From: a virus
Taxonomy: Duplodnaviria; Heunggongvirae; Uroviricota; Caudoviricetes
Length of the DNA stretch: 64,000 nt
Virus record (IMG/VR): IMGVR_UViG_3300028048_000083
Span: 59,364-123,363 of that record
Reading direction: 5' to 3' (one strand)
Shown: positions 1 to 64,000 of the stretch, piece after piece
Numbering within the stretch: position 1 is the stretch's first letter
How the letters are laid out: each line of letters begins with the position of its first letter
The notes under the pieces: model-generated
Told to the model about the DNA's origin: nothing
Database searches by the model: none
What the model saw: the letters and a program-made list of their open reading frames with translations, nothing else
Position numbers and translations under genes: made by a program

Positions 1-4
1 TGTA

Positions 5-613
5 ATGGGGGTCAAGAAAAAGACCGAATGGACGGAGTATAAGATACAACAGTGTCTGAGGAAGTTTTTCCTGTCGGAGTCAACAAAACGATATGAGTTA
101 TACAACTTGTATGTTTATGATTGGGAAAGTGACTACCTGACAATAACACGGTCAGGTATTGCCTATGAATGTGAAATCAAAATATCGAAGCAGGATTTCC
201 TGAACGACTCGAAAAAACACAACAAGCACGTAATTATAGCAGAGGGCAGATTGCCAAAGGGTCGTCCGAACTATTTCTACTATGCGGTTCCAGACGGGTT
301 GATATCCGTTGAAGATGTTCCAGAGCATGCTGGGCTTGTATATGTGACACCTTACGGCATACGAATAGTTAAAGAGGCGAAAAAACTCCATGACGGGAAA
401 TTCGACTATGAAGAAACCAAGCTGATGGACAAACTCTATTACAACTATGTGCATTATCGGGATTTGTACAAGGAAAGTGATATCACAGAGATGAAGAAGG
501 AAATAAAGTGGCTGAACAGGCAGATTATGGAATACGACGATATGCTTTCGGAAAGGGTGAACGAGATAGACGAACTGAAAATAATGCTTAAAAAACACGA
601 TATAGAATGCTGA
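5..613 (+). CDS. PD-(D/E)xK nuclease-like protein with C-terminal coiled coil (partial at window edge?)
   Basis: Motif ...VYDWESD...YECEIKIS fits the D...ExK pattern of PD-(D/E)xK nucleases. Lys/Glu-rich coiled-coil tail. Start lies at the window edge. Confidence 0.35.
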   Translation: MGVKKKTEWTEYKIQQCLRKFFLSESTKRYELYNLYVYDWESDYLTITRSGIAYECEIKISKQDFLNDSKKHNKHVIIAEGRLPKGRPNYFYYAVPDGLISVEDVPEHAGLVYVTPYGIRIVKEAKKLHDGKFDYEETKLMDKLYYNYVHYRDLYKESDITEMKKEIKWLNRQIMEYDDMLSERVNEIDELKIMLKKHDIEC

Positions 614-2487
614 ACATTAAAGATATTGAGGAAAGAAACCACGCTGAACCGCCAGAAGTCAAGGAAATAAGGGATAATATTATAAATTCATTCAAACGTC
701 TGGAATTTCAGGAAGGTCCTCATAAATATTATGTGCATAATGACGATGGGAGCGTTGTGGAATTGCCTAGTGTGTCAGCAATGACTCATCAATTCAAACC
801 AGAGTTTGAGACAGACTACCAGGCTGAAAAATATGCCTTGAAACATGCAATGGAAAAAGAGGCTGTATTGCGAATGTGGGAGGAAAACAATGTAAGAGCC
901 ACGAACAATGGAACTTCGACCCATCTCTACGGCGAAGGATTTATGCATTTCTTCATGGGTCACCCAGAAAAAATATCCCCCATAGTAAAACCCCAATACG
1001 AAAAAGGGTATCTGATACCTTATTCAAATAAACAGGAAGGTGTCCTGCAGTTTTACGAAGATTTGTTCACAATCGATTCAATATATCCAGTAATGCCAGA
1101 AGCTCAGGTTTATATGGGCATCAATCCGAATTATAGCGATATAATTCCGTATGCTGGAACATTCGACATGCTGTTTACGTACAAAGCACCTGACGGCAAA
1201 TGGAAACTGTTGCTATATGACTGGAAAGGTCTTCCGTTGGATACCCCAATATTAACAACCAAAGGTTTTAAAACAATGGGTACTCTAACCATTAACGATA
1301 TTGTATACGATAAGGATGGAAATGAGACCAGAATATTGCACATATCTGATATTCATAATAACCCTTGTATGAAAATCACATTTAATGATAATTACAGCAT
1401 TGTGTGTGATATTGACCACAGATGGTTAGTTAGTTCAAAAAAATGGGATAACGACAGAGTTATGACTACCAAAGAACTTCAAGAATACCTATCTGAGATT
1501 GGTGATAAATCAAAAAACAGCTATTATGCTGTCAGAATATCTAATAATAAACCGATTAGCAACACTAATCTGATTGAACTACCTATTGACCCGTATGTGT
1601 TTGGTGTGTGGCTTGGTGATGGGCATTCAAAAGCGGGCTATATTACAAACATGTATGATGGCATTTTCAATGAGATTGAAAAACGAGGTTATAAAGTAGG
1701 TAAAAATGTAAACGACGGTGTACATTGCGGGAAAGCAAAAACTAGATGTGTTTTTGGTTTATACACTAAACTGAAAAAATTAGGCGTATGTGGAAACAAA
1801 CACATTCCAGATTGTTATATTGTAAATTCAACCTATGAGCAAAGGCTTGATTTACTTAAAGGTATAATGGATACTGATGGGTATTATAATAAAACACGAA
1901 ATCGGTTCAGTATATCAACAACTAGAGAAAGCCAAGTTGAATTTGTGTGTAAATTATTAACAAGTTTAGGAATTAAACCTACGGTAATAAAAGCAAAAGG
2001 AAAATGTAACAATTGTAAAAAGAAAAAAATATTTGATAAATTTGATGTGTGCTTTTCAACCGATATTTATCCGTTTTTGGTAAGGCGTGTTGAAATTAAA
2101 CCAAGTAAAAAAAGTTATGATACGTGCAGAATTATATCATCAATTACCGCTTGTGATAGTGTACCGACAAGATGTATTGAAGTTGACAGTCCAACTCACA
2201 CATATTTAGCAGATAAAATGCTGTTGGTTACACATAACACCAACAAGTCGTTATATAAGGATTATTCCAGGGAATTTGGCAAAATGGCTTTGGAACCTTT
2301 TGACGACCTTTACGATGAGGATTACTCGTATTATATACTCCAATTGTCATGTTATTCTCTTTGTTTAATGCAGCTTGGGTATGAGATTGCGGACAGAAAA
2401 ATAATCTGGCTTAAAGAGGATGGTTCCTATGACAAAGTAAGTGTCCCAGATTTCACCTCCAGGGTTAGGGTCGCTTTACATAAATAA
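607..2487 (+). CDS. Intein-containing PD-(D/E)xK exonuclease-like protein (YqaJ/lambda-exo-like exteins)
   Basis: 626-aa ORF. N-extein ends ...LLLYDWKG (D-x-K). C-extein carries a YYILQLSCY motif resembling the QxQ/Y motif of lambda-exonuclease/RecB-family nucleases. Central 336 aa carry Hint and LAGLIDADG motifs. Confidence 0.5.
   Translation: MLNIKDIEERNHAEPPEVKEIRDNIINSFKRLEFQEGPHKYYVHNDDGSVVELPSVSAMTHQFKPEFETDYQAEKYALKHAMEKEAVLRMWEENNVRATNNGTSTHLYGEGFMHFFMGHPEKISPIVKPQYEKGYLIPYSNKQEGVLQFYEDLFTIDSIYPVMPEAQVYMGINPNYSDIIPYAGTFDMLFTYKAPDGKWKLLLYDWKGLPLDTPILTTKGFKTMGTLTINDIVYDKDGNETRILHISDIHNNPCMKITFNDNYSIVCDIDHRWLVSSKKWDNDRVMTTKELQEYLSEIGDKSKNSYYAVRISNNKPISNTNLIELPIDPYVFGVWLGDGHSKAGYITNMYDGIFNEIEKRGYKVGKNVNDGVHCGKAKTRCVFGLYTKLKKLGVCGNKHIPDCYIVNSTYEQRLDLLKGIMDTDGYYNKTRNRFSISTTRESQVEFVCKLLTSLGIKPTVIKAKGKCNNCKKKKIFDKFDVCFSTDIYPFLVRRVEIKPSKKSYDTCRIISSITACDSVPTRCIEVDSPTHTYLADKMLLVTHNTNKSLYKDYSREFGKMALEPFDDLYDEDYSYYILQLSCYSLCLMQLGYEIADRKIIWLKEDGSYDKVSVPDFTSRVRVALHK
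1228..2238 (+). mobile_element. Intein: Hint domain with LAGLIDADG homing endonuclease
   Basis: Block A-like GLPLDTPILTTKG. LAGLIDADG motifs VFGVWLGDGHS and LLKGIMDTDGYY. Terminal ...LLVTHN followed by +1 Thr (penultimate His, terminal Asn). The N-terminal boundary is approximate because there is no Cys/Ser at position 1. Confidence 0.65.
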
Positions 2488-2493
2488 AATAAA

Positions 2494-2524
2494 AAACGCA
2501 GCCGTTATTCGACTGCGTTTTTGC
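2494..2524 (+). terminator. Rho-independent terminator
   Basis: AACGCAGCCGTTATTCGACTGCGTT hairpin followed by TTTTTG, immediately after the stop of the 607-2487 gene. An A-run upstream makes it potentially bidirectional. Confidence 0.55.
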
Positions 2525-2546
2525 TGTATTGCCCGTTTAATGGAGG

Positions 2547-3383
2547 TTAATCCTCTTCATATTGGTAAAGGTTTCCGTCCTGGTACATGAAGTACATTGA
2601 ATACCTGTTGTTTTTGCGCAACAGCCAAACGCCGTTTTCATCAGTCATTATCCTGCAGTACTTTCTGTTAACCTGGGTCTTGACCAGAATATTGTCGGAC
2701 TGGTCGGTGATTGTGAAATACGTTATGCCTGTCCTTTCGTCCCTGTAAATGGTGTACACATAAGTATCGTCGGTACTTACGGCAACGACTGTGGTCGACG
2801 GGTACTTGTTGTTCACATAGACAACCACGTCATTGAACGGATATGCCCTGACATAGCTCCAGTATCCGTACCAGTACATGTTGTAGACAACCCAGTCATG
2901 GCATGGATGGTAATGCATACGGATTGGTCTGTGATGGTGTATCGGATGATGCATCGGCGGCATGGGGTGCATTCCATGTGGTGTATGATGTACGTGCGGT
3001 CTGCCATGCGGGGCATGAGATTTGGGTGCTGTTATCGGACTGTGGTGTTCAGGACGGCTATATGAGCCATTATTTTGGCTTCTGGGCGTGTTTCTGTCTT
3101 TTCTGGTAGGATTTGTTGTCACACTATGTGAACGCTCCTCAGAGCGCCTGTTTATGGACGAATTTTGACTTGAGCGTCTGGTTGGTGTATATACTGCCCC
3201 TGTGTTGCGTGACGATGGGCTGTAGCCGTTTCTGTTAGAAGATTGTCTTGGTGAGGCTGACGAAGACCTTGAAACGGAAACAGAGCCTCTTGATGAGGAC
3301 GATGAACGTGAAGATGTGTTTCTTTGGGCAAAACACACTGTCCCCAAGATGGTCAAAATTGCCAAAAAAACTATTTTTTTCAT
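2547..3383 (-). CDS. Secreted Ser/Arg-rich and His/Pro-rich protein
   Basis: Likely start at MKKIVFLAILTILGTVCFAQ (signal peptide). Then a low-complexity S/R-rich stretch and an HxH/P-rich stretch (HAPHGRPHVHHTPHGMHPMPPMHHPIHHH). C-terminal Tyr/Trp-rich globular part. Confidence 0.5.
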   Translation of the reverse strand: MKKIVFLAILTILGTVCFAQRNTSSRSSSSSRGSVSVSRSSSASPRQSSNRNGYSPSSRNTGAVYTPTRRSSQNSSINRRSEERSHSVTTNPTRKDRNTPRSQNNGSYSRPEHHSPITAPKSHAPHGRPHVHHTPHGMHPMPPMHHPIHHHRPIRMHYHPCHDWVVYNMYWYGYWSYVRAYPFNDVVVYVNNKYPSTTVVAVSTDDTYVYTIYRDERTGITYFTITDQSDNILVKTQVNRKYCRIMTDENGVWLLRKNNRYSMYFMYQDGNLYQYEED

Positions 3384-3441
3384 ATATAATTTTAATTTAA
3401 TTTGTTTATTCTCAATTATAAATATACAACATATTATAAAG

Positions 3442-3480
3442 AAAAACCCGAAAAACATCACTATTTTTCGGGCTGTTTTC
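3442..3480 (-). terminator. Rho-independent terminator
   Basis: CCCGAAAAA...TTTTTCGGG stem flanked by A/T runs, just downstream (minus sense) of the 3558-4145 gene. Confidence 0.45.
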
Positions 3481-3557
3481 GGAAAATTACCGTATCACAC
3501 AACAGTGTCAGGTTGTGAAATGGGGGTTGTGGTTTTCTTGACCGAGGCGCAATCACC

Positions 3558-4145
3558 TCAGTCCAATAAAACGGGTGGCAGGTTAGTGTGGTAACTCCAC
3601 ATTTTCTGTGCACGTGCCTGGATTGCGCCGTACAGTGTGCAGATGGTTGAACCAGCCTTCAATGCTGCTCTGTGCAATGACAGTTCCTCGCCGATGCTTT
3701 GGACAAAGGTATCCTCTGGTGCACAAACCGCCTTTGCTGTAACCTTGAATGTCTCGCAATAATCATATTCGACACATTCACCAAGCGGCTTTATTATGGT
3801 TCTGACTGGTATGATATCCCCAACTTGGGGAAGAAATTCCGTATCCTTACCACGGACATGTTTATAATATTTCCTGTTAAAAGCCAGTACCTTAGCTGTA
3901 CCACCAGGAAGAATGTAGTATTTGGCTACCACAGGTTCATTCATCGAATAGTTTGCGTTGGTGACTGTACACACAATCGGAAGGTATGTTCCGATAACAT
4001 TTTTAATGAATGACTGGTTAAACTGGAAGAACATTTCCTCGTAATGCCTCAGATTGACTTTCACAGTCATATCACAATAGACTGTGCTGTCTTCTGTACG
4101 GAATTTGGTATTTAAGACTTTGGCGTCAAAAAAATTTTTTTTCAT
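3558..4145 (-). CDS. hypothetical protein
   Basis: 195-aa ORF co-directional with its neighbours. No recognised motif. Confidence 0.45.
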   Translation of the reverse strand: MKKNFFDAKVLNTKFRTEDSTVYCDMTVKVNLRHYEEMFFQFNQSFIKNVIGTYLPIVCTVTNANYSMNEPVVAKYYILPGGTAKVLAFNRKYYKHVRGKDTEFLPQVGDIIPVRTIIKPLGECVEYDYCETFKVTAKAVCAPEDTFVQSIGEELSLHRAALKAGSTICTLYGAIQARAQKMWSYHTNLPPVLLD

Positions 4146-4166
4146 TTTAATTTCTTTTTAATGGTG

Positions 4167-5615
4167 TTAAAGTGTCATGTCGTCTGGTATGTTTTTTGCG
4201 TATTCAGTAAGCAGCTTGCTGATAAACTGCTCAGCATTGAAGTTGCAAGCCAGGAATTTAAGCATAGTCGGGTCATAGCCACTGATGAAGATACTGCCAT
4301 TGGCATCAACACGAACCGATTGGGGTGAGGTTCTGTTTCGTGAGTTGAGATTCCACCACACGAGTTTTGTCTTGATGCCGCGTTCACGCCATCTTTTCAT
4401 GGTTTCCTTGTTGGTTTCCTGGTATCCGCCGAAGTCAAATTCCATGTCGGACAACACAATCAGATATTCAGGGTACTCGGACTTAAGACCGCTCAGTATT
4501 TTCATGACCGCAGCAAAGTCAGTGTTACTGCAGTCACCAGTATACATTGAACGGATTTCCTTGTTATACTGATGTTCGTTGAGTTGTGGCAAAGATGTAA
4601 GATAATTATAGCTATACCTAGAACTACAGGAAGATTTGTCACCAAGGGTTATGAGATGGGGTTCGGAACTGAAAGTAATAACCTGATTCGGACAGTATGT
4701 GCTTGTTTTGGCAAGATAATGACCGATAGACAAAGCCTTACCCATGGCATCATCATTAAACATTGAACTTGACGTGTCGACAATCGGAATCCAGTTGCCG
4801 CTTATTTTCTCAATCTGGGAGAATGCCAAATCAGTGTCTATAGTGTTGGCTTTACGGTAGATGTCATATACCGTTGCTGTGGAGAAATTCATTTTCTTTT
4901 CACCCTTTTTGACAGAGTCAAGGTAAGCCTGGAAGCGGTCAGCCATGTCGGTTTTCTTGGCTTTGTTGGTGCCAGCGAAACGTGCCCAATATTTCAAAAG
5001 GGCTAAAGTGGGGATTTTGTCGAATTCGATTTCATCCTGTTCGCCTTGGGAAAGTTTGCTTTCCACTGTGGGGCATTTGACGAACTTGTTGTACTCTTGT
5101 TTCGTCATGCCAAGCAAGTTACGCATATGGCAAGCCATAAGGGTACTCTTGGCGACTTTGCCGTCTTTCTTCGCGACGTAATGCGGCATCCATTTTTTGG
5201 CCAGTTCGTTTCCGCTACGGCATTGGTCAAACAGGAACTTAAGCCAGTCTTCGTTGAATTCCTGACCTTTTGGCATTTCCCAAAGGTCATCAAAACGACC
5301 AGCAAAAGCCACAGCCTCAGGCGACAAACCGCTTTGGTACATAAGTACACGACCAAGGTCACGGTATTTCATGCCATGACGGGGGTCGCGCATGAACATT
5401 GCAAACAGTTTCTCAAGGTCACTGTTGCCGATTTTGACTTCATTGAGATGTTTTTGGTAATATTCAGCCTGGAAAATCAAATCAAGCAATTGGTTACCTG
5501 TACTTTTGTGTGTAAGGTCGCCGTTTTCGGTAAGCTTGTAATTGAAAAGTTCCGAAAGCTCGCTGTTGGAATGGTTTTTAACGGCATTTGCCAAACTATT
5601 GAAATCTATCTTCAT
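4167..5615 (-). CDS. vWA-domain protein (DUF2828-like)
   Basis: 482 aa. MIDAS-like IPIVDTSSSM motif. The overall layout resembles phage DUF2828 (TROVE-like plus vWA) proteins. Confidence 0.55.
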   Translation of the reverse strand: MKIDFNSLANAVKNHSNSELSELFNYKLTENGDLTHKSTGNQLLDLIFQAEYYQKHLNEVKIGNSDLEKLFAMFMRDPRHGMKYRDLGRVLMYQSGLSPEAVAFAGRFDDLWEMPKGQEFNEDWLKFLFDQCRSGNELAKKWMPHYVAKKDGKVAKSTLMACHMRNLLGMTKQEYNKFVKCPTVESKLSQGEQDEIEFDKIPTLALLKYWARFAGTNKAKKTDMADRFQAYLDSVKKGEKKMNFSTATVYDIYRKANTIDTDLAFSQIEKISGNWIPIVDTSSSMFNDDAMGKALSIGHYLAKTSTYCPNQVITFSSEPHLITLGDKSSCSSRYSYNYLTSLPQLNEHQYNKEIRSMYTGDCSNTDFAAVMKILSGLKSEYPEYLIVLSDMEFDFGGYQETNKETMKRWRERGIKTKLVWWNLNSRNRTSPQSVRVDANGSIFISGYDPTMLKFLACNFNAEQFISKLLTEYAKNIPDDMTL

Positions 5616-5641
5616 TGTTTTTTTGTGTTGAAAATTTATGT

Positions 5642-5678
5642 TATAACCGAAATTATTCTGTTTTTTCCAGGAAAACCA
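5642..5678 (-). promoter_or_regulatory. Conserved upstream motif (class B), instance
   Basis: Plus-strand TATAACCGAAATTATTCTGTTTTTTCCAGGAAAACC, lying upstream (minus sense) of the 4167-5615 gene. Confidence 0.4.
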
Positions 5679-5730
5679 AAAATTTTTAAAGGGGATGCGA
5701 TTACACCCCCTTTAAATGTAATCAGTTGTT

Positions 5731-6204
5731 TTAGAACGGGAGGTCATCGTCCGCTGTTGATTCTGGGACAGGCTCAGGTGTCGGGGCGGCTTTCTTTGGG
5801 GCAGCCTTTTTGGGGGCGGCTTCCTGTACAGGCTCCTGTGAGGGGACTGTTTGCATAGGTGCCGTCTGTGCATCCTGTGCGTCGTCATCGCGGCGTAATC
5901 CGCCGTAATATTGGACGTCGATTGCCCTGATATCCCTGCCAATCTCGTCATGACCTGTCTTCGTACTTGTGTAGGTACGGTCAGTTGGGGTACCGACCAC
6001 ATAGACATTGCTTCCCTTCTTAAGGGACTGGCACCATTTTTGGAGACCGCTGTCCCATACAGTGATACTATACCAATAAGTCACGTTTTCTGGGTCGTTG
6101 TATTCGTGGTTTGCCAGTCTGAATGTTGTGAATTGTCTGCCACTTGAAGTCGTCTTGACTTCTGGGTCATTACCAAGATGACCTGAAACAAAAATTGTTC
6201 TCAT
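5731..6204 (-). CDS. ssb: Single-stranded DNA-binding protein
   Basis: OB-fold-like N-terminus (MRTIFVSGHLGNDPEVKTT...), Pro/Ala/Lys-rich linker, and acidic tail ending DDDLPF. Confidence 0.85.
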   Translation of the reverse strand: MRTIFVSGHLGNDPEVKTTSSGRQFTTFRLANHEYNDPENVTYWYSITVWDSGLQKWCQSLKKGSNVYVVGTPTDRTYTSTKTGHDEIGRDIRAIDVQYYGGLRRDDDAQDAQTAPMQTVPSQEPVQEAAPKKAAPKKAAPTPEPVPESTADDDLPF

Positions 6205-7090
6205 TTTGAAATTTTTTTAATTGACTTATAATTTTAATTGACTTTGTTTGAAATTAGTGACCCCGACAGGACTCGAACCTGCAAGACCTTTCGGCACCTC
6301 TTTAGGAGAGAGGGACGCTTCCAGTTACGTGCTACGAGGCCAGTATATAAATTATCTAGTGTCGGCATACTCATATTAGTTGGCAAATAAACCGATTATT
6401 TCCATACCTTTCATGTGCTTTCAATTCCGTCAGGTTCCTTTCCATGTTCGAGCTTTCTATACCATCCAAAACACTTTTCGCTAACCTTATCCAATTCCAT
6501 GTGGTAGCATCTAACATAAACCATTGCCACAATTTTACCTGGTTTGTTATCTAGTTAAATGGTAAAATTGGCGATATTTATTAGTTTATCTCAACTATTT
6601 ACTCATGCTGAATACCCAACCTTTTACAGCCAGTTGAGCTATAGCTTTGTTTTTTAGTCAAACATACTCCTACTGGGTGAGTTGGATGGTATTAATAACC
6701 ATAGGGACGTTTCTGGACTTACCAGAGGTATGATGGTGTCTACTTACTTCCATTCACCATTAGTGCAATCCGACACAATCCGTTTATGGCTTTCACCAGT
6801 TTATGTTTCCTAAATACAGTTTCCTTACTATACTAAGGTGACTCGGTCTGTGGTTCTTACGGGACTTTGTCTTTTTGGTATTTTGTCTCTTGTTTACATA
6901 TCTACCTTAAAGTGAGACTACTTTACTTTTAAATCCAATTTTTACCATTGGACTTGTCCCGTAGTATTCCCTGTTTTGATATGGACAGGGAATTACCACT
7001 CGATAACTCGTTACCTTTTCTAACCTTTAGGGTTGTAGGATAACCGACACTAGACAAATTATTTCAAAGACCTGTTATTTAAACCTGTAA
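6205..7090. other. ORF-free ~880-bp region: candidate large structured ncRNA and/or replication origin
   Basis: No ORF of 60 aa or more in any frame across 886 bp, inside an otherwise gene-dense genome. Several local hairpins, e.g. CCCTGTtttgatatggACAGGG at 6969-6990, and a long-range stem CGGGAC(6862)/GTCCCG(6955). Flanked by ssb and the tRNA-like element. Confidence 0.3.
6258..6341 (-). tRNA. tRNA-like element, possible tRNA with CCU anticodon and long variable arm
   Basis: Read on the minus strand: acceptor GGCCUCG pairs with CGGGGUC (two G-U pairs), T-arm GCAGG-UUCGAGU-CCUGU, anticodon-like stem CCUCU/AGAGG with loop CUCCUAA, variable-arm hairpin GCC-GAAA-GGU. No encoded CCA. The D-arm is non-canonical, with 4 nt between acceptor and D-stem. 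Confidence 0.4.
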
Positions 7091-7465
7091 TTATTGATTA
7101 AGTTTATCAATAATCGAGGTTACGCTTTCGTTGACATCAATTCCAGCAAACGCCAGATTGGTGATTATAACTACCGTATTTCCGTTTGAGGATTTGTATA
7201 CCCTACTGATAATGTCGCTTGGTATGGCGATTTCATCGTTGTTTGTTACGGAATGAAGTATGATGAAATTACGGCTGTCGCCTATTTTTTTGATAATGTC
7301 GCTCGTTTTTTCATTTACCTCAAAAACTGTATCTTCTTTATCTTTAAGATAGATGGTGCTGTTTTTGGTGGTGTTAGAGTGGCTTGTAAAGCACACAATT
7401 TCATCAACGTTGAAACCAATCACTTCATTGGTGTCTTTCTTGTGCAGTATAATAAATTTGCTCAT
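7091..7465 (-). CDS. hypothetical protein
   Basis: 124-aa ORF. A GTTGTATATTTG promoter-like element (TAnnTTTG) lies immediately upstream. Confidence 0.5.
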   Translation of the reverse strand: MSKFIILHKKDTNEVIGFNVDEIVCFTSHSNTTKNSTIYLKDKEDTVFEVNEKTSDIIKKIGDSRNFIILHSVTNNDEIAIPSDIISRVYKSSNGNTVVIITNLAFAGIDVNESVTSIIDKLNQ

Positions 7466-7472
7466 TGTAATT

Positions 7473-7484
7473 CAAATATACAAC
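7473..7484 (-). promoter_or_regulatory. Bacteroidota-type -7 promoter element (TAnnTTTG)
   Basis: Minus-strand GTTGTATATTTG lies about 8 nt upstream of the ATG of the 7091-7465 gene. The same GTTGTATATT core recurs upstream of other minus-strand genes. Confidence 0.45.
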
Positions 7485-7530
7485 TTTTTTTGTTACTCAC
7501 AAAAAAATTTTTGCCAAAATAATACTAAAG

Positions 7531-7794
7531 TTAATTTTTGTAGACCATAAGCGAACCGTCACGGTTATAAAGAGGTGCAAGCAGTCCGTCTGATTCGGCT
7601 CCGCGCTGTACGGAATACATCACTTTTGTCTCTCTGTGATACACAATTCGCCAGTACTGGGTTTCTTCAATCACGACAAACATAGACGATGTGTTCTCCG
7701 TTTTATTGTTTTCAGTATATTCAATTGTGCGATAAGCGGGTGTGCATGATGCTAGCATAATCAAAGCTATGAATAAAAGACAGTATTTTTTCAT
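7531..7794 (-). CDS. Putative lipoprotein
   Basis: Likely start MKKYCLLFIALIMLASC, a signal peptide with a lipobox Cys. 88 aa. Confidence 0.5.
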   Translation of the reverse strand: MKKYCLLFIALIMLASCTPAYRTIEYTENNKTENTSSMFVVIEETQYWRIVYHRETKVMYSVQRGAESDGLLAPLYNRDGSLMVYKN

Positions 7795-7810
7795 TGTTAT
7801 TTGTTGTTTA

Positions 7811-8425
7811 TTATATAACCGTTTTTGTTGACTTTTTTCTTCGTTTTTCTTGCTTTTTTTCGGGAATCCAGTTAATGTCCATGGGCCATACTTCCAAGCC
7901 AGGTTCAAATTTGATATGGAATTTTTGGCATTCGTGTTTGTCCAATGTGAATTTTTTACCTTCAAAAGGTGTAATCTGTTTCATAATGACAATACCCATT
8001 TCAATGTCATTCACTGAATATATTGTCTTTACACATTGGTATTTGATAATAATGTCTGGCGAACCGTCTTTCGGTTTGATGCGCTGGTAGTAATATCTGC
8101 CTATCTTGAATTTGGTCTTAATCCTGTTTTTGGCTCGATGTTTGGTCAGGTATTTTGTCTGATATGTATTCTTGTTATCAGACAAAGACACGTTCTCTTC
8201 GACAGGTGAGGGAACTGGTGATGTTGACATGGTCTTTTTCTTGTGTTTTTTATTGTCAGCCATTACATATGCATTATATCCACCCGTAGTGTCAATCATG
8301 ATAGGATGACCACTTGTTACATAATATTTACCTGTAGTGTCAATCATGATAGGATGACCACTTGTTGACTCCATAACATTATTGTTTAATGTGGTTACAT
8401 ACAATTTGTTACTACTTGGATTCAA
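7811..8425 (-). CDS. hypothetical protein with internal tandem peptide repeat
   Basis: 204 aa. Two exact copies of a 33-nt unit (8296-8328 and 8343-8375) in the CDS encode TSGHPIMIDTTG twice. Basic C-terminal half. Confidence 0.5.
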   Translation of the reverse strand: MNPSSNKLYVTTLNNNVMESTSGHPIMIDTTGKYYVTSGHPIMIDTTGGYNAYVMADNKKHKKKTMSTSPVPSPVEENVSLSDNKNTYQTKYLTKHRAKNRIKTKFKIGRYYYQRIKPKDGSPDIIIKYQCVKTIYSVNDIEMGIVIMKQITPFEGKKFTLDKHECQKFHIKFEPGLEVWPMDINWIPEKKQEKRRKKSTKTVI

Positions 8426-9521
8426 TCATCTTAAGTTCACGGGAAGTCTGATTGTAGATGTCAACCAGTGCACGTTCCATGGTTTCACGGTTTTTCTCGC
8501 CAGCATCATGGATTTTGCGGACTTCTTTAAGCATTTCAATGAACTGCTTGTTGACGTCTTTGAGTGTCTCAAGTTCAACGATTGTCTGTTCACTTGCACG
8601 GGCTGTTTCCTCGGAATTGTAGCGCACGTTTTTGGCTGTAGCCTTCATCATGCGGTTGGTCGCACCTGAAACCATCTTTGTCGCATCGATTGCGCTTTTC
8701 TGTTTGTTAATCATGATGGCAAGCGCCAGTTCGTTTTTCCATAACGGCATAACCTGGTTGATTATGTTCTCGCATTTGTCGATGATGGCGTCGTTGTTGG
8801 CTTGAGCTGCCATGATATGGAACTGGTTGTTTGAAAGTATGTGCTCGGTAACTTCCAGGTCGGCGATTTTCTTGGATATTGCGTTGACCCAGTTCTGCAT
8901 GTTCTGCACATCCCACTGGCTGTTTTCAGGGTCGTTTTGCATTTCTTTGAGTTTTGCCTCATTTTCTTTCAGTTTGAGCTTAAGGGCAACAATAAGCTCC
9001 TTGAGACGGTCAATGCTGACGTCGTTGTTCCTGAACATCGATTCAAGTGTACTGTTGTCTTTTTTGGCTGTAATTTTGGCTGCGTCCATTTTGGCGCAGA
9101 TTTTCGAAACATTGTCCTGGATAGTGTCGGACTGGATAAGCACTTTGTCGACGGTCTTCACCAGGGAACGGAGAATTGGCATCGAGCGAAGGAACGCCTT
9201 GAACTTGTTGTTTGGGTCAAGGTCGCTGATGTCGACCATGTTCAGCTGAGCCAGGGTGTCGTTGACACAGGCGATAATCTCGTCGTTGTTTTTGGAACGT
9301 GCGGAAGAAAGAATACCTTCGCTTGACTGTGAAATTGTTGAATTGATTTCGCTGCCATACACCTGAAGTGTGGTTTTGTCGTTGATATCCACAGATTCGG
9401 CAATAGCAAGATAAGCCTGTTTTTCCTCGTCGCTGATGTTTGCGATATAGTTTTCATAATCCACACTGCGTTTAAGGCTCACCAGTGCGTTGTTGTTGTT
9501 GGTATTGTTATTTCCTTCCAT
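8412..9521 (-). CDS. TelA-like (toxic anion resistance family) coiled-coil protein, tentative
   Basis: 369 aa. Asn-rich N-terminus and long helical, coiled-coil-prone body. The similarity to the TelA/KlaA family is judged by eye only. Confidence 0.35.
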   Translation of the reverse strand: MEGNNNTNNNNALVSLKRSVDYENYIANISDEEKQAYLAIAESVDINDKTTLQVYGSEINSTISQSSEGILSSARSKNNDEIIACVNDTLAQLNMVDISDLDPNNKFKAFLRSMPILRSLVKTVDKVLIQSDTIQDNVSKICAKMDAAKITAKKDNSTLESMFRNNDVSIDRLKELIVALKLKLKENEAKLKEMQNDPENSQWDVQNMQNWVNAISKKIADLEVTEHILSNNQFHIMAAQANNDAIIDKCENIINQVMPLWKNELALAIMINKQKSAIDATKMVSGATNRMMKATAKNVRYNSEETARASEQTIVELETLKDVNKQFIEMLKEVRKIHDAGEKNRETMERALVDIYNQTSRELKMIESK

Positions 9522-9550
9522 TGTAAATTACTGTTTTCATTGATTTGGCA

Positions 9551-9590
9551 ATATAACCGAATTTTGTTCTTTTTTTCCGTGAAATCACAA
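9551..9590 (-). promoter_or_regulatory. Conserved upstream motif (class B), instance
   Basis: Plus-strand ATATAACCGAATTTTGTTCTTTTTTTCCGTGAAATCAC, about 30 nt upstream (minus sense) of the ATG at 9521. Confidence 0.45.
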
Positions 9591-9977
9591 AAATTTTCTG
9601 TACCAGCTGATAAGATACACGTGCTCGTCCTGTATATCCTCGATTTTCTCGGAAAGGTTGATAATCTCATACCCGTTATCCTTGAATATTTTGAGGATAT
9701 CGTTGATGTAAGGCGACATGTCCGACGGGAATGAATACACACACCTGTAATCGGTGAAAGTGTCGCCGTTTGCTGTAACCGAAGCCTTTTCGTGTATGAG
9801 TCTGTTGATTTTGTGCTGATGCATCTTAATCAGTTTGTCAACATTGGCATATTCACCGTAAGTCGCTTTGCAATATGCGACTTCGGCTGGCATCACAATC
9901 TCATCGACAGTGAATTTCGACTTAAGCCAAAATCTGACTTTATCCAGCCATGTTTGTGGTTTGTTTGTTTCTTCCAT
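9585..9977 (-). CDS. hypothetical protein
   Basis: The ORF-track entry 9585-10079 is trimmed to the internal start MEETNKPQ, which removes the overlap with the next gene. Confidence 0.4.
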   Translation of the reverse strand: MEETNKPQTWLDKVRFWLKSKFTVDEIVMPAEVAYCKATYGEYANVDKLIKMHQHKINRLIHEKASVTANGDTFTDYRCVYSFPSDMSPYINDILKIFKDNGYEIINLSEKIEDIQDEHVYLISWYRKFL

Positions 9978-9999
9978 AAAGCTAATTGGATTAAAAAAA

Positions 10000-10200
10000 C
10001 TACTCAAAAAGTGTTCTGTCAATCTCGAACGAGTGCGGGTAATATTTGTTTCCAGTGGTTTGGGACATTTCCTGAGCAACGTTGTAGGCTTTGGTAAATG
10101 TCATGAAAATCCGCATACCGCCTTCATCGTTCATTACGGGTTTGATTGTTCCTTTATCGTCCTTGTACAGGATAACATAAACTTCATTAAAATCCCCCAT
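10000..10200 (-). CDS. hypothetical small protein
   Basis: 66-aa ORF, co-directional and tightly spaced with its neighbours. Confidence 0.35.
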   Translation of the reverse strand: MGDFNEVYVILYKDDKGTIKPVMNDEGGMRIFMTFTKAYNVAQEMSQTTGNKYYPHSFEIDRTLFE

Positions 10201-10205
10201 GTTGT

Positions 10206-11633
10206 TTATTTTTTAAAATTGTAATATTGTTCAACCAACGCCTTAAGATAAGGATTATTATCCGCATCAGCATAAATTTGATATTTATAACGGATGTCAA
10301 GCAGAATTTGATTCATTTTTTCAGCATCCATATGTTCTGGAAGGGTTGACTCAGCAATAGCTTTGTCAAGTGCATCTTTCTTATTTTCGAGTTCCTTTAT
10401 AAGATATTCATACTCATACTTATGGTTACGAATATCAAGTAGGAAATCAGCGTCAATACCCTTGCGGTAAATCTGAACCTTGCCAGTCTGGGCGATTTCA
10501 AGACCCATATTAAGCAGACGGAAGCAGTGCATCACATTCTTGCTGTCGTAATTGTGACCAAGATTGCTCTCATAGCGAACCTGGCTGCGTTTCTGAACCC
10601 ACTCCTGATACTGGTGGTATTTATTGCAATGTTGGGTAAACCCATCCTTATTATAAGTCATAACACAGATTGGCTCCTCATTCTTCGGAATTGAAGAACA
10701 ACGCACAGTGTCACTCTTGTTGATGTCATTGACGATATACTTAACACCATCCTCTTCAATGATTTTTGCTGCAGTTAAAACTTTGGTATCCTCGTCATAG
10801 AAGTAGTAATCACCTTTGTTATCAACCTTGATTTCTTTATTATTCTTTACTTCATCCACAGGAATCTTGACACCGTAATCCTTTACAATGCCACGATATC
10901 CGATTGGTTTTTGGGTATTATCGAACCATTCTCGTATTTCATGATGGAATAAATCAAACACGTCGTCAACCACAAAATTGTAATATTTTTTATCGTTATA
11001 AAACTCGCAGAATTCTGTATATTTGTTGTGGTTATGTGCACCGAAATCGTAATATACACCGTAGCAGTCAGGCATGTTGTTGAGTGAAACAAGACCGCAG
11101 TACTTCTGTTCAAGACCACGGGCATCAAGCCACTCCTTCATACAGGCACTACCCTGTTTGTATGAAGTAAAACAGAAATCAAGCGGCTCCTTACGTTCTG
11201 TAATGGGCTGGACACACATCTTGTTATAACCACGAGCTCGTTTAATCTGGGCAATGGCATAGCCAATAAATGAATTGAAACAATCCTTGGTCACAAACTC
11301 CTGACGATGCTTTTTAAGCTCAGTGATAATCGGGTGTTCATAGATAACAAAACGGTCGTCAATGAAAAGGGATTCAAGGATATTTGGATTACTTGAAAGC
11401 AGAAGGGTCAGATACTTCTTAAGGGAGTACCATGTATTGTCATGTTTATCATCAGCAATCTCATCCTGGAAATCAAGTCCAAGTCCAAGTACCTGGTTGA
11501 TAGGCTCAAGGTACACACCACCATGGTCTTCGTCGGACTCAGGGGTGTTGGTGCCGTATGCTACGCTTCCGCGCACATATTCATACAGGAGCCATCCGTT
11601 ATTTCTTATATCGTCAAATGTGTATTTCTTCAT
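10206..11633 (-). CDS. Pol-beta superfamily nucleotidyltransferase (COG3541-like)
   Basis: N-terminal LYEYVRGSVAYGTNTPESDEDHGGVY matches the nucleotidyltransferase GS-x-AYG...SDxD signature. 475 aa. Confidence 0.6.
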   Translation of the reverse strand: MKKYTFDDIRNNGWLLYEYVRGSVAYGTNTPESDEDHGGVYLEPINQVLGLGLDFQDEIADDKHDNTWYSLKKYLTLLLSSNPNILESLFIDDRFVIYEHPIITELKKHRQEFVTKDCFNSFIGYAIAQIKRARGYNKMCVQPITERKEPLDFCFTSYKQGSACMKEWLDARGLEQKYCGLVSLNNMPDCYGVYYDFGAHNHNKYTEFCEFYNDKKYYNFVVDDVFDLFHHEIREWFDNTQKPIGYRGIVKDYGVKIPVDEVKNNKEIKVDNKGDYYFYDEDTKVLTAAKIIEEDGVKYIVNDINKSDTVRCSSIPKNEEPICVMTYNKDGFTQHCNKYHQYQEWVQKRSQVRYESNLGHNYDSKNVMHCFRLLNMGLEIAQTGKVQIYRKGIDADFLLDIRNHKYEYEYLIKELENKKDALDKAIAESTLPEHMDAEKMNQILLDIRYKYQIYADADNNPYLKALVEQYYNFKK

Positions 11634-11648
11634 AATCTATTTTATTGC

Positions 11649-11942
11649 TTATTGTTTATTGTAGCGTTTGACAATAGAGGTGAATTCATACGGTGAAATA
11701 TGTGGGTAATAACCGAATGACAGTTCACCTGTTTCACAATTTCTGAACATATACTCGTTGATAGAATAAGGGTGATTTTTGCGGTTGGTTTCATTGTCGG
11801 CAATCTTGCCTTCATAGATATAGATACCCTGGTGGATACCGTAATGGATTTCATATCTTTTACCAGCCTCCAATACCAAATTATCCCATCCTTTGATAGT
11901 CTCAGGAGTTTTGTCAAAAATTATGTCATCGCCAAATTTCAT
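11649..11942 (-). CDS. hypothetical protein
   Basis: 97-aa ORF with a class-B upstream motif at 11965-12000. Confidence 0.45.
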   Translation of the reverse strand: MKFGDDIIFDKTPETIKGWDNLVLEAGKRYEIHYGIHQGIYIYEGKIADNETNRKNHPYSINEYMFRNCETGELSFGYYPHISPYEFTSIVKRYNKQ

Positions 11943-12001
11943 ATTTCCGAATTTTTAATTTACTATATAACCAAATCAAGACAGTTTTTTCCACAAAAAA
12001 A

Positions 12002-12199
12002 TTAAATTTTTGCTGGACTACAGTCATTATCGTTATTCGTTGAAGACCTCCGTTCTCGGTTGGTGTCATGTTTCCACCTGACATGTATGTCGTCGTCTTC
12101 CATTGTCAGAAATCCATTATGGACGCCGTTGTTCCATAAAGCTTCACACACTTTAGGCAACGCATACGGTGCCACTCCAAAGTCGATATATTTATCCAT
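12002..12199 (-). CDS. hypothetical small protein
   Basis: 65-aa ORF. Confidence 0.3.
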   Translation of the reverse strand: MDKYIDFGVAPYALPKVCEALWNNGVHNGFLTMEDDDIHVRWKHDTNRERRSSTNNDNDCSPAKI

Positions 12200-12214
12200 A
12201 GTTTACTGAAAAAA

Positions 12215-12613
12215 TTAAACATTATAAAAATCAGACGGTCTTATATTTCCAATAAATTTATAATCTTTAGGCATATCTTCTCGGTTTCCGCTAACAATAT
12301 CATAAACATCACCATATTTAATATTTTGCGCAATAAACGTCACACGCATTGTAAAGGTAGAATGACCACAATTATTATATCCTTTACTGGAATAGAATCT
12401 TTTTAATGCGTTATAAGACAGTTCCTGTATGTCATCATCGCTCAAAGCTCTTCCTTCCCAGTCCGTTCTATCAACCTTTGAAAGTATAAATTCTTCTATA
12501 TTCCTATTATCAGCAATGATATCAAAATCCACAGAAAGAATTGGCTGATTCTTTATAAAATGTGATAATTGTGTTATCATATCAAGTGCCACATCTTTAT
12601 AATTTTCTAACAT
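12215..12613 (-). CDS. hypothetical protein
   Basis: 132-aa ORF. Confidence 0.45.
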   Translation of the reverse strand: MLENYKDVALDMITQLSHFIKNQPILSVDFDIIADNRNIEEFILSKVDRTDWEGRALSDDDIQELSYNALKRFYSSKGYNNCGHSTFTMRVTFIAQNIKYGDVYDIVSGNREDMPKDYKFIGNIRPSDFYNV

Positions 12614-12632
12614 TATGCTTTTTTATTTTTGA

Positions 12633-13424
12633 TTACATTGACAGTTTTTTGGAGAAAATCAAGTCTCTGATTCTCAAAATGTTAGTTGGGTCTATGTTAT
12701 TAAATACATTTTCAATCCACCATTCTTTCGATGGAGCCATCGGTGAAGGCTGTCTGAACTTGTTTTCTTCAATGAAGTTATCTACATATTCTTCATATGA
12801 CGGGTATTTTTTGGTGTCCCATACACGCTCGTCAGCAAGGAAACACACAACAGTGTTCATGCCATACAAGTCTTCCTCATAAAACACCGCATGAGGAATA
12901 TTTAACTGTATAAGTTCATGTATTGCATTAATCAAATCCACGGATGTACCAGCATCAAGGATAATCATGGTTTTATCCCTATGAGCCCAAGTGCTGTAGG
13001 CTTGCTTGTAATCCACTGAAAAAGTCTTAACCATTTCACCGTAATCCACCACAGCATGTAGTGACTGTATACCTTTCTGCATCGGGTTAAGTTGCCTCAA
13101 TACCATTGAATACATGCGGTATCTCATTGGCTGCAGGTCAAAATAATCGACTGGCGTGTTTTGAAAACGTTGTGTGGTTTTTATTTTGCTGCGTATGTCT
13201 ATTATTTCCTCGCTAAGATATTTGTTTTCACGCCGTAGCAGACCAATACGTTGAGCAATGGTCTTGATGAGTTCTTTCGAATCGGGTGTGTTTTTTATAA
13301 AATAACTGATAAGCTGTTTTTCAAACTTGATTGCATTTTGGACATCGACAACCCTTTTTTTGCATTCAGCCAACTTTTTGGCGTATTCCGAATGTTGATG
13401 ATTTATAGCCATAATATATTTCAA
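12633..13424 (-). CDS. hypothetical protein
   Basis: 263-aa ORF. No recognised motif. Confidence 0.5.
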   Translation of the reverse strand: MKYIMAINHQHSEYAKKLAECKKRVVDVQNAIKFEKQLISYFIKNTPDSKELIKTIAQRIGLLRRENKYLSEEIIDIRSKIKTTQRFQNTPVDYFDLQPMRYRMYSMVLRQLNPMQKGIQSLHAVVDYGEMVKTFSVDYKQAYSTWAHRDKTMIILDAGTSVDLINAIHELIQLNIPHAVFYEEDLYGMNTVVCFLADERVWDTKKYPSYEEYVDNFIEENKFRQPSPMAPSKEWWIENVFNNIDPTNILRIRDLIFSKKLSM

Positions 13425-13432
13425 TTAAAGTT

Positions 13433-13876
13433 TTATTCAGTACACAGGTAAATGTTGTTATGTCCGATTACGGCTTTGTTGAGGTAATGTATGCCAGTGT
13501 TGTCGGACTTGTATACCCATTTATGCGGGCTGTATATTTCAAGCTCACAATATTTGGCAACGACTTCGGAAATCGTATCAGAAAAGAACAGTGCGTCCTC
13601 AAAACACAGTGTGTTGTTTTCAACCCTGCACTCCTCCATGAATTCCAGGCTCATGTCAGGAACATATTTCTCGCCATCCTGTGAGATTATCGACATGAGG
13701 GTTTGCTTGTTGCCTTTATAATAATAAAGACAGTGGTTATAAAACTGTGGATTGTTAATGACATAATCCATGAAATCGTCAAGGTTGTCAAACCCAACAC
13801 AGAATTTGAATGCAGGTGACGAAAACCAGTTTTTGATTTTTTCTAATATTTTCATGATTATTTTATTTTGCCGCAA
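13433..13876 (-). CDS. hypothetical protein
   Basis: 147-aa ORF. Confidence 0.45.
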   Translation of the reverse strand: MRQNKIIMKILEKIKNWFSSPAFKFCVGFDNLDDFMDYVINNPQFYNHCLYYYKGNKQTLMSIISQDGEKYVPDMSLEFMEECRVENNTLCFEDALFFSDTISEVVAKYCELEIYSPHKWVYKSDNTGIHYLNKAVIGHNNIYLCTE

Positions 13877-14151
13877 TATAATACTGTACTGTCATTGGTG
13901 TCGGAAACTATTATGTATCGCGAAAACCTGTCTGGTGTGTCCTTGTATCTGTTGTATAATTCAGAATAAGTTTCTTTCCATTGACCATGTTCCACCCCAG
14001 TTTCACAATGAAGTTCGTCGAACTTACTGTTTACAACATGTATGTTAACCGTTTTTACATTGGTGTTTAGGAAATATTTGCCGATGTCGGGAAAACGGTA
14101 TCCACCCATACTGTATCCAAGAATCGTCCGTTCAAACTGTTTACTGGTCAT
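13858..14151 (-). CDS. hypothetical protein
   Basis: The ORF-track entry 13858-14190 is trimmed to the internal Met (MTSKQFERTILGYSMGG...). Confidence 0.4.
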   Translation of the reverse strand: MTSKQFERTILGYSMGGYRFPDIGKYFLNTNVKTVNIHVVNSKFDELHCETGVEHGQWKETYSELYNRYKDTPDRFSRYIIVSDTNDSTVLYCGKIK

Positions 14152-14572
14152 TTGGGTTAAAGGGTTTCCATTGGGCGTCAAAATCCACACTGAAGTGGCT
14201 TTTGTCTATTCCGTCAAGAGTGACAACAAATGCGATGGTTGAGCCGTTCTTTACACAGTCGACCGCCATTGATTCGCTCTTAAGTATCAATACTGCAATA
14301 TCAATACTTACTGGAGGGATAAAAAACCTGTTGTCATAACGGTTTTCGACTGGCTGCTGGTAATAACCGTATTTCGAAAAACTTGACTGTTCCTCAGTTG
14401 TATAGTATTCGTCCATGTCGCTTACTACGAGGACAACGTAATGTTTGCGTGTTTTTGAATCCTTGAAAGACTTCAGCACAGCATTGGTGAACATGTCTTC
14501 ATCAAATACGGACACACACTTCTGATAGGCGTCGAAATCCTCAGTGATATATTGTCTCATTATTTTTTCCAT
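14141..14572 (-). CDS. hypothetical protein
   Basis: 143-aa ORF. GTTGTATATTTTTT promoter-like element upstream (plus coordinates ~14627-14640). Confidence 0.45.
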   Translation of the reverse strand: MEKIMRQYITEDFDAYQKCVSVFDEDMFTNAVLKSFKDSKTRKHYVVLVVSDMDEYYTTEEQSSFSKYGYYQQPVENRYDNRFFIPPVSIDIAVLILKSESMAVDCVKNGSTIAFVVTLDGIDKSHFSVDFDAQWKPFNPNDQ

Positions 14573-14687
14573 GACGATATAACCATAATTGTTTCAATTT
14601 TTCCTCAAAAAAAGATTTTTTTACATAAAAAATATACAACTTTTTTCTCAGTTGTGAAAATATTTATATTATAATAAAACCTTTTGA

Positions 14688-15116
14688 ATGCTCGAAAACA
14701 TCCCTAAAGTATACACACACGGTGTTATTGGACAAGGCGAACAAATAACAAAAGCGTTCGAAAAACTAGGTGTCGACAATCCGACACACTATAAATTCAA
14801 CGACCCCTGGGTCTTGTATTATGCAGACAGAAACTCCCACGTTGCAATGGTTGAACCAAACACTGACTTGTATTATTCAATCGTTTCAAGCAATGAATGG
14901 AAAGAACTTAAAATCAAACAACCGAAAAAAACGCATAGTTTCCTAATTACTGTTAGAGAAGGCGCAAGTTCCTGTGAAGGATGCCATGCCGCCAACAAAT
15001 GTTCGCCAGAACAAAAATGCAAATGCCAGTTAGCTGCATTGCTAAATGAGTTAACAAAATGTAATGAACTAACTGGCAAGATTTTGGAAATAAAGGAAAT
15101 TAATACATCTCCTTGA
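14688..15116 (+). CDS. hypothetical Cys-rich protein (lone plus-strand gene)
   Basis: 142 aa with a C-terminal CEGCHAANKCSPEQKCKCQ cluster. Converges on, and overlaps by 17 nt, the minus-strand ThyX-like gene. Confidence 0.4.
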   Translation: MLENIPKVYTHGVIGQGEQITKAFEKLGVDNPTHYKFNDPWVLYYADRNSHVAMVEPNTDLYYSIVSSNEWKELKIKQPKKTHSFLITVREGASSCEGCHAANKCSPEQKCKCQLAALLNELTKCNELTGKILEIKEINTSP

Positions 15117-16038
15117 TTTTGTTTGCAACAATCTCACATTCTGGGTCAGCGTGGGAATCACAACGCCGCCAGAAGAAATTCTGCCATGCGTCGTCAAATC
15201 CGCAAAGCCTCAATTCAGCCTTGGCACTTAGTGGGAAAAGACGTTTCAGCTGTTGCGGTTGCAACCCCTCGTTTGCCATAATAAGATAGTTGTCTTCGTC
15301 ATCGGACATGCGCTGAAGAAACATCCATTCCGTACAGCGTTTGTCAAACTCCTCGTCACTAATGGAATCATTGGACAAATATGTCTCATCTTCATTTTCC
15401 CATGCCTTAAAAGTCTCTTCGCTAATCCAGTATGGTTTAATGAATGTCAATTCATTGTTGTATTTGTTTTTGCTGTAGTTGCAGAATCTGGTCGATTCGC
15501 AGATTGACGACAGTGTTATATGCGTTCTGTTGTCGTCAGTGCACCCACGGCTCATCCACATGGTAAAGGTGCGGCGTCTGTCATGTAGTTCTGTTGGCTC
15601 ACACCAGAAATCGCGAACATCATCCAACCAATTCGCATCATAGCCATGTTCCCACGCTTCCTTGTCAGTAGCGTAAGAACCTTGCATAATCACGCGCATA
15701 TTTGTGGTAATATACCAATTGCCGCCAAATTTGGAATGAGTCCATATTGTATTCTTGTGAACACCGTATTTTTCATATCTCCCAAACAACCTGCTGTCAA
15801 TTAGTCTTAATTCCATGTATGCTGTGCTTGGAATCTTAAGATACACTGTACCGAATTCCAATGGACGGGTGTGTCCGTTTTTCAAAAGCACCTGTTCAAC
15901 AAATTCTTTAGGTGGCATTTTCATTTTGTCAGCATCGGTCTGATAACAGATTCTGGCTGCGGATGCTATGGCACTATAAATCCCTTCTATTCCTGGCTCT
16001 TGAATATACTCTTCTACCTTATTATCTACTAGTTTCAT
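15100..16038 (-). CDS. thyX: ThyX-like FAD-dependent thymidylate synthase (divergent)
   Basis: LLKNGHTRPLEFGTVYLKI resembles ThyX HGHETPFEH. The C-terminal NFFWRRCDSHADPECEIVA resembles ThyX RADSHAQWEI. The RHRxxxS motif is degenerate (RTHITLSSICESTRF). Confidence 0.6.
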   Translation of the reverse strand: MKLVDNKVEEYIQEPGIEGIYSAIASAARICYQTDADKMKMPPKEFVEQVLLKNGHTRPLEFGTVYLKIPSTAYMELRLIDSRLFGRYEKYGVHKNTIWTHSKFGGNWYITTNMRVIMQGSYATDKEAWEHGYDANWLDDVRDFWCEPTELHDRRRTFTMWMSRGCTDDNRTHITLSSICESTRFCNYSKNKYNNELTFIKPYWISEETFKAWENEDETYLSNDSISDEEFDKRCTEWMFLQRMSDDEDNYLIMANEGLQPQQLKRLFPLSAKAELRLCGFDDAWQNFFWRRCDSHADPECEIVANKIKEMY

Positions 16039-16052
16039 AATATTAGTTTGTT

Positions 16053-16754
16053 TTATTCAATACACAGTTTAATTTTTGGTTCCAAATCAACTTTAACAAT
16101 TTTTTCCAAAGTATCACTATGAAATATTGGCATGACATATATTTTGACGCCATCAGCAACATCAAAAACCGTAATATGACTGTTATCCTTGTATTTAAAG
16201 GTACAACTATCACAGCCAAACTGTTTCATGACTATGGATACCAATCCAATATATTTTGGATTAAACAACACATCTTTGATTTGAATTGCAGTTTCTGTTT
16301 TGTCAAACCATCCGTCGTGATAGGGGGAGTATACATAATTTTCGTTGATACCGTCACCTTGGCAGACAGGGCATGTGTCGTTAACTGAATAACTTTGACC
16401 ATTCGTTGACACATATTCAAAATCCACGGTTCCACTTCCACCACAGTCTTTACATCTATGCAAATCACCATGGTCGACGTCAATTTTTTGAAGGGCTTCA
16501 TTCAAACTGAAAACTGATATTTGGTCTATCTGTTGGTCTAAAGTCTCTTCCTGTTCCTTGACAGTGTTTAGATAATTCTTGGTTGACATGTTTATCTGAT
16601 GGTCAACTTCAACACAATCCCTGTTAAGTACAATCATGGTATGGGCTTCAGTCGCACACACAAACCCCTGTTCCAGAAACGGCTCCTGGAAATATTTGTT
16701 ATGTGATTCACTGTTACAAAACAACTTTAATACATTGACATTTATCATATTCAA
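16053..16754 (-). CDS. Zinc-finger protein (DnaJ-like CxxCxGxG repeats)
   Basis: CKDCGGSGT and CPVCQGDGI motifs. 233 aa. Confidence 0.45.
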   Translation of the reverse strand: MNMINVNVLKLFCNSESHNKYFQEPFLEQGFVCATEAHTMIVLNRDCVEVDHQINMSTKNYLNTVKEQEETLDQQIDQISVFSLNEALQKIDVDHGDLHRCKDCGGSGTVDFEYVSTNGQSYSVNDTCPVCQGDGINENYVYSPYHDGWFDKTETAIQIKDVLFNPKYIGLVSIVMKQFGCDSCTFKYKDNSHITVFDVADGVKIYVMPIFHSDTLEKIVKVDLEPKIKLCIE

Positions 16755-17258
16755 TCAATATCCACTTTGTACACTAAAAAAATCGTTCTGCCCATTGTAA
16801 CTATATCCGACCACATGAACGGATTTGGTATCACCTTGGGTTTCAATCTCAAACTCAACCTCACCAGAAAAATCCTTGATTATGGTTGCACACCACGGAC
16901 GCTCAAGTGCCCGTTTCTGGTCTTCCGTACTAAGTTTGTCCCATTCAAATACGCCCACTTGACCGCTGTCGGCACAGAATTCACCCAAAATGTTCTTTTT
17001 CCATTCTTCTTTGAATTTGTTGAATTCTTCGCGCATAGCCTTTTTTTCATCTTTGGTCTTGCCCGTAAAGTTATAATCGTTGAAAAATTTGAAATAATGT
17101 TCATTCCATTCTTCATATTTTTTGTTCTCTTCCAGCTTGCCTGGATAGACCATGCATGACCAGTCGCCGTAAATTGTACTCCTTTGCATTGCACAACTGT
17201 TTTTACTGTTTTTAATGTAGCATGGGTCTGTAATTACAATATCACCTGAAAATTTCAT
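16755..17258 (-). CDS. hypothetical protein
   Basis: 167-aa ORF. Confidence 0.45.
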   Translation of the reverse strand: MKFSGDIVITDPCYIKNSKNSCAMQRSTIYGDWSCMVYPGKLEENKKYEEWNEHYFKFFNDYNFTGKTKDEKKAMREEFNKFKEEWKKNILGEFCADSGQVGVFEWDKLSTEDQKRALERPWCATIIKDFSGEVEFEIETQGDTKSVHVVGYSYNGQNDFFSVQSGY

Positions 17259-17262
17259 AATC

Positions 17263-17580
17263 CTAAAGTATTTCGTTTATATAAATTATTACAATACCGA
17301 GTTTTTCAGCAATTTTTTTCTCAATCATAGAACCATGGGAATCTTGCCAATCGTGCGTAAAAAAGATTGCATCACATTCCCATAAAGTATCTATGCAAAT
17401 ATCCATACTGTCAGCCCAGCTCATGTCGTCTGGACACAGGTCTGTTGGTATGATAACTTCAGCATCTGGATATTTTGATTGCACCATTTTTTTGGCTTTC
17501 TCAAATTTCTTCCTGTATTCAGGCACTGAAAGTCCAGTGATTTTGCCACCGATGTATATTTTCTTGAATTTTTTTTCCAT
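17263..17580 (-). CDS. DUF4406-like protein (nucleoside 2-deoxyribosyltransferase-like fold)
   Basis: N-terminal KIYIGGKITG and DAIFFTHDWQDSHGSMIE resemble the DUF4406 / nucleoside 2-deoxyribosyltransferase-like family. Confidence 0.5.
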   Translation of the reverse strand: MEKKFKKIYIGGKITGLSVPEYRKKFEKAKKMVQSKYPDAEVIIPTDLCPDDMSWADSMDICIDTLWECDAIFFTHDWQDSHGSMIEKKIAEKLGIVIIYINEIL

Positions 17581-17582
17581 AA

Positions 17583-18098
17583 TTATAGTCTCCCTTCAGC
17601 GATAGTATATAAACATATGCAATAGCATGAATTGTCAGACAAGTCATAGTATGTCTCGACGTTGAATACGCCTTCAATGCAGTACCCGATGGTCATATCA
17701 CCGTTTTTGTAGCTTGTCACATACCCATGTGTTTCCATTTGTTCAAAGCACGATTCCAGTAGTCCCCTTGCAATTTTTTTCAGTTCTTCTGCCGACCTGT
17801 TTCCACAAAAATCGTAATCCGAAACTTCACGTGAAATAACCTTTAATGCGGATGCCAGCGAATCAAAATCGATATAAGACAAACTTGCCTCGATTGCTTC
17901 GTTCTCTAATGCTTTATTGCGTTTATATGTAGGGTGTGTGCTGTAAAACGTTGTGTGTTTGACATAGTTATCACAATCTGGACATTTGATATAATTGTCT
18001 GGGTTAATTTCATTTACAGTGTATTCAAATACACATCCGCATTCGGGACATATGGTTGTAAATGATTTTTGTTTTCCGTGTTTATAGATTATCGCCAT
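17583..18098 (-). CDS. Zinc-ribbon protein
   Basis: CPECGCVFEY...CPDCDNYVKH Cys pairs. 171 aa. Confidence 0.45.
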   Translation of the reverse strand: MAIIYKHGKQKSFTTICPECGCVFEYTVNEINPDNYIKCPDCDNYVKHTTFYSTHPTYKRNKALENEAIEASLSYIDFDSLASALKVISREVSDYDFCGNRSAEELKKIARGLLESCFEQMETHGYVTSYKNGDMTIGYCIEGVFNVETYYDLSDNSCYCICLYTIAEGRL

Positions 18099-18354
18099 TT
18101 TGGTTGTTGTTTAATGTTATATAAACAGTGTCCGCCTTAAGAGGACGATTGATGTAGATAGTATCGGTTTGGTAAACGGTATCAGTTATCGTAACCGTGT
18201 CAATTATGACTTGTGGGTCAACGTTAGTTGGTTCAGGGTCATGTTTGACCAGGATGAAAATTATCAACAACAGAAACGCTATGGCACAAATCTTCCATGC
18301 GGCGCTTTCAGCATCACTCATTATTACCATAAAGCTCACTATTGGTTTGGTCAA
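18082..18354 (-). CDS. small membrane protein
   Basis: Hydrophobic segment ICAIAFLLLIIFILV. 90 aa. Confidence 0.4.
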   Translation of the reverse strand: MTKPIVSFMVIMSDAESAAWKICAIAFLLLIIFILVKHDPEPTNVDPQVIIDTVTITDTVYQTDTIYINRPLKADTVYITLNNNQNGDNL

Positions 18355-18468
18355 TAACGAAGGTTTCCTTTTGTGTCTGCAAGACAGTGCTTTTAGTCAG
18401 GAAAACTATTGAAATAATAGCAAAAATCAAGCCAGCTATTAAACCAGTTGTATTCATAAGCCAGGATT

Positions 18469-18771
18469 TTATATCATACTGTTTATTTTTCCGACAAGCG
18501 TCTCTTCGGATATAGCACCGACACTCTTATCTGCGATTTCTTTGTTTTTGACATACATAAACGTCGGTACGCTGCGTATTTTGTACTGGGTTGCAAGCTC
18601 TGGGCTCTCATCAACGTCAACATCAATGATTTTGACCTTGCCTGCAAATTTTTCTGCTACATTATTGATGATGGGTTCCATTATTCTACAAGGAGTACAC
18701 CACGTACTAGAAAATTTAACAATGACCACATTGTTATTTTCTAGAATTTTATTAAAATCTTTTAAATTCAT
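18469..18771 (-). CDS. trxA: Thioredoxin
   Basis: WCTPC active-site motif in a 100-aa thioredoxin-fold sequence (KFSSTWCTPCRIMEPI...VPTFMYVKN). Confidence 0.85.
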   Translation of the reverse strand: MNLKDFNKILENNNVVIVKFSSTWCTPCRIMEPIINNVAEKFAGKVKIIDVDVDESPELATQYKIRSVPTFMYVKNKEIADKSVGAISEETLVGKINSMI

Positions 18772-19687
18772 TTTTTATAGTTTTTATTAATTTTATAATA
18801 TTATGAAATATTTTAATACCATTTAGTTCGTTATATTTTTCATTTTTCGAATAATAATATAAATTTATCTTATGTGATTCACATAAAACACTTTTAACTA
18901 AATCCCTATCTTGTCTAATTTTAAAATTCTTATCATCATTCTTATATCTAAACGGAGTAAAATGTTGTTCACCTTGACATTCAATAGCAGCATTATAATC
19001 TGGTAAATAAAAATCTAAAGGCATTTCTTTTTTATAAACCAGCCATGAAAATTTTTTTTGCCTTTCAAATTTAATTCCATTTTTATTTAATACACTTTCT
19101 ACTTCTTTTTCTAATGAACTTTCTTTGCAATGAGTACATCCCCAGCGGTAATGATTATCTGGTGTTTGCCAAAACTCTCCGTGTTCTGGACAGATAATAC
19201 AAACTTTTGTGTGAGCATTAACATATTCTACTTTTGAATAATCATATTTACCATTATGTATACTATTAGCTTTAAGTATAAAGTCATTTATTGTATGTTT
19301 CTCTGTATTAGAACACTTAATACATCCTTTCCCTTTTAAATGGTCCTTTGGCGTTTGCCAAAACTCACCATGTTCTGGACATATTATGCATACCTTTGTG
19401 TGGTTGTTTATATAATTAACTTTTGAATAATCGTATTTATCACCGTGTACTTTGCATGCTTTTTCTATAAATTCTTCTTTATTTAATCTACAAACCCCAC
19501 CACACTTACTACAACCAATACCTTGTAAGTGACTTGATGGTACTTGCCAAAATTCACCATGTTCTGGGCATATTATACATACTTTTGTATAACTATTAAT
19601 ATATTCAACCTTAGAATAGTCATACTTGTCGCCGTGGACTTTTTTTGCTTTTTCTATAAATTCTTCTCTTGTCAGTTTTTTACCCAT
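18752..19687 (-). CDS. Triple Zn-ribbon repeat protein with C-terminal PD-(D/E)xK (Vsr/DUF559-like) nuclease domain
   Basis: Three tandem ~55-aa repeats (EFIEKA.KVHGDKYDYSKV.YIN..TKVCIICPEHGEFWQ.P..HL.G.GC.KC). The C-terminal LDFYLPDYNAAIECQGEQH motif is typical of small PD-(D/E)xK endonuclease domains, as in homing endonucleases. Confidence 0.5.
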   Translation of the reverse strand: MGKKLTREEFIEKAKKVHGDKYDYSKVEYINSYTKVCIICPEHGEFWQVPSSHLQGIGCSKCGGVCRLNKEEFIEKACKVHGDKYDYSKVNYINNHTKVCIICPEHGEFWQTPKDHLKGKGCIKCSNTEKHTINDFILKANSIHNGKYDYSKVEYVNAHTKVCIICPEHGEFWQTPDNHYRWGCTHCKESSLEKEVESVLNKNGIKFERQKKFSWLVYKKEMPLDFYLPDYNAAIECQGEQHFTPFRYKNDDKNFKIRQDRDLVKSVLCESHKINLYYYSKNEKYNELNGIKIFHNIIKLIKTIKNEFKRF

Positions 19688-19853
19688 ATTACTTAACCAT
19701 TTATATAAATAAATAGTAAGTAATATCTGTTTCGTGATTAAAAATTATCTTTTTTTTCACCAGGGAGCTCCGAATTTAACAACCACTACTGGGTTGCTGT
19801 CCAAAATTTCATTAAATTCCTTTAATTCCATTGTATGTTTGGTTTTGAATTTA

Positions 19854-20168
19854 TTATTTTTTCTTCCTATTCCCGTGTTTCACGTTAGGGGATTTTTTCT
19901 TTTTCCTTACGCATTTATGCTTGGTGCGCGGCGCATTGTCATACTGTTCCTTTTCGGAAGCTTTTAAAAGTTCCATGAACTTTTTTTGGTCTTCCTCGGA
20001 CATGTTATCATAAAGTTCACTGAATCCGCTTAACTGCATACCAATCCTGGTTTCAATTTCAGTAAGCTTCTGGTTTGCGAAATTCAACAGTTCTTCACTT
20101 TTCTTGTACCCCTTTTTAAGCTTGATTGGGGGTTTTGCCTCATTACTATTCATTGTACTGTTTTCCAT
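19854..20168 (-). CDS. hypothetical basic protein
   Basis: 104 aa with a Lys/Arg-rich C-terminus. Confidence 0.4.
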   Translation of the reverse strand: MENSTMNSNEAKPPIKLKKGYKKSEELLNFANQKLTEIETRIGMQLSGFSELYDNMSEEDQKKFMELLKASEKEQYDNAPRTKHKCVRKKKKSPNVKHGNRKKK

Positions 20169-20217
20169 ACTTCGGTTTATATTGTGTTATATGTATTTTT
20201 AATATACAGAATTTTTT

Positions 20218-20517
20218 TCATTTTATCGAAACTTTCTGATTCGCGGAGTCATTGTCGCAACACGGTCTGCTCTTAAGCAGATTTGTCAAATCGTTGATAG
20301 CCTCGTTCTTTGTTTTGTATTGGTTGATATGGAATGAGGGTGCACCTTCAATGGAAGCATTCAGATAATATATCGGTTCTGCTGGTATTTCGCGACCGAA
20401 TGGATAGTGGTCAAAACCTAAAAAAGATTCAACTGAAAAAGAGATTATTTTATTGATATTGTACCAAGTATCGCCGTCGTCTTTGGCGAAAAAATCTTTA
20501 TTAATCCAAACTAACAT
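20218..20517 (-). CDS. hypothetical protein
   Basis: 99-aa ORF. Confidence 0.4.
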   Translation of the reverse strand: MLVWINKDFFAKDDGDTWYNINKIISFSVESFLGFDHYPFGREIPAEPIYYLNASIEGAPSFHINQYKTKNEAINDLTNLLKSRPCCDNDSANQKVSIK

Positions 20518-20801
20518 ATTTTAATTGATTTTACTGTTTTGCCGCCACCAGCTGGTCTACTTGAAACGAATTTTTCAAAAACATTGTGTATTTCCAAACG
20601 TTTTGAATAGTCTTCCTTTACAAAAACAATTGTATCACCATGGGTTGTTTTTCCACCTATCTTCACAAATGTATCCCCAGTAATATTGTCTACCTCCTTA
20701 TAGCAGTTAATTGATATAAACGCGTTATAGTTATATATAATTAGTTTACCTGATACTGTAAAAGTATCCCTATCAACCCATGTTAGGTTTTGTTTTTCCA
20801 T
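20511..20801 (-). CDS. hypothetical protein
   Basis: 96-aa ORF. Confidence 0.4.
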   Translation of the reverse strand: MEKQNLTWVDRDTFTVSGKLIIYNYNAFISINCYKEVDNITGDTFVKIGGKTTHGDTIVFVKEDYSKRLEIHNVFEKFVSSRPAGGGKTVKSIKIC

Positions 20802-21856
20802 TACCCGCCAATTTTTTCGATTCTGAAGGTATCACAAAACATACAGTCAACATCCCCGTTACTGAAATGGTAATCCATTTCATTAGGTACAAGGTTGTTG
20901 TATAGTTTATAGACTAAAGCGTAATACGGTCCCTGCACGCACATCAGCTCACTGTTGGTAACAGTCAGGCTAAACGGCTTCGGGTGTTCATGGCGGGCAT
21001 AGAAAGTAAAGTGTTTACGGTTTCTGGCATTTGAGAAAAAGTTATATCCATCCAACGTATATATTTTAACATGCACATCTATACCGATAGAACTTCTGCA
21101 CATTTCAGGAAAATGTTCAAGTTTATCGTAATCACCGTATGATGTCATATCCGAAAGTTCAATCGTAATCTCATCGGCATTGATTGAATTGATTTCATAC
21201 GGAAAATTGAAGTAGCAACCCATAAGGTCAAGTATCTTATAAACCATATAAGTCTCTACAGTGAAAACCCTGGACGGATTCAGCTGTCCGAAGAAAACCT
21301 GTCTGAAATATTTGCTGTTAATCACAAGAGGGTTGTCCGTGAACTTTTTGATGAATTCGTCATAAGTCGCGCTGTTGAACATGATGTTTTTGTCAACGTA
21401 ATTCATAGCCTGAAAGTTGGCTTTACACAAGTCAATCGACACAAGGGTCTTACCGATGTTACCCTCATGGAAAATATTCTTGGACTTTTGCTTGTATTCG
21501 TTTTTGTTGACACCGTAACGGTTCATGTCCATTTGGTTGAACTTTATATAAGCCTCGTTTTCTTTCACTGCGTTGATGACAGTGTTGCGTATGTCCAAAA
21601 ACCCTTCAACAAATGATTGCGGATTACCATCAAATTGTTCTTCAATCAAAAGGCAGAGTTTGTTCCATTTTTCAATCGTATTAAAAACCTTATCATAGTT
21701 TTCTATGTGATAGAAAAAAAGTTTTTCGTTTACGACTGGCATTGGCAACCTGTGCTCGTTCACAAACCTTGTAGCCATTGGGAATGTCCACAAATCTTTG
21801 TAAACGGTGTTAGAGTCAATACAATTTTTAATCTGTTTTATATTATCAGTATTCAT
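20801..21856 (-). CDS. hypothetical protein
   Basis: 351-aa ORF. No recognised motif. Confidence 0.5.
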   Translation of the reverse strand: MNTDNIKQIKNCIDSNTVYKDLWTFPMATRFVNEHRLPMPVVNEKLFFYHIENYDKVFNTIEKWNKLCLLIEEQFDGNPQSFVEGFLDIRNTVINAVKENEAYIKFNQMDMNRYGVNKNEYKQKSKNIFHEGNIGKTLVSIDLCKANFQAMNYVDKNIMFNSATYDEFIKKFTDNPLVINSKYFRQVFFGQLNPSRVFTVETYMVYKILDLMGCYFNFPYEINSINADEITIELSDMTSYGDYDKLEHFPEMCRSSIGIDVHVKIYTLDGYNFFSNARNRKHFTFYARHEHPKPFSLTVTNSELMCVQGPYYALVYKLYNNLVPNEMDYHFSNGDVDCMFCDTFRIEKIGG

Positions 21857-21877
21857 TATCCAACCGTCGGCGGGAAA

Positions 21878-21897
21878 CCCGTGAATTTATTCACGGG
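21878..21897. promoter_or_regulatory. Perfect palindrome CCCGTGAATTTATTCACGGG
   Basis: 20-bp inverted repeat in the 236-bp intergenic region. It shares a GAATT(T/C)ATTC core with a second palindrome at 22067-22086. Confidence 0.4.
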
Positions 21898-21950
21898 AGG
21901 GATAGCCGACTTGTATCCCCTCTTTGATTAATATACAGCTTATTTTTAAC

Positions 21951-21986
21951 TATAACCAAAATAAACGCACTTTTTCTTTAAAAGCC
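21951..21986 (-). promoter_or_regulatory. Conserved upstream motif (class B variant), instance
   Basis: Plus-strand TATAACCAAAATAAACGCACTTTTTCTTTAAAAGCC, upstream (minus sense) of the 20801-21856 gene. Confidence 0.35.
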
Positions 21987-22066
21987 ACAAAAACTTTTCT
22001 CACTTTTACAAACAACGTGATATTTAAAACCCGATATAGCTAGTTAGCTTGTTCGGTCTTGCAAGC

Positions 22067-22086
22067 CACCGAATTCATTCGGTGGT
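22067..22086. promoter_or_regulatory. Perfect palindrome CCACCGAATTCATTCGGTGG
   Basis: 20-bp inverted repeat just past the stop of the 22093-22326 gene. Candidate operator or transcript-end hairpin. Confidence 0.4.
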
Positions 22087-22092
22087 AGTTGA

Positions 22093-22326
22093 CTAGATTG
22101 TTGAAATGTTTATTTTTTCAAAATTTACAACTACAGTCACTATGTTCCTGTATCCGCTTACTCTGAGACTGTCTCTGATATCGTCAGCAGTCTGTTGGTC
22201 ATTGTATAAGTTGGAATCGAGAACATTTTTAAACCAATCTATACCGTTGCCGCTGATTTTGCAGAAACTGTTGTCCTCAGGGTTATGGATTACATACCGA
22301 ACGCCACTTTGTTTCATAAGATGCAT
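22093..22326 (-). CDS. hypothetical protein
   Basis: 77-aa ORF. Confidence 0.4.
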   Translation of the reverse strand: MHLMKQSGVRYVIHNPEDNSFCKISGNGIDWFKNVLDSNLYNDQQTADDIRDSLRVSGYRNIVTVVVNFEKINISTI

Positions 22327-22462
22327 TTGTTTAATTTGTTATTTAATATTTAACCATTTCTTCAAGTGCTTCATCATAAAAAACCTCGAAGCTATCCGAA
22401 AGACAACTATTTAATTTCCTTCTGTTTATTATAACCGAATTTAACTCGTTTTTTCCTTGTGT

Positions 22463-23281
22463 TTACCTGACAGGAATTGCACCAATACTGTCAAAACGTT
22501 CCCTACCATCCTCATTGGTTAGTTGGAAACCATCAAAGGCTTTCCAATAATGACGTGTGTAAGTAGCTGGAATATTTGGATTTGTACGTTCTCCAGTGTA
22601 TTCAAATTCCTCTTCAACACGGTAAATGAACCGACCGAATTTCTTTCCATCCTCATAATCGTTCCAATCAACACCAGTCATTTCCTTAAGGAGGTTAATC
22701 TGCTCGTCTGCGTTCAGGCTTTCAAGTTGCTTGTGTGAAATTCTAGCCTGAGCTGCCTGTTGCTTTGAGTTACGGATACAGTCAATCTGCCTGTAAAGGA
22801 ACCAGGCAAACACATCATTATATGTAGGTAGATTCCAACACTTACAGTCAAACTGATATAGTGGCATATCAACAATAGTATCAATAGTTTGATGTGTAGG
22901 GATATATTTAATCGCGTGTTGAGTCATTAGATTATTGAACTTTGCCGTTGCCAAAGATGCAATAATCGAAAGCATTTTGGTAAGTCTGTAACCGAAGAAT
23001 GATTCAGTGTTCTCATTCTCGAAGTCTGTAATGACCAGTGAAATCTCATCTGACTGGACATAACCGAATTTGGCACCTTCCACTTTGGAACATACGTATT
23101 TGGCTGTCTCATTCATCATATCAATGAAATTATCGTCAAACGGTTTCTCAAACTTGTTCTTAATCATGGTTGAAAAAGAACGACCATCTAAGAAAACTAA
23201 AACATAACTTTTCGGCATTAACTTATAATCGGTCAAGCCACGGAAATACTCCATTCTGTCTTTTAATGTGTTAAATCTCAT
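22463..23281 (-). CDS. Thg1-like protein (tRNA-His guanylyltransferase family, 3'-5' polymerase)
   Basis: YVLVFLDGRSFSTMIKNKFEKPFDDNF resembles Thg1 VVRIDGKGFHKFTKKHGFEKPND. GYVQSDEISLV resembles Thg1 AYGQSDEYSFV, the second catalytic carboxylate motif. 272 aa. Confidence 0.8.
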   Translation of the reverse strand: MRFNTLKDRMEYFRGLTDYKLMPKSYVLVFLDGRSFSTMIKNKFEKPFDDNFIDMMNETAKYVCSKVEGAKFGYVQSDEISLVITDFENENTESFFGYRLTKMLSIIASLATAKFNNLMTQHAIKYIPTHQTIDTIVDMPLYQFDCKCWNLPTYNDVFAWFLYRQIDCIRNSKQQAAQARISHKQLESLNADEQINLLKEMTGVDWNDYEDGKKFGRFIYRVEEEFEYTGERTNPNIPATYTRHYWKAFDGFQLTNEDGRERFDSIGAIPVR

Positions 23282-23484
23282 ATTCTGTATCCTTTAATGT
23301 CTGTATAATTTTTGTCGGGGTTTATGTCAAAAGCGCAAAACCATTCACTCCAGTTGGCGTCACTGTATTTTTCAAGGAATCTGGCATATTCTTCACATTT
23401 GGATTTGTCGTGGAAGTATATTATGTGTGCATGTGACGTCAAGGGGTACCATCTTCCTCCGAACTTATACATGATTTTGTACAT
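23278..23484 (-). CDS. hypothetical small protein
   Basis: 68-aa ORF. Confidence 0.35.
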   Translation of the reverse strand: MYKIMYKFGGRWYPLTSHAHIIYFHDKSKCEEYARFLEKYSDANWSEWFCAFDINPDKNYTDIKGYRI

Positions 23485-23953
23485 TCCAGTATTTGTTAAA
23501 TATGGTTATTCCGTCAACATTGCCATATTTGCCAGGCTTAATGTACATGTAACAATCTGTCTCGCTTACAAGCTCGTCTATCATGGTCGGGTGTTTTTTA
23601 CACACGTCCTGGAATATCATGTTGACTTGTTTCTTTTGCCATGAACGAACAACACGGGTAATGCCGATATGGTTGTTGATGAACATACCCAAGTCATCCA
23701 GTTTGTACCATAACCGAAGAAGTAACTGGGTTAAGTTAGGTTTAGATGGGTTGATGTATTTACGGTAATTGCCGAGCCAACACAACCATGACCCGTCCCA
23801 AAGTGAAAAAAAGTCTGTACGGTAGCACCCGTACTTCTCTTTCCCAGCAACAGTTATATGGCATTTGTTCAACCTTATGTTAAGTTCACGGATGGCATCA
23901 TTCAACTCATCACCCCATTCCAGGAACCATTCATCACCCCATATGTGCATCAT
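23465..23953 (-). CDS. hypothetical protein
   Basis: 162-aa ORF. Confidence 0.45.
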   Translation of the reverse strand: MMHIWGDEWFLEWGDELNDAIRELNIRLNKCHITVAGKEKYGCYRTDFFSLWDGSWLCWLGNYRKYINPSKPNLTQLLLRLWYKLDDLGMFINNHIGITRVVRSWQKKQVNMIFQDVCKKHPTMIDELVSETDCYMYIKPGKYGNVDGITIFNKYWNVQNHV

Positions 23954-23962
23954 ATCTGAAGT

Positions 23963-24829
23963 TTAATATATTATTTCATCTGTTTTTAAATCCCTTAGCA
24001 ACCCTTCGTCGTCAATGTAGAAGCACTTGTGGCAGTCAATGCAAATGTTGCTGTTGTATACGGCAGGTGCGTCTATTACCCAGGTGTTCCAGGTGTGCTC
24101 CTCAATATTATGGTCAAAAACCTGTTTTAACTGTTGTGTATGTCCGAATATTTGTACATAAGGGGTAGGGGGAGCCATAAAAAATTCATGGCAGTCACTC
24201 CAAACAATTGACCCGCATTCGCAATGCCCTCCACGATAAAATCCTATATCGTTTAGGGCATATCTGAATTTGAAATCCCCTTTGTTGAACATGTCGGTTA
24301 ACGTTTTGCATATGGTTTCGGCACTGGTGGATAACACGTTATAATTCTCAATCAGTTTGTTTCTCTCAATCCATTCATTCTGGACGCCAGCGTGTGAAAA
24401 CAGGAATACCCTGTCACTGGCTGGTGTTGCTTCTGAATCCGTTAGCTGGTACATTTTACCAGGTATTGTTGCCATGTCGATTATTTTGAACAATTCATGG
24501 TTTGATGTGAATATGTCAAACAATTTGTTGCTATATTTAACATCAAACCTGTTGGCTGATACGTTCCATCTGTCATTCACACTACGGCGATAATACGACA
24601 AATCGTGATTGCCAATGAGCAATGTTACTTTATCCGAATGGGACTTGGCGAATTCCACAATTTCCTCAAAGTTATTGATTGAGTCTAAGTAACTGATGCC
24701 TTCATATTCATAAGGGTCATGGTAATCCCCTAAAAAGACAATCTTTTCACATTCGTCCACAAATGGGAGGATGTCTTTCCAAAACTGCCTGCCATGTACG
24801 TCTGGCACTAAAAGTATTTTTTTCTCCAT
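23963..24829 (-). CDS. Metallophosphoesterase (calcineurin-like phosphatase)
   Basis: VPDVHGR...FLGDYHD...GNHD signature motifs. 288 aa. Confidence 0.8.
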   Translation of the reverse strand: MEKKILLVPDVHGRQFWKDILPFVDECEKIVFLGDYHDPYEYEGISYLDSINNFEEIVEFAKSHSDKVTLLIGNHDLSYYRRSVNDRWNVSANRFDVKYSNKLFDIFTSNHELFKIIDMATIPGKMYQLTDSEATPASDRVFLFSHAGVQNEWIERNKLIENYNVLSTSAETICKTLTDMFNKGDFKFRYALNDIGFYRGGHCECGSIVWSDCHEFFMAPPTPYVQIFGHTQQLKQVFDHNIEEHTWNTWVIDAPAVYNSNICIDCHKCFYIDDEGLLRDLKTDEIIY

Positions 24830-24831
24830 AT

Positions 24832-25164
24832 TCAGTCTCCAATAATTTCCATAGGGACAAAGACATCATATCCGTCGTTGTCTTCAAAATGATTAATCAA
24901 TTCTTCATAACGATGTCCAAATTTGTATCGTTCATAGACAAATTTGCCGTCTCCCCATTTTGCTTCATCTGCATTTATGCATTCGCCCTCATAGACCTTT
25001 CCAAAGACAAGTTCTGACTTCGGAATAACTCTCACTATATTAGGAGAAACACCTTCTCCATACATAGCACAACCATAACAATCATCCGTCATACCCATCA
25101 GATTACAATGTCCGCCATCAGGATGCCCCATATATATTCCATTATCTTTAATAACTTCAATCAT
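24832..25164 (-). CDS. hypothetical protein
   Basis: 110-aa ORF. Confidence 0.4.
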   Translation of the reverse strand: MIEVIKDNGIYMGHPDGGHCNLMGMTDDCYGCAMYGEGVSPNIVRVIPKSELVFGKVYEGECINADEAKWGDGKFVYERYKFGHRYEELINHFEDNDGYDVFVPMEIIGD

Positions 25165-25624
25165 TATGCGCAGTGTTTAAAATGCCAATAGCTTTATAGC
25201 ATTCGCATGTAGTTAAACCATGCCTGTTGTCGCAATATACAAAATGTCTCATCTGTTCCTCCAGCATGTCCCTGTCATCATCGAGTATGGCATATGACTC
25301 CAAAGGTTCATGGTCTTTTTCGTAATCGTCAATCCACGCTTTAATTTCCTCGCCCCTTATACGGCTTGCGCAGTATGGTGTGACACTGGTGATTTTATAA
25401 TTGAACCCGCATTCCTCAAGTCTTTTTTGTGTTTCACTAACATTACCACGCCATGAAGACGAGAGTACAACCTCTGCACCAGTTTCTTCGATAATGTAGT
25501 TAAGGAACACTACAGCCCGTTCATCAATAAACTGGTCAGAATCAAACTTTTTGGATTTTATACGATATACAGCATAATCCTCGGAATTCATAATGCCGTC
25601 GATATCAAGAAACAATGCCTTCAT
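25157..25624 (-). CDS. HAD-superfamily phosphatase-like protein
   Basis: N-terminal ALFLDIDGIMN (HAD motif I, DxDG). Size is similar to the phosphatase domain of polynucleotide kinase-phosphatases. Confidence 0.5.
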   Translation of the reverse strand: MKALFLDIDGIMNSEDYAVYRIKSKKFDSDQFIDERAVVFLNYIIEETGAEVVLSSSWRGNVSETQKRLEECGFNYKITSVTPYCASRIRGEEIKAWIDDYEKDHEPLESYAILDDDRDMLEEQMRHFVYCDNRHGLTTCECYKAIGILNTAHND

Positions 25625-25633
25625 ATGTGTTTG

Positions 25634-25903
25634 TTAATATATAAGGAGTTCATATCCTAAAGATTCTATGTAATCCCCGATTTCTGATATACTAAAATCA
25701 CTCAAGTCTCGATGATAGTATTTCCCAATTTCCCTGTTTCTCTCATTCTCTTTAAAAAACGTAGCTCTTTCATACTCATCCATGGACAACAGGATATCTT
25801 CAAGACACACGTTTACGTGTTCAACGCCATCCTGTTCCAGTTTCTGCTTTTCATATAGCGGAAGCGTATCGATAATTTTTTTCAGGCTGATTAATGTATT
25901 CAT
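25634..25903 (-). CDS. hypothetical protein
   Basis: The ORF-track entry is trimmed to the internal Met (MNTLISLKK...) so that the conserved upstream motifs at 25907-25949 lie outside the CDS. Confidence 0.4.
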   Translation of the reverse strand: MNTLISLKKIIDTLPLYEKQKLEQDGVEHVNVCLEDILLSMDEYERATFFKENERNREIGKYYHRDLSDFSISEIGDYIESLGYELLIY

Positions 25904-25971
25904 GACTATATAACCGTTTTTATGATGTTTTTTCATTATTAATATACAGAAATTTCGTGAACTTGGTAAAA

Positions 25972-26592
25972 TCACCACCAGAGATGGAGAAAATATTTTG
26001 CAAACAAATCCAGACCGTTTTGTACTTTGACGTTTTCGTGTTCCAAAATTTCACGACGTTTATCCAATAGTTCCTGGTCATAGTTTTTGCCGTGCACAAT
26101 ATCATAATTGCCGTCTGGACGTTTCCTTTCCTTGTAATAACCAACCCAGTCAATACCCAATGACTCATCAAGTTCATCGTCGTATTTGTCATAGTTGACT
26201 ATATAGTCAAAAGCATAAATCATCTGGTCGATTGCGTCAAGCCAGTCTTCAAATTTATCAAACTCTGGAGGGTAGCCATTAACAACTTTCTTGAATTCGA
26301 CAAGCCTCGGCAATATGTATTTGGCAATAGTCTTGTCAAGGTTCCACAATTCGGTATCGTCAAACCCGCGCTCGATGCGTTGAGTTTTGTATTTGGCAAG
26401 CCTTTCAACCTGTTTTGCCTGGTCGTTTGTCTGCCAGTAATAATCGTCAAACGCTTCGATACAACTTCCGTTGCAGTTTGGAACGTTTATAGGGTCTACA
26501 GCATTAGCGGATTTCAATACCAAGTTCTTTAATTTAGCGTATTTGTTACGCTCTTTGTTTCGTTCACGGCTTCTTTTGTTCATAAGATTCAA
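25972..26592 (-). CDS. hypothetical protein
   Basis: 206-aa ORF with a basic N-terminus. Confidence 0.45.
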   Translation of the reverse strand: MNLMNKRSRERNKERNKYAKLKNLVLKSANAVDPINVPNCNGSCIEAFDDYYWQTNDQAKQVERLAKYKTQRIERGFDDTELWNLDKTIAKYILPRLVEFKKVVNGYPPEFDKFEDWLDAIDQMIYAFDYIVNYDKYDDELDESLGIDWVGYYKERKRPDGNYDIVHGKNYDQELLDKRREILEHENVKVQNGLDLFAKYFLHLWW

Positions 26593-26602
26593 ATCAGTTT
26601 AA

Positions 26603-26917
26603 CTAAAGTGTATTGTAATTAATGTTTAATGGTACGAAATTGTCTTGTATTTCCGCCTCTTCAATATAAGGACCTTCGAATTTGAAAAGTTCAAGTTGAT
26701 GGTTATACACGTTATCTTTAAGATATTTCAAAAGTTCTTCTAATTCAGGCAAGTTTTTTTCAGCATTAACCTTATCCGTATACCATTTACTGGTCTCCGT
26801 GTACCAGTGTTCCCATTCGCAGGTGTCAGCGTTATTATAGCACAAGGTTGCTCTGTATATTTTCATTATCAAGATTTTTAAGCTGGTTAATAATATTACA
26901 TCTGGTTGCCATATCAT
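26603..26917 (-). CDS. hypothetical protein
   Basis: 104-aa ORF. Confidence 0.4.
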   Translation of the reverse strand: MIWQPDVILLTSLKILIMKIYRATLCYNNADTCEWEHWYTETSKWYTDKVNAEKNLPELEELLKYLKDNVYNHQLELFKFEGPYIEEAEIQDNFVPLNINYNTL

Positions 26918-27840
26918 TTGTTTTTAATCGGAAGTTTTTTGACAAATCTTCTTATATCCTCAATGTCGTTAATTTCGTCAACAACGTCCTGGATTCCTGT
27001 AGCCAGTTCGGATAGCATTGTTTTGAGCTCATCTGTTGATAATTTCACAATATCATTCAAACAGTCTAGGTCTACATAATCGTCCAAGTTGGTCTTGTCT
27101 GTTTGAATACCTTGTTTGAGTTTTTCAGTTCTTTTTATAAAATAATCATGAATGTAGTTCAAGTCATATCCCTTCAGATTTTCTTTGTATTCTGGATATA
27201 TATCGGACAGTGCGGTATTCAACGCCTCATCAAAAAGCTCCTTTCCGTAGTTTTCTTCAGGTATAAACAAGCAAAACTTGTGAAATGTAGCAATTGTGTC
27301 ATGTAAGCTTGCAACATTATTCGTGTGAATCATTGGATAATATCTGCTGCCGAGTTGAGAATAAATCTGAATTGAAGTTTTTTCAACTCGAAATTCTGAA
27401 CAAATCCTGTTTATGCGTTCGACATTGCAGAATGCATATTCATCATTAAGCAAAACTGTATAAACTGGATGGTTTGGCAAATCAAGTGTGTTGTTGATAA
27501 TATCCACGTCAGTAAACTCCAATCCCTCAACTGGTATACAGTTATGGAAACTGATGAAAGCATAACCGTTTATCCGAAACAGTTTATACTCAACACCGCT
27601 TTCGGTGTAATATATGATGTTTGTTCCGAAAACATTTTCAAAACATTCTTTAATTTGTTCTTCACTAGCCTTGGTAATCCCAAGTATATGATACGCGCTG
27701 TCATATTTCATATGTCCAATGTCGTCTTTCCCACCTGTAAAGAACAACATGTCTTCTGGAAACTGTACTTCGACGCTGTCAGCGTCTTTGGGATTTAAAC
27801 TATAGTGTCCAAATTTCAATAAAGTTTTTTTCGTTTTCAT
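26914..27840 (-). CDS. hypothetical protein
   Basis: 308-aa ORF. Confidence 0.5.
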   Translation of the reverse strand: MKTKKTLLKFGHYSLNPKDADSVEVQFPEDMLFFTGGKDDIGHMKYDSAYHILGITKASEEQIKECFENVFGTNIIYYTESGVEYKLFRINGYAFISFHNCIPVEGLEFTDVDIINNTLDLPNHPVYTVLLNDEYAFCNVERINRICSEFRVEKTSIQIYSQLGSRYYPMIHTNNVASLHDTIATFHKFCLFIPEENYGKELFDEALNTALSDIYPEYKENLKGYDLNYIHDYFIKRTEKLKQGIQTDKTNLDDYVDLDCLNDIVKLSTDELKTMLSELATGIQDVVDEINDIEDIRRFVKKLPIKNK

Positions 27841-28460
27841 TGCCCGTCTTTTTTAACAACTTCAAAACTATAAGCATACATGTAAGGATTCTCATCCCAG
27901 AAATATTTTCCATTAAGCTTTTTAATAAGACTTTCAAACGCTTCTTTGGCAGTTGGAAACCATTGCCTACTGGTGCATTTTGGCGTATGTATATCAAACG
28001 CATATTTCGGACGACCGTTTTCCTCCTGCACTTTATCAATGAAAATACCCTCTCTCATACAGTCTTCCTCACTAATATCCTGTAAACGCTCAATCTTTAC
28101 ATTAGTTATTTTAATAAAATATTGCATATATTGCCCCTGAACAAACATTTTATTTGACCAGCCAGGTAAAGTACTGACAGGAAAATAACCTTTTTGCTTT
28201 TTACCATCAATAACTTTTGTTGTGTATATCAGGTCTTGTGGTTCTAAACCAACAATATCTTTATAAGGCTGGGCTATACCAACAACATCATCTACATGGT
28301 ATTTAGGCTTAACGAATTCACCAGTCCAGCACAAGTCTTGATTCTCATCTTCACAAAAGATTTTCTTGGCAAGTCTTCTGGTCATTGTCTTGGTTCCGTT
28401 AAGAACAGCCTGTTCAAGACCATATTTGTCATTAAACATCATTTTCTTAATATCAGCCAT
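27837..28460 (-). CDS. ASCH-domain-like protein, tentative
   Basis: N-terminal MMFNDKYGLEQAVLNGTKTMTRRLAKK resembles the start of ASCH/PUA-like domains. Confidence 0.35.
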   Translation of the reverse strand: MADIKKMMFNDKYGLEQAVLNGTKTMTRRLAKKIFCEDENQDLCWTGEFVKPKYHVDDVVGIAQPYKDIVGLEPQDLIYTTKVIDGKKQKGYFPVSTLPGWSNKMFVQGQYMQYFIKITNVKIERLQDISEEDCMREGIFIDKVQEENGRPKYAFDIHTPKCTSRQWFPTAKEAFESLIKKLNGKYFWDENPYMYAYSFEVVKKDGQ

Positions 28461-29373
28461 TGTTCTTGTGTTTTAAGATATTATTTTTAATATTGAACCA
28501 CGCATGATTCATCATATAAGGTATGTTTTTGTCATTGCAGCCATATAAACCACATGAGTAAAAATCATGGCACTCAAGCACCCATGTTCCGTTTTTGGTA
28601 ACAGCAACATCAAGGGTATAAGCCTCTGGTGCCTCAGTGTACTGGTCAATGAATTGATAGATTCTCTCAGTCTTAGGAAATGCAAATGGGTCACCAGAAT
28701 AATTCTTTACATCAATACCCTTTCCCTTATACACAAATACACGCCATTCTGACTCAATATCTTCCAACATTGTTGATACCTGGCAATTGGTAAATGCTTC
28801 GAATGACCTATGGTGGAAAATCTTATGCACTTGGTAACCATTATGCATTCTGGCTTCCAAAGTCATGTCTTTATTATATAAATCAGGAATCACATCATAG
28901 AAACCGTTGCGTTCATCTTTAATAGTATCAAGTGACTTAACAAAGAAACGATTAGAGTTTTTATCATTCAACGGTAAATGCATGTTTACATAGCCAAAGT
29001 AATTGTAAACATCTTCACCAGACATAAGATTACGACATATTCTACCTGAATACATTTCAGGCATCAATTGTTCAGGCACGTTAATAGGTTTCGGAAAGTA
29101 ATCAGTACCAAACACCTGCTTAGCAAATTCCTTTACAAATTCAACACTACCGACTGGAGTGATGTCTGTAACATCTGATGCATCTTCATTTTCAAATGAC
29201 TTATGTGTATCAACAAATCTTTTAATGTTTTCCAATAAACAAAAGTCAATATCCATTGTCGACTGTTGTGAACCGCCATATAGCCAACTGTAATATTCAA
29301 TGAGTTCAATCAAAGTTTTTGAAAAATCATGAATAACTCGTCCATGATTGTCTATTTGTATCAAAAATTTCAT
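28453..29373 (-). CDS. ATP-grasp domain protein
   Basis: RFFVKSLDT..., EWRVFVYKGKGIDV... and YTLDVAVTKNGTWVLECHDFYSCGLYG resemble the ATP-grasp K/E/N motif order. Confidence 0.45.
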   Translation of the reverse strand: MKFLIQIDNHGRVIHDFSKTLIELIEYYSWLYGGSQQSTMDIDFCLLENIKRFVDTHKSFENEDASDVTDITPVGSVEFVKEFAKQVFGTDYFPKPINVPEQLMPEMYSGRICRNLMSGEDVYNYFGYVNMHLPLNDKNSNRFFVKSLDTIKDERNGFYDVIPDLYNKDMTLEARMHNGYQVHKIFHHRSFEAFTNCQVSTMLEDIESEWRVFVYKGKGIDVKNYSGDPFAFPKTERIYQFIDQYTEAPEAYTLDVAVTKNGTWVLECHDFYSCGLYGCNDKNIPYMMNHAWFNIKNNILKHKNNG

Positions 29374-29395
29374 TATATTTTACAATATTGTGTTA

Positions 29396-29644
29396 TTAAA
29401 ATTCTTCTAATTTAATATAATAAACATATTTTTTGTCTGGGCGTTGATTTGGATGACAAGGGAATGCTCCAGCACTGGAAACGCATTTCCTGCAAATATC
29501 CCACCATATACATTTGGTACACTCTTCCTCACCACCTGTTCCTTCAACACATTTAACTTTCATTTTAGGCACATTGTCTTCAGTCAACAGAAACACCTCG
29601 TTAATACTTGGGCATGTCCATTCAGTTTTAATATCATATGTCAT
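29396..29644 (-). CDS. hypothetical Cys-rich small protein
   Basis: 82 aa with multiple Cys. Confidence 0.4.
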   Translation of the reverse strand: MTYDIKTEWTCPSINEVFLLTEDNVPKMKVKCVEGTGGEEECTKCIWWDICRKCVSSAGAFPCHPNQRPDKKYVYYIKLEEF

Positions 29645-29816
29645 ATTCAGGATTCCTTTCCAGATATATTTTTAACTTTTTGTCAAGTTCAGCATTAACT
29701 CCATAAGTATACCAAAGTGTTTCACTTAATTCATTAAAAGTTTTACAATGATATTTCTTCAAATAGTTATTGAGTTCGTCAAAATTACTAATTAACACAT
29801 TTCCGTCACTGTACAT
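29634..29816 (-). CDS. hypothetical small protein
   Basis: 60-aa ORF. Confidence 0.3.
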   Translation of the reverse strand: MYSDGNVLISNFDELNNYLKKYHCKTFNELSETLWYTYGVNAELDKKLKIYLERNPEYDI

Positions 29817-29817
29817 A

Positions 29818-30210
29818 TTAATTTAAATTAATTGAATAACCAACAATTGTCAATTTTTCATTTTGTTTGTCATAATAACCCTGAGGCTCTATACTAAAGT
29901 GTTTGTTTTCCATTTCTTGGGTATTTATAGCTTCAGTCAAAATTCTACCTTTCGGTATTTCCGTATGTATAGTGCAATCAGCGGTGAATGAATCATCTTC
30001 TTTACGTTCTATATGGTCAAGTGTACCGACTGCATCTTCCAACAGGAATGGATTAATATCAGTGCCTCTGTCCATATGTACCAATTTAGTCTCTGTATTA
30101 GACATATATTCCTTTATAGCCTTATCCAGCACTTCTGGGGATATTATGGTACCATTTCCGTTAATACAGGGTTCAGATACCTTACAAGTTAGTTTAATTT
30201 TATCTTCCAT
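29818..30210 (-). CDS. hypothetical protein
   Basis: 130-aa ORF. Confidence 0.4.
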   Translation of the reverse strand: MEDKIKLTCKVSEPCINGNGTIISPEVLDKAIKEYMSNTETKLVHMDRGTDINPFLLEDAVGTLDHIERKEDDSFTADCTIHTEIPKGRILTEAINTQEMENKHFSIEPQGYYDKQNEKLTIVGYSINLN

Positions 30211-30212
30211 AT

Positions 30213-31160
30213 TTATTGTTCAAAAGTCTTTATATATACTTCCTTGATTGCCATACACCCTTCATCGTTTAGTTTACGGGTTCCGATTCCAGCAAAGTTC
30301 TTTGTTAAAACAGGGGTATCGCTTCTCTCCCATTTTCCGTCGCTGTATCTGCCCCAAACACATTTATCCTGGTCATAGAAATTGACAATTTTTCCTGCGT
30401 CAATAGCCATCTGGACAGCCCATCCAGTCCCGCCGTCAACAACTTTGTTCTTAAAACAGCCAATAGCAAAAACTTCATCTGAATTTTTTACTTGCATCCA
30501 GTTTCTGGCTAAAAGGTTCATGTATTTGTAAGGCTGCCTGTGGAGCGTCTCATTTGCCTTTAGAACGTGTTTCTTGCCTTCCTCGAACTCTTCCTCACTA
30601 ATCTCGTGATTGCCGTTCTCCGTGCGTTTTCCGTGCCAATAATGCTCTGAAACCACACCGTATTGACCACCGATTTCGCCCCACACGGTATCACTGCCGA
30701 CAGCGCCGCCAGAATGGTTGACATATGTACCTTCATAATTGAGCATCTGACAGAAAATCTCATGCCATTCCTCGGAGAAACAGATATTGTTGGGTACAGG
30801 GTATGCAGTGAACATTTCAACCATTTCACCCCCAGTGTAACCGTTAAGTGTCTTCTCGTTTATCTTGTTCCGATAGGCGACTTTAAACAGCTTGTCTGGC
30901 ATTGACCTGGCTACCTTGTACAGGGTCTGTATATTGGAGATAATGTCTTTTTCGGATATGGTTCTGTACCCCTTGATTCTGAGGTCTTTTGTTGCCAATG
31001 CATATGAATTCCCCTGAAGACCTTCCCCTATTCCGTAAACAGCCCCGAACTTTTCTTTGGCTACTTTAGCTGAGCCAGCGCCATGTCTGCCCTCTGGATT
31101 GCTGCCGAAGACAAATATGGTGTTATTGTTCGGTTCGATTTCACCTTGATAAAATTTCAT
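30213..31160 (-). CDS. SLOG/DprA-LOG-like Rossmann-fold protein, tentative
   Basis: N-terminal IFVFGSNPEGRHGAGSAKVA and internal NHSGGAVGSDTVWG resemble the glycine-rich and GGAxGxD motifs of SLOG (DprA/LOG/YpsA) nucleotide-processing domains. Confidence 0.3.
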   Translation of the reverse strand: MKFYQGEIEPNNNTIFVFGSNPEGRHGAGSAKVAKEKFGAVYGIGEGLQGNSYALATKDLRIKGYRTISEKDIISNIQTLYKVARSMPDKLFKVAYRNKINEKTLNGYTGGEMVEMFTAYPVPNNICFSEEWHEIFCQMLNYEGTYVNHSGGAVGSDTVWGEIGGQYGVVSEHYWHGKRTENGNHEISEEEFEEGKKHVLKANETLHRQPYKYMNLLARNWMQVKNSDEVFAIGCFKNKVVDGGTGWAVQMAIDAGKIVNFYDQDKCVWGRYSDGKWERSDTPVLTKNFAGIGTRKLNDEGCMAIKEVYIKTFEQ

Positions 31161-31172
31161 ATTCTATTGTTC

Positions 31173-31388
31173 TTAGATTATATAACCAATCAACAAGCCA
31201 CAGAGGATACAACCCAATCCCATCGAAACCAGCAATATGGTTATGTTGGTGTAGAGCGTCGGGGATATGCATTTCTTGGTTGAACGTTCATATTCCGATA
31301 TAATCGCCGATATTTTAGCCCGAATGATTGTTGCAATTATGAAGCACACAAGTGACAACAGGGTTATTATAAAATTAACCATAATCAA
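31173..31388 (-). CDS. small membrane protein
   Basis: 71 aa with two hydrophobic helices. Confidence 0.35.
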   Translation of the reverse strand: MIMVNFIITLLSLVCFIIATIIRAKISAIISEYERSTKKCISPTLYTNITILLVSMGLGCILCGLLIGYII

Positions 31389-31826
31389 TCAGTTTTTAGG
31401 GTTATTAATTTCGTTTAGAATTTTCTTCACATTAGTTTTAAGGTCTGCTGTTCTGTCTTTGTATTCATTCACAAGCCGCTCCAGGTCTTCTGTTCCGATT
31501 TCATTTTTGACAATCGCGCTTTTATATTGTGTTGCCAACAGAAAAGCCATAATTCCATTAGGCAATGGGTTGAAAATGTTGTCCCAACAATCCTGTGAGT
31601 TGTATTTGCACCCATCAAGAGATTCATTCATGCAACCTTTACACTTGTCGTCAAACTTGGATTTCATCCATGGTTCCAGTTTGCTGACATCCACCGACAA
31701 CCTGGACGGGTCTTTCGGAAAATCCTCCAGATATTCGTTTTTGTCTAGATAATATCCGTTGAACAGTTTACGGATACGCCTTTTACAGTTTCTTAAACTA
31801 GTGAAAAAATCCATAATAAATATCAA
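31389..31826 (-). CDS. hypothetical protein
   Basis: 145-aa ORF. Confidence 0.45.
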   Translation of the reverse strand: MIFIMDFFTSLRNCKRRIRKLFNGYYLDKNEYLEDFPKDPSRLSVDVSKLEPWMKSKFDDKCKGCMNESLDGCKYNSQDCWDNIFNPLPNGIMAFLLATQYKSAIVKNEIGTEDLERLVNEYKDRTADLKTNVKKILNEINNPKN

Positions 31827-31858
31827 TTGTGTTTTAAATACAGGCTTTCATATACATT

Positions 31859-32194
31859 TTAGACTATTTTTATCTGTTTTTTGGTAACATCTGGTTTTGG
31901 GTGTGGCACTTCATCAAATTTCAGTTCATCCAAAGCATCATATATCTTTTTGATATTTGAAATTGATTGCCTATTTGTGCACCAAAGGGTTTCAGTTATT
32001 GAGTCACTGCCACTAACTTTATATCTGATATGCAATTCTCCAATCAAAAGGTTTCCAACCCTTACACTTGGGTCAAAGAACACATTTGCTATTTCTGGCG
32101 TTATTTCAACCAATTCCTGGGCATCATAAGTCTTTAAATCATCGCCATCATATAATTTAATTATCGTGTCTAACAGTATGTACTTTGATTTCAT
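31859..32194 (-). CDS. hypothetical protein
   Basis: 111-aa ORF. Confidence 0.4.
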   Translation of the reverse strand: MKSKYILLDTIIKLYDGDDLKTYDAQELVEITPEIANVFFDPSVRVGNLLIGELHIRYKVSGSDSITETLWCTNRQSISNIKKIYDALDELKFDEVPHPKPDVTKKQIKIV

Positions 32195-32634
32195 AGTTCA
32201 CGTTTTGATTGTCTGTCAATATCCCTCTCTTTAATATCCCTGCGCTTGTCGTATGTTTTTTTGCCACTGGCAATAGCAACCACCACTTTGCACAAGTTTC
32301 TCTCATTGATGAAAAGCTTATATGGCACAACAGTCATTCCCTTGATTTTAACCTGCTCATATATTTTCTTCAATTCACTTTTGTTCAAGAGCAGTTTCCT
32401 GTCCCTGTTGTAATCCTTGGCTGTATACGTGTCGTGTTCACGTTTTGGAGTCACAACCGAATTTTTAAGAAACAGTTCATTTCCAACAAAATGACAATAA
32501 GATTCAGAAATGTTGACACGTCCATCTCTGATTGCGCTGATTTCCGCGCCATTCAACACAATGCCAGCAACATATGTGTCCTTGAACTCATAGTTGAAAC
32601 TTGCCTTTTTGTTTGTAATTTCAAATCTTTTCAT
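32191..32634 (-). CDS. smpB: SsrA-binding protein SmpB homolog
   Basis: NKKASFNYEFKDTYVAGIVLNGAEISAIRDGRVNISESY...NRDRKLLLNKSELKKI...KGMTVVPYKLFINERNLCKVVVAIASGKKTYDKRRDIKERD matches the SmpB family end to end. Confidence 0.85.
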   Translation of the reverse strand: MKRFEITNKKASFNYEFKDTYVAGIVLNGAEISAIRDGRVNISESYCHFVGNELFLKNSVVTPKREHDTYTAKDYNRDRKLLLNKSELKKIYEQVKIKGMTVVPYKLFINERNLCKVVVAIASGKKTYDKRRDIKERDIDRQSKREL

Positions 32635-33037
32635 CTTTTATCTGATATGTCTTTAACCACACCGAAACCGTCTTTCACGCAATTAATCACTAACTGTGCT
32701 GCGGCATATATTGGATATTCACTGTAGCATACATATGGAGTACTGTCAGGGGCTTCCTGGTATTGGGCAAAATAAAACGGCGCATCTTTCCAGAAAATCA
32801 ACCCCTTGTATTCAGGGTGCCATTCGATTAGTTTATACTGTAGTTCCGATAGTGTATATGTAGGTGTAAACGGATAATTCATTTGCTCAGCCAACGACTT
32901 GTCTTCAGAGACATATTCTGTTCCGTCGATATCGATTATCCAGTATTTGTTGTCACCCATGGGAACACCGCTATCAACGAATTTCTGCATCCATTTCTTA
33001 TTCAGGAAATCTTGTTCTATTTTATCCGATAATCTTA
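32631..33037 (-). CDS. hypothetical protein
   Basis: Trimmed to the internal Met (MLRLSDK...). A class-B motif lies upstream at 33064-33092. Confidence 0.4.
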
Positions 33038-33098
33038 ACATAACACAGCTTATTATATTACAATAACCGAAATTGTGCAACTTTTTCCACGATTCCTG

Positions 33099-33548
33099 TT
33101 AATTGATAAACATAGGTTCAGGCACAAAACCAGGAGATTTTGAACCGTCATCGTATTCCAATAGCTCACAGCCAATAATCCTGAATAGAATTCTATTCAA
33201 AGTTTCCTCGGTACAATCTCCATCACCAAGGTCTTTTCCGCGAGTCCAATCTTCCAATGGTTTAAAATATCTATTTGAACATTCCCCGCAAATCCAGTTA
33301 TTTTTAACTGTAATAAAATATTCGTGCTTTTCGGTAAATAGTATTAGTTTATACCTTTTATCCTCTCTAGTTGATTTAAGGATAGCAACCCTTGAATTCC
33401 TATCTCCATTGAACATACAACAAATTTGTTCAAAAGGTGTTTTGAAAATTGGGAAATCGGTAATGAATTCATCAACCGTTCCTTCTCTCCACCCTTCCTT
33501 GTAGGTGTCAATTATCCAACCCGAATCAATTCTTTCTTGTATTGTCAT
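33099..33548 (-). CDS. hypothetical protein
   Basis: 149-aa ORF. Confidence 0.45.
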   Translation of the reverse strand: MTIQERIDSGWIIDTYKEGWREGTVDEFITDFPIFKTPFEQICCMFNGDRNSRVAILKSTREDKRYKLILFTEKHEYFITVKNNWICGECSNRYFKPLEDWTRGKDLGDGDCTEETLNRILFRIIGCELLEYDDGSKSPGFVPEPMFIN

Positions 33549-33549
33549 G

Positions 33550-34014
33550 TTATATTACTTTTAATTTATGTCTATATTCACTAATTATTTCATTCAATAT
33601 AATGGAGTCGGAAGCGTAATAACAGTCATTTTCCACATATTCGCTACCTTTAGGTATAGTACATTTTACTGCCACAAGCCTCATATAAGAACGAGAGGCA
33701 TATTCATATAGTTGCCATAAGGCTGTTTCTTCATTTTTATATGAATGAAACGCTTCATGTACCTCATAGAAATAACACCTATGCATAGCATCATATCCAA
33801 CACTAAAACCAAGACCTAACTCTGGTTTACGTTGATATGTTCTGCCAATAACATATTCGAAATTCTGATATAGTGATTTCAACACTTCGTTATTATCTTC
33901 TGCGATTGTATATGTATAACTTTTTAGTATTTTATAACAAGTTATATCTTTTTCCGCAATTTTAATAGCCTTTTCTGGCATTTGGTGTGGTTCTAATATT
34001 AAGCACATAATCAA
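33550..34014 (-). CDS. hypothetical protein
   Basis: 154-aa ORF. Confidence 0.45.
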   Translation of the reverse strand: MIMCLILEPHQMPEKAIKIAEKDITCYKILKSYTYTIAEDNNEVLKSLYQNFEYVIGRTYQRKPELGLGFSVGYDAMHRCYFYEVHEAFHSYKNEETALWQLYEYASRSYMRLVAVKCTIPKGSEYVENDCYYASDSIILNEIISEYRHKLKVI

Positions 34015-34326
34015 TTATCAAAATTTATGGTTTTCAAAATGACGCCCCAAAACACAGGGTTGGCATTACCGTCAGTCGGCTGGGTCAAAAGTTCATGCTG
34101 GAGGTTTTTCAAAAACTCGTATTGTTCTTGTGTTACTTCTATTTTCATAATAATCAACGCAAGGAAACCACGAAATCTTCAGTTTCGTGGAGGAATTGCG
34201 GTGCTTCCTTTTTAATTCTTATTTCTAATATACAACTTTTTTTAAAAAATCTTCAAATTTTTAGTCACTTTTCAATTCTACTGACTATTTATATATGTAC
34301 TTTCCTTTAAGGAAACCAATTTCGAT

Positions 34327-35496
34327 ATGAGTATAAGGACTTATAACATACAACTCTCAGGCGAACAGTCGTTCGTGAACCATTGGTTCAATCTCTTGTC
34401 AACGACAAGAGATGCATATAACCGTTGTTCACAACTGATTGTTGAGAACGATATTCCTCTCAGTTTGAAAGTGGTTCATAACCAGTGTTATAATATCCTT
34501 CGCTCAGAATACCCATCACTACCGTCACAGACGGTGATACGCGTTCAACGAGAGGTGCTGGCTGCATTCAAGTCCAAGAAATCCAACAAGCACAAGGGTT
34601 CTGCTCCACAGAAACATAATTTGTCAATGACGTTGGACAAACGCATGTACTCTAACTTCACTCGTGACGGCATATCCCTTGTGAGTGAGGTCAGCAACAA
34701 GCGTAAACGCTTGTCCTTCACACCATATCCTAAGATTGCGGAGATGTTTGCCACATCTGTGGCAAAAGACCCTACCATCTTCTGGAGGAATGACGGACTG
34801 TGGCTGTCAATACCGTTTGAATTTAACGGATGTATGCCTGAAAGCATATATGCCATAGGTGTGGACCTTGGCATGAAGAGGTTCTTCGTAACATCGGAAG
34901 GCAAGGCTTTCACTGACAAGGAGTATCTTGGACGTAGGCGAAAGATAAGGCATCTTAAGAAGAAACTACAGTCCAAGGGAACGAGGAGTGCCAAGAAGCG
35001 CCTCAAGAAGGTTTCAAGGAAAGAACATAACATGTCAAAGAACTATTGTCATCAGGCGTGCAACGCCCTCATAAGGTCGACAAAGGCAAGCTTTGTCGTG
35101 ATGGAGGATTTGGCAAAGATAAAGAAGAACACAAGCCGAAGCAAGGAAGGGCACAAGAGGAAGAGACACAACAACGCCATATCACAGGTGCCGTTCCATA
35201 TGTTTAAGCAGATATTGACGTACAAGGCAACGCTTGCTGGAAAGCAGGTGGTATCGGTTTCGCCATTCAATACAAGTCAGTGTGACAGCAGGACAGGTCT
35301 CAAGGAAGGAAAACGACAGGGCTGTCGTTTCTATACCGAAGACGGATACCTGTTGGATGCCGACTGGAACGCAGCAGTCAATATAGCTCAGAAGAGCAAA
35401 CACCCACTCTCAAAATCAGTGTTGCCGTTGCACGGCAAACTTGAGTTCCTGAGTGGCAGGGCATCGTCAACTGCCCAATCGTATCAAGACCTTTAA
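34327..35496 (+). CDS. tnpB: TnpB (IS605/IS1341-family OrfB; RNA-guided nuclease family)
   Basis: RuvC-I-like IGVDLGMKRFF, RuvC-II-like VVMEDL, C-terminal zinc-finger region NTSQCDSRTG...GCRFYT, and RuvC-III DADWNAAVNIAQK. No IS200-type tnpA is adjacent. Confidence 0.85.
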   Translation: MSIRTYNIQLSGEQSFVNHWFNLLSTTRDAYNRCSQLIVENDIPLSLKVVHNQCYNILRSEYPSLPSQTVIRVQREVLAAFKSKKSNKHKGSAPQKHNLSMTLDKRMYSNFTRDGISLVSEVSNKRKRLSFTPYPKIAEMFATSVAKDPTIFWRNDGLWLSIPFEFNGCMPESIYAIGVDLGMKRFFVTSEGKAFTDKEYLGRRRKIRHLKKKLQSKGTRSAKKRLKKVSRKEHNMSKNYCHQACNALIRSTKASFVVMEDLAKIKKNTSRSKEGHKRKRHNNAISQVPFHMFKQILTYKATLAGKQVVSVSPFNTSQCDSRTGLKEGKRQGCRFYTEDGYLLDADWNAAVNIAQKSKHPLSKSVLPLHGKLEFLSGRASSTAQSYQDL

Positions 35497-35580
35497 GTCT
35501 TAGGTACAAGCCCACAAATCTTTAGTTTGTGGGTAGTTGACAATTCTATCTTAGTTCTATCTTAGTTCTATGTTCACTTT
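35497..35580 (+). mobile_element. Putative right end / omega-RNA scaffold region of the tnpB element
   Basis: Directly after the stop codon: hairpin GCCCACAAATCTTTAGTTTGTGGGT followed by tandem TCTATCTTAGT x2 (+ partial). The exact element boundary is not determinable by eye. Confidence 0.3.
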
Positions 35581-35791
35581 TTTTAAGCATTATAACACAA
35601 CAATCGTAGTTCGTGTTATATAAAAGTGTTCTGTCTGTAACTTTATACATCTGTTTATCAATGCATATATTTTCATTGACATTTGGAACCACGTCACTTG
35701 TGGTTACAAGAACTTGTTCAATGTCATTCGAATCATCGCATTGGCAATAGAAATGAAGCCTCATATTATGAATATACAAAAAAATAACCAA
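35546..35791 (-). CDS. hypothetical protein
   Basis: 81-aa ORF. Confidence 0.35.
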   Translation of the reverse strand: MVIFLYIHNMRLHFYCQCDDSNDIEQVLVTTSDVVPNVNENICIDKQMYKVTDRTLLYNTNYDCCVIMLKKSEHRTKIELR

Positions 35792-35797
35792 AATGCA

Positions 35798-36127
35798 TTA
35801 ATAAAACCAATAACAATTAATATGGTCTTCAATTGCTGGGGAACTGTCAATATGTGACCGTTCATACCTTGACATGAACTGTTGAATTTCACGAAGGTTT
35901 TTCTTGTCCAAGGTTATGAATTTCAGGTAGCACGAATGCGGACCACTATCAACTTTAATGACAGCCCAAGAATCTGACATCAAATGGTGGTCGACACAGA
36001 CATCGCCATACTTATGGAATATGACGTCAAGATGCCGTGCAACCGCTTTTTTTATCCTTGAATCAATGAAAGCCTTTAATCTTGTATATGGGTTTATTTT
36101 GGATAAAAAACATTTAATTTTCTTCAT
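35798..36127 (-). CDS. hypothetical protein
   Basis: 109-aa ORF. Confidence 0.4.
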   Translation of the reverse strand: MKKIKCFLSKINPYTRLKAFIDSRIKKAVARHLDVIFHKYGDVCVDHHLMSDSWAVIKVDSGPHSCYLKFITLDKKNLREIQQFMSRYERSHIDSSPAIEDHINCYWFY

Positions 36128-36241
36128 ATGTCATATACATTTAGTTCCATTGGTTGTCATTTTTTTCTTTGTACTTGAAATAGCCGTACATTAATGCGGC
36201 GCCGATAATCATTCCTACAATCATAATCATGTGTTTTTAAG

Positions 36242-36553
36242 TTATTTATCAAATTTAATTGAAAGATTCAATTTGTCTTCTGTTTCAACTGCGGTCAAGG
36301 ATTTGTTCCATATAAGGATGGTGTCACCAACAATTTCAGTATGAGTGACTATTTTCCATACATGGTTTAAGGATACCTTGTTTTTTGATGAAGTTTCCTT
36401 TTCAACCTTATGAATCGGAACCATCCCGTTTTCCTGGACAATCATGCAGTTTGTATCAATAGGTATGTCCACTGGGCTTGCTATTGTGACTACATAACCG
36501 TTACCAATAACACATTGGCGGTTTGTTACTTGATATTCATTAAACGGACTCAT
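36242..36553 (-). CDS. hypothetical protein
   Basis: 103-aa ORF. Confidence 0.4.
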   Translation of the reverse strand: MSPFNEYQVTNRQCVIGNGYVVTIASPVDIPIDTNCMIVQENGMVPIHKVEKETSSKNKVSLNHVWKIVTHTEIVGDTILIWNKSLTAVETEDKLNLSIKFDK

Positions 36554-36561
36554 TATCAGTT

Positions 36562-36954
36562 TTATTTACCGTAATAAAACCATTGAGGTGTTACCACCAC
36601 AGCGACATAGGCATCATCGCATCCCTTAATACAGTCGCCAAAAACATCACTTTGAAACCTAAATCCTCTGTCATACGTGCCGTCACCGTCGTAAGGGCGT
36701 TCCCCGATATCAGCCTTTTTAAGCCACCCCCACACAAAATCGGTTATCTCTTTTTTATCCATTGTGTAGGGAAACCATGATACTTCATCTGAAGTTTGTT
36801 TACTGTCATTCCAGTAAATAAACATCCTTAGACCATATTCTTCGTCTTTAATTACCCTGTATCCGTAATACTTGGTATGGTTTTCATCAGCCAAATCAAA
36901 GCATTTGACTAAATTGTCCTTTCCGTTGAGATAGATACTCATTTTACCGTTCAT
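36562..36954 (-). CDS. hypothetical protein
   Basis: 130-aa ORF. Confidence 0.45.
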   Translation of the reverse strand: MNGKMSIYLNGKDNLVKCFDLADENHTKYYGYRVIKDEEYGLRMFIYWNDSKQTSDEVSWFPYTMDKKEITDFVWGWLKKADIGERPYDGDGTYDRGFRFQSDVFGDCIKGCDDAYVAVVVTPQWFYYGK

Positions 36955-36962
36955 AATCCATA

Positions 36963-37310
36963 TTATATTTTAAGTGATTGGTGCTTGATGAAATTGTCAA
37001 CGCTTAAATAAACAGCGTTGTTGTTGATAACCAAATCGTTCCCACACCAAGTGTACTGCCCTAAAATGTTCATAAGGTCATGAAGCTGGAATTCAGTAAG
37101 GGTGACTGGTTCTTCAATTCCGTTAATCAAATATTTCTCTGTCCTGTTTCGGTAAAAGGCAACTGAATCGGACACATGTTTTTCAACATCCCACACCTGG
37201 TCTACCTTCTCAAACAGATTCCTGTAATGTGTTTCAATACAATCCCACCCGTATTGGGTCAGTTCAACCCATACTGAGTCGTTCAGATTCATTTTTATTT
37301 CAAGAGACAT
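36963..37310 (-). CDS. hypothetical protein
   Basis: 115-aa ORF. Confidence 0.4.
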   Translation of the reverse strand: MSLEIKMNLNDSVWVELTQYGWDCIETHYRNLFEKVDQVWDVEKHVSDSVAFYRNRTEKYLINGIEEPVTLTEFQLHDLMNILGQYTWCGNDLVINNNAVYLSVDNFIKHQSLKI

Positions 37311-37315
37311 AGCTT

Positions 37316-38251
37316 TTAAAACAATTCAAATTTAACAAGCGCGTCAGTTAGCTTATCCAGGTCGCAACTCCAATGGCTTTTGTTATATGAGGCGTAATAG
37401 TCATTTACCTTGTAATCCTCGATTTCGCAACAATCCGCCCGAATTCCCTTGTATGTCAGGAAAGGAATTGCTGGATAAAGTATTGTCAGTAATTTGTCAA
37501 ATTCGTCAAACTCACACGGTTTATCGCCACCGACCGAACGTTCGTGACCGTCATATGACCATTCAGTGCCACCAGTTATCCACGGTTCACCATATAAAAA
37601 GTTGCCTTTGACACAAAAACCGACTTGGTTGGCAGCACTATAGACATAAGCTCTTGTACGTTCAGCACTGTCAGCTTTATATGCATTCCAGATTTCACGG
37701 TGTTTGCTTTCAACCAAAATATCACACTCAATATCCAGACTATTGGCAATTTTGGCTGAAGCCACCGCTTTTATTTTCTCCACATCGACAGGTTCAAAAA
37801 TACAGGTTTCTATTGTGGATTTTGCACTGCGAGTCGGATTGGCGAATGACCTTATCATGTCGTTTTTGATACACAGTTCGCGGTTATCGTCAAAATCTAT
37901 AATGGTGAATTTGTACGAACTATCGTGTAACATGCAATGATAGCGGTTGACCAAAGTGTATATCAGATTAGCCAAATCATTGTTAGTCAAACACAAGCAA
38001 TCGACATATACCGTGGCTTTTTCTGGTTTGTACGAAAACCATATGCTGTCGTCATATGAACGCTCATAATTTGCTGTAAAAACAGCATCTCTAAGACGTT
38101 TTTCAAGTTTTTTAATTGAACAATCATATGTACTATCCAAATTCAAGTATTCAGCCTCTTCTTTTTTCTGAAGCTTTTCACTAACCAAACGCTTGAAAAG
38201 CGTGGTTTTACCACTGCCTGGCAATCCATGAGCAATCAAAAACTTTTTCAT
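37316..38251 (-). CDS. P-loop kinase (polynucleotide kinase-like), tentative
   Basis: N-terminal Walker A LIAHGLPGSGKTTLFKRL, like T4 Pnk-type 5'-kinases. 311 aa, with a class-B motif upstream at 38279-38314. Confidence 0.5.
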   Translation of the reverse strand: MKKFLIAHGLPGSGKTTLFKRLVSEKLQKKEEAEYLNLDSTYDCSIKKLEKRLRDAVFTANYERSYDDSIWFSYKPEKATVYVDCLCLTNNDLANLIYTLVNRYHCMLHDSSYKFTIIDFDDNRELCIKNDMIRSFANPTRSAKSTIETCIFEPVDVEKIKAVASAKIANSLDIECDILVESKHREIWNAYKADSAERTRAYVYSAANQVGFCVKGNFLYGEPWITGGTEWSYDGHERSVGGDKPCEFDEFDKLLTILYPAIPFLTYKGIRADCCEIEDYKVNDYYASYNKSHWSCDLDKLTDALVKFELF

Positions 38252-38278
38252 GTTATATACATTTAATGCTTTAACAAA

Positions 38279-38314
38279 GATATAACCGTATCTTAGTTAT
38301 TTTTTCCGCAAAAA
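38279..38314 (-). promoter_or_regulatory. Conserved upstream motif (class B), instance
   Basis: Plus-strand GATATAACCGTATCTTAGTTATTTTTTCCGCAAAAA. Confidence 0.4.
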
Positions 38315-38324
38315 TATTCAAAAA

Positions 38325-38657
38325 TTACGTAATACGGATTAGTCCATCATCCTTTACGTTCTCTGTGTCGTTTGTATAGTAACTTACTGGAGTCTTGTGT
38401 ATGAAACTAACATGATAGTCATTTGCCGACAAAATTTCTTTTCCGTGTTCCTGTGTGGTAACAAATTGATAACATGTGTATCCTTCAACAGTTCCTGTTT
38501 TAACTTCACCATTACTGTCGTTATAAGTAATGATATCACCGTCAACTCCTTCATCGTGATTTGTATTCAAATTCCACAGAACCCCGTCTCTAACTTCCCA
38601 ACGACAAAAATCACTTAATTCATAAACATTGTCTTTGACTTTGATTTTATTTTTCAT
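38325..38657 (-). CDS. hypothetical protein
   Basis: 110-aa ORF. Confidence 0.4.
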   Translation of the reverse strand: MKNKIKVKDNVYELSDFCRWEVRDGVLWNLNTNHDEGVDGDIITYNDSNGEVKTGTVEGYTCYQFVTTQEHGKEILSANDYHVSFIHKTPVSYYTNDTENVKDDGLIRIT

Positions 38658-38855
38658 CCTTTATAATCTTATTATTAATTATTTTTAAAATAACATACCT
38701 ATTTGGCTCATTATATATAGGGTGTTCTTTGATAATATTTTCTTTGATTAATTCAAGTTCAAGTGTTTCGTTACTTTCAGCAACAACACATGCGTCATAT
38801 TGGTCGTATAATTGATAATCCTTCATGTATTCTACCTGTTTAGTGTAAATATGTT

Positions 38856-39083
38856 TTAATTTTCTATTTTAACCTTGTCAAATGGACATTTTTTCCCTGG
38901 ATAATTACAGGTGAAACAAAGCCCATCACCAAAGAATCCCCAATGTCTGCAGTTATTGTATATGTAATCACGCTTTTTCTTATTTTGCACCTCAGACGGT
39001 TTAAACCCATCTAATGAATAACCACATAGGTACAATCGTTTACCATTCAATGTGCCAGCTTTTAACTTTGAATTAATTGACAT
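38856..39083 (-). CDS. hypothetical Cys-rich protein
   Basis: Trimmed to the internal Met (MSINSKLKAG...) to resolve the 188-nt overlap with the 39073-39420 gene. C-terminal CRHWGFFGDGLCFTCNYPGKKCP. Confidence 0.35.
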   Translation of the reverse strand: MSINSKLKAGTLNGKRLYLCGYSLDGFKPSEVQNKKKRDYIYNNCRHWGFFGDGLCFTCNYPGKKCPFDKVKIEN

Positions 39084-39420
39084 CTTTATAAAATTCATCA
39101 ACCATTGCCTGGGCATCTTTGTTAAATTGGCAAACAAGCTTTGTAAGGTCAAAATCATCATAAAATATCTCAACTTTAGGCTCCAATAGATACGCTGGTA
39201 CCACCTGTTCTCCAACGATGAATGATTTGTGCTCTTTAATAAATTGTTCTTTTGCCTCATTTAACAAATTTAATACTTTGGCTTTTATTGTTTCTCTGGT
39301 TGGCGTATCGTTATGTTCATAAAGAAATTCTTCAACTATTGAATTGAGATGTTCATTAAATGTCGTCGCCAAACGAATGTTCTGAACGGAATCTAGTGTT
39401 TTTTCATTGAAATGTATCAT
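39073..39420 (-). CDS. hypothetical protein
   Basis: 115-aa ORF. Confidence 0.4.
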   Translation of the reverse strand: MIHFNEKTLDSVQNIRLATTFNEHLNSIVEEFLYEHNDTPTRETIKAKVLNLLNEAKEQFIKEHKSFIVGEQVVPAYLLEPKVEIFYDDFDLTKLVCQFNKDAQAMVDEFYKDVN

Positions 39421-39947
39421 TATATAGACCTATATTCTCCATAATGTTCGAGTGAACCGAATGAAAACAATGCCTGCTTGGTGTTTTTGTCGAACACTGT
39501 TATAGCCAACAGCCCTTGGCAACCGCTGTAATAGGAGATAACCCTTACCTCATCATCCCAATGATTGTTTGCATAATCGCATACAATATCAATAAAGGGT
39601 GTGGTAATTGGATATGCAACAGGTTCGCCTTGGGCATTGTAGCCGTGCTTGCACTCCAGTCTGCCGTTTTTGCTGCCGAAATATGTAAGTATTCCGCTTC
39701 CGTTTATTAGTGCGTGTTCATATCTGATGGACAAGTTCATGTTTTCGTTGGCATGATATGAACGATAGTTTTCCTTTGTGATTTTGTTTTCATACTCATC
39801 CTCATCAAACGCCGCCATCCAGCGCATCACATTTCCTAACGTATCATTGCAAGCTTGTATTTCGATATGATTGTCTGAATTGTCTTCGGCAGTGTTTTGA
39901 AGGAAATCATCCTGAACTTTGGTGATTTCTTTGTTTAATTTTTCCAT
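39420..39947 (-). CDS. hypothetical protein
   Basis: 175-aa ORF. Confidence 0.45.
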   Translation of the reverse strand: MEKLNKEITKVQDDFLQNTAEDNSDNHIEIQACNDTLGNVMRWMAAFDEDEYENKITKENYRSYHANENMNLSIRYEHALINGSGILTYFGSKNGRLECKHGYNAQGEPVAYPITTPFIDIVCDYANNHWDDEVRVISYYSGCQGLLAITVFDKNTKQALFSFGSLEHYGEYRSI

Positions 39948-39959
39948 AAAAATTCAATT

Positions 39960-40424
39960 TTATTTGTCTCTATTTAAAAGTTTGTTAATATATTCAATGT
40001 TTTTCTTTTTTTCATCCAATTCGCTTTCAAGTTTTTTTTGGATTTGCGTTAGCACAAAATCGTTTGGATATTTGACACATTCCGCAATTTTGTGTACAAA
40101 TTCGTCAAATTTACTTTCGATTTGTTCTTTTCGGTGGCTGTCAAACATAATACAGTCATAGGTAATATCACTTTCCGTTGGCTGGTTGGATGGAAAAGCA
40201 TAAAAAGCATAAAGCCAAGGAATGTGGTCTTCATCCACCGAATAATCCGCATAAAAAATCACAGTGTCTGTATTCTTGAAAGAGTTTGTCTCTGAATATT
40301 CGGTTAAAACCTGCTGGTACTTCTCCATGTCAATGACATATGGTATATTGTATTTAAGTCCAGTGTCAAGAATGTCCTCCATGTACTCATTCTGGTAACT
40401 GTTTGTCGCTGCATCGTATTTCAT
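39960..40424 (-). CDS. hypothetical protein
   Basis: 154-aa ORF. Confidence 0.45.
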   Translation of the reverse strand: MKYDAATNSYQNEYMEDILDTGLKYNIPYVIDMEKYQQVLTEYSETNSFKNTDTVIFYADYSVDEDHIPWLYAFYAFPSNQPTESDITYDCIMFDSHRKEQIESKFDEFVHKIAECVKYPNDFVLTQIQKKLESELDEKKKNIEYINKLLNRDK

Positions 40425-40612
40425 GTTAAATCAATTGGTTTTAGTTGGTTAAAATCATATTTCTTTCGGAATTCTTCAATTTCCTCTGGCGTGAGAACCT
40501 TTATGTTGTTATCCTCGTCTATAAACATATAGGATTCCCCGTAAACAAGGGTATTACGCAGAACCTGTTCACAGATATCCTGTGCTTTCATTTCAATTTC
40601 AAGGTCAGTCAT
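40421..40612 (-). CDS. hypothetical small protein
   Basis: 63-aa ORF. Confidence 0.35.
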   Translation of the reverse strand: MTDLEIEMKAQDICEQVLRNTLVYGESYMFIDEDNNIKVLTPEEIEEFRKKYDFNQLKPIDLT

Positions 40613-40618
40613 AACGTT

Positions 40619-40918
40619 TCAGATTTCTTCACTTATTACGATGGCTCCTTGTATCCATATGCGTTTACCGTCAAGGTCGAAGAACACCTGGTTGTCCGCA
40701 CCGTCGTCACGTATGTCGAATTTGCCTTTGTATGTCCTGATGGTGTCTCCGTTATAGCTGTATACCGTCAATGTACGGTTGAGACCGCCACCCCAGTCAC
40801 TGCCAATGCTTTTTATTTCACGTTTGCAGCTTTGTGGACCAAAAGCAAAAAACGCAAAAGCCAAACCAACGATAATAAGTATAACCACAAAAATGCCAAA
40901 AAATGTTCTTTTTTTCAT
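40619..40918 (-). CDS. membrane-anchored protein
   Basis: N-terminal TM segment FFGIFVVILIIVGLAFAFFAF. 99 aa. Confidence 0.45.
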   Translation of the reverse strand: MKKRTFFGIFVVILIIVGLAFAFFAFGPQSCKREIKSIGSDWGGGLNRTLTVYSYNGDTIRTYKGKFDIRDDGADNQVFFDLDGKRIWIQGAIVISEEI

Positions 40919-41454
40919 ATTCTAAAATATTTTCCGTAATTAAAATTCAATTTGTCTTTAATCCTATAATATCTGGACTTGATTGTACTTTCGGGCATCC
41001 CAAACATTTTGGAAATCTCCTTGAATGTGTATTCGTCGATAGCGACAAGATTCACCAAAGTACGTTCCTCTTCAGTCAGACAGCGCATGATTTTCAGAAT
41101 CAAGTCCTGTTTCTCATAATCGGTAGCCAAATCAAAATCGTCGCTTAATTCAGGAAGGAATTCACTCTCTATTGGAAGATACCGATACTTCATGTCCTTC
41201 TTGTAGCGGTTAATGATTTGCCTCATAATTATCCTGTGCATCCATCCCTCAAAGGTTCCGTCACCCCTGTATTTTTTGATATTGGCAAATATTGACACGA
41301 AACCTTCAACCAACACATCCTGGGCAATGTCATCGTCAGCCGAATATCGTCGGCATAAAGCATAAAACTTAGGACTGTACTTGTCATATAAGGCTCGTTG
41401 CATTGAAGGGTTGTTGTTTCGGCACCCTTCTATAATGTTGTCTATATTATCCAT
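40915..41454 (-). CDS. RNA polymerase sigma factor, sigma-70 family (ECF-like)
   Basis: Region 2-like LYDKYSPKFYALCRRYSADDDIAQDVLVEGFVSIFANIKKY and region 4-like LTEEERTLVNLVAIDEYTFKEISKMFGMPESTIKSRYYRIKDKL. 179 aa. Confidence 0.85.
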   Translation of the reverse strand: MDNIDNIIEGCRNNNPSMQRALYDKYSPKFYALCRRYSADDDIAQDVLVEGFVSIFANIKKYRGDGTFEGWMHRIIMRQIINRYKKDMKYRYLPIESEFLPELSDDFDLATDYEKQDLILKIMRCLTEEERTLVNLVAIDEYTFKEISKMFGMPESTIKSRYYRIKDKLNFNYGKYFRI

Positions 41455-41463
41455 AAATCAAAC

Positions 41464-41733
41464 TTAAAGCGATTTCCAAACCACAACGCTATCAAAACTA
41501 CAAGAGTCATAATACACAACGCGCAATTCCGTGTTGCCTCGATACACATCGATTGCCTGGGGTTCTTTATTGTAAGCTGAAATAACCCACAAAATGATAG
41601 CCAAGCCGACCAGATTGAACAGGAAACTCCATATCATGATTATGATTGGAATGTTTTGGCTTTTGAATGACAGCAAATATCCCAAGCACCCGATGCATAT
41701 GAAACTTATCGCTATAAACAAAAGTATTGTCAT
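41464..41733 (-). CDS. small membrane protein (possible anti-sigma/regulatory partner)
   Basis: Two TM helices. Overlaps the next gene by 4 nt and lies 9 nt upstream of the sigma factor gene. Confidence 0.35.
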   Translation of the reverse strand: MTILLFIAISFICIGCLGYLLSFKSQNIPIIIMIWSFLFNLVGLAIILWVISAYNKEPQAIDVYRGNTELRVVYYDSCSFDSVVVWKSL

Positions 41734-42050
41734 TTGGCGTCGTAATATATCATGTTTTCCACAGAGTATTCACCATAGTTTTGATGGTAATCGCTGTTCA
41801 ATTTCTTGCACCTTTTCTCGGCTTCCTTTTTTGTATGCCCACGGCTCCATATGCAGTCAAAGTACCCGTTCCTGTATCTGACAATCCCCCACACAGGGGC
41901 TTTATCCATGTCAATGTCCAGTAATGTGGTAGGATTGCCGTTGGCTGTTTTGGGGTTCTGGATATCAGTTTCCGTCTCCTTCTCCTTGTTGGATGACCCG
42001 AACAAGAAACCGACTATAAAACTAATGACTATTAATAATAAAATATGCAT
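41730..42050 (-). CDS. membrane-anchored protein
   Basis: N-terminal TM segment MHILLLIVISFIVGFLFG. 106 aa. Confidence 0.4.
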   Translation of the reverse strand: MHILLLIVISFIVGFLFGSSNKEKETETDIQNPKTANGNPTTLLDIDMDKAPVWGIVRYRNGYFDCIWSRGHTKKEAEKRCKKLNSDYHQNYGEYSVENMIYYDAK

Positions 42051-42062
42051 GGCTTTTTTTTA

Positions 42063-43367
42063 TCAATTGGTAGAGTTTTTCATGGGGTTGGCGCAAAAGC
42101 CTATTCTTTTTTCAACCTTCTTGAGTATACTAGCACCGCCTACGGGATTACTGGAATATGAATATGGTCTATCGTCTTCAGCCTCAGGGGTATCATAACA
42201 ATAATTCATCCCAAACTCATCTTCATTAGTATCGCGTAATGGGTTGGTTTTTTCAGTAACATTGAAATTGACCGTTATGTAATCTGGAGTCAGGTTTCTG
42301 TAGTATAAGATAAGGTCTTTGGTTTCCTGGTTTGCAATTGAAGATACGTTCATCCATTCATTGTCAATGTTTTTAGTATCAATATACAATCCATATTCTT
42401 TATTGTATTTCAAATCCTCAACTTTGAAAATACAGTCGCCCAAACGAGTCCATCCCTTAGGCTGGAATAATTCACAACGAATACATTTATTCGAAAACGG
42501 TGTATAATAAAACTTACTCACAAGTCTGTCACCATTGGTGAACATTAAATTAAGAGAGCCTTGCCTTTCTTCGTTGTAACCGATATTCAAATCGTCAAAG
42601 GTGTCAATAAGGCTGTATCCATTGTTAAGTTCAAACACAAGACTGCGCAGGCAATCATAGTTCAAAGCGTTTACATAAGCAAACAAAGTTATCTTGTCAA
42701 TACTCTCAATGCATTTTTCGGTATTGATATTGTCGTGCATGTACTCGGTAATATCATCATATTTCGGTTCAGAGAACGAAAAACTGTAGTGAAAACGACC
42801 AGGTCTGTTGTATATGTATTGCGACAAGTTCGAAACGCTGTTGCAGGTTATGATAAACATCTTCTTGGTCATGTTGATGCCGTCAAAAGTGGACAGCATT
42901 TCATTTTGCTCACTCCCGCGTTTCTCATCATGTACAAACATTTTCTCAAATTCATCAAACAGGAAAACACATTCCTGGCTAATCTGTGTCATAAATGTTG
43001 GTAAAGACGGGTGATAGAAATTCACGTTGATTACAGGATAGCCAGCGTTTATCATGTTGATACACATTTGCTTGGCGAATAAAGTTTTACCATTGCCCTT
43101 GTTACCCACAAGCATGATACCTAAGCTGCGGTTGAACTCCTTGTAGGTCTTCATACACTTGGCGATTTTGTTCTGGTCACTGCCATAGACTTTTCCGTTG
43201 ATTTCAGGTCTGGTTGTCTTTACTACGAAAGGACCATTGTCATCCACCATAAACTGGTAAAAGTCAGGTTCAAACTGGTCGTAAACCTCAATGTTTTCGC
43301 CATATACTCTGTATTTGCCTTCTGTCTTTATTATTTGCATAGTTCTATTTTTTTTTTCTATTAACAT
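42063..43367 (-). CDS. AAA+ ATPase
   Basis: Walker A LGIMLVGNKGNGKTLFAKQM and Walker B CVFLFDEFEKM. 434 aa. Confidence 0.7.
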   Translation of the reverse strand: MLIEKKNRTMQIIKTEGKYRVYGENIEVYDQFEPDFYQFMVDDNGPFVVKTTRPEINGKVYGSDQNKIAKCMKTYKEFNRSLGIMLVGNKGNGKTLFAKQMCINMINAGYPVINVNFYHPSLPTFMTQISQECVFLFDEFEKMFVHDEKRGSEQNEMLSTFDGINMTKKMFIITCNSVSNLSQYIYNRPGRFHYSFSFSEPKYDDITEYMHDNINTEKCIESIDKITLFAYVNALNYDCLRSLVFELNNGYSLIDTFDDLNIGYNEERQGSLNLMFTNGDRLVSKFYYTPFSNKCIRCELFQPKGWTRLGDCIFKVEDLKYNKEYGLYIDTKNIDNEWMNVSSIANQETKDLILYYRNLTPDYITVNFNVTEKTNPLRDTNEDEFGMNYCYDTPEAEDDRPYSYSSNPVGGASILKKVEKRIGFCANPMKNSTN

Positions 43368-43400
43368 TAATATACAAATTTTATACGTAACACATAAAAT

Positions 43401-43811
43401 TTATTTGCCTGGTTTCAGTTTCATGTCATATTTGATTGCATCGTAGAGTTTGGACGGTGTTGTAACGTTCATTGTTTTTCCGTCAGAAAACGTTATTTCA
43501 CATGGTTTTACGGAATCATCTTTGATGCTGAAGTGCTTTGATTTGCCAAAATTACATTCCCACATCCACCAATTGATTAAATCAACCGCATATTCTGACG
43601 CATAGTCAGGTGTGTCAAAATCTTCGGCTATCGCGTTTACAAGGCTGTCGAATAAATTGCCATACGGCGGTTCATACGAAGTCGAATATATGTAATCCCT
43701 TTCACAGCCAGCATTGGTATATGCATTGGAGACTTCTTCACCAAACCGCTTGACGGTCTCATAATATGACTTCATTGAATTAATCAGTCCAACAAATGTT
43801 TTCCTCTTCAT
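43401..43811 (-). CDS. hypothetical protein
   Basis: 136-aa ORF. Confidence 0.4.
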   Translation of the reverse strand: MKRKTFVGLINSMKSYYETVKRFGEEVSNAYTNAGCERDYIYSTSYEPPYGNLFDSLVNAIAEDFDTPDYASEYAVDLINWWMWECNFGKSKHFSIKDDSVKPCEITFSDGKTMNVTTPSKLYDAIKYDMKLKPGK

Positions 43812-43974
43812 GTTATTCGTTGTTACGGTTAGCGTGTTTGATATTCAAAGTCCACCACTTGTCCTGGAATTTGTGCATTGTACGGCGGAGAGCCAGTTTT
43901 GCAAGTTTCTCTTCTCTTTTGATTTGCTTGGGGGGTTTCTTTTTTGCTATATTTTCCATAATCTGTGTTGTTTA

Positions 43975-44208
43975 TTAATTTTTGAGTTTTGATAAATTTC
44001 CGAATTTTGACAGCAGCATATTCTCCATCTCGTCGTCTGAAATTGTCGGCTGTTGTTTGTATTCATTAAAATACGATTCGCGCGATGCTTGACCTACAAG
44101 CACTTTGGCTGGTTTTGACACTTTGAATGAGGAAATGCGTTCCTTTTCACACAAGGGACAGCAGTTTTCGGTATAAACCAAATGGTGTTTTTCACATGTT
44201 TTTTTCAT
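43975..44208 (-). CDS. small zinc-binding protein
   Basis: CEKHH...CCPLCEK. 77 aa. Confidence 0.35.
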   Translation of the reverse strand: MKKTCEKHHLVYTENCCPLCEKERISSFKVSKPAKVLVGQASRESYFNEYKQQPTISDDEMENMLLSKFGNLSKLKN

Positions 44209-44218
44209 AATTCAAGTG

Positions 44219-44596
44219 TTATAAACATTTCAATGACTTTAAATATGAATTCAAATATGAAAGTATGTTTTCCCTTCCGTCTGGATTGGATGAATGGCAT
44301 TCGAATTTCGGTAACGGCATGTTGTATTTCATACAAGTCTCAACCAAGACTTTCGCACAGTCAAGTCCAGTCTTTTCCTCACCCAAATCGTGGTCGAAGC
44401 AAACCAGCGCGGGAAACAGTTCCGCAGGGTCGTCCATAACCTTTGACATCCAGTCACAGAATTTTTCATATGTTTTAATCCACACGACCACAGGTTCACC
44501 TTTAAAATCGTGTGAGTTTTTCTGTATCACTGGATACCAGTCGTAACTGAAAGGATTCCTCCTGTCATCTAACCATATAACCAAATTGTTGAACAT
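44219..44596 (-). CDS. hypothetical protein
   Basis: 125-aa ORF with a class-B motif upstream at 44604-44640. Confidence 0.45.
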   Translation of the reverse strand: MFNNLVIWLDDRRNPFSYDWYPVIQKNSHDFKGEPVVVWIKTYEKFCDWMSKVMDDPAELFPALVCFDHDLGEEKTGLDCAKVLVETCMKYNMPLPKFECHSSNPDGRENILSYLNSYLKSLKCL

Positions 44597-44639
44597 ATGC
44601 CTTTATAACCGAAATATGTCTGTTTTTTCTGTGATTTTG

Positions 44640-45668
44640 TCATTTAATTGGTATCAGTGTTTCGGAATCAACATCCAATTGTCTGCAATTGTATTTAACA
44701 GCCTCCCTTGATGCGTTGGCATAACAATATATACAGAAATGCGGACAAGTGTTGTATGCCCCTATATCTTTGCTTAACATGCACCCACATTCCTTCCGTT
44801 GTCCTCTGTCTTTCCACCAATTGGTTGATACTTTATCGATAGACAATAACCCGCCATAATTCAGAAAATTCAAAAAGGAAATATCATCGGCTGCAATTTT
44901 CTTGAATTGCTCACTGTCAATACACCTGTTATGCTGGATGTCATATTGTTCAAGGTTGAACTTTTCGCCACAGGTAGCCAGTTCAATCTCCCAGCCATCC
45001 TCTTTCCATTTGTCGCGTAGAGCGGCTATTCTGGACGCTATGGCATTCATCAGGTCTGGGGTGTATTCACTGTCCAGTATCGTTTCGTTGGTGAAACCGT
45101 TGCCGTATTTTAATAGGTTGGTTTGGACTTTTTTGTAGCAGTTGATGTCAACAAAACTGAAAACAAGTTTGTTTGTATACCCCTTTATTTTGTTTCCAAT
45201 GTTTTCAATCCTGCCGATGAGTTCATCCTGGTTCATCGGCATAAGCGGGTCAAACCGCCAGATTACCCTGTCGGCCCCTACAGTATTCGACAAGTTGATA
45301 AATGTCTCAATACGCTTGTCAAGCGGCGGCAAATTCGGTTCAAACCCCTCTTTTTCATAGTCGTTCAAAGTGTATTGGAAATATGTGTGTATACCCTGCT
45401 CGTCAAGTTCCTTTTGGAAATCTATGATTTTCTTGTGGGGATTCTTTGTCCAGAACACAATACCTTTCACTTTCTCATATGATATATATTGAGGTATGTT
45501 GGTATAAGGGTTGTTCCATACAGAATAGCCTGCTTTCCAACGGTTCATGAACCAGTTGAAATGAAAAGCGGGAATATCGGTGGAACGGCTGACGGACAAT
45601 ATGACAGGTGCTATAGCATCAACTGTATTGCCGTTCGGTAGTGTGAGTTTAACTTTTTCGTGTGCCAT
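44640..45668 (-). CDS. DUF1848-like protein with C-terminal Cys cluster, tentative
   Basis: 342 aa with C-terminal ECGCMLSKDIGAYNTCPHFCIYCYAN, suggesting an Fe-S or metal site. The similarity to DUF1848 is judged by eye. Confidence 0.35.
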   Translation of the reverse strand: MAHEKVKLTLPNGNTVDAIAPVILSVSRSTDIPAFHFNWFMNRWKAGYSVWNNPYTNIPQYISYEKVKGIVFWTKNPHKKIIDFQKELDEQGIHTYFQYTLNDYEKEGFEPNLPPLDKRIETFINLSNTVGADRVIWRFDPLMPMNQDELIGRIENIGNKIKGYTNKLVFSFVDINCYKKVQTNLLKYGNGFTNETILDSEYTPDLMNAIASRIAALRDKWKEDGWEIELATCGEKFNLEQYDIQHNRCIDSEQFKKIAADDISFLNFLNYGGLLSIDKVSTNWWKDRGQRKECGCMLSKDIGAYNTCPHFCIYCYANASREAVKYNCRQLDVDSETLIPIK

Positions 45669-45683
45669 ATAATAACAATAATT

Positions 45684-45896
45684 TTATTCAATTTCTTTGA
45701 AGACCTGTGCATCTCCTGCTGGCACATCACCATAGTCAGTAACATAATAACGCTTATGGGTTTCGTTATCTTTCATTTCAATACGTATTTTTCTGACAAC
45801 TCCTGAAACAATGTTGCCAGTTTCGGAATCTTTGAAACAAATCATATCGCCAGGTGAGAAATTGAGAAAACCTTTTACGTTATATTCAAATACCAT
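45684..45896 (-). CDS. hypothetical small protein
   Basis: 70-aa ORF. Confidence 0.35.
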   Translation of the reverse strand: MVFEYNVKGFLNFSPGDMICFKDSETGNIVSGVVRKIRIEMKDNETHKRYYVTDYGDVPAGDAQVFKEIE

Positions 45897-46099
45897 AGTT
45901 ATTGTGCATTTTAGTTATCATAGTCATCAAAATCTTCAGGATGGTAAGTATATTGCATTGAAAAGCATAACCACCCTGCCAGTATTCGCCATTCACTTAT
46001 ATCAAAAAACGGTAATACATGAAATTCCCATATAGGATTCTGTATTGTAAAATGAATACTTAAATGTTTTGTTAAGTAAAAATCTTTTTTCATGTTGTT

Positions 46100-46309
46100 T
46101 TAATAATAAAAGTGGAATAGTGATTTAAGGTTATCGAATTTCTCGTCTTTGTCAATCGGTTCAATGGTTCCGTCTTCGTTGGCTTTGACTACCATCCAAC
46201 CAACGAGTTCATTTGTGCTGTCGTCAATCAGGGCTGACACTTTGCACTTTTCGGCGAATCCAAAGCATTCGGTTAACTGGTCAATGATTGGTTTTAATTC
46301 TATTTTCAT
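46100..46309 (-). CDS. hypothetical small protein
   Basis: 69-aa ORF. Confidence 0.35.
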   Translation of the reverse strand: MKIELKPIIDQLTECFGFAEKCKVSALIDDSTNELVGWMVVKANEDGTIEPIDKDEKFDNLKSLFHFYY

Positions 46310-46311
46310 AA

Positions 46312-46746
46312 TTAAATTTTAATTTTTCTTGTTTTGTTTGGAATTAGAAATTTATTAAATTTGGTCTTGACATAAAATTCCAGTTCTTTATCTGTTGCAA
46401 AGTAAAATTTTTGCGTACTGCCGTCAAGAAAATGTATCGTCAAGCAAGGCGCATTGTACCATTTGTTGTCTTTGAACAATATGTGTTTGTTGGTACAATC
46501 CTCAATGTACTCAGGAGTGCCAAAAAATGTATGTGCATATGTCCAAATATCGTTTTTAGCTTTATATATCGGAAACAAGCCACCGCCAAAAAACGAAAAA
46601 TATCTGTCCCTTTCAGCAATCTCTGGCTGCACTTCACCGAATACTGGCTGGTATTTCTCACCTTTAGGTATCAATGAAACTTTTTCACACAATGAAAGTT
46701 TTGAAACAGTAAGATGTGAAATATTATTATAAAGTGTTTCGTTCAT
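46312..46746 (-). CDS. hypothetical protein
   Basis: 144-aa ORF. Confidence 0.45.
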   Translation of the reverse strand: MNETLYNNISHLTVSKLSLCEKVSLIPKGEKYQPVFGEVQPEIAERDRYFSFFGGGLFPIYKAKNDIWTYAHTFFGTPEYIEDCTNKHILFKDNKWYNAPCLTIHFLDGSTQKFYFATDKELEFYVKTKFNKFLIPNKTRKIKI

Positions 46747-46754
46747 TCGTTTGT

Positions 46755-47477
46755 TTATTTGGCTTTCAGTTTGGCTAGTTCAGCTTCAAGCACTTTGAGT
46801 CTTTTCTCTTTAGCCAGCTCCTTTTCCCTCAATTCAACCTTGTTGTCAACATATTTGATGACAATCTTGTATATCCTGTTCTCTACGGAATCATCGTCTT
46901 CAACCCCTTTATGTTCATAAACAAAATAATTGTCTTCATAACCAGACCATTTTTGTTCAAAGGTACCGACACCAAACCGCTTTTCAGGTTGTTTGAAATA
47001 CACACAGAGTTCTTCAGGTGTCTTACCAAACAACTCGTGCCCATCCAAACCTTCCTCTACCTTGATTTCTTTTGGTATAAAGTCCTCATCTTTGACACAT
47101 TGGTCGAACATCACAGTAAGCTGTTGTTTGTTGTAAAAGTGCCCGTATACATAGTGAACACTCTCAATTACAGCATTTTTTATCTTATTCCTGTTCATGG
47201 TCTGATTGTTTAGTCGGTCAATTTCAGCAGCAATAAGTGCTCCAGCTTTTACCAATTCCCGTATACGGTTGTCTGGAGTTGGCTTGTACCAGTCAAGTGA
47301 CCAGTCCTCTGGCCATCCAACATAGTCAAGTCGTTTTCCCCTGTATGGGTAAGCGTAGCAAGCAGCAGCGTGGGCTAATTCGCCGTTAATGTGTTCATTG
47401 TCATGTTCAACATTCCAACCTTCAACTTCAATCTGACGTTTTCTTTCGTCAGCAATCAATTCTACACCTGTTTTCAT
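46755..47477 (-). CDS. hypothetical protein with C-terminal coiled coil
   Basis: 240 aa with a coiled-coil tail (KELAKEKRLKVLEAELAKLKAK). Confidence 0.45.
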   Translation of the reverse strand: MKTGVELIADERKRQIEVEGWNVEHDNEHINGELAHAAACYAYPYRGKRLDYVGWPEDWSLDWYKPTPDNRIRELVKAGALIAAEIDRLNNQTMNRNKIKNAVIESVHYVYGHFYNKQQLTVMFDQCVKDEDFIPKEIKVEEGLDGHELFGKTPEELCVYFKQPEKRFGVGTFEQKWSGYEDNYFVYEHKGVEDDDSVENRIYKIVIKYVDNKVELREKELAKEKRLKVLEAELAKLKAK

Positions 47478-47479
47478 AT

Positions 47480-47686
47480 TTAAAAATTTAATTCAATTTC
47501 AATTCCGCTGTATGTGTCATAGGCTTCATACACTTCCTTCCCTCGCCAGTCATATGTGTCCCAGTCTTCCAGTTCCATATTATTCACAATCTTACTGATT
47601 TCCTTTGACAGTTCAGCATCGGTAACGTCATCGGAACACGGGATTTCCACAGTAGTGAACAGTTTTTTTACAATATTGATTTCCAT
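47480..47686 (-). CDS. hypothetical small protein
   Basis: 68-aa ORF. Confidence 0.35.
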   Translation of the reverse strand: MEINIVKKLFTTVEIPCSDDVTDAELSKEISKIVNNMELEDWDTYDWRGKEVYEAYDTYSGIEIELNF

Positions 47687-47695
47687 ATTATTAAC

Positions 47696-47971
47696 TTAAA
47701 AATTTTTCTCTAAATGGACTGTTGTCCAAAGTATGGTTACTCTATCAATCCTGCATTGTCCGTTGACAATAAACTTGTCGTTAAAATATACACTCAGCCT
47801 TTCCACCACCTCATCACGCGTATATTCGTGTTTGTCAAAATAAAAGGTACATTCCTCATTGTTGTCTTTATTGCTATAGAACGACAAGCCGTCTTCATGG
47901 TCAGAATACGGGAAAACCTTGAACAACCCCTTTACACCTTCAATTGCGTCATGTAAACTAATTTCGTGCAT
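47696..47971 (-). CDS. hypothetical protein
   Basis: 91-aa ORF. Confidence 0.4.
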   Translation of the reverse strand: MHEISLHDAIEGVKGLFKVFPYSDHEDGLSFYSNKDNNEECTFYFDKHEYTRDEVVERLSVYFNDKFIVNGQCRIDRVTILWTTVHLEKNF

Positions 47972-48252
47972 TATGCTAAATTTTCAGTATTCTCAAACAA
48001 ATTGCTTCTTATCCTGCCTTTGACTCGACCGTTCACTTCTGTCAGCCAGTCCGAATATGTTTTGGCAGTTGTGTACCAGTAGTCAATCACATTGCAGAAT
48101 TCATATCGCGGATTGATTTCCGAAGTCTTGTCTGAATAGGCATACTGGTCACCGACAATGTCAAGTATTGTGATTTTGTGCCCTTCACAATTAACCAGGA
48201 TATCTCCCTTTTCATATAATGGGTCATAAAAACCGCCAATGTTATTTTCCAT
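47971..48252 (-). CDS. hypothetical protein
   Basis: 93-aa ORF. Confidence 0.4.
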   Translation of the reverse strand: MENNIGGFYDPLYEKGDILVNCEGHKITILDIVGDQYAYSDKTSEINPRYEFCNVIDYWYTTAKTYSDWLTEVNGRVKGRIRSNLFENTENLA

Positions 48253-48313
48253 AATAGCTTTTTTGGTTTAATCTTTCACTTAAGCCGTTAATTATAATAT
48301 ACAAAAATTTTCG

Positions 48314-49108
48314 TTATTCAACGGGTTTTGGACAAAGTTTCACCAACTCGCTTCTCAAATTGTTGAATTTTTCCTGGTACTTCTCCTTATAATAGTCCCA
48401 TGTGGGGGTTTCAGCGCTTTTTATTTCCCACCACAAATCGTTGGCACACGAATAGTCATATATCTTGCCAGTCTGTGCAATCTGTATTGCAAACATGTAG
48501 ATGCGCATTGAGTGCCACAATGATTTTTGTCCAATCCTTAAGTCATAGTCTTTTTCAACTGTCAGCTTTTTCTTGGCTTTTACCCACGAATTACTGCAGA
48601 CAGCCGATACCGATTCGCGCAGTTTCCATTTGTCAAGTTTGAAATACTCTTGGTACATGCCTTTCGAATCACCTTTCAGGGTCGGTGAAAAAATACACTC
48701 TAAGGCGGCTATGTCGTGTTTTTCAATTTGTGCAATGAAGTCTTTCTCACACACAAACTGATAGTCTACGTTGGCAAATTTATCTTTATATTCGAAAATA
48801 TGTCTTGGATATTGCGACAGCAAATTATAAAAACTGTCGGGTACCACCACTAAATAGTCAGTATCTGAAACGCCTTTTTCATAAGTACCATACACACGAG
48901 ACCCACGGGCAACAGCGAACAAATATGTGGTGCTTTCAAGCTTATTGACCAATTCTGTTTCATATTTGTCAACATATTCATCCAGAATACTTTTCAATAC
49001 TGGAGTGACGTAACTGTTTTCATGTATATAAGGGCTTGCTGCATTTTTGTTATACAATTCCCTTAGGACATCTACCTGTTCCTTCAAGATTTCATATTTG
49101 TTTTTCAT
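48314..49108 (-). CDS. Pol-beta superfamily nucleotidyltransferase (COG3541-like), second copy
   Basis: YLFAVARGSRVYGTYEKGVSDTDYLVVVP matches the GS-x-YG...SDxD nucleotidyltransferase motif. Paralogous in motif to the 10206-11633 gene. Confidence 0.6.
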   Translation of the reverse strand: MKNKYEILKEQVDVLRELYNKNAASPYIHENSYVTPVLKSILDEYVDKYETELVNKLESTTYLFAVARGSRVYGTYEKGVSDTDYLVVVPDSFYNLLSQYPRHIFEYKDKFANVDYQFVCEKDFIAQIEKHDIAALECIFSPTLKGDSKGMYQEYFKLDKWKLRESVSAVCSNSWVKAKKKLTVEKDYDLRIGQKSLWHSMRIYMFAIQIAQTGKIYDYSCANDLWWEIKSAETPTWDYYKEKYQEKFNNLRSELVKLCPKPVE

Positions 49109-49112
49109 GATA

Positions 49113-49150
49113 ATATAACCAATTTCCGCCTGTTTTTTTCCTGAAAATTC
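49113..49150 (-). promoter_or_regulatory. Conserved upstream motif (class B), instance
   Basis: Plus-strand ATATAACCAATTTCCGCCTGTTTTTTTCCTGAAAATTC. Confidence 0.4.
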
Positions 49151-49451
49151 AAAGATTGTTAATCATCCAGTCGTGAAGCTTCTCGTTCAGCCGTTTTTCC
49201 TCGTCAGTTAAGTTTCCGTTTTTGTCTGGATAGTGGTAATGGGTGTAATAGTAAAGCTTGTTAAACAGTTTTTCACACTGTTTTTTGTCTTCTTTGGTTA
49301 TGATATGGTATATAATACTGGAAACCAAAGCGTGACATTTAACCTTTTTGGCAAGTGTCTTCTGACTAACAGCCGTAAAATCATAAGCACCGCCTAATCG
49401 GTTGGTCAAGTCATAAAGCTTCCATAGCATTTCAGTCTGCCATTTTGTCAT
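49149..49451 (-). CDS. hypothetical protein
   Basis: 100-aa ORF. Confidence 0.4.
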   Translation of the reverse strand: MTKWQTEMLWKLYDLTNRLGGAYDFTAVSQKTLAKKVKCHALVSSIIYHIITKEDKKQCEKLFNKLYYYTHYHYPDKNGNLTDEEKRLNEKLHDWMINNL

Positions 49452-49475
49452 ATGTTCGCGTTGTATAATTTGATT

Positions 49476-50153
49476 TCATAGTTCAATATCTTCTCGGCAA
49501 GGTTTTGTGATTTTGTTAAGTGAATAGACAACAAGTTCATCAAAATCACGAATGTCTTCATCTTTATTTTCCATTTCACTTAGTTTATAACCCAAATCAA
49601 ATGACGTACACGCATAGTGTTCAAGCATATCAGCCAGTTTACCCTTGAATACCATCAATCTATGATAATCATTTCTGCCTCTGTATTTATCCTCATTAAT
49701 AAGTGTGTCAACATCAAGATTTTTGGAAAATTTTATTTTCCGATAAACTTCGTCAATTGGCCAATGACCATCTGTCGGTTGCATAATCAAATGATGTTCT
49801 TTCTTAATCCTATCCTTGATTTCCTCGAAGGCATCTGCCTGTGCTTGTGCCTTGATACGGATTAAAGGGTCTGTTGTTGTAAGTGCAACCATATTTTTGT
49901 ATTTCCCAGTGTTTGCTAAAGCAGTTATTAAATTTTCGGCAAACTGTTCATACAAACTAAAGGCATATTGGACGGCGTCGGCTTTTGTGATTACATTCTC
50001 GTTGTTGTATAGTTCTTCATTTATGTCTTTCTCAGCCTGCTCATATCCGTATATGTAAGCCTGTCTTAATCCGTCTTCATCGGTAACTACCCCTGTTCTG
50101 ATTTCACTTGGCTCAGGAAACTCTTCAAAAGCCCTTTGTTCTGATTTTTTCAT
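49476..50153 (-). CDS. hypothetical protein
   Basis: 225-aa ORF. Confidence 0.45.
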   Translation of the reverse strand: MKKSEQRAFEEFPEPSEIRTGVVTDEDGLRQAYIYGYEQAEKDINEELYNNENVITKADAVQYAFSLYEQFAENLITALANTGKYKNMVALTTTDPLIRIKAQAQADAFEEIKDRIKKEHHLIMQPTDGHWPIDEVYRKIKFSKNLDVDTLINEDKYRGRNDYHRLMVFKGKLADMLEHYACTSFDLGYKLSEMENKDEDIRDFDELVVYSLNKITKPCREDIEL

Positions 50154-50171
50154 TTTAGTTCAAATTATATG

Positions 50172-50573
50172 TTAAACCAAATTTTCAAGACAATACTTTA
50201 TAGCTGCTTCGCAGGCTTGTTCTTTTTTATCTTTATTATCATTCAATCTTATTTCCGTACAAGGAATTGATAACTTAAAAATAATAGCGGAATAAGTCCA
50301 TTTACTATTATCAAATTGCGGAGGAGCAATTATATCAAGATTATGAACTTCCCTCAACCACTTCATTGCCATTTGGAGAGTTGGGGCACTGCAGTTAAAA
50401 ATTCCATCTTCTTTATTGAATTCGTCCCATTGTGAGTTAGTGTGACCCACATCAAAGGATAACTCATGTTCTCTATTAGTTTCGAAATATGCTCTATATG
50501 TCGACCAATTAAACCCTTTTTCTTTTAATAGTTTTGCTGTATTATATGATACATAATCCTCAAATAAATCCAT
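50172..50573 (-). CDS. hypothetical protein, paralog of 51457-51882
   Basis: Shares LAKLLKEKGFNW, MKWLREVHNL and EAAIKYCLENL with the 51457-51882 product. Confidence 0.5.
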   Translation of the reverse strand: MDLFEDYVSYNTAKLLKEKGFNWSTYRAYFETNREHELSFDVGHTNSQWDEFNKEDGIFNCSAPTLQMAMKWLREVHNLDIIAPPQFDNSKWTYSAIIFKLSIPCTEIRLNDNKDKKEQACEAAIKYCLENLV

Positions 50574-50574
50574 A

Positions 50575-51201
50575 TCAAATCATGTTAAGTGATTTTATAT
50601 ATTCATCCCATTCCTTATTCCTTTTCTCTCGAATAACTCTAGTGTCCTTATGCCATTGGAGAAGTTTTGGACAGTTCATGTGGTAGTGTTTCTCGCAATT
50701 GTCAACACAAGCCATATCAGTCCAAACCCGTTCGATACAAGTACCGTTGCGGCAAGGCATAGCGTCTTGTATCTGTTTATCAACCTCTTTGAAAAACTCT
50801 TGATACTCTCTGTCCACTCGTTTTATTTTTTTGTCTCTTGCGATTTCTGCTTTCCTAAAATTGTCATCTAAAACATCTTTCATGTTGTATTTCAACCAAA
50901 AAGGGTCAAGACTCGGTGGAACATCTTCAAAAGTTTCATCTGAACTGTCACCCTCGTCTTCCGCTTCAACAAGTTCCATTTTGTCCCAATCAGTCTTTAC
51001 ATGTTCAATATAACGGAGAAAATCTTCAACCGCATCCATAAATCCAAACGAAACTGTACTGTATCCATCTCCGTTTACACTGTTTGTTGCTCTGATGTCC
51101 CAGACTTGCCCGTCAAAACCGTTGTTTGCAATGTCAATTTCAACGTTCATGTCATAACGGTACAGGCACAAAATAAGCTTAAAGTAATCTTTACTCGTCA
51201 T
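50575..51201 (-). CDS. hypothetical protein
   Basis: 208-aa ORF. Confidence 0.45.
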   Translation of the reverse strand: MTSKDYFKLILCLYRYDMNVEIDIANNGFDGQVWDIRATNSVNGDGYSTVSFGFMDAVEDFLRYIEHVKTDWDKMELVEAEDEGDSSDETFEDVPPSLDPFWLKYNMKDVLDDNFRKAEIARDKKIKRVDREYQEFFKEVDKQIQDAMPCRNGTCIERVWTDMACVDNCEKHYHMNCPKLLQWHKDTRVIREKRNKEWDEYIKSLNMI

Positions 51202-51451
51202 CTTCTTTTTTCTTTTTCAAATAATCAAAATCCAAATTAAGTGTGTTCCAGACGTATTTCATGAACCAGTCTGGAAAACGCTTATAGATTATTATGTCAA
51301 TCCTGAAAATCCACCACATGAAAATAAGTGTAGGCATTGAATAACATACATCCAAAGTAAGACTGGGAAGTAGATACAAGTATCCCCAGTGTTTCATTGT
51401 CAAGAATTTGATTTCAATTGGAAATTTCTTTTTCCGATTTGAGTGTTCCAT
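51191..51451 (-). CDS. small membrane protein
   Basis: 86 aa with hydrophobic helices. Confidence 0.35.
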   Translation of the reverse strand: MEHSNRKKKFPIEIKFLTMKHWGYLYLLPSLTLDVCYSMPTLIFMWWIFRIDIIIYKRFPDWFMKYVWNTLNLDFDYLKKKKEDDE

Positions 51452-51456
51452 ATGTT

Positions 51457-51882
51457 TTACTTAATCAATTTGGTTAAACAGAATTTGATTGCTTCCTCAA
51501 CAGCCTCCTCGTAGGTATTTTTCTCGATAATGCCATCCATTGGTACTGTCGGAACATACTCTTTAGTAACATTTATGACATCGAAATCATACCAAATCTC
51601 CCCATTGGCATAATCGCCACAATTGATTTCTATGAAAAGACCGTGAACTTCCCTGAGCCACTTCATCACTACAGCAAGGCTGACATGCGGCAACCCGTCT
51701 GTTATCGTCGCACTGCTAAACGGAATGTCTGGGTCGTAATCTGGGTTTGGTTTCTCAATATGATACTGTTGAACCCAAACATCCCTGTCCTGCCAGTCTT
51801 CAAAGGGATTGGATTCCCAGTCAAAACCTTTCTCGTAGAGCAGTTTTGCCAATTCAAAATTAGCATACACTTCTTTGCACAT
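51457..51882 (-). CDS. hypothetical protein, paralog of 50172-50573
   Basis: LAKLLYEKGFDW, MKWLREVHGL, EEAIKFCLTKL. Confidence 0.5.
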   Translation of the reverse strand: MCKEVYANFELAKLLYEKGFDWESNPFEDWQDRDVWVQQYHIEKPNPDYDPDIPFSSATITDGLPHVSLAVVMKWLREVHGLFIEINCGDYANGEIWYDFDVINVTKEYVPTVPMDGIIEKNTYEEAVEEAIKFCLTKLIK

Positions 51883-51900
51883 ACTTAAATTTTATATATT

Positions 51901-52125
51901 TTAAAAAACAATCCAGTCAGTGATTTTTATGTCTTGTACATATAAACCGTTTACACCGTCATGGCTTTTAATGAACTCCGCTAGTTCTTTGGCTTTATCC
52001 TCCGAACTGCATATACTGTTAAGTTCATGCGAACCGTTAGTATAAATGGTTTCCACCGTCCATACAATGCCGATTTTGTTCCCTACTTCATTTTCCATCC
52101 CGAAGTTTTTATTCTTTTCAAACAT
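51901..52125 (-). CDS. hypothetical small protein
   Basis: 74-aa ORF. Confidence 0.35.
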   Translation of the reverse strand: MFEKNKNFGMENEVGNKIGIVWTVETIYTNGSHELNSICSSEDKAKELAEFIKSHDGVNGLYVQDIKITDWIVF

Positions 52126-52477
52126 TTTTGGCCAAGGGTGTATTGTAATTAAGGTGCCTGATATTCTCCAAATCTTCTGGAGGTATTTCGTTTCTCAGTT
52201 TTACATAAAAATCTTCCATAGCCTGTTCCGACTGGAAACAAACCAGAGCATCAATAACTTCATCAAAACAATGCACAATGCCAGCCTCAGTCAATTCTCT
52301 GTCAGCAACGCCGATTTCATTATTAGACCATTCAAATGTCCACAAATTGCAACTGTAATTAGTCTTCAGTTTGTCTTTAATCAAGGAAATTCTTTCGTCC
52401 TTTTTCAGATTGAAATATTCTTCCCTTCCATCGGATTTACCGATATACTCTTTTAACCTGTCAGTATATGATGACAT
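52118..52477 (-). CDS. hypothetical protein
   Basis: 119-aa ORF. Confidence 0.4.
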   Translation of the reverse strand: MSSYTDRLKEYIGKSDGREEYFNLKKDERISLIKDKLKTNYSCNLWTFEWSNNEIGVADRELTEAGIVHCFDEVIDALVCFQSEQAMEDFYVKLRNEIPPEDLENIRHLNYNTPLAKNV

Positions 52478-52482
52478 ACGGC

Positions 52483-53421
52483 TTACTTTATGTTCTCAAT
52501 CATTTCGATATTATCCATGTACCACTTGTGGAAATTGTGGTATTCAACATCACCGACTTCATTAACCACATTACGAAGGTCATCGTAGTCACAATGCTTG
52601 ATTTTGACAATGATGCGGTTACCGCGCGGGTCTTTGATTGGGACGACAGGTCTTGCAACAATGCCTTCTTCGATAAAATCAGGATTGTCAGCATTAGGAA
52701 CCTTGGTTTTGAAGCCTTCAATCACCATTTTCTCAGCTTCATCGATAGTCATTTGACCAAGATAAGGGACAACATCCAAACCGAGATTGCCACAGTATTC
52801 GTCCAACATATTGATTGGAATCCACCAACCCTGCTGGTAGATATCAAATACACTGAAACGGTTATTCTCCTTGTCATAGTTGCCGCCGCATTTCTGGATT
52901 TTCTTTCCGAAAAACTCGCCATAGATGTATACAGGAACCTCTTCCAGCTGCACACCATAGAAATTGCCGTTCTCTTTGAAGTCAACCTCATTGATGTTTG
53001 CGATAGGTTCACCACACTCAGCCCAATAATACTGAATCTGGTTTTTGTCATTCAGAACTGGGGTGAAACGGGCACTCTCTGGCGGAAACATTTCAGTCAG
53101 GATTGGTTTGATTCGTTCAATAACCTGGTCAAGCATGGCTTTCTGACCCGTTCCGACAATATCAGCGTTATCAGTCTTGCCGCCACAGAAACATTCGCCT
53201 GTTGATGGAAGATAGATAATTTTCGAATTGGTTCCATCCAGTTTCGAAAAACAGTCGAATTTCAAATCCTTAATATATTCCATGTAATCGTCGGAGAAAC
53301 AACCCATTATAATTTTGTTTTGGAATTTAGCCCAAATCTTGTTCGGAAGTTCCACCTTGTTAAGGTTTTTGTAACGACGGTACAAGGTGTTGATTTTTTG
53401 ATATGTAAGAGTTTTTTGCAT
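52483..53421 (-). CDS. ATP-dependent RNA ligase (Rnl2-like)
   Basis: Nucleotidyltransferase motif I FSKLDGTN (KxDGxN), motif IV EGIVARP, motif V IVKIKH. 312 aa. Confidence 0.75.
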   Translation of the reverse strand: MQKTLTYQKINTLYRRYKNLNKVELPNKIWAKFQNKIIMGCFSDDYMEYIKDLKFDCFSKLDGTNSKIIYLPSTGECFCGGKTDNADIVGTGQKAMLDQVIERIKPILTEMFPPESARFTPVLNDKNQIQYYWAECGEPIANINEVDFKENGNFYGVQLEEVPVYIYGEFFGKKIQKCGGNYDKENNRFSVFDIYQQGWWIPINMLDEYCGNLGLDVVPYLGQMTIDEAEKMVIEGFKTKVPNADNPDFIEEGIVARPVVPIKDPRGNRIIVKIKHCDYDDLRNVVNEVGDVEYHNFHKWYMDNIEMIENIK

Positions 53422-53565
53422 AATTAATTTGTTTTGATTTATAAATGAAATTGCATATTTTTTTCCTTGAACAACTATGCTTTTACTTTGAAAAGCTTTT
53501 CAACCGCTTTCTTGGTGTTGGTGGGGTTCATCGCATTGGTAACCTCCTTGCTCCATCGGTTTTTG

Positions 53566-53766
53566 TTACCTTGGTATTTCATTATTCTCTTTTTTTGTTC
53601 TATATACTTCTTTGCATAAATCGTCTATTTTCCCACAAAGTGCCGATAAAGGCTCATATGACGTGCAATAAAGTTTCCTGCTCAAAATTATGTGCCCAAG
53701 CAAGACGGTTTCCTGACGTGTCAGTTCAAGCACATACTTTTTACTGTCTTTTGTATTGGAACACAT
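53566..53766 (-). CDS. hypothetical small protein
   Basis: The ORF-track entry 53566-53961 is trimmed to the internal Met (MCSNTKDSKK...). The upstream part is low-complexity and overlaps the next gene. Confidence 0.3.
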   Translation of the reverse strand: MCSNTKDSKKYVLELTRQETVLLGHIILSRKLYCTSYEPLSALCGKIDDLCKEVYRTKKENNEIPR

Positions 53767-53773
53767 GGTTTTT

Positions 53774-54064
53774 TTAAATTTCAGTGTTGTCGTCTTCATA
53801 CTGTTCATGAAGCCAGATGAGAAAGTCATATCTTCCACCGAAAGTGTCCGTCTCTGGCCACCAGTGGTCATGTTCCTCAAGGGCGCCGAATTCAAGCGCG
53901 TTGTCAAGAGTGAACTTTGGGAACACATCGCGCGGGTCTTTGCCGATATACTCCTTGACATAAGGGGTCAAAGTGAATTTGTTACTGTGCCTCTGGGCAT
54001 ACTTCTTGTAATTGTCAACCAAAATGTTGATGGCTTCTCGTCTTGTCATTTTCTTGTTTTCCAT
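53774..54064 (-). CDS. hypothetical protein
   Basis: 96-aa ORF. Confidence 0.45.
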   Translation of the reverse strand: MENKKMTRREAINILVDNYKKYAQRHSNKFTLTPYVKEYIGKDPRDVFPKFTLDNALEFGALEEHDHWWPETDTFGGRYDFLIWLHEQYEDDNTEI

Positions 54065-54218
54065 TTTTATTTGTTGTTTTTACTGTTTACATTAAGACTG
54101 GAGTCACGGATGAAGTCAAAATCTTCAAGCATCTCTTGAGAACAAGTGTACTTTTCCATTTCGTTTCAGTTTAAATTATGATTTATGTTTACTGTTAATA
54201 TACAACTTTTTTTTGAAG

Positions 54219-54255
54219 ATATAACCGAAAACATTCGGTTTTTTCAACAAAAATG
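54219..54255 (-). promoter_or_regulatory. Conserved upstream motif (class B), instance
   Basis: Plus-strand GATATAACCGAAAACATTCGGTTTTTTCAACAAAAATGG, with an internal hairpin AACCGAA..TTCGGTT. Confidence 0.4.
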
Positions 54256-54267
54256 GAGGGAATTTTT

Positions 54268-55209
54268 TCAACCCTCCAGTTTTATGTATTTTGAAAATAT
54301 GCCCTCGGAAACCTTTTTGTATTGCTGTTCTTTTCTCTTTGCAACATTCCTTTCAAACTTCTTATATTGGCTGTTTCTACCGACCAAATGATTATGATAT
54401 TGCGGGAAATTGGATATACACCATTGTACAAGAAACCCCAGGGTTTCAAATTCAACTAATCTTCTACCTGTTATTTCACTATCAACATACCACATTTTTG
54501 TTTCATCATCCTGAAATAAGAATATCAAATTTCTGGCACTGGGACCATAAAAAATAACTTGATATTGTTGGTCTCCCCAATGGTATATTTGTATACCGCT
54601 GGCTTGGAATAATACCGCACAATCGCCATATCCACTCTTTTCAGCAACACTGGCATCGTCGGCATCAAAAGCAAAATCATACCCCGCACCATACTTGTAG
54701 TTTGTTGTACCAATACCTGGGGTATAAGCTAAATTGTCTATATCGACACCATAACTAAATCCCTCTTTATACAGTCCAGGTATATTGCTGCTACTAGTCA
54801 TATGAACAAGCCATTCGTTATGTACTTCTCTTCTAAAATCAGCCACACAGAATAAAGGTTCGTCAGTATCACCCTGATAGCTTACATATTGAATGAAATC
54901 CTCACAAAATGGCTTTAAATCGGTCTCGAAATATTCAGATAACGCTTCTGCCATTTCATAATCATCCCATTGGAGTATATCTTCAGGAACTTTATCTTGT
55001 TCAATCATCTGTTCAATCGTTTCATAAGCATTTTTGTTGTTTTCCAGATAATCACGGAACAGCCATGGTAGTTTGCAAGCACATTCCCACGCTTTTTCAG
55101 CATCGTCCATGGCAAGAAATTTCTTCAATGGAACCATGTAGTCTTTGTCAAGATACTCGTTCAATGCCTTCTTTACAATACTGGCTATGTGTTTTTCGTT
55201 GATATTCAT
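54268..55209 (-). CDS. hypothetical protein
   Basis: 313-aa ORF, the last gene of the long minus-strand block. Confidence 0.5.
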   Translation of the reverse strand: MNINEKHIASIVKKALNEYLDKDYMVPLKKFLAMDDAEKAWECACKLPWLFRDYLENNKNAYETIEQMIEQDKVPEDILQWDDYEMAEALSEYFETDLKPFCEDFIQYVSYQGDTDEPLFCVADFRREVHNEWLVHMTSSSNIPGLYKEGFSYGVDIDNLAYTPGIGTTNYKYGAGYDFAFDADDASVAEKSGYGDCAVLFQASGIQIYHWGDQQYQVIFYGPSARNLIFLFQDDETKMWYVDSEITGRRLVEFETLGFLVQWCISNFPQYHNHLVGRNSQYKKFERNVAKRKEQQYKKVSEGIFSKYIKLEG

Positions 55210-55434
55210 AATAAAGAGTCACTAAAGTCAAATATACAATAAATAGTCGAGTCCATGCAAAAAATTTCGCTTTATAAGGTCCTTAAGCTTAAGGATGAAA
55301 AAGAAAATATAAATTTAATTTTTATATTTTCTTTTTTACTTATACCTAAAGTATATTATAATATAAGGGACCTTTAGCGTACACACGCACATTTTATATT
55401 TAGCCACTATTTATATTAAAATACTTGCATACAA
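55210..55434. promoter_or_regulatory. Strand-switch region with palindromes (divergent promoters/operators)
   Basis: TCCTTAAGCTTAAGGA palindrome, AAAGAAAATATAAATTTAATTTTTATATTTTCTTT inverted repeat, and AAGGTCCTT / AAGGGACCTT half-sites, lying between the minus block and the plus cassette. Confidence 0.5.
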
Positions 55435-56214
55435 ATGGACAACGAAAAAAACACGATACTTAGCGAGGTTTACAAATACTACACAAACACCAGGAACTAC
55501 CTTAACGAAAGCCTCAATGAAGACGGATATTGTGTCACTGTCGACGACCAAATGTTCAATGACATACTTGACATGATAAACACAGGCACGTATAGTGAAA
55601 CAGAGCCAGGGCATATTCTCATTCCAACCGAAGGAGGTTACACGCTCCATATCACACCGAACAGTGGCATATACCTTGACGATGAAAGAGGCAATGAAAT
55701 GGAAGTCAACATTGACCAGCAGAAACTCAACCAAATAATGAACACCATTGCATCAAGGGACTACAAACAAGTTTCTGAGAACAGGAACAACCCGTTCACC
55801 AACGTGGAACAAGACCCTGAATCTGGCTTCATCAAATTTACCAAAAAGGGCAACGTTTCTGACGACGATGCCAAAAAAGCGATGAGAACGGCAGTCAACA
55901 AATCCAAAGAAAGACACAATGCCAAGCGTCAGGAAACAACCCCGTCTTCAATAAAAGACAAGAGAAACGACCCAGAATACATGGGAAAAGTCCACGGCTA
56001 TTGGAACAAAAGGCGCGACAACATGGCAGAACCCCACGGATATGGCACAAGCGGCACTCTGTCAATGTTCAAGGAAAGTACAGACGAAGCCGACATGTAT
56101 GACCCAGCAGCGGACAAGCCAGACACGACAGTCTACCCACCAAAGGGTCTTGGCATCAACGAAGCCAGACTGAACAAAATCATATCAAGAATAATCAAAA
56201 ACAAATTCAGATAA
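55435..56214 (+). CDS. hypothetical protein
   Basis: 259-aa ORF, the first gene of the plus-strand cassette. Confidence 0.5.
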   Translation: MDNEKNTILSEVYKYYTNTRNYLNESLNEDGYCVTVDDQMFNDILDMINTGTYSETEPGHILIPTEGGYTLHITPNSGIYLDDERGNEMEVNIDQQKLNQIMNTIASRDYKQVSENRNNPFTNVEQDPESGFIKFTKKGNVSDDDAKKAMRTAVNKSKERHNAKRQETTPSSIKDKRNDPEYMGKVHGYWNKRRDNMAEPHGYGTSGTLSMFKESTDEADMYDPAADKPDTTVYPPKGLGINEARLNKIISRIIKNKFR

Positions 56215-56216
56215 AA

Positions 56217-56612
56217 ATGAGCAAAAATATCAGGACTTTAAACGAAGCGCAACTGTGCGACTTGGTAACCAATATCACCAAACAATGTCTTATGGAATCA
56301 ATGGGTCTCGACCCAGAAAGCGGCGAAGACGAATATGGAATGGAGCAGGATTATTTCAATTCACCTGACAATGTTGCTGACAGTCACGGTTCAGATGTAC
56401 CAGACGAGGAATTCTATGACGATTTCTTTGACAACCCAGCTGAAGAGGCTTTTGGCAATGACACCGACAGTGAACTTGATTCATATGACGACGGTGGATA
56501 TGACACATTGCTTGAAAACAAGGAAAAGGAAGACCTTGCCGAAAAACAGGAAAAACTTTTCACTTTTATCACTGAAAATTGGGATAACCACGCTAATAAC
56601 CTTATTAAATAA
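56217..56612 (+). CDS. Highly acidic protein (possible DNA mimic/anti-restriction)
   Basis: 131 aa, very rich in Asp/Glu (DSHGSDVPDEEFYDDFFDNPAEEAFGNDTDSELDSYDDGGYD). Its N-terminus resembles that of the next gene. Confidence 0.45.
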   Translation: MSKNIRTLNEAQLCDLVTNITKQCLMESMGLDPESGEDEYGMEQDYFNSPDNVADSHGSDVPDEEFYDDFFDNPAEEAFGNDTDSELDSYDDGGYDTLLENKEKEDLAEKQEKLFTFITENWDNHANNLIK

Positions 56613-56627
56613 AAAACGTTATAGAAA

Positions 56628-56894
56628 ATGAAAAAAGTAATAAAACTGACTGAGGCAAACCTCAAGAACATGATTAGAGAGGCTGTCGTTGAAGCGGTCA
56701 ACGGCGGTTGGGAAGTCGACGACAACGAAGCTAGGAAGGCTTATGAATTTGCAGCCGACACCCTGGGTAAAGAAACAATTGACAGTGCTATAATAAGAGC
56801 AATGTCAGACAATACGCTTGCCGAGATACTGGCATACGTTTTCCGTATGTATGATTTCAGAGAATGGGATGAATACAAACAAAACAATTATTAA
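56628..56894 (+). CDS. hypothetical protein
   Basis: 88-aa ORF. The N-terminal IKLTEANLKNMIRE is similar to IRTLNEAQLCDLV of the upstream gene. Confidence 0.45.
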   Translation: MKKVIKLTEANLKNMIREAVVEAVNGGWEVDDNEARKAYEFAADTLGKETIDSAIIRAMSDNTLAEILAYVFRMYDFREWDEYKQNNY

Positions 56895-56924
56895 AACAAT
56901 AAACTTAAAACAACATAAACAGGT

Positions 56925-56958
56925 TAAGCGGACAATATGAAAATATGCCCGCTTTTTT
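56925..56958. terminator. Bidirectional rho-independent terminator
   Basis: AAGCGG...CCGCTT stem followed by TTTTTT on plus, with A-rich sequence upstream. Located between the convergent plus cassette and minus genes. Confidence 0.5.
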
Positions 56959-56981
56959 AAAATGTGTATGTAGTTAAAGTA

Positions 56982-57221
56982 TCACATTATCACCACACGT
57001 TTTTGTTTGGTTTCATTTTTTGCCTTTTCTGGAATTTTGACAAGTGCTCCGATTCTGAAATGGTTGTCATCAATTAAGAAAATCTCGTGTTTAATGAGGT
57101 TTTCATATCCGTAGTCACTGATTATCTCATTGAGAAACATGGTTATTTCAGCATCCGCGTTGGTAGTCCCGAAATATGATAGTAAACCACTTGTACGGTA
57201 TTTCACTATTACTTTTTCCAT
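56982..57221 (-). CDS. hypothetical protein
   Basis: 79-aa ORF. Confidence 0.4.
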   Translation of the reverse strand: MEKVIVKYRTSGLLSYFGTTNADAEITMFLNEIISDYGYENLIKHEIFLIDDNHFRIGALVKIPEKAKNETKQKRVVIM

Positions 57222-57229
57222 GATGGTAG

Positions 57230-57421
57230 TTAACAGTTTATCTTGATTGCACAGTTTTGTTCTACCAGTTCAATGAGTTCATCCATGGTCACATCCATTT
57301 CTTCGAATACTGGGGAGTAGTCGCCCCTGGTTGTTATGTCATCAAACCTTTGGCTGGCTTTTCTGTCGTTTTCGAACATCAGCTTGTCAAACCAGTAGTT
57401 TTTTGAAACCTTTACTTTCAT
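57230..57421 (-). CDS. hypothetical small protein
   Basis: 63-aa ORF. Confidence 0.35.
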   Translation of the reverse strand: MKVKVSKNYWFDKLMFENDRKASQRFDDITTRGDYSPVFEEMDVTMDELIELVEQNCAIKINC

Positions 57422-57430
57422 GCTGGCAGA

Positions 57431-58222
57431 TTACTTGATATTGATAAACGGTATTGAATTTCCCATCATGTAGGTAGGCAAAGTACCGTTCCATTTCTGC
57501 ACAGCCTCATATTCCACAAGTTTCGGGTTGTTGGCAAGGGAGTTGGCTTTGATTCGCATGGCTTCAGCTTCAGCTTCGGCTGCAATCTTTGTCTGTTTTG
57601 CCTTTTCCTCAACCTGGATAGTGACATTCTTGGCTTTCAATGCAGCCTGTTCAGCGACCTGTTTTTCCTTAATGGCTGTTTCGAAAGCATCGTCAAAATC
57701 GATATCAACAAGCTGGAACTGAATGTTGGTGAAATATCTGTTGTCCAGTGTCTGTCTCAATACCTCTTCAATATTCCTGCGTACAGCGTCGCGGTTTTCC
57801 ACAATCTGGGTTGCGGCGAAATTGCCAAAAGCCTCTTTCATTGCCGAGCGGATATAAGGTACAACGATACGGTTATGATAATCATCGCCGACGTTTTTCA
57901 TGAGCTGGCTGACATTTTCCTGAACCAGGTCGTAGTTGATGGTGTAGTCAACGACAGAGGTTTGCACGTCACGGGTGTATGAGTTTTCCTGACCGTCGAA
58001 TTTTTTCTGTTGGATGTTGACTTTCTTCACCTTCTGCACAAAAGGCAGTTTCATGTGGAGACCGTCGTTGATTACACTGTCGCTCATTTTGCCGAATGTG
58101 CTGAGTACACCTCTTTCAGTGGATTTGACTGTGTAGAAAGTTGAGGATAGCACCACAAGTGCAAGCAGTCCAAGCACACACCATAGAATAGTTTTCGTTC
58201 TGTTCATTTCGTTCTGTTTCAT
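57431..58222 (-). CDS. SPFH/band-7 (prohibitin/HflC-like) membrane protein
   Basis: N-terminal TM segment, then an SPFH-like body (YTVKSTERGVLSTFGKMSD...) and an Ala/Glu-rich coiled coil (AEQAALKAKNVTIQVEEKAKQTKIAAEAEAEAMRIKA). Confidence 0.8.
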   Translation of the reverse strand: MKQNEMNRTKTILWCVLGLLALVVLSSTFYTVKSTERGVLSTFGKMSDSVINDGLHMKLPFVQKVKKVNIQQKKFDGQENSYTRDVQTSVVDYTINYDLVQENVSQLMKNVGDDYHNRIVVPYIRSAMKEAFGNFAATQIVENRDAVRRNIEEVLRQTLDNRYFTNIQFQLVDIDFDDAFETAIKEKQVAEQAALKAKNVTIQVEEKAKQTKIAAEAEAEAMRIKANSLANNPKLVEYEAVQKWNGTLPTYMMGNSIPFINIK

Positions 58223-58249
58223 TTTTATTTTAATTTATTTAAATATTAA

Positions 58250-58714
58250 TTAGTTAATTTCATACTTCTGATTTACATTTTCGTTAAGTGTCTCGAATAT
58301 CTGGTTTATTGTACTAATCTCCTTTGCTGAATATTGTATTGTGCGTTCGAGTTCGGTTTTTCGTGTCCTGAGCAATCTTGATATTTTTTCAATACGCTCG
58401 TTTTTGTATTGCTGCTCATTCAGCCAAGGAGTCACCCAAAAATAGATTGTTCCGTATGATTTATATGAGTACACCTGCATTTCAAGTTTACCGTCGTCGT
58501 ATTTGTATATTGCAGCGTTTTCCAACTCATAGTTGTCTTTGTTTATTTTTTCCGTACTGAGATAGTGCTCAAGTTCATTGGCAATGTACTGTACGGAATT
58601 AATCATATCTAGATTCATGGTTTTAAGCAAGTCACAATTCCAATCAATGGACTTGTTGTATGCTTCAACAAATTGTTCTATGTCCTCTTGTTTATTGGGA
58701 TTTTTGTCTTCCAT
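58250..58714 (-). CDS. hypothetical protein
   Basis: 154-aa ORF. Confidence 0.45.
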   Translation of the reverse strand: MEDKNPNKQEDIEQFVEAYNKSIDWNCDLLKTMNLDMINSVQYIANELEHYLSTEKINKDNYELENAAIYKYDDGKLEMQVYSYKSYGTIYFWVTPWLNEQQYKNERIEKISRLLRTRKTELERTIQYSAKEISTINQIFETLNENVNQKYEIN

Positions 58715-58717
58715 ATC

Positions 58718-58912
58718 TTATAAAATTGTTTGGGTTATGTTTTTGGATTCTTCTTCTGTCAGGAACACGAGGTCGTCACAAAGTATCGTTTCGTGGTTTC
58801 TCAAATAGACACAAACAACATCGTCGAAATAACAAGGGTTGCCAACGTGGTCTATGTCATTACAGTCGACAACCGCTATCACTTCACCAAAGTTATATAG
58901 TTTTACTTTCAT
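58718..58912 (-). CDS. hypothetical small protein
   Basis: 64-aa ORF. Confidence 0.35.
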   Translation of the reverse strand: MKVKLYNFGEVIAVVDCNDIDHVGNPCYFDDVVCVYLRNHETILCDDLVFLTEEESKNITQTIL

Positions 58913-58969
58913 TTCAATTTAGTTTTAATAACTGAACGAATGTTAAGGATTTCATCTATGTATTTTAGA

Positions 58970-59173
58970 TTAATACAATTTGCTGATACCTTCCCATCCC
59001 TCAACATCAAATGTCTTTCCACATGCCGCACAGGTGACGTAAGGAGATTTGGTACCGCTGATATCCGTGTACCATCTAATGTCACCCTTTTCCAATTCAA
59101 GTCTTGATTTGCAGCATGGGCAAATTCCAGTTACAGTTATTTCGTGGCGTTCAAGAATCTTCATATATAACAT
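58970..59173 (-). CDS. zinc-ribbon small protein
   Basis: Trimmed to the internal Met. CPCCKSRLE...CAACGKTF. Confidence 0.4.
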   Translation of the reverse strand: MLYMKILERHEITVTGICPCCKSRLELEKGDIRWYTDISGTKSPYVTCAACGKTFDVEGWEGISKLY

Positions 59174-59190
59174 TTTTGGATTTAACAAAC

Positions 59191-59226
59191 ATATAACCGA
59201 AAACAGCGAATTTTTTCCGTAAAATT
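59191..59226 (-). promoter_or_regulatory. Conserved upstream motif (class B), instance
   Basis: Plus-strand ATATAACCGAAAACAGCGAATTTTTTCCGTAAAATT. Confidence 0.45.
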
Positions 59227-59236
59227 TCACAATTAT

Positions 59237-59425
59237 TCAGTCAACCCATAGCCAATCCAGGAATTTCAGCCACATAGACAGTAAAAAAGGCATTGTATAT
59301 CCAAACAGGATATATTCAAAACCCCAGAGGAAAGGTATTTCGACTATTATAAACGGTACCAACATTATTCCAATGATGATTCCTGCTAGCAGTTTAATGA
59401 CATTAATCAGTCTGTTTTTCATTTT
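59237..59425 (-). CDS. small membrane protein
   Basis: Trimmed to MKNRLINVIKLLAGIIIGIMLVPFIIVEIPFLWGF.... Confidence 0.35.
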   Translation of the reverse strand, partial: KMKNRLINVIKLLAGIIIGIMLVPFIIVEIPFLWGFEYILFGYTMPFLLSMWLKFLDWLWVD

Positions 59426-59618
59426 AAATTTCAAACAAGTTTTCAATCGCAACACAACCAACGACCTTGTCAACAAAACAACATTCAGTGCCGCACATAG
59501 TGTAAGGTTCGCTTGTGATGGTAACTTCAATTGGTTCGCATCCAGGTTTCCCCTTTCCGTCCAGATATGATGCATACAAGACTATCTTACCTACCTTGAT
59601 ATTTTCTTTTCTAATCAT
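59424..59618 (-). CDS. hypothetical small protein
   Basis: 64-aa ORF. Confidence 0.35.
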   Translation of the reverse strand: MIRKENIKVGKIVLYASYLDGKGKPGCEPIEVTITSEPYTMCGTECCFVDKVVGCVAIENLFEI

Positions 59619-59626
59619 TTGTTGTA

Positions 59627-60193
59627 TTATTTAAATTCCTCGATTTTGATTCTATGTGAACACCAATAGGTTTCATCACCACCCTCATATCCTTCCTTGA
59701 TAATTTCCTCGGTGGCGGGGTTACGAACCAGGACATTTATGACGGCAATACCTTCTTTTTTGTACAAGGTCAAGTCAATACCCTTGGCAAAATTAACACA
59801 GTCACCGTTTTTGATATCACGTGAAATTACGGAATTTTTCAACCAGGAACTATGATGTTGATTGACCCACTCATACACACATTCAGCCCTTTCTGATATT
59901 ACGGTGCCGACCGTCCGCAATACCGCGTGGTAAGTTTCAACAAAGCCGCTTATAATGTTAGTGAACGTGTTGTACTGGTCAAGGACATTTGCATTTTTGT
60001 TATCGTAATCATAATGCACATATCCGTTGCCGTTGTTCAGACTATACGGTATGTCAGCGCAACTGTGTGTCGGGTCACACACAAGCTTGCCTACCAGCTC
60101 AAGGTTTTCGTTGGCATATACTATGACTTCGTATCCGTCCTTGCACACAAGTCTGTCGCCAATATTTATTTCAATTCCGTTGTCGTCTTTCAT
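59627..60193 (-). CDS. hypothetical protein
   Basis: Trimmed to MKDDNGIE, so that the class-B motif at 60221-60256 lies upstream. Confidence 0.45.
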   Translation of the reverse strand: MKDDNGIEINIGDRLVCKDGYEVIVYANENLELVGKLVCDPTHSCADIPYSLNNGNGYVHYDYDNKNANVLDQYNTFTNIISGFVETYHAVLRTVGTVISERAECVYEWVNQHHSSWLKNSVISRDIKNGDCVNFAKGIDLTLYKKEGIAVINVLVRNPATEEIIKEGYEGGDETYWCSHRIKIEEFK

Positions 60194-60220
60194 TGTTCTT
60201 TGTTTTTTTTTTAACATCAA

Positions 60221-60256
60221 GATAACCAAAAACAATGGATTTTTTCCGTAAAATAT
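60221..60256 (-). promoter_or_regulatory. Conserved upstream motif (class B), instance
   Basis: Plus-strand GATAACCAAAAACAATGGATTTTTTCCGTAAAATAT. Confidence 0.4.
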
Positions 60257-60257
60257 T

Positions 60258-60473
60258 TTAATTTATTTTGTTTTGTTTGACATATTCCCAGGAAATTTCT
60301 TCCTCAGTGTGTTTATTTACTTTGAAAGCTGTCACATCCTGGTAAGATTGACCAGCCATTTCACGGGCAATTCTCTTACATTCACCCAAGTCATCAAAAA
60401 GTCCAACTAACCAAGGTTTGCCTTGGAAGTCAGTACCATCTTTGTGTCTGTATGCAATACTGTACATTGTCAT
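60258..60473 (-). CDS. hypothetical small protein
   Basis: 71-aa ORF. Confidence 0.35.
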   Translation of the reverse strand: MTMYSIAYRHKDGTDFQGKPWLVGLFDDLGECKRIAREMAGQSYQDVTAFKVNKHTEEEISWEYVKQNKIN

Positions 60474-60829
60474 TTCATTTTTTTGGTGCGATGCTTTACT
60501 GCGGTTTCAGGCCATGTTTCAGCAATGTTTTCAGCTAGTGATATCCAGTCGAATTTGCCGTCATACATGGATGTAGCCATACCAGCCCCTCTATCACAAC
60601 TGTACCCGTTATAGGAGAGATAGTTCACCAGTAAGGTATTCTCATATTTGTTTTTCACTATAAGAGCCAGCATAACGTATTCCTTTCCATCTTTTTTGTA
60701 CGAAGGGCGTAAAATACGTTTCACATTAGACGGTATTTTGGTGTACATGAATTTCTCTTTGTCACATTCCAATTTTTCGTATAGTTCTTTGTCAGACATC
60801 ATATCGCGGCATATAAGGGTTGTTCTCAA
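60470..60829 (-). CDS. hypothetical protein
   Basis: 119-aa ORF. Confidence 0.4.
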   Translation of the reverse strand: MRTTLICRDMMSDKELYEKLECDKEKFMYTKIPSNVKRILRPSYKKDGKEYVMLALIVKNKYENTLLVNYLSYNGYSCDRGAGMATSMYDGKFDWISLAENIAETWPETAVKHRTKKMK

Positions 60830-60863
60830 TGTATCGTTTAATCAAATCTTCATTCATAACATA

Positions 60864-61136
60864 TTAATTCGTTTTACATTTAAACATGGGGTCGACCTCA
60901 ACATATTCCAGGTAGTTGTTCATTACGTCACTATAAGTCGGCAAATCAATAGCCATATTCTTCCCGATACTGGCTATAACATGTTTTGCAAACCAATCCC
61001 AGGTGTCAGCTACAGCCTGATGGTACCCTTCCTCATAACCTTTCGTGTAACCAGTCCTCGCTGATACAGCCTCGTCGGAAGTCCCCTTGTAGGCTTTTCT
61101 TGCACCATCTGTAATTAAAATTTCTCTGCGTGTCAT
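60864..61136 (-). CDS. hypothetical protein
   Basis: 90-aa ORF. Confidence 0.4.
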   Translation of the reverse strand: MTRREILITDGARKAYKGTSDEAVSARTGYTKGYEEGYHQAVADTWDWFAKHVIASIGKNMAIDLPTYSDVMNNYLEYVEVDPMFKCKTN

Positions 61137-61153
61137 GTCTATTAATTTCCTTT

Positions 61154-61579
61154 CTATTTTATATTGTACATACCTTCTGGCGCTTCAAGGGCAAGGCCCT
61201 TTCCAATCAGTCCACGGTAGTCGAAATGATGTGCGTTGAGCCAATCAATAGATTCGCATGTTTCAAAAAAATAAGTTACATCATCACTGGCAATAATACT
61301 TTCTTTTAAACTAATATATTCAAGTACTTCAATCCCAGTCATACTTGACATCGGACGGAGATATGGTTTGATATTCTCCAGTGTGAAACCATCATTGATA
61401 TCGTCTTCAACCATGTTCATGATTGGCACAGGACCATAATCACCAAGCATCGCTTCGATGTTTGCGGATGTTAATAACATATCTTCCTCATGACCCATGA
61501 ACGAAGTGTGTACCATGACACCATAAGGTAGTCTGGCACAGAGGTCAGTCAATAACAGTTGTTCATCATTTGTCTCCAT
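61154..61579 (-). CDS. hypothetical protein
   Basis: 141-aa ORF. Confidence 0.45.
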   Translation of the reverse strand: METNDEQLLLTDLCARLPYGVMVHTSFMGHEEDMLLTSANIEAMLGDYGPVPIMNMVEDDINDGFTLENIKPYLRPMSSMTGIEVLEYISLKESIIASDDVTYFFETCESIDWLNAHHFDYRGLIGKGLALEAPEGMYNIK

Positions 61580-61603
61580 TTAGCTATTCCTTTATGTTCA
61601 TTA

Positions 61604-61798
61604 TTACAGTTTTATTTTCTTAGGCTTGTTGTTGTCAGGCTTTTCCATGTATACCCAAATTTCATCTCTTTTATCCACGTTAACCATTGATACGATTCTC
61701 CAACCTTTATCAATTAATTTAGTGATTTCCACTTTTGTAATCGCGTACTGAAAAGTATCGGTAGTGCTTGCTATTTTAATACATTTGTTCACTTCCAT
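61604..61798 (-). CDS. hypothetical small protein
   Basis: 64-aa ORF. Confidence 0.35.
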   Translation of the reverse strand: MEVNKCIKIASTTDTFQYAITKVEITKLIDKGWRIVSMVNVDKRDEIWVYMEKPDNNKPKKIKL

Positions 61799-62097
61799 AG
61801 TTTAAGCCTATTATCAATCCAATTTTGTAATGACCCGTTTTCCCTGTCGCCTTGTTTCCTGTTCCAATAATCTGGACAATAGCAATCACCAGCAACGGTT
61901 TGGTATGGGCGTTCATCTCCATTATGCGCCCAGCAGTTTCCTTCGCCGAGTTTCTCAAGGACACCTTTCGGTGTTACAATCCAGCTTCTGTTTTTAGTTG
62001 CCTGATACCACCAACAGTTTATGCAATATCCGTGATTCATAATGTGATTTTTTTCATTGGAGAGATTGATACACAAATATTCCAGACTCTCAATCAA
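61789..62097 (-). CDS. hypothetical Cys/Trp-rich protein
   Basis: CINCWWYQ...NCWAHNGDERPYQTVAGDCYCPDYW. 102 aa. Confidence 0.4.
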   Translation of the reverse strand: MIESLEYLCINLSNEKNHIMNHGYCINCWWYQATKNRSWIVTPKGVLEKLGEGNCWAHNGDERPYQTVAGDCYCPDYWNRKQGDRENGSLQNWIDNRLKLWK

Positions 62098-62407
62098 ATT
62101 TTACCGACCAATCACCGACCTCGAAATTCGGTTTCCAGTTGTCATTATTCTCACAATCTTTTTTTATGTCACAAGGAATTTGTTCCACTATGTTTTTAAG
62201 CCAGGCGATAATATCTTCCTTGTTGTCATATGGTACAAACGCCTCAAGATAATCAATCGCAATATTCAACATTTTCGTGTTGTTAACCTCGTTCAATTCT
62301 GGATGTTTATAATTGATAAAATTCACCAGTTGTTTGTTGTCTGGGTTTTGCTCTTTTATTGTTTTGAGTGTCTCAAGAGCGTCTTTATATTTTGCTTTAT
62401 AGTCCAT
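62090..62407 (-). CDS. hypothetical protein
   Basis: 105-aa ORF. Confidence 0.4.
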   Translation of the reverse strand: MDYKAKYKDALETLKTIKEQNPDNKQLVNFINYKHPELNEVNNTKMLNIAIDYLEAFVPYDNKEDIIAWLKNIVEQIPCDIKKDCENNDNWKPNFEVGDWSVKFD

Positions 62408-62428
62408 ATTATTTAATTCTGAATTAAA

Positions 62429-62776
62429 TTACCAACAGATACTGTATTGGTAAGGGTGCACACTTAGGCAGTTTATACTATCGCCGTAAATCGGGTAATA
62501 TCCACCGCAAGCCGTTCTTGATGTTTTCGAATCCTTATAGTCAATTAAATAGATTATCATACCCATCACCAGTTCCTCCGTCCTTTCGTCAATGAAAACC
62601 CTTATCCTGTCTGGACGTAAGGTTTCTTTGTTATACAGTTCGGTATAGCCTGGATGTGATTTTTCAGCCTCTTTCAGAATAAGCTCGGTGTCAAATATTG
62701 TGGCAACTTCACAACTATAGGTCTTGCCCATATATTCAAAACAGCCATTCTCGATTTTTATTTCCTCTTGTTTCAT
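62429..62776 (-). CDS. hypothetical protein
   Basis: 115-aa ORF with a class-B motif at 62804-62843. Confidence 0.45.
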   Translation of the reverse strand: MKQEEIKIENGCFEYMGKTYSCEVATIFDTELILKEAEKSHPGYTELYNKETLRPDRIRVFIDERTEELVMGMIIYLIDYKDSKTSRTACGGYYPIYGDSINCLSVHPYQYSICW

Positions 62777-62803
62777 AATTTAATTTTTTTGCATTAATTC
62801 ATA

Positions 62804-62843
62804 CATATAACCGAAAACAACGGTTTTTTTCCGTAAAAACCGT
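62804..62843 (-). promoter_or_regulatory. Conserved upstream motif (class B), best instance
   Basis: Plus-strand CATATAACCGAAAACAACGGTTTTTTTCCGTAAAAACCG. The minus strand reads TTTTACGGAAAAAAACCGTTGTTTTCGGTTATATG, about 25 nt before the ATG. Confidence 0.45.
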
Positions 62844-62848
62844 TTATA

Positions 62849-63055
62849 TTATATGCTCCAAATACCGCCACCAGGGTATTTTTTCCTGAAATCTTCAGTT
62901 GTTTTGCATTCGTCGACCACTTCACCGATACAATTCACCACTTCGTGGGTGTCAGGTATATATGTATATTCAGGGGGTATTGAATCAAAACCGAATAGGT
63001 ATTCCTCGAATTCGTCTGAGAAAAGTTCATCTAATGTCTCTGGTATCAAAATCAT
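62849..63055 (-). CDS. hypothetical small protein
   Basis: 68-aa ORF. Confidence 0.35.
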   Translation of the reverse strand: MILIPETLDELFSDEFEEYLFGFDSIPPEYTYIPDTHEVVNCIGEVVDECKTTEDFRKKYPGGGIWSI

Positions 63056-63164
63056 GTTTAAATCAAGTTTTTAAGACAATATGTTATTGTTGATTCACAA
63101 GCTTGTCCAAATGGCGTCATATCTATCAATCATCCTCTAAAAAATGAATCATAACCGTGATAGG

Positions 63165-63299
63165 TCAGAAAGCTATACATACCGCATCAACAAATGAATC
63201 TAGAAAACCATCATTGTCATACAATATCCCCAACTTATCACAAATCATTATTCCTAACAATACATATACAATGAATAACAAACTAATTAATACTATCAT
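63165..63299 (-). CDS. small membrane protein
   Basis: Trimmed to the internal Met (MIVLISLLFIVYVLLGIMI...). Confidence 0.3.
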   Translation of the reverse strand: MIVLISLLFIVYVLLGIMICDKLGILYDNDGFLDSFVDAVCIAF

Positions 63300-63303
63300 C
63301 GTC

Positions 63304-63645
63304 TTATTTTTCTTTGGAGAACAATTTACTGTAATGCCAGGGTACATACACAGGTTTCTTACCTTCAATATGGCAATACCACAAAATATCAAAGCGATGT
63401 TTGTTTCCGCACCAGACAACATACTTGTTTTTCATCCAGTTGCTTAGCACTTTTATCACTTTAAGCTCATGAATCTCCCCGCATTTACTGCAGCCTATTG
63501 TTATGGTGTCTGGACAAAATTCCAGATTGTCTTTAATTCGCATAACAAGTGCGAATACGCCGACAACAATCAAACCAATAGCAACGCCAATAATTTCAAC
63601 CAGGGCAAGAATACCAATCATTTTAAATACAAAATTTATTGTCAT
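63304..63645 (-). CDS. membrane-anchored Cys-rich protein
   Basis: N-terminal TM segment IGILALVEIIGVAIGLIVVGVFALV, then CSKCGE...WCGNKH. 113 aa. Confidence 0.45.
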   Translation of the reverse strand: MTINFVFKMIGILALVEIIGVAIGLIVVGVFALVMRIKDNLEFCPDTITIGCSKCGEIHELKVIKVLSNWMKNKYVVWCGNKHRFDILWYCHIEGKKPVYVPWHYSKLFSKEK

Positions 63646-64000
63646 GCCAATTTTGTTTTATTTTAAACACCCGTTTTCCAAACCCAGTTCGCACAGACGA
63701 CGGCTTTGTTTAATTGTTGTGTAATAGTTTTTCATATTCACCAATTAAATACTTATACCTATGTGAATCCATACATTTTCTGTGCTCTTCATATGTCGGA
63801 GCCACTTTAAACATGTAGTCTGGATAGAGAAAAGAAAACCGTACACGAAAACTTATGAAAATCTATGATTCCCAAGTTTCCGCTTCTTGTTTCAACGAGT
63901 CACTGCTTCTTAGGTCAGGCTCTGCCTGACGGTCGTCCACTGTTGGGCTCTCCACAAGCGTGAATTCGGGTCTACGGAACCCTATTATTCTTTTCCCCTC

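What the first reader, a model, noticed from the sequence alone, without database searches (positions are those of the whole stretch)
32191..32634. Phage-encoded SmpB (trans-translation factor)
The 147-aa ORF matches SmpB along its whole length, including the C-terminal basic tail (GKKTYDKRRDIKERDIDRQSKRE) that enters the ribosomal mRNA channel. SmpB is normally a host housekeeping protein partnered with tmRNA. A phage copy suggests the phage manipulates ribosome rescue. It might keep translation running when host mRNAs or tRNAs are being cleaved, which would fit the RNA-repair toolkit. Or it might pair with a phage tmRNA-like RNA. The ORF-free island at 6205-7090 and the structured GC-rich element at the right window edge are places to look for that RNA.
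Basis: partly seen in the sequence, partly recalled or inferred. Interest (0 to 1): 0.6.

Follow-up and report, generated by a model that had tools for sequence, protein, structure and literature searches.

The report
SmpB gene in a huge phage
The ORF is a genuine, full-length, selectively maintained copy of the ribosome-rescue protein SmpB in what is almost certainly a very large Bacteroidota phage; this kind of gene is already documented in huge phages, and no partner tmRNA is encoded in this window.

Summary
Window 32191-32634 (minus strand) encodes a 147-aa SmpB. It passes Pfam PF01668 (158.7 bits, cut-off 27) and the TIGR00086 equivalog (159.8, cut-off 119.1). Its predicted fold matches only solved SmpBs. 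The tail residues needed for ribosome entry are present (GKK-x-Tyr-DKR plus the basic helix).

The context is phage-like and syntenic with metagenome contigs of 216-402 kb. No capsid, portal or clear terminase gene lies in the window.

The gene is not a recent host capture. It sits in a 66-sequence clade with no cellular member, and the nearest Bacteroidota SmpBs are about 50-55% identical. dN/dS is about 0.08.

No tmRNA is present in the 64 kb by ARAGORN, Rfam or a control-validated TLD scan.

Phage SmpB is already known (Al-Shayeb 2020; PHROG 6791; more than 500 IMG/VR loci, at least 23 of 80 with an adjacent tmRNA).

Two details are new. A sister subclade carries a permuted tmRNA 4 kb from SmpB. 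The window's subclade has no linked tmRNA, has lost a near-universal lysine (E. coli K42), and has a hypervariable loop 2.

Verdict: new member of a known kind, modest interest.

The parts
32191..32634 (-). SmpB coding sequence (147 aa plus stop)
   Evidence: PF01668 at 158.7 bits. TIGR00086 at 159.8 and NF003843 at 160.6, both above their cut-offs. PDB SmpBs at E=3e-36. AlphaFold model whose top 21 PDB matches are all SmpB.
32266..32634 (-). SmpB body, residues 1-123: beta-barrel with helices at 29-36 and 85-95. Contains F13 (E. coli His22 position), the RKLLLNKSEL segment (residues 79-88), L114 (E. coli Trp122 position) and K116.
   Evidence: Alignment A1 with E. coli SmpB; the E. coli sequence was verified against PDB 6q98. 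Secondary structure from the model. Roles of the E. coli residues from PMC8363625 and PMC2175365.
32194..32265 (-). C-terminal tail, residues 124-147: G124-K125-K126-T-Y128-D129-K130-R131, then a basic helix with K135, R137, I139 and R145.
   Evidence: Maps one-to-one on E. coli G132 K133 K134 Q135 H136 D137 K138 R139 K143 R145 W147 R153. Functions from PMC4151336 and PMC8363625. Helix 130-146 in the model. The tail is conserved across the whole phage clade.
32401..32454 (-). Loop 2, residues 61-78. Hypervariable in length and sequence in the phage clade but conserved in cellular Bacteroidota (E-Y-x-x-G...H-E-P).
   Evidence: Alignment and per-column statistics. Low pLDDT and no secondary structure in the model. 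E. coli loop 2 residues 76-80 lie near tmRNA nucleotides 22-24 by hydroxyl-radical probing (PMC2175365).
32536..32538 (-). Codon for Ser33, at the position of the near-universal lysine (E. coli K42) in helix alpha-2
   Evidence: Lys in 100% of 80 GTDB Bacteroidota SmpBs, in 98% of 65 IMG/VR SmpBs and in E. coli. V/S/T/A in all 55 members of the window's subclade. Lys in all 11 members of the sister subclade.
32631..33080 (-). Upstream ORF (149 aa as listed; called as 136 aa in related contigs), unknown function. Its stop overlaps the SmpB start (ATGA).
   Evidence: No Pfam or PHROG match. Not conserved next to SmpB in the 72%-identical relative L007.
31859..32194 (-). Downstream ORF (111 aa), unknown function. 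Its start overlaps the SmpB stop (ATGA).
   Evidence: No Pfam or PHROG match.

Best explanation
This is a working SmpB encoded by a very large phage of Bacteroidota. It has been inherited vertically within a phage lineage for a long time.

During infection it is translated from a tightly packed operon. It binds the tRNA-like domain of a tmRNA, enters the empty A site of ribosomes stalled on broken or stop-less mRNAs, and threads its basic C-terminal helix into the vacant mRNA channel. This allows trans-translation and ribosome recycling.

No tmRNA gene lies in the 64-kb window or within 10 kb of SmpB in four diverged relatives of the same subclade. My committed reading is therefore that this phage's SmpB loads the host's own tmRNA. 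That would raise or preserve ribosome-rescue capacity while RNA is being damaged, whether by phage-driven host mRNA decay or by host RNA-targeting defences. It would act alongside the neighbouring RNA-repair genes.

Shown: family membership, fold, intact tail and core motifs, purifying selection, phage-type context, and no tmRNA in the window. Inferred: expression during infection, use of host tmRNA, and the benefit to the phage.
For: Identity.

Functional residues retained (with roles):
- aromatic F13 at the E. coli His22 position
- RKLLLN-x-EL helix
- L114 at the Trp122 position, the usual residue in Bacteroidota
- K116
- G-K-K, Tyr128 (His136 in E. coli, Tyr126 in T. thermophilus), D-K-R, K135, R137, R145

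Selection:
- dN 0.17 against dS about 2.1 versus L007
- 2 synonymous and 0 non-synonymous changes versus strain L001, whose flanks are 93-98% identical
- the tail is nearly invariant across 66 clade members

Phage context:
- 90% coding, 92 of 113 ORFs on one strand
- PHROG matches, homing endonucleases, intein, phage-type AAA ATPase
- synteny with contigs of 216-402 kb made of small unannotated genes
- by contrast, the 54%-identical P0084 sits among SusC-like, MetK and MiaA genes of a real Bacteroidales chromosome

No tmRNA:
- ARAGORN
- Rfam at gathering score and at E<=10
- a TLD scan requiring a T-arm plus a G3:U70 acceptor stem. An initial, looser version recovered all 8 positive controls but gave one weak in-ORF candidate in the window, on the minus strand near 13608. 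The strict version gave 0 hits in the window and 0 in reversed-sequence controls, but missed the ARAGORN-called tmRNAs of L111/L113
- relatives L001, L007, L010, L184 and L185 are also negative

RNA-repair neighbours.
Against: Only 64 kb of a genome that is probably 200-400 kb was searched, so a phage tmRNA elsewhere is entirely possible.

The sister subclade encodes a permuted tmRNA near SmpB. At least 23 of 80 IMG/VR SmpB loci have an adjacent tmRNA.

Two features deviate from cellular SmpB. The near-universal Lys (E. coli K42) is replaced, and the TLD-proximal loop 2 is hypervariable. This could mean an altered RNA partner.

No phage structural hallmark gene lies in the window. Nothing here shows expression or binding.
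Confidence: 0.45

Rival explanations
1. Same protein and same mechanism, but the partner is a phage-encoded tmRNA located outside this 64-kb window. The phage would then bring a private two-component rescue and tagging system, as its sister subclade and many other huge phages do.
For: L012 and L183 (SmpB 60-62% identical, same phage-only clade) carry an Rfam RF04321 permuted tmRNA at 53.8 and 60.5 bits (gathering score 47). It has a G3:U70 acceptor stem and a tag ending in ...SYAMAA, and lies about 4 kb downstream of SmpB.

At least 23 of 80 IMG/VR SmpB loci have a tmRNA within 10 kb, most within about 2 kb.

Al-Shayeb 2020 reports both tmRNAs and SmpB in huge phages.

Only about a sixth of a genome of the likely size was visible here.
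Against: None of the five sampled members of the window's subclade has a tmRNA within 10 kb of SmpB, and none lies in the 64-kb window.

The L012 tmRNA has no sequence homologue in the window.

The genes flanking the L012 tmRNA are absent from the window, so synteny gives no predicted site.
Confidence: 0.35
2. The window's SmpB subclade has diverged in function. It would still reach the ribosome through its intact tail, but its RNA-binding surface has changed. It might then compete with host SmpB, redirect or block host trans-translation (for example to stop tagging of phage proteins or to defeat a rescue-dependent defence), or use a non-tmRNA RNA.
For: All 55 members of the subclade have lost the Lys that is invariant in 80 of 80 cellular Bacteroidota SmpBs, and the replacement is unconstrained (V, S, T or A). 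The 11-member sister subclade, which has a linked tmRNA, keeps it.

Loop 2 lies near tmRNA nucleotides 22-24 in E. coli (PMC2175365). In the phage clade it varies freely in length and sequence.

The subclade shows no linkage to a tmRNA gene.
Against: The other mapped TLD-proximal elements are conserved: beta-2, the RKLLLN helix, K116 and the hydrophobic residue at the Trp122 position. So are all tail residues needed for accommodation and peptidyl transfer. A pure decoy would not need these.

The role of K42 could not be established from the accessible literature.

Loop 2 also differs between E. coli and Bacteroidota, so it is not universally constrained.
Confidence: 0.12
3. The window is not phage DNA but part of a bacterial chromosome, plasmid or other element, and this is simply that cell's housekeeping smpB.
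For: No capsid, portal or tail gene was found in the window. The only terminase-family PHROG hits (ORF 607-2487) share their residues (about 206-557) with equally partial hits to helicase-loader and primase families, and this stretch includes the intein/LAGLIDADG region (residues 411-468). They are therefore ambiguous. There is no nucleotide match in the GenBank phage collection and no close relative in IMG/VR.
Against: The gene content is small, unidirectional and mostly unannotated ORFs with many PHROG matches, homing endonucleases and a phage-type ATPase.

There are no ribosomal, metabolic or envelope housekeeping genes, unlike the true Bacteroidales smpB locus.

Syntenic contigs of 216-402 kb have the same character, and a glucosaminidase (typical of phage lysins) lies just left of the window.

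No member of the 66-sequence SmpB clade is found among 185,579 GTDB species genomes.
Confidence: 0.05

Closest known systems
Bacterial SmpB (SsrA-binding protein; TIGR00086 / PF01668; e.g. E. coli, Thermus thermophilus, Thermotoga maritima 7LJP)
   Same: Same length class. Same predicted fold (rmsd about 2 A over 111 residues to 7LJP, 2CZJ and 1WJX). Same tail motif G-K-K-x-aromatic-D-K-R plus a basic helix. Same RKLLLN helix and K116. Scores above the equivalog cut-offs.
   Different: Encoded in a phage-type genome with no tmRNA gene in view. Ser replaces the near-universal Lys (E. coli K42). Loop 2 is unrelated to the conserved Bacteroidota loop. The tail stops at the E. coli M155 equivalent, 2-6 residues short of cellular Bacteroidota SmpBs. 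At most about 55% identical to any cellular sequence.
SmpB genes of huge phages (Al-Shayeb et al. 2020, PMC7162821; Lak megaphages MK250015-29; 735-kb phage LR756501; PHROG 6791)
   Same: SmpB carried by phages with genomes above 200 kb and Bacteroidota-type hosts, as part of an expanded translation gene repertoire. The window protein hits phrog_6791 at 2.4e-41 and Lak SmpB at 46% identity.
   Different: A separate SmpB clade, 44-46% identical to Lak and LR756501 with no shared synteny. In Lak and LR756501 the gene sits beside large tRNA arrays. Here only one tRNA lies in 64 kb, and it is 26 kb away.
Phage SmpB-tmRNA cassettes (IMG/VR loci such as L111, L123, L140, L147, L148; L012/L183 with a permuted tmRNA)
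   Same: Homologous SmpB in viral contigs. L012 and L183 belong to the same phage-only SmpB clade as the window.
   Different: Those loci encode their own tmRNA within 0.5-4 kb of SmpB. The window and its subclade do not.
Phages that encode a tmRNA without a reported SmpB (phage G, PMC12484599; marine Melnitz phage with a two-piece tmRNA, PMC9004378)
   Same: Phage investment in the trans-translation pathway.
   Different: The opposite half of the system: they carry the RNA, whereas this window carries the protein.

Membership tests
SmpB (PF01668 / TIGR00086) | Full-length match to the family HMMs above the curated cut-offs | tested here: met
   PF01668 at 158.7 against 27. TIGR00086 at 159.8 against 119.1 and NF003843 at 160.6 against 130.
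SmpB (PF01668 / TIGR00086) | SmpB fold: beta-barrel body with three helices, plus a C-terminal helix | tested here: met
   AlphaFold model with mean pLDDT 78. The 21 PDB matches with E<=0.001 are all SmpB, with rmsd 1.7-2.3 A over about 111 residues for the core.
SmpB (PF01668 / TIGR00086) | C-terminal tail: G-K-K, aromatic residue stacking on G530, D-K-R, and basic residues lining the mRNA channel | tested here: met
   G124 K125 K126, Y128, D129 K130 R131, K135, R137 and R145 align with E. coli G132 K133 K134, H136, D137 K138 R139, K143, R145 and R153. W147 corresponds to I139, which is hydrophobic. Roles.
SmpB (PF01668 / TIGR00086) | Body residues mapped next to the tmRNA TLD or the decoding centre: aromatic at His22, the alpha-3 RKLLLN segment, hydrophobic at Trp122, and K124 | tested here: met
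   F13, R79-K-L-L-L-N84, L114 and K116. Roles from PMC8363625 and PMC2175365. The K124/L91/N93 mutational data are recalled from memory only and were not retrieved.
SmpB (PF01668 / TIGR00086) | Near-universal lysine in helix alpha-2 (E. coli K42, motif E-V-K-S-L-R) | tested here: not met
   Ser33 in the window and V/S/T/A in all 55 subclade members. Lys in 80 of 80 GTDB sequences, in E. coli, in T. thermophilus and in T. maritima. The function of this residue was not found in the accessible papers.
SmpB (PF01668 / TIGR00086) | A tmRNA (ssrA) gene in the same genome | tested here: inconclusive
   None in the 64-kb window by three methods. The rest of the genome is not available: the source contig ends at the right edge, and the left extension could not be fetched.
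SmpB (PF01668 / TIGR00086) | Binds tmRNA and supports tagging of stalled nascent chains | not testable with these tools
   Needs biochemistry or genetics.
Phage-encoded (huge-phage) translation genes | The gene lies on a viral genome, shown by hallmark structural or packaging genes on the same molecule | tested here: inconclusive
   No unambiguous capsid, portal or terminase gene in the window. The context is strongly phage-like and syntenic with 216-402 kb contigs. Cellular context is excluded by contrast.
Phage-encoded (huge-phage) translation genes | Homologues recur in recognised viral genomes | tested here: met
   Lak megaphages and LR756501. phrog_6791. At least 518 SmpB-encoding stretches in IMG/VR, many on contigs of 150-465 kb. 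Annotated in the Al-Shayeb 2020 genomes.
Jug (jumbo gut) phages, PMC12880540 | 360-402 kb genomes, 27-30% GC, Bacteroides/Phocaeicola hosts, frequent introns and inteins | tested here: inconclusive
   Relatives' contigs are 360,584, 386,354 and 402,048 bp, and the window has an intein and homing endonucleases. But local GC is 36-38% in the window, L007 and L010, and the paper mentions neither SmpB nor tmRNA. No Jug genome was available for comparison.

The most novel reading that the evidence does not exclude
The window's 55-member SmpB subclade may have been uncoupled from its ancestral phage tmRNA. The sister subclade keeps a linked permuted tmRNA and the universal lysine. The window's subclade has lost both, and lets the TLD-proximal loop 2 drift, while holding the ribosome-entry tail under strong purifying selection. 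That pattern would fit a phage SmpB retuned to capture or subvert the host's tmRNA, or to act on stalled ribosomes with a different RNA, rather than simply duplicating the host factor.
Probability: 0.12. Interest if true: 0.6.

Novelty: new member of a known kind. Interest (0 to 1): 0.3.

Why it matters
Trans-translation is the main ribosome-rescue pathway of bacteria, and some phages are known to need it. Nobody has tested what the SmpB genes of huge phages do.

This locus adds a well-defined, phage-only SmpB lineage with two natural variants. One is linked to a permuted phage tmRNA and keeps the universal lysine. The other, this window's, has neither. That contrast offers a concrete way to ask whether phages bring a private rescue and tagging system or tap the host's.

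On its own, a phage SmpB is no longer surprising.

Tried and rejected
- Megablast of 20 kb around the gene against GenBank phages: no match.
- Single-protein search of IMG/VR: no close relative. Only the alignment-based search worked.
- Island 6205-7090 as a tmRNA: rejected. It holds a normal cloverleaf tRNA (acceptor pair 3-70 is C-G, not G-U) plus about 730 nt with no tmRNA-family hit even at E<=10 in a 1.1-kb search.
- Right-edge element as a tmRNA: rejected. The best hit is sub-threshold RAGATH-18, at 27.2 bits against a gathering score of 44.9.
- Gap 11634-12214 as a candidate tmRNA site by analogy with L012 (upstream of a roughly 480-aa gene and TelA): rejected. It is filled by two small ORFs and has no TLD. 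The large genes did not prove homologous, and only SmpB, TelA and one TelA neighbour are shared with L012.
- blastn and nhmmer of the L012 tmRNA against the window: nothing.
- Exact-pattern scans of IMG/VR for the L012 TLD: only a tRNA-Lys 3' end, or nothing.
- Scan for the window's tRNA 3' half, to find island homologues: only tRNA ends matched.
- Walking beyond the window: the 81.5-kb source-like contig ends about 14 nt past the right edge. The left extension returned only a 9-kb contig.
- Identifying the phage as a Jug phage: contig lengths fit but GC does not, so this is unresolved.
- Finding the structural role of E. coli K42 in papers: not found.
- ARAGORN alone is not sufficient. It missed tmRNAs that Rfam and the TLD scan found in L012, L130, L139, L148 and L183.

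Full report
**1. The observation**

The ORF lies at 32191-32634 on the minus strand and encodes 147 aa. Its start overlaps the stop of the upstream ORF (ATGA), and its stop overlaps the start of the downstream ORF (ATGA). It is therefore embedded in a tightly packed operon.

It matches SmpB over its whole length:
- Pfam PF01668 at 158.7 bits against a cut-off of 27, residues 6-146.
- NCBIfam equivalog TIGR00086 at 159.8 against 119.1, and NF003843 at 160.6 against 130.
- Solved SmpB structures down to E=3e-36.
- An AlphaFold model (mean pLDDT 78) with the expected barrel, helices at 29-36 and 85-95, and a C-terminal helix at 130-146. All 21 PDB matches with E<=0.001 are SmpB, with rmsd about 2 A over about 111 residues for the core.

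A longer antisense ORF (32209-32727 +) has no family match and is a shadow ORF.

**2. Functional residues**

I aligned the protein with E. coli SmpB. I wrote the E. coli sequence from memory and then verified it as identical to PDB 6q98 chain 5.

| E. coli residue | Window residue | Role |
|---|---|---|
| His22 | F13 | Stacks on A1493 and A790 |
| Trp122 | L114 | Inserts into the TLD pocket; Leu is the usual Bacteroidota residue |
| Lys134, His136 | K126, Y128 | Tyr as in T. thermophilus Tyr126; stacks on G530 |
| Asp137-Lys138-Arg139 | D129-K130-R131 | Essential for accommodation |
| Lys143, Arg145, Arg153 | K135, R137, R145 | Line the mRNA channel |
| Trp147 | I139 | Hydrophobic contact with uS5 |

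Roles are from PMC4151336 and PMC8363625. The RKLLLN-x-EL helix is intact, and K116 (E. coli K124) is intact too; the helix lies near TLD G19 by hydroxyl-radical probing (PMC2175365).

**3. Two deviations**

(a) The lysine of the E-V-K-S-L-R motif (E. coli K42) is Lys in 80 of 80 GTDB Bacteroidota SmpBs, in 98% of IMG/VR SmpBs, and in E. coli, T. thermophilus and T. maritima. It is Ser in the window.

(b) Loop 2 (window residues 61-78) is conserved in cellular Bacteroidota but varies freely in length and sequence in the phage clade. In E. coli, residues 76-80 of this loop lie near tmRNA nucleotides 22-24.

I could not find the role of K42 in the accessible papers.

**4. Is it phage?**

The evidence in favour:
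- The window is 90% coding, with 92 of 113 ORFs on one strand.
- Many ORFs match PHROGs, including HNH and homing endonucleases, an intein-bearing protein, and an AAA ATPase found in 391 phage records.
- About 20 kb around SmpB is syntenic, at 40-80% protein identity, with a 386-kb contig.
- Other relatives sit on contigs of 216-402 kb with the same character of small, unidirectional, mostly unannotated genes.
- A glucosaminidase lies just left of the window.
- By contrast, P0084, one of the closest named cellular homologues (54%), sits among SusC-like, MetK, MiaA and glycoside hydrolase genes.

The evidence against: no capsid or portal gene lies in the window. The terminase-family PHROG hits of ORF 607-2487 share their residues (about 206-557) with equally partial hits to helicase-loader and primase families, and that stretch includes the intein/LAGLIDADG region, so they are ambiguous.

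I put phage origin at about 0.95.

**5. Origin of the gene**

Database hits fall into tiers:

| Identity to window SmpB | What the hits are |
|---|---|
| 96-97% | Same phage, other samples |
| 59-73% | Unnamed metagenome proteins, on contigs up to 402 kb |
| 54% or below | First named Bacteroidota SmpBs (a few unnamed proteins reach 58%) |

In GTDB the best cellular matches are all Bacteroidota at up to 49-52%. A neighbour-joining tree of 269 SmpBs puts the window in a 66-sequence clade with no GTDB and no IMG/VR member. IMG/VR viral sequences are its next neighbours.

Against L007, dN is 0.17 and dS about 2.1. Against strain L001 there are 2 synonymous and 0 non-synonymous differences.

The gene is an old, vertically inherited and selectively maintained phage gene, not a recent capture. 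Sample names of the relatives suggest rumen or gut metagenomes. That is my reading of the names and was not tested.

**6. The tmRNA question**

In the window:
- ARAGORN finds only tRNA-Arg(CCT) at 6257-6341 on the minus strand.
- Rfam finds no tmRNA family at gathering score, or at E<=10 over the whole window.
- Targeted lax-filter scans of the island and of the right edge are also negative.
- I wrote a scan for a T-arm followed by an acceptor strand that pairs with a GGG-initiated 5' strand through G3:U70, in either standard or permuted order. The initial version recovered all 8 positive controls but gave one weak in-ORF candidate in the window (minus strand, near 13608). The strict version gave 0 hits in the window and 0 in reversed-sequence controls over 1.7 Mb, but missed the ARAGORN-called tmRNAs of L111/L113.

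The island's tRNA is an ordinary cloverleaf with a long variable arm and a C3-G70 pair. The right-edge element is a sub-threshold RAGATH-18-like hairpin (27.2 bits against 44.9) that sits at a contig end.

**7. Relatives do have tmRNAs**

Among 80 IMG/VR SmpB loci, at least 23 carry a tmRNA within 10 kb, most within about 2 kb of SmpB. Four of them have the order tRNA(s), GOLLD RNA, SmpB, tmRNA.

Within the window's own clade, L012 and L183 carry a permuted tmRNA about 4 kb downstream of SmpB. These are subclade B, with SmpB 60-62% identical to the window's. The tmRNA matches Rfam RF04321 at 53.8 and 60.5 bits (gathering score 47). It has a G3:U70 acceptor stem and a tag ending in ...SYAMAA.

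None of the five sampled members of the window's subclade A has one within 10 kb: the window/L001, L007, L010, L184 and L185.

The split coincides exactly with the lysine. All 11 members of subclade B keep Lys, and all 55 members of subclade A have V, S, T or A. Each group is monophyletic in the neighbour-joining tree.

**8. Interpretation**

The best-supported reading is a working SmpB that sustains trans-translation in the infected cell. The partner tmRNA cannot be resolved from 64 kb. I commit to the host tmRNA at 0.45, against a phage tmRNA elsewhere in the genome at 0.35. A diverged or subverting role is possible at 0.12, and a non-phage origin is unlikely at 0.05.

The neighbouring RNA-repair genes fit a general theme of keeping translation running under RNA damage, but they do not test it:
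- RNA ligase, 52483-53421
- Thg1-like, 22463-23281
- HAD_SAK_2, 25157-25624
- metallophosphoesterase, 23963-24829
- RlaP, 10206-11633
- Ro60/TROVE-like, 4167-5615

**9. Novelty**

SmpB and tmRNA in huge phages are reported in Al-Shayeb et al. 2020, and SsrA-binding protein is annotated in at least 8 of the 200 supplementary files of that paper that were searched. PHROG 6791 is an SmpB family. Lak megaphages carry one.

This is a new member of a known kind. The subclade contrast and the permuted tmRNA in a Bacteroidota-type huge-phage lineage are the only parts that go beyond what I found described.

Noticed in passing
window 6342-7075 (minus strand): An ORF-free stretch of about 730 nt directly upstream of the tRNA. 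It is closed by a helix of about 15 bp (7057-7043 with 6369-6356). The minimum free energy z-score is -4.0 on the minus strand and -3.3 on the plus strand. There is no Rfam match, and the only homologue in hand is the same phage (L180). It is a candidate large structured RNA next to a tRNA, as GOLLD and ROOL are in phages, or a MITE-like element with terminal inverted repeats. It is not a tmRNA.
   Followed up: partly
window 6257-6341 (minus strand): A tRNA with an Arg CCU anticodon but a 12-nt long variable arm, which in bacteria is typical of Leu, Ser and Tyr tRNAs. It scores 36.9 bits against RF00005, but was missed at gathering settings with the default filters.
   Followed up: partly
window 4167-5615 (minus), with 5731-6204 and 10206-11633: A Ro60/TROVE-like protein (DUF2828/DUF7788, phrog_850 'RNA-binding protein') sits next to an SSB gene and close to the tRNA and the structured island. 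Bacterial Ro60 proteins work with tRNA-like Y RNAs, so the island or the tRNA could be its RNA partner. An RlaP RNA-repair nucleotidyltransferase and TelA are nearby.
   Followed up: no
window 63884-63958 (minus strand): A sub-threshold match to the RAGATH-18 RNA motif (27.2 bits against a gathering score of 44.9; E=0.004 in a 401-nt search). It lies about 50 nt from where the 81.5-kb source-like contig ends. Strain variants L177-L179 have different genes at this point.
   Followed up: partly
window 34327-35496 (plus strand): A TnpB / IS605 OrfB (Cas12f-like TNB domain) gene about 1.7 kb from SmpB, on the opposite strand to its neighbours. It is present in strain L002 but absent from strain L001, so it is a recent mobile insertion. 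A relative (L185) has two such genes near SmpB.
   Followed up: partly
L012:14435-14737 and L183:14558-14816: A permuted (two-piece type) tmRNA gene in huge-phage contigs whose SmpB is of Bacteroidota type. It has a G3:U70 acceptor stem, a tag ending in ...SYAMAA, and the two copies are 85% identical. They differ in the length of the linker between the acceptor piece and the coding piece. ARAGORN does not detect it.
   Followed up: yes
L120, L130, L139, L148 (IMG/VR), about 8700-11700 in each: A recurrent arrangement: tRNA(s) of unusual length (about 91-93 nt), then GOLLD RNA (285-320 bits), then SmpB, then a tmRNA on the opposite strand (in L130, L139 and L148; none reported in L120). GOLLD sits immediately upstream of a ribosome-rescue cassette. 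ARAGORN missed these tmRNAs.
   Followed up: partly
window 32536-32538 (Ser33 of SmpB) and clade-wide: The near-universal lysine of the E-V-K-S-L-R motif is lost in all 55 members of the window's subclade. It is kept in the 11-member sister subclade that has a linked tmRNA. One IMG/VR sequence (L126) also lacks it.
   Followed up: partly
window 607-2487 (plus strand): A 626-aa protein with an exonuclease-like N-terminus and a LAGLIDADG/intein-like insert. Its PHROG hits to terminase, helicase-loader and primase families all fall on the same stretch (residues about 206-557), which includes the LAGLIDADG/intein insert, so they may reflect an insert shared between unrelated phage proteins rather than the host protein. 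A separate HNH homing endonuclease lies at 18752-19687.
   Followed up: no
window 26914-27840 (minus strand): A 308-aa protein with weak, sub-threshold matches to ToxN (type III toxin, an RNase) and to the LXG toxin domain. It lies beside an R2K ATP-grasp protein (28453-29373).
   Followed up: no

Follow-up and report, generated by a model that had tools for sequence, protein, structure and literature searches.

A probable non-autonomous IS200/IS605 element of the IS1341 type at a polymorphic site in a large phage genome

Positions 34149..35541 (1393 nt) of the window, which is the whole 64-kb stretch of phage DNA analysed here, most probably (at roughly 85%) constitute a non-autonomous insertion sequence of the IS200/IS605 family and IS1341 type (tnpB, no tnpA), seamlessly inserted 3' of TTCAT at an ATGA overlap, and moved or maintained by TnpA acting in trans together with TnpB and its omega-RNA. 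The element is recently active and not domesticated. Observed here are both ends, the transposon-adjacent motif (TAM), the empty site, a conserved RNA structure, intact catalytic residues and purifying selection.

Insertion site, ends and family of the element

Exactly 34149..35541 is missing from nine sister-phage contigs (L018, L019, L020, L023-L027 and L118), the flanks of which are 96-100% identical. The empty site reads TTTTCAT/AATTCTATCTTAGT (slashes mark junctions), or, followed further past the TAM, ...TTTTCAT/AATTCTATC..., and comparison of the empty TTTTCAT/AATTCT with the occupied TTTTCAT/element/AATTCT reveals no target-site duplication, the left boundary carrying a 3-nt ambiguity (AAT). 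This presence/absence polymorphism proves that the element moves, which is not proof of cleavage by TnpB. A sequence-only reading had proposed a solo IS605/IS1341 TnpB acquired by insertion, and the clean, seamless empty sites of these near-identical phages bear it out, while the start proposed at 34216 falls within the left end, as the element begins at 34149. The tnpB gene is also, as had been noticed, the only convincing plus-strand gene from about 15 to 52 kb, judged from the map of open reading frames (ORFs) and the genes called in sister contigs, and the GC content of the element (43.7%, against about 36% in the flanks) agrees with a foreign origin. An assembly artefact is ruled out, as the occupied junctions were found again in independent assemblies (L017, L021, L120 and L022); the copy at this site in L022 differs in its right-end hairpin. 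IMG/VR yielded no match to exact patterns of the occupied junction or the empty site, nor to two neighbouring phage proteins, and GenBank phages contain no DNA match to 33000..37000.

The TAM, TTCAT (34144..34148, plus strand), is defined by the empty sites and about 40 distinct relatives, where TTCAT (TTCAC in a sub-clade) lies 12-15 nt upstream of an AGGAA block and the upstream flanks are unrelated. Read on the opposite strand, its CAT is the ATG start of a phage gene of 45 aa (34011..34148, minus strand), which directly adjoins the left end and is the in-frame deletion form of a 173-aa gene present in some sister phages; the occupied and the empty state are each seen on both gene backgrounds. 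As TTCAT is the reverse complement of ATGAA, a preference of the family for start codons was considered: an ORF of at least 60 codons opens at 14 of 36 sites, compared with 25% of control TTCAT sites, which is no clear difference.

The element is inserted exactly where two genes of this large phage share an ATGA stop/start overlap. The second of them, a minus-strand gene of 72 aa (35546..35764; 71 aa in the empty-site phages), was recognised from genes called in sister contigs, and its stop originally overlapped the start of the following gene as ATGA. An 11-nt tandem repeat of 2.5 copies with 100% matches (35544..35571) is located here in phage DNA outside the element, where the predicted guide lies. 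Its copy number is 1.5 in the empty sites and in the occupied L022, and the duplication from 1.5 to 2.5 copies was found only in this lineage, where the extra unit creates a TAG stop in the frame of the minus-strand gene, 5 nt from the element, so that the protein ends in ...KIELR rather than the native ...KIEL. Both the hairpin and the repeat that had been reported after the tnpB stop codon are present, but only the hairpin lies inside the element, which ends at 35541; the repeat had been assigned to the omega-RNA scaffold and right end and belongs instead to the phage. A CRISPR-like or scaffold feature is likewise ruled out for it, as it is duplicated phage DNA with an extra unit absent from L022 and the empty sites. 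There is no CRISPR array beside tnpB, where the 11-nt unit in 2.5 copies is the sole repeat.

The left end (34149..34326, plus strand), delimited by the empty-site comparison and with its architecture kept in relatives, begins with about 12 nt and an outer stem; the AGGAAACC block comes next, followed by a subterminal hairpin and GGAGGAATTGC, then by AT-rich sequence with the conserved motif TATTTATATAT, and lastly by a small palindrome immediately upstream of the ATG. The hairpin (CCACGAAA-TCTTCAG-TTTCGTGG; 34168..34190, plus strand; DNA fold z = -4.2) shows compensatory changes in its stem and a conserved loop, TCTTYAG, across loci, and about 40 distinct left ends share the arrangement flank-TTCAY/...AGGAAACC-hairpin-GGAGGAAT. 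At the right end, a subterminal hairpin (GCCCACAAATCTTTAGTTTGTGGGT; 35510..35534, plus strand; DNA fold z = -4.3), doubling as the final stem of the omega-RNA, precedes the transposon-encoded motif (TEM) TTGAC (35537..35541, plus strand), the final 5 nt of the element, which differs from the TAM TTCAT at positions 3 and 5; a TAM/TEM relation of the same kind has been described for IS200/IS605 elements (PMC10055086). The 59 distinct right ends follow the pattern CAAGCC-hairpin-GGTAGTTGAC/flank, where GGTAGTTGAC is nearly invariant, similarity ends right after it and every flank is different. The left and right hairpins are alike in sequence, orientation and loop (TCTTYAG), and covariation of their stems extends over about 40 loci for the left one and 59 for the right one. 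The element thus has the traits of the IS200/IS605 family, namely subterminal imperfect palindromes at both ends without terminal inverted repeats, and site-specific insertion 3' of a short motif without target-site duplication.

The clade comprises more than 900 homologous proteins, 305 confirmed metagenome loci and dozens of separate sites of insertion. Relatives of this phage contain at least 12 loci of the family, and the closest relatives of the element (77-89% DNA identity) occur in unrelated contexts. No TnpA had been seen nearby, and none was found in the 64-kb window: Y1_Tnp is not among the 25 families listed by a Pfam scan of its 122 ORFs of at least 100 aa, and tblastn with a family TnpA gave no match at E <= 10. 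As neither the element nor the window contains a TnpA, the element is assigned to the tnpB-only, non-autonomous IS1341 type. Relatives with the same ends do carry a Y1 TnpA (L101, PF01797, E = 1.7e-37; also L085, L081, L109 and L092), while TnpB-less mini-elements of the family occur in the window and in L010. The one in the window, a PATE/MITE-like element of 237 nt (21857..22093, plus strand) found by regular expression and by reading the sequence, lies 3' of TTCAT (21852..21856), likewise without target-site duplication, in the interval from the stop codon of a 77-aa gene to the start codon (ATG) of a 351-aa gene. It derives by internal deletion from a full element of the L074 type. L112 and L114 have its site empty, L113 and L115-L117 have it occupied, and its right end is matched by the covariance model of the omega-RNA described below (20.6 bits, E = 6e-6). 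An exact look-up of the 351-aa protein gave no match.

The TnpB protein

The plus-strand ORF of 389 aa (34327..35496) is a TnpB, as had been read from its sequence: it matches NCBIfam NF040570 (guided_TnpB) at 145.2 bits (cut-off 100), and the Pfam families PF07282 at 56 (cut-off 26.3) and PF01385 at 31 (cut-off 30.5), with OrfB_IS605 and Cas12f1-like_TNB being the families above threshold. Its translation contains the RuvC motifs IGVDLGMKRF, MEDL and DADWNAAVNIAQK, where the catalytic residues D180 (GVDLG), E260 (MEDL) and D346 (DADWNAA) line up with those of solved TnpB/Cas12f proteins and are invariant, with no substitutions, in an alignment of 32 homologues. Only distant TnpBs (25-27% identity) match among GenBank phage proteins. 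The AF2 model (pLDDT 83.4, pTM 0.75) has the TnpB/Cas12f fold, the top Foldseek matches in the PDB being AsCas12f, CnCas12f, ISFba1 TnpB and ISDra2 TnpB (E = 4e-17 to 2e-10, probability 1.0), with TM-scores of only 0.32-0.40 that probably reflect differing orientations of domains.

The zinc finger that had been counted as part of the TnpB signature did not stand, in contrast to the RuvC motifs. The CxxC...CxxC motif is absent and the region holds only C319 and C333, the family consensus being TSQ-T-D-S/C-R-T-G ... G-C-R-Y-Y-C where solved relatives have C-S-K-C-G ... C-K-K-C-G. The loss of the four cysteines is common to the whole clade, and it is regarded as a variant trait rather than as grounds for exclusion from TnpB, since the TNB domain scores above the Pfam threshold. 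The enzyme is evidently under strong purifying selection, as judged from a dN/dS of 0.03-0.10 against its three closest relatives, with dS from 0.4 up to saturation. The competence of this TnpB as a nuclease is therefore presumptive, as the four zinc-finger cysteines of characterised TnpB/Cas12f proteins are missing both here and clade-wide.

Loss of these cysteines could instead have killed the nuclease and left an inactive relic whose ORF has merely not decayed so far, as only C319 and C333 stand where solved TnpB/Cas12f proteins have CxxC...CxxC. However, the loss extends over the more than 900 proteins, 305 metagenome loci and dozens of insertion sites of the clade, the low dN/dS persists over dS values reaching saturation, the D-E-D triad is invariant, RNA stems covary inside the coding region, and residues 310-360 are folded confidently by AF2 (pLDDT about 82-89), which together render a relic highly improbable.

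The predicted omega-RNA and its guide

An omega-RNA (reRNA) scaffold of about 180 nt is predicted at 35352..35541 on the plus strand by covariation and a covariance model, overlapping the final 145 nt of tnpB and extending to the right end, where a long-range pairing joins 35362-35365 with 35535-38. RNAalifold on 53 sequences gave 27 pairs, 17 of which (17/27) have compensatory changes. In a 43-pair structure, 86.4% of positions are paired compared with 29-45% in slid controls, and covariation reaches 0.458 compared with at most 0.12 in the controls, a value attained by none of 500 shuffles (0/500). The right-end hairpin forms helix 8 of this structure (95.9% paired; 6 of 9 pairs changed on both sides), and the stems within the tnpB coding region covary as well. 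A covariance model built with the window held out matches it at 155.1 bits (E = 3e-52) over its full length and ends at 35541, and the single-sequence RNA fold has a z of -6.4. These results meet the expectation, raised from the sequence alone, of a scaffold and right end at the 3' end of the ORF, and the region is thus provisionally identified as a structured omega/reRNA ending at the right end of the element. Rfam, where a match had been suggested as a check, contained none at gathering thresholds, the model built from the family matching instead; a permissive scan gave nothing above noise, its sub-threshold matches including HEARO on the wrong strand (18.6 bits, cut-off 83).

The predicted guide, AATTCTATCTTAGTTCTATC (35542..35561, plus strand), consists of the phage DNA immediately following the right end, which would be transcribed as an extension of the scaffold. 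The likely host group of the phage is Bacteroidota, and the promoters of this group differ from the sigma-70 type. The first 19 nt of the guide are the sequence following TTCAT in the empty sites, and the empty sites of L019 and L024 contain a C-to-T change at guide position 9. As the guide is the element's own right flank, it matches the element's own empty site, and the predicted target of TnpB is TTCAT+AATTCTATCTTAGTTCTATG. Further guide matches were looked for in the window and in IMG/VR, where 12-20 nt of the guide have no other match.

These features bear on whether the element, as had been offered as an alternative, is a domesticated RNA-guided nuclease, no longer a transposon and kept for the benefit of the phage, to exclude competitors or to attack DNA of the host or of other mobile elements. 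Phages often carry TnpB genes (PMC12607003), the TnpB here is under strong purifying selection, and cutting element-free sister phages would incidentally confer a competitive advantage. But the element is present or absent among phages that are 96-100% identical, the two ends, with TAM and TEM, are preserved in the form usual for the family, the guide is the element's own flank with no match elsewhere, and the closest relatives lie in unrelated contexts, so that neither a fixed locus, nor decayed ends, nor a non-self guide is found. Domestication is accordingly hardly probable, and a mobile insertion sequence remains the preferred reading.

Proposed movement and comparison with known systems

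The movement, RNA processing and cleavage of this insertion sequence are reconstructed from established IS200/IS605 biology, with the mechanism and the TAM/TEM logic following Meers et al. (PMC10055086). A Y1 TnpA supplied in trans by the host, by an unsampled part of the phage genome or by a co-resident element would recognise the two similar subterminal hairpins and move the element as single-stranded DNA ('peel and paste'), where the joint of the excised circle or donor would be expected as GTTGAC/AATAATCAAC. The tnpB transcript would be processed to the omega-RNA of about 180 nt, with the phage DNA past the right end (AATTCTATCTTAGTTC...) as its 3' extension serving as guide. TnpB with this RNA may then cut copies of the phage locus in which TTCAT is followed by the guide sequence, i.e. 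the vacant site left by excision or the element-free locus of a co-infecting sister phage, and recombinational repair from an occupied copy would restore or spread the element. The occupied site would be immune to cutting, as the right end presents TTGAC and not TTCAT.

It is possible, tentatively, that the element spreads mainly from phage to phage, TnpB and its omega-RNA cutting the empty locus of sister phages during co-infection and the element being copied in by repair. Such 'non-restorative homing' would be a concept set out in PMC13565253, would resemble that of the free-standing homing endonucleases of T-even phages and would make TnpA dispensable for spread within the phage population. 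TTCAT plus the first 19 nt of the guide match the empty site of sister phages exactly, the window contains no TnpA, the occupied and empty states occur on both the 45-aa and the 173-aa backgrounds, L022 carries at the same site a copy whose right-end hairpin is different, and relatives of this phage harbour at least 12 family loci. The initial insertion at the site still requires a transposase, however, as do the dozens of unrelated insertion sites and the TnpB-less derivatives, and the four-gamete pattern is explained equally well by precise excision by TnpA, re-insertion or ordinary recombination. That in these large phages the TnpB/omega-RNA element mainly serves as an RNA-guided homing endonuclease between co-infecting genomes, cutting the empty site TTCAT + AATTCTATCTTAGTTC..., is somewhat unlikely. 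Were it true, the presence and absence on both haplotypes, the divergent copies in the window and L022, and the C-to-T change at guide position 9 (L019, L024) would be footprints of drive and resistance, and a TnpB clade without the canonical zinc finger would be a working nuclease.

The non-autonomous IS1341-type element is ordinary in kind, as TnpB elements are common and known in phages, and the selfish mechanism of homing and retention has already been described. Its value is that of a natural test case: the ends, TAM, TEM, guide and exact empty target are all defined, near-identical uncultivated phages carry either the occupied or the empty allele, the same genome harbours a TnpB-less derivative, and selection clearly acts on a clade from which the canonical zinc-finger cysteines have been lost. 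It thus allows direct tests of two questions, namely whether phage-to-phage homing is driven by TnpB and whether compact RNA-guided nucleases can do without the zinc finger.

Compared with the IS1341 group of IS200/IS605 (for example ISDra2-type elements and ISGst of G. stearothermophilus), the element shares a TnpB with the RuvC D-E-D triad, same-orientation subterminal hairpins without terminal inverted repeats, seamless insertion 3' of a pentanucleotide TAM with a TEM two positions off it, a predicted structured RNA running over the 3' end of tnpB to the right end with a guide from the flank, and both TnpA-bearing and gene-less (PATE-like) relatives with the same ends. It differs in the lack of the four-cysteine zinc finger, in an omega-RNA without an Rfam match, in its low identity to solved TnpBs (profile E about 1e-14 to 1e-9; 16-19% identity in structural alignments) and in its location in a large, virulent-looking phage genome, with many members in related phages.

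The fold and RuvC architecture are also those of CRISPR-Cas12f (type V-F), and the best structural matches are AsCas12f complexes, whereas the element has no CRISPR array and no adaptation genes, its guide would be set by the insertion site, and its NCBIfam score for Cas12f2 (77.6) is far under the cut-off of 450. With the Seg/Mob homing endonuclease genes of T-even phages ('intronless homing'), the element has in common a nuclease gene located between conserved phage genes and polymorphic in close relatives, as well as the predicted cutting of the element-free allele in a co-infecting genome. Unlike them, it is predicted to recognise its target by a guide RNA and a TAM instead of by protein, it would distinguish self from non-self by the presence or absence of the element and not by nearby sequence differences, and it possesses transposon ends with which it can move to unrelated sites.

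Boundaries of the element and its empty site

The tnpB-carrying element is 1393 nt long and occupies window positions 34149..35541 (+), its boundary being ambiguous by 3 nt (AAT); it is inserted directly 3' of TTCAT, without target duplication. These limits are supported by two independent lines that agree, namely other copies of the element and sister phages. The closest copies (L015, 89%; L014, 85%; L016, 77%) lie in unrelated contexts and share DNA similarity with the window up to 35539-35541, and in a ten-locus alignment conservation stops sharply past ...CAAGCCCACAAATCTTTAGTTTGTGGGTAGTTGAC. Near-identical contigs of sister phages were retrieved through exact matches to the 109-aa protein of a neighbouring phage gene; the element is missing from L018, L019, L020, L023-L027 and L118, which match the window by 96-100% on both sides. 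Their empty site reads ...CTTCTATTTTCAT/AATTCTATCTTAGTTCTATGTTCAC..., while the occupied sequence in the window is ...TTTTCAT/AATAATCAACGCAAGG...GGGTAGTTGAC/AATTCTATC..., where slashes mark the junctions. Occupied junctions were confirmed in independent assemblies of three samples, one of which gave L017 and L021 and the other two L120 and L022 respectively. Contig breaks recur inside the left-end or right-end hairpins of this element and of a second one in the window (L017, L021, L022, L113, L115-L117 and L120), and numerous family homologues lie on contigs of 1-2 kb, as is expected of a multi-copy, palindrome-bearing repeat.

Of the hairpin and tandem repeat that the sequence-only reading had noticed after the tnpB stop codon, only the hairpin (35510..35534) belongs to the element. 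The repeat (35544..35571) lies outside it and consists of an 11-nt unit of phage DNA, which rose from 1.5 to 2.5 copies in the window lineage. In empty-site phages, the TGA stop of a 71-aa gene and the ATG start of the following gene overlap in the sequence ATGA, which the element has split. With no other alteration, translation would run on into the right end of the window element and lengthen the 71-aa protein by 16 residues; in L022, which carries another right-end variant, it gains 5. Through its frameshift, the 11-nt duplication brings a TAG stop into frame 5 nt short of the element (protein end ...KIELR* versus ...KIEL*). The duplication may have arisen by slippage at the pre-existing TCTAT microhomology, as a scar of repair or by selection to make up for the missing stop codon.

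The gene adjoining the left end (34011..34148, (-)) encodes 45 aa in the window and several sister phages and 173 aa in others, the two forms differing by an in-frame indel of ~384 nt at window 34038-34041 (compared with L018 6576..7097). In the sister contig L118, a further deletion takes out the rest of this gene and the neighbouring 152-aa gene.

TnpB and its predicted guide RNA

The product of the 389-aa ORF (34327..35496, (+)) is TnpB. It scores 145 bits against NCBIfam guided_TnpB (cut-off 100), exceeds the thresholds of Pfam OrfB_IS605 and Cas12f1-like_TNB, and a profile built from 32 homologues matches solved TnpB and Cas12f chains. An AlphaFold model (pLDDT 83.4) retrieves AsCas12f, ISFba1 TnpB and ISDra2 TnpB in Foldseek (E = 1e-17 to 1e-10). 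The RuvC residues D180, E260 and D346 are invariant among the 32 homologues, and dN/dS of the window tnpB against L014, L015 and L016 is 0.03-0.10. The zinc finger claimed earlier is absent: in place of the two CxxC pairs of solved relatives, this TnpB family has Q-T-D-S-R-T-G and C-R-Y-Y-C, and the window protein retains only C319 and C333 as cysteines there. The loss is shared by the entire clade.

The guide RNA was analysed by aligning the final 240 nt of 53 elements, for which RNAalifold predicts 27 pairs, with compensatory changes in 17. A 43-pair structure specified by the authors is 86.4% paired, against 29-45% with slid partners, and its covariation of 0.458 (at most 0.12 in controls) was reached by 0 of 500 shuffles. 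Several stems of this omega-RNA fall within the tnpB coding region, and a long-range pairing connects GACU (35362-35365, in the DADW codons) with AGUU (35535-38), just 5' of the right end. A covariance model from which the window and its two closest relatives were withheld matches 35352..35541 (+) at full length (155.1 bits, E = 3e-52), ending exactly at the right end, and the single-sequence fold of the scaffold has z = -6.4; no Rfam family matching the guide RNA was found. TnpB systems take as guide the flanking DNA beyond the right end, and by this established rule the guide predicted for the window element is AATTCTATCTTAGTTCTATC, whose first 19 nt, with TTCAT 5', are an exact match to the sister phages' empty site. 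We infer that the omega-RNA would be produced and used.

A conserved TATTTATA(T/A)A motif lies just 5' of the tnpB start codon (34285..34326, and at the corresponding place in the related loci L001-L028), followed by a short palindrome whose sequence varies but whose symmetry is kept (TTTCCTTTAAGGAAA, TTCACCTAATGAA, GTTCACGACGTGAAC); these may be a promoter and a 5'-UTR hairpin.

Family architecture and phage background

Searching IMG/VR, GTDB genomes and JGI metagenomes yielded 98 family loci. The left ends, about 40 of them distinct, have a common layout, in which unrelated flank is followed by TTCAT (TTCAC in one sub-clade), ~12-15 nt, AGGAAACC, a hairpin with the loop TCTTYAG and GGAGGAAT. 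The 59 distinct right ends consist of CAAGCC, a hairpin with the loop TCTTYAG and GGTAGTTGAC, and the flanks beyond all differ. The hairpins of the two ends are alike and in the same orientation, with stems that vary compensatorily, and we take them to be the subterminal hairpins recognised by a Y1 transposase. The final 5 nt of the element, TTGAC, differ from the transposon-adjacent motif TTCAT at positions 3 and 5, a relation of the sort described for IS200/IS605 elements (PMC10055086).

Y1_Tnp was not among the 25 listed of 51 Pfam families matching the 122 window ORFs of at least 100 aa, and tblastn with one TnpA of the family as query gave no match in the window at E <= 10. The same-ended relatives L101, L085, L081, L109 and L092 encode TnpA between the left end and tnpB (137 aa in L101; PF01797, E = 1.7e-37). 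Since some same-ended relatives thus encode a TnpA while the window has none, the window copy is a tnpB-only, non-autonomous IS1341-type member of IS200/IS605. In the sub-clade of L029, L007, L030 and L084, the left end lies ~820 nt upstream of tnpB, and L029 has at the place of TnpA in L101 and L085 a 202-aa ORF without Pfam match (2332..2940, (+)), which may be a cargo gene of these elements. The locus L010 has a gene-less copy (3561..3764), with ends ~200 nt apart, beside a full element, while extra solo right ends lie beside full elements in L061 (236..271) and L077 (3704..3739).

The window contains a second, TnpB-less family element of 237 nt (21857..22093, (+)), which has both ends and TTCAT on the left and lies exactly in the gap from the stop codon of one gene (77 aa) to the ATG of another (351 aa). 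Among the sister phages, L113 and L115-L117 have this insertion and L112 and L114 show an empty site. Of the guide-RNA scaffold the element keeps only the final ~67 nt or so, and it is an internal-deletion derivative of an L074-type element.

The window is part of a large phage genome, as indicated by a terminase (PHROG matches), numerous small minus-strand genes, SSB, sigma factor, RNA-repair and SmpB genes (Pfam scan) and sister contigs that reach 245.6 kb. SmpB, which partners tmRNA (32191..32634, (-); PF01668, E = 1.1e-46), is kept in all sister contigs, and an ARAGORN search of the window gave no tmRNA gene. Functions related to RNA repair or tRNA are abundant, comprising Thg1 (22463..23281, (-)), a nucleotidyltransferase (10206..11633, (-)), tRNA-Arg(CCT) (6257..6341, (-)), RNA ligase, RlaP, the 'Swiss-army-knife' RNA-repair pair HAD_SAK_2 and cREC_REC and an RNA-binding protein (PHROG 850). 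Other products are TelA, a Band_7 protein, thioredoxin, ThyX and, besides the SSB, a sigma-70 family protein.

The element has a GC content of 43.7%, against ~36% in its flanks. At least 12 family loci are flanked by homologues of this phage's genes at differing positions, and its relatives have therefore been colonised repeatedly. Among 185,579 species-representative genomes, only 3 family loci were found, of which the first belongs to Prevotella sp. CAG:1092 and the other two share a Bacteroidaceae MAG from sheep rumen; metagenomes gave 305.

Population pattern and comparison with known elements

Both the 45-aa and the 173-aa form of the adjoining gene occur with occupied and with empty alleles. 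At the site of window 35510..35541, L022 (6576..6605) has the right-end hairpin CCCACGATTTCAATCGTGGG instead of CCCACAAATCTTTAGTTTGTGGG and no 11-nt duplication, in flanks that share 98.7% identity with the window. Because this contig stops after 33 nt of the element, the data do not discriminate between an independent insertion, a recombinational replacement and the homing of a variant. The empty sites of L019 and L024 have T, not C, at guide-target position 9 (window 35550; AATTCTATTTTAGT...), which could lower cleavage by the element's TnpB and may be a neutral or an escape variant. The pattern fits an element that is repeatedly gained and lost, whether through transposition, precise excision, homing or recombination, routes which these data cannot separate. 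The earlier suggestion of a domesticated nuclease finds no support, given the polymorphism of the element, its intact ends and a guide that equals its own flank.

The interest of the case is modest and rests on the complete natural 'before and after' evidence, on a TnpB clade without a zinc finger and on the opportunity for testing RNA-guided homing from phage to phage. Previous reports cover phage-borne TnpB genes and their presence or absence among related phages (PMC12607003, PMC11054128), and guide-RNA-directed homing to vacant sites is described in the literature, as is the idea that co-infecting phages could be its targets (PMC10055086, PMC13565253). Compared with tnpB-only elements of IS200/IS605, the window element shows all of their testable defining features, the zinc finger excepted.
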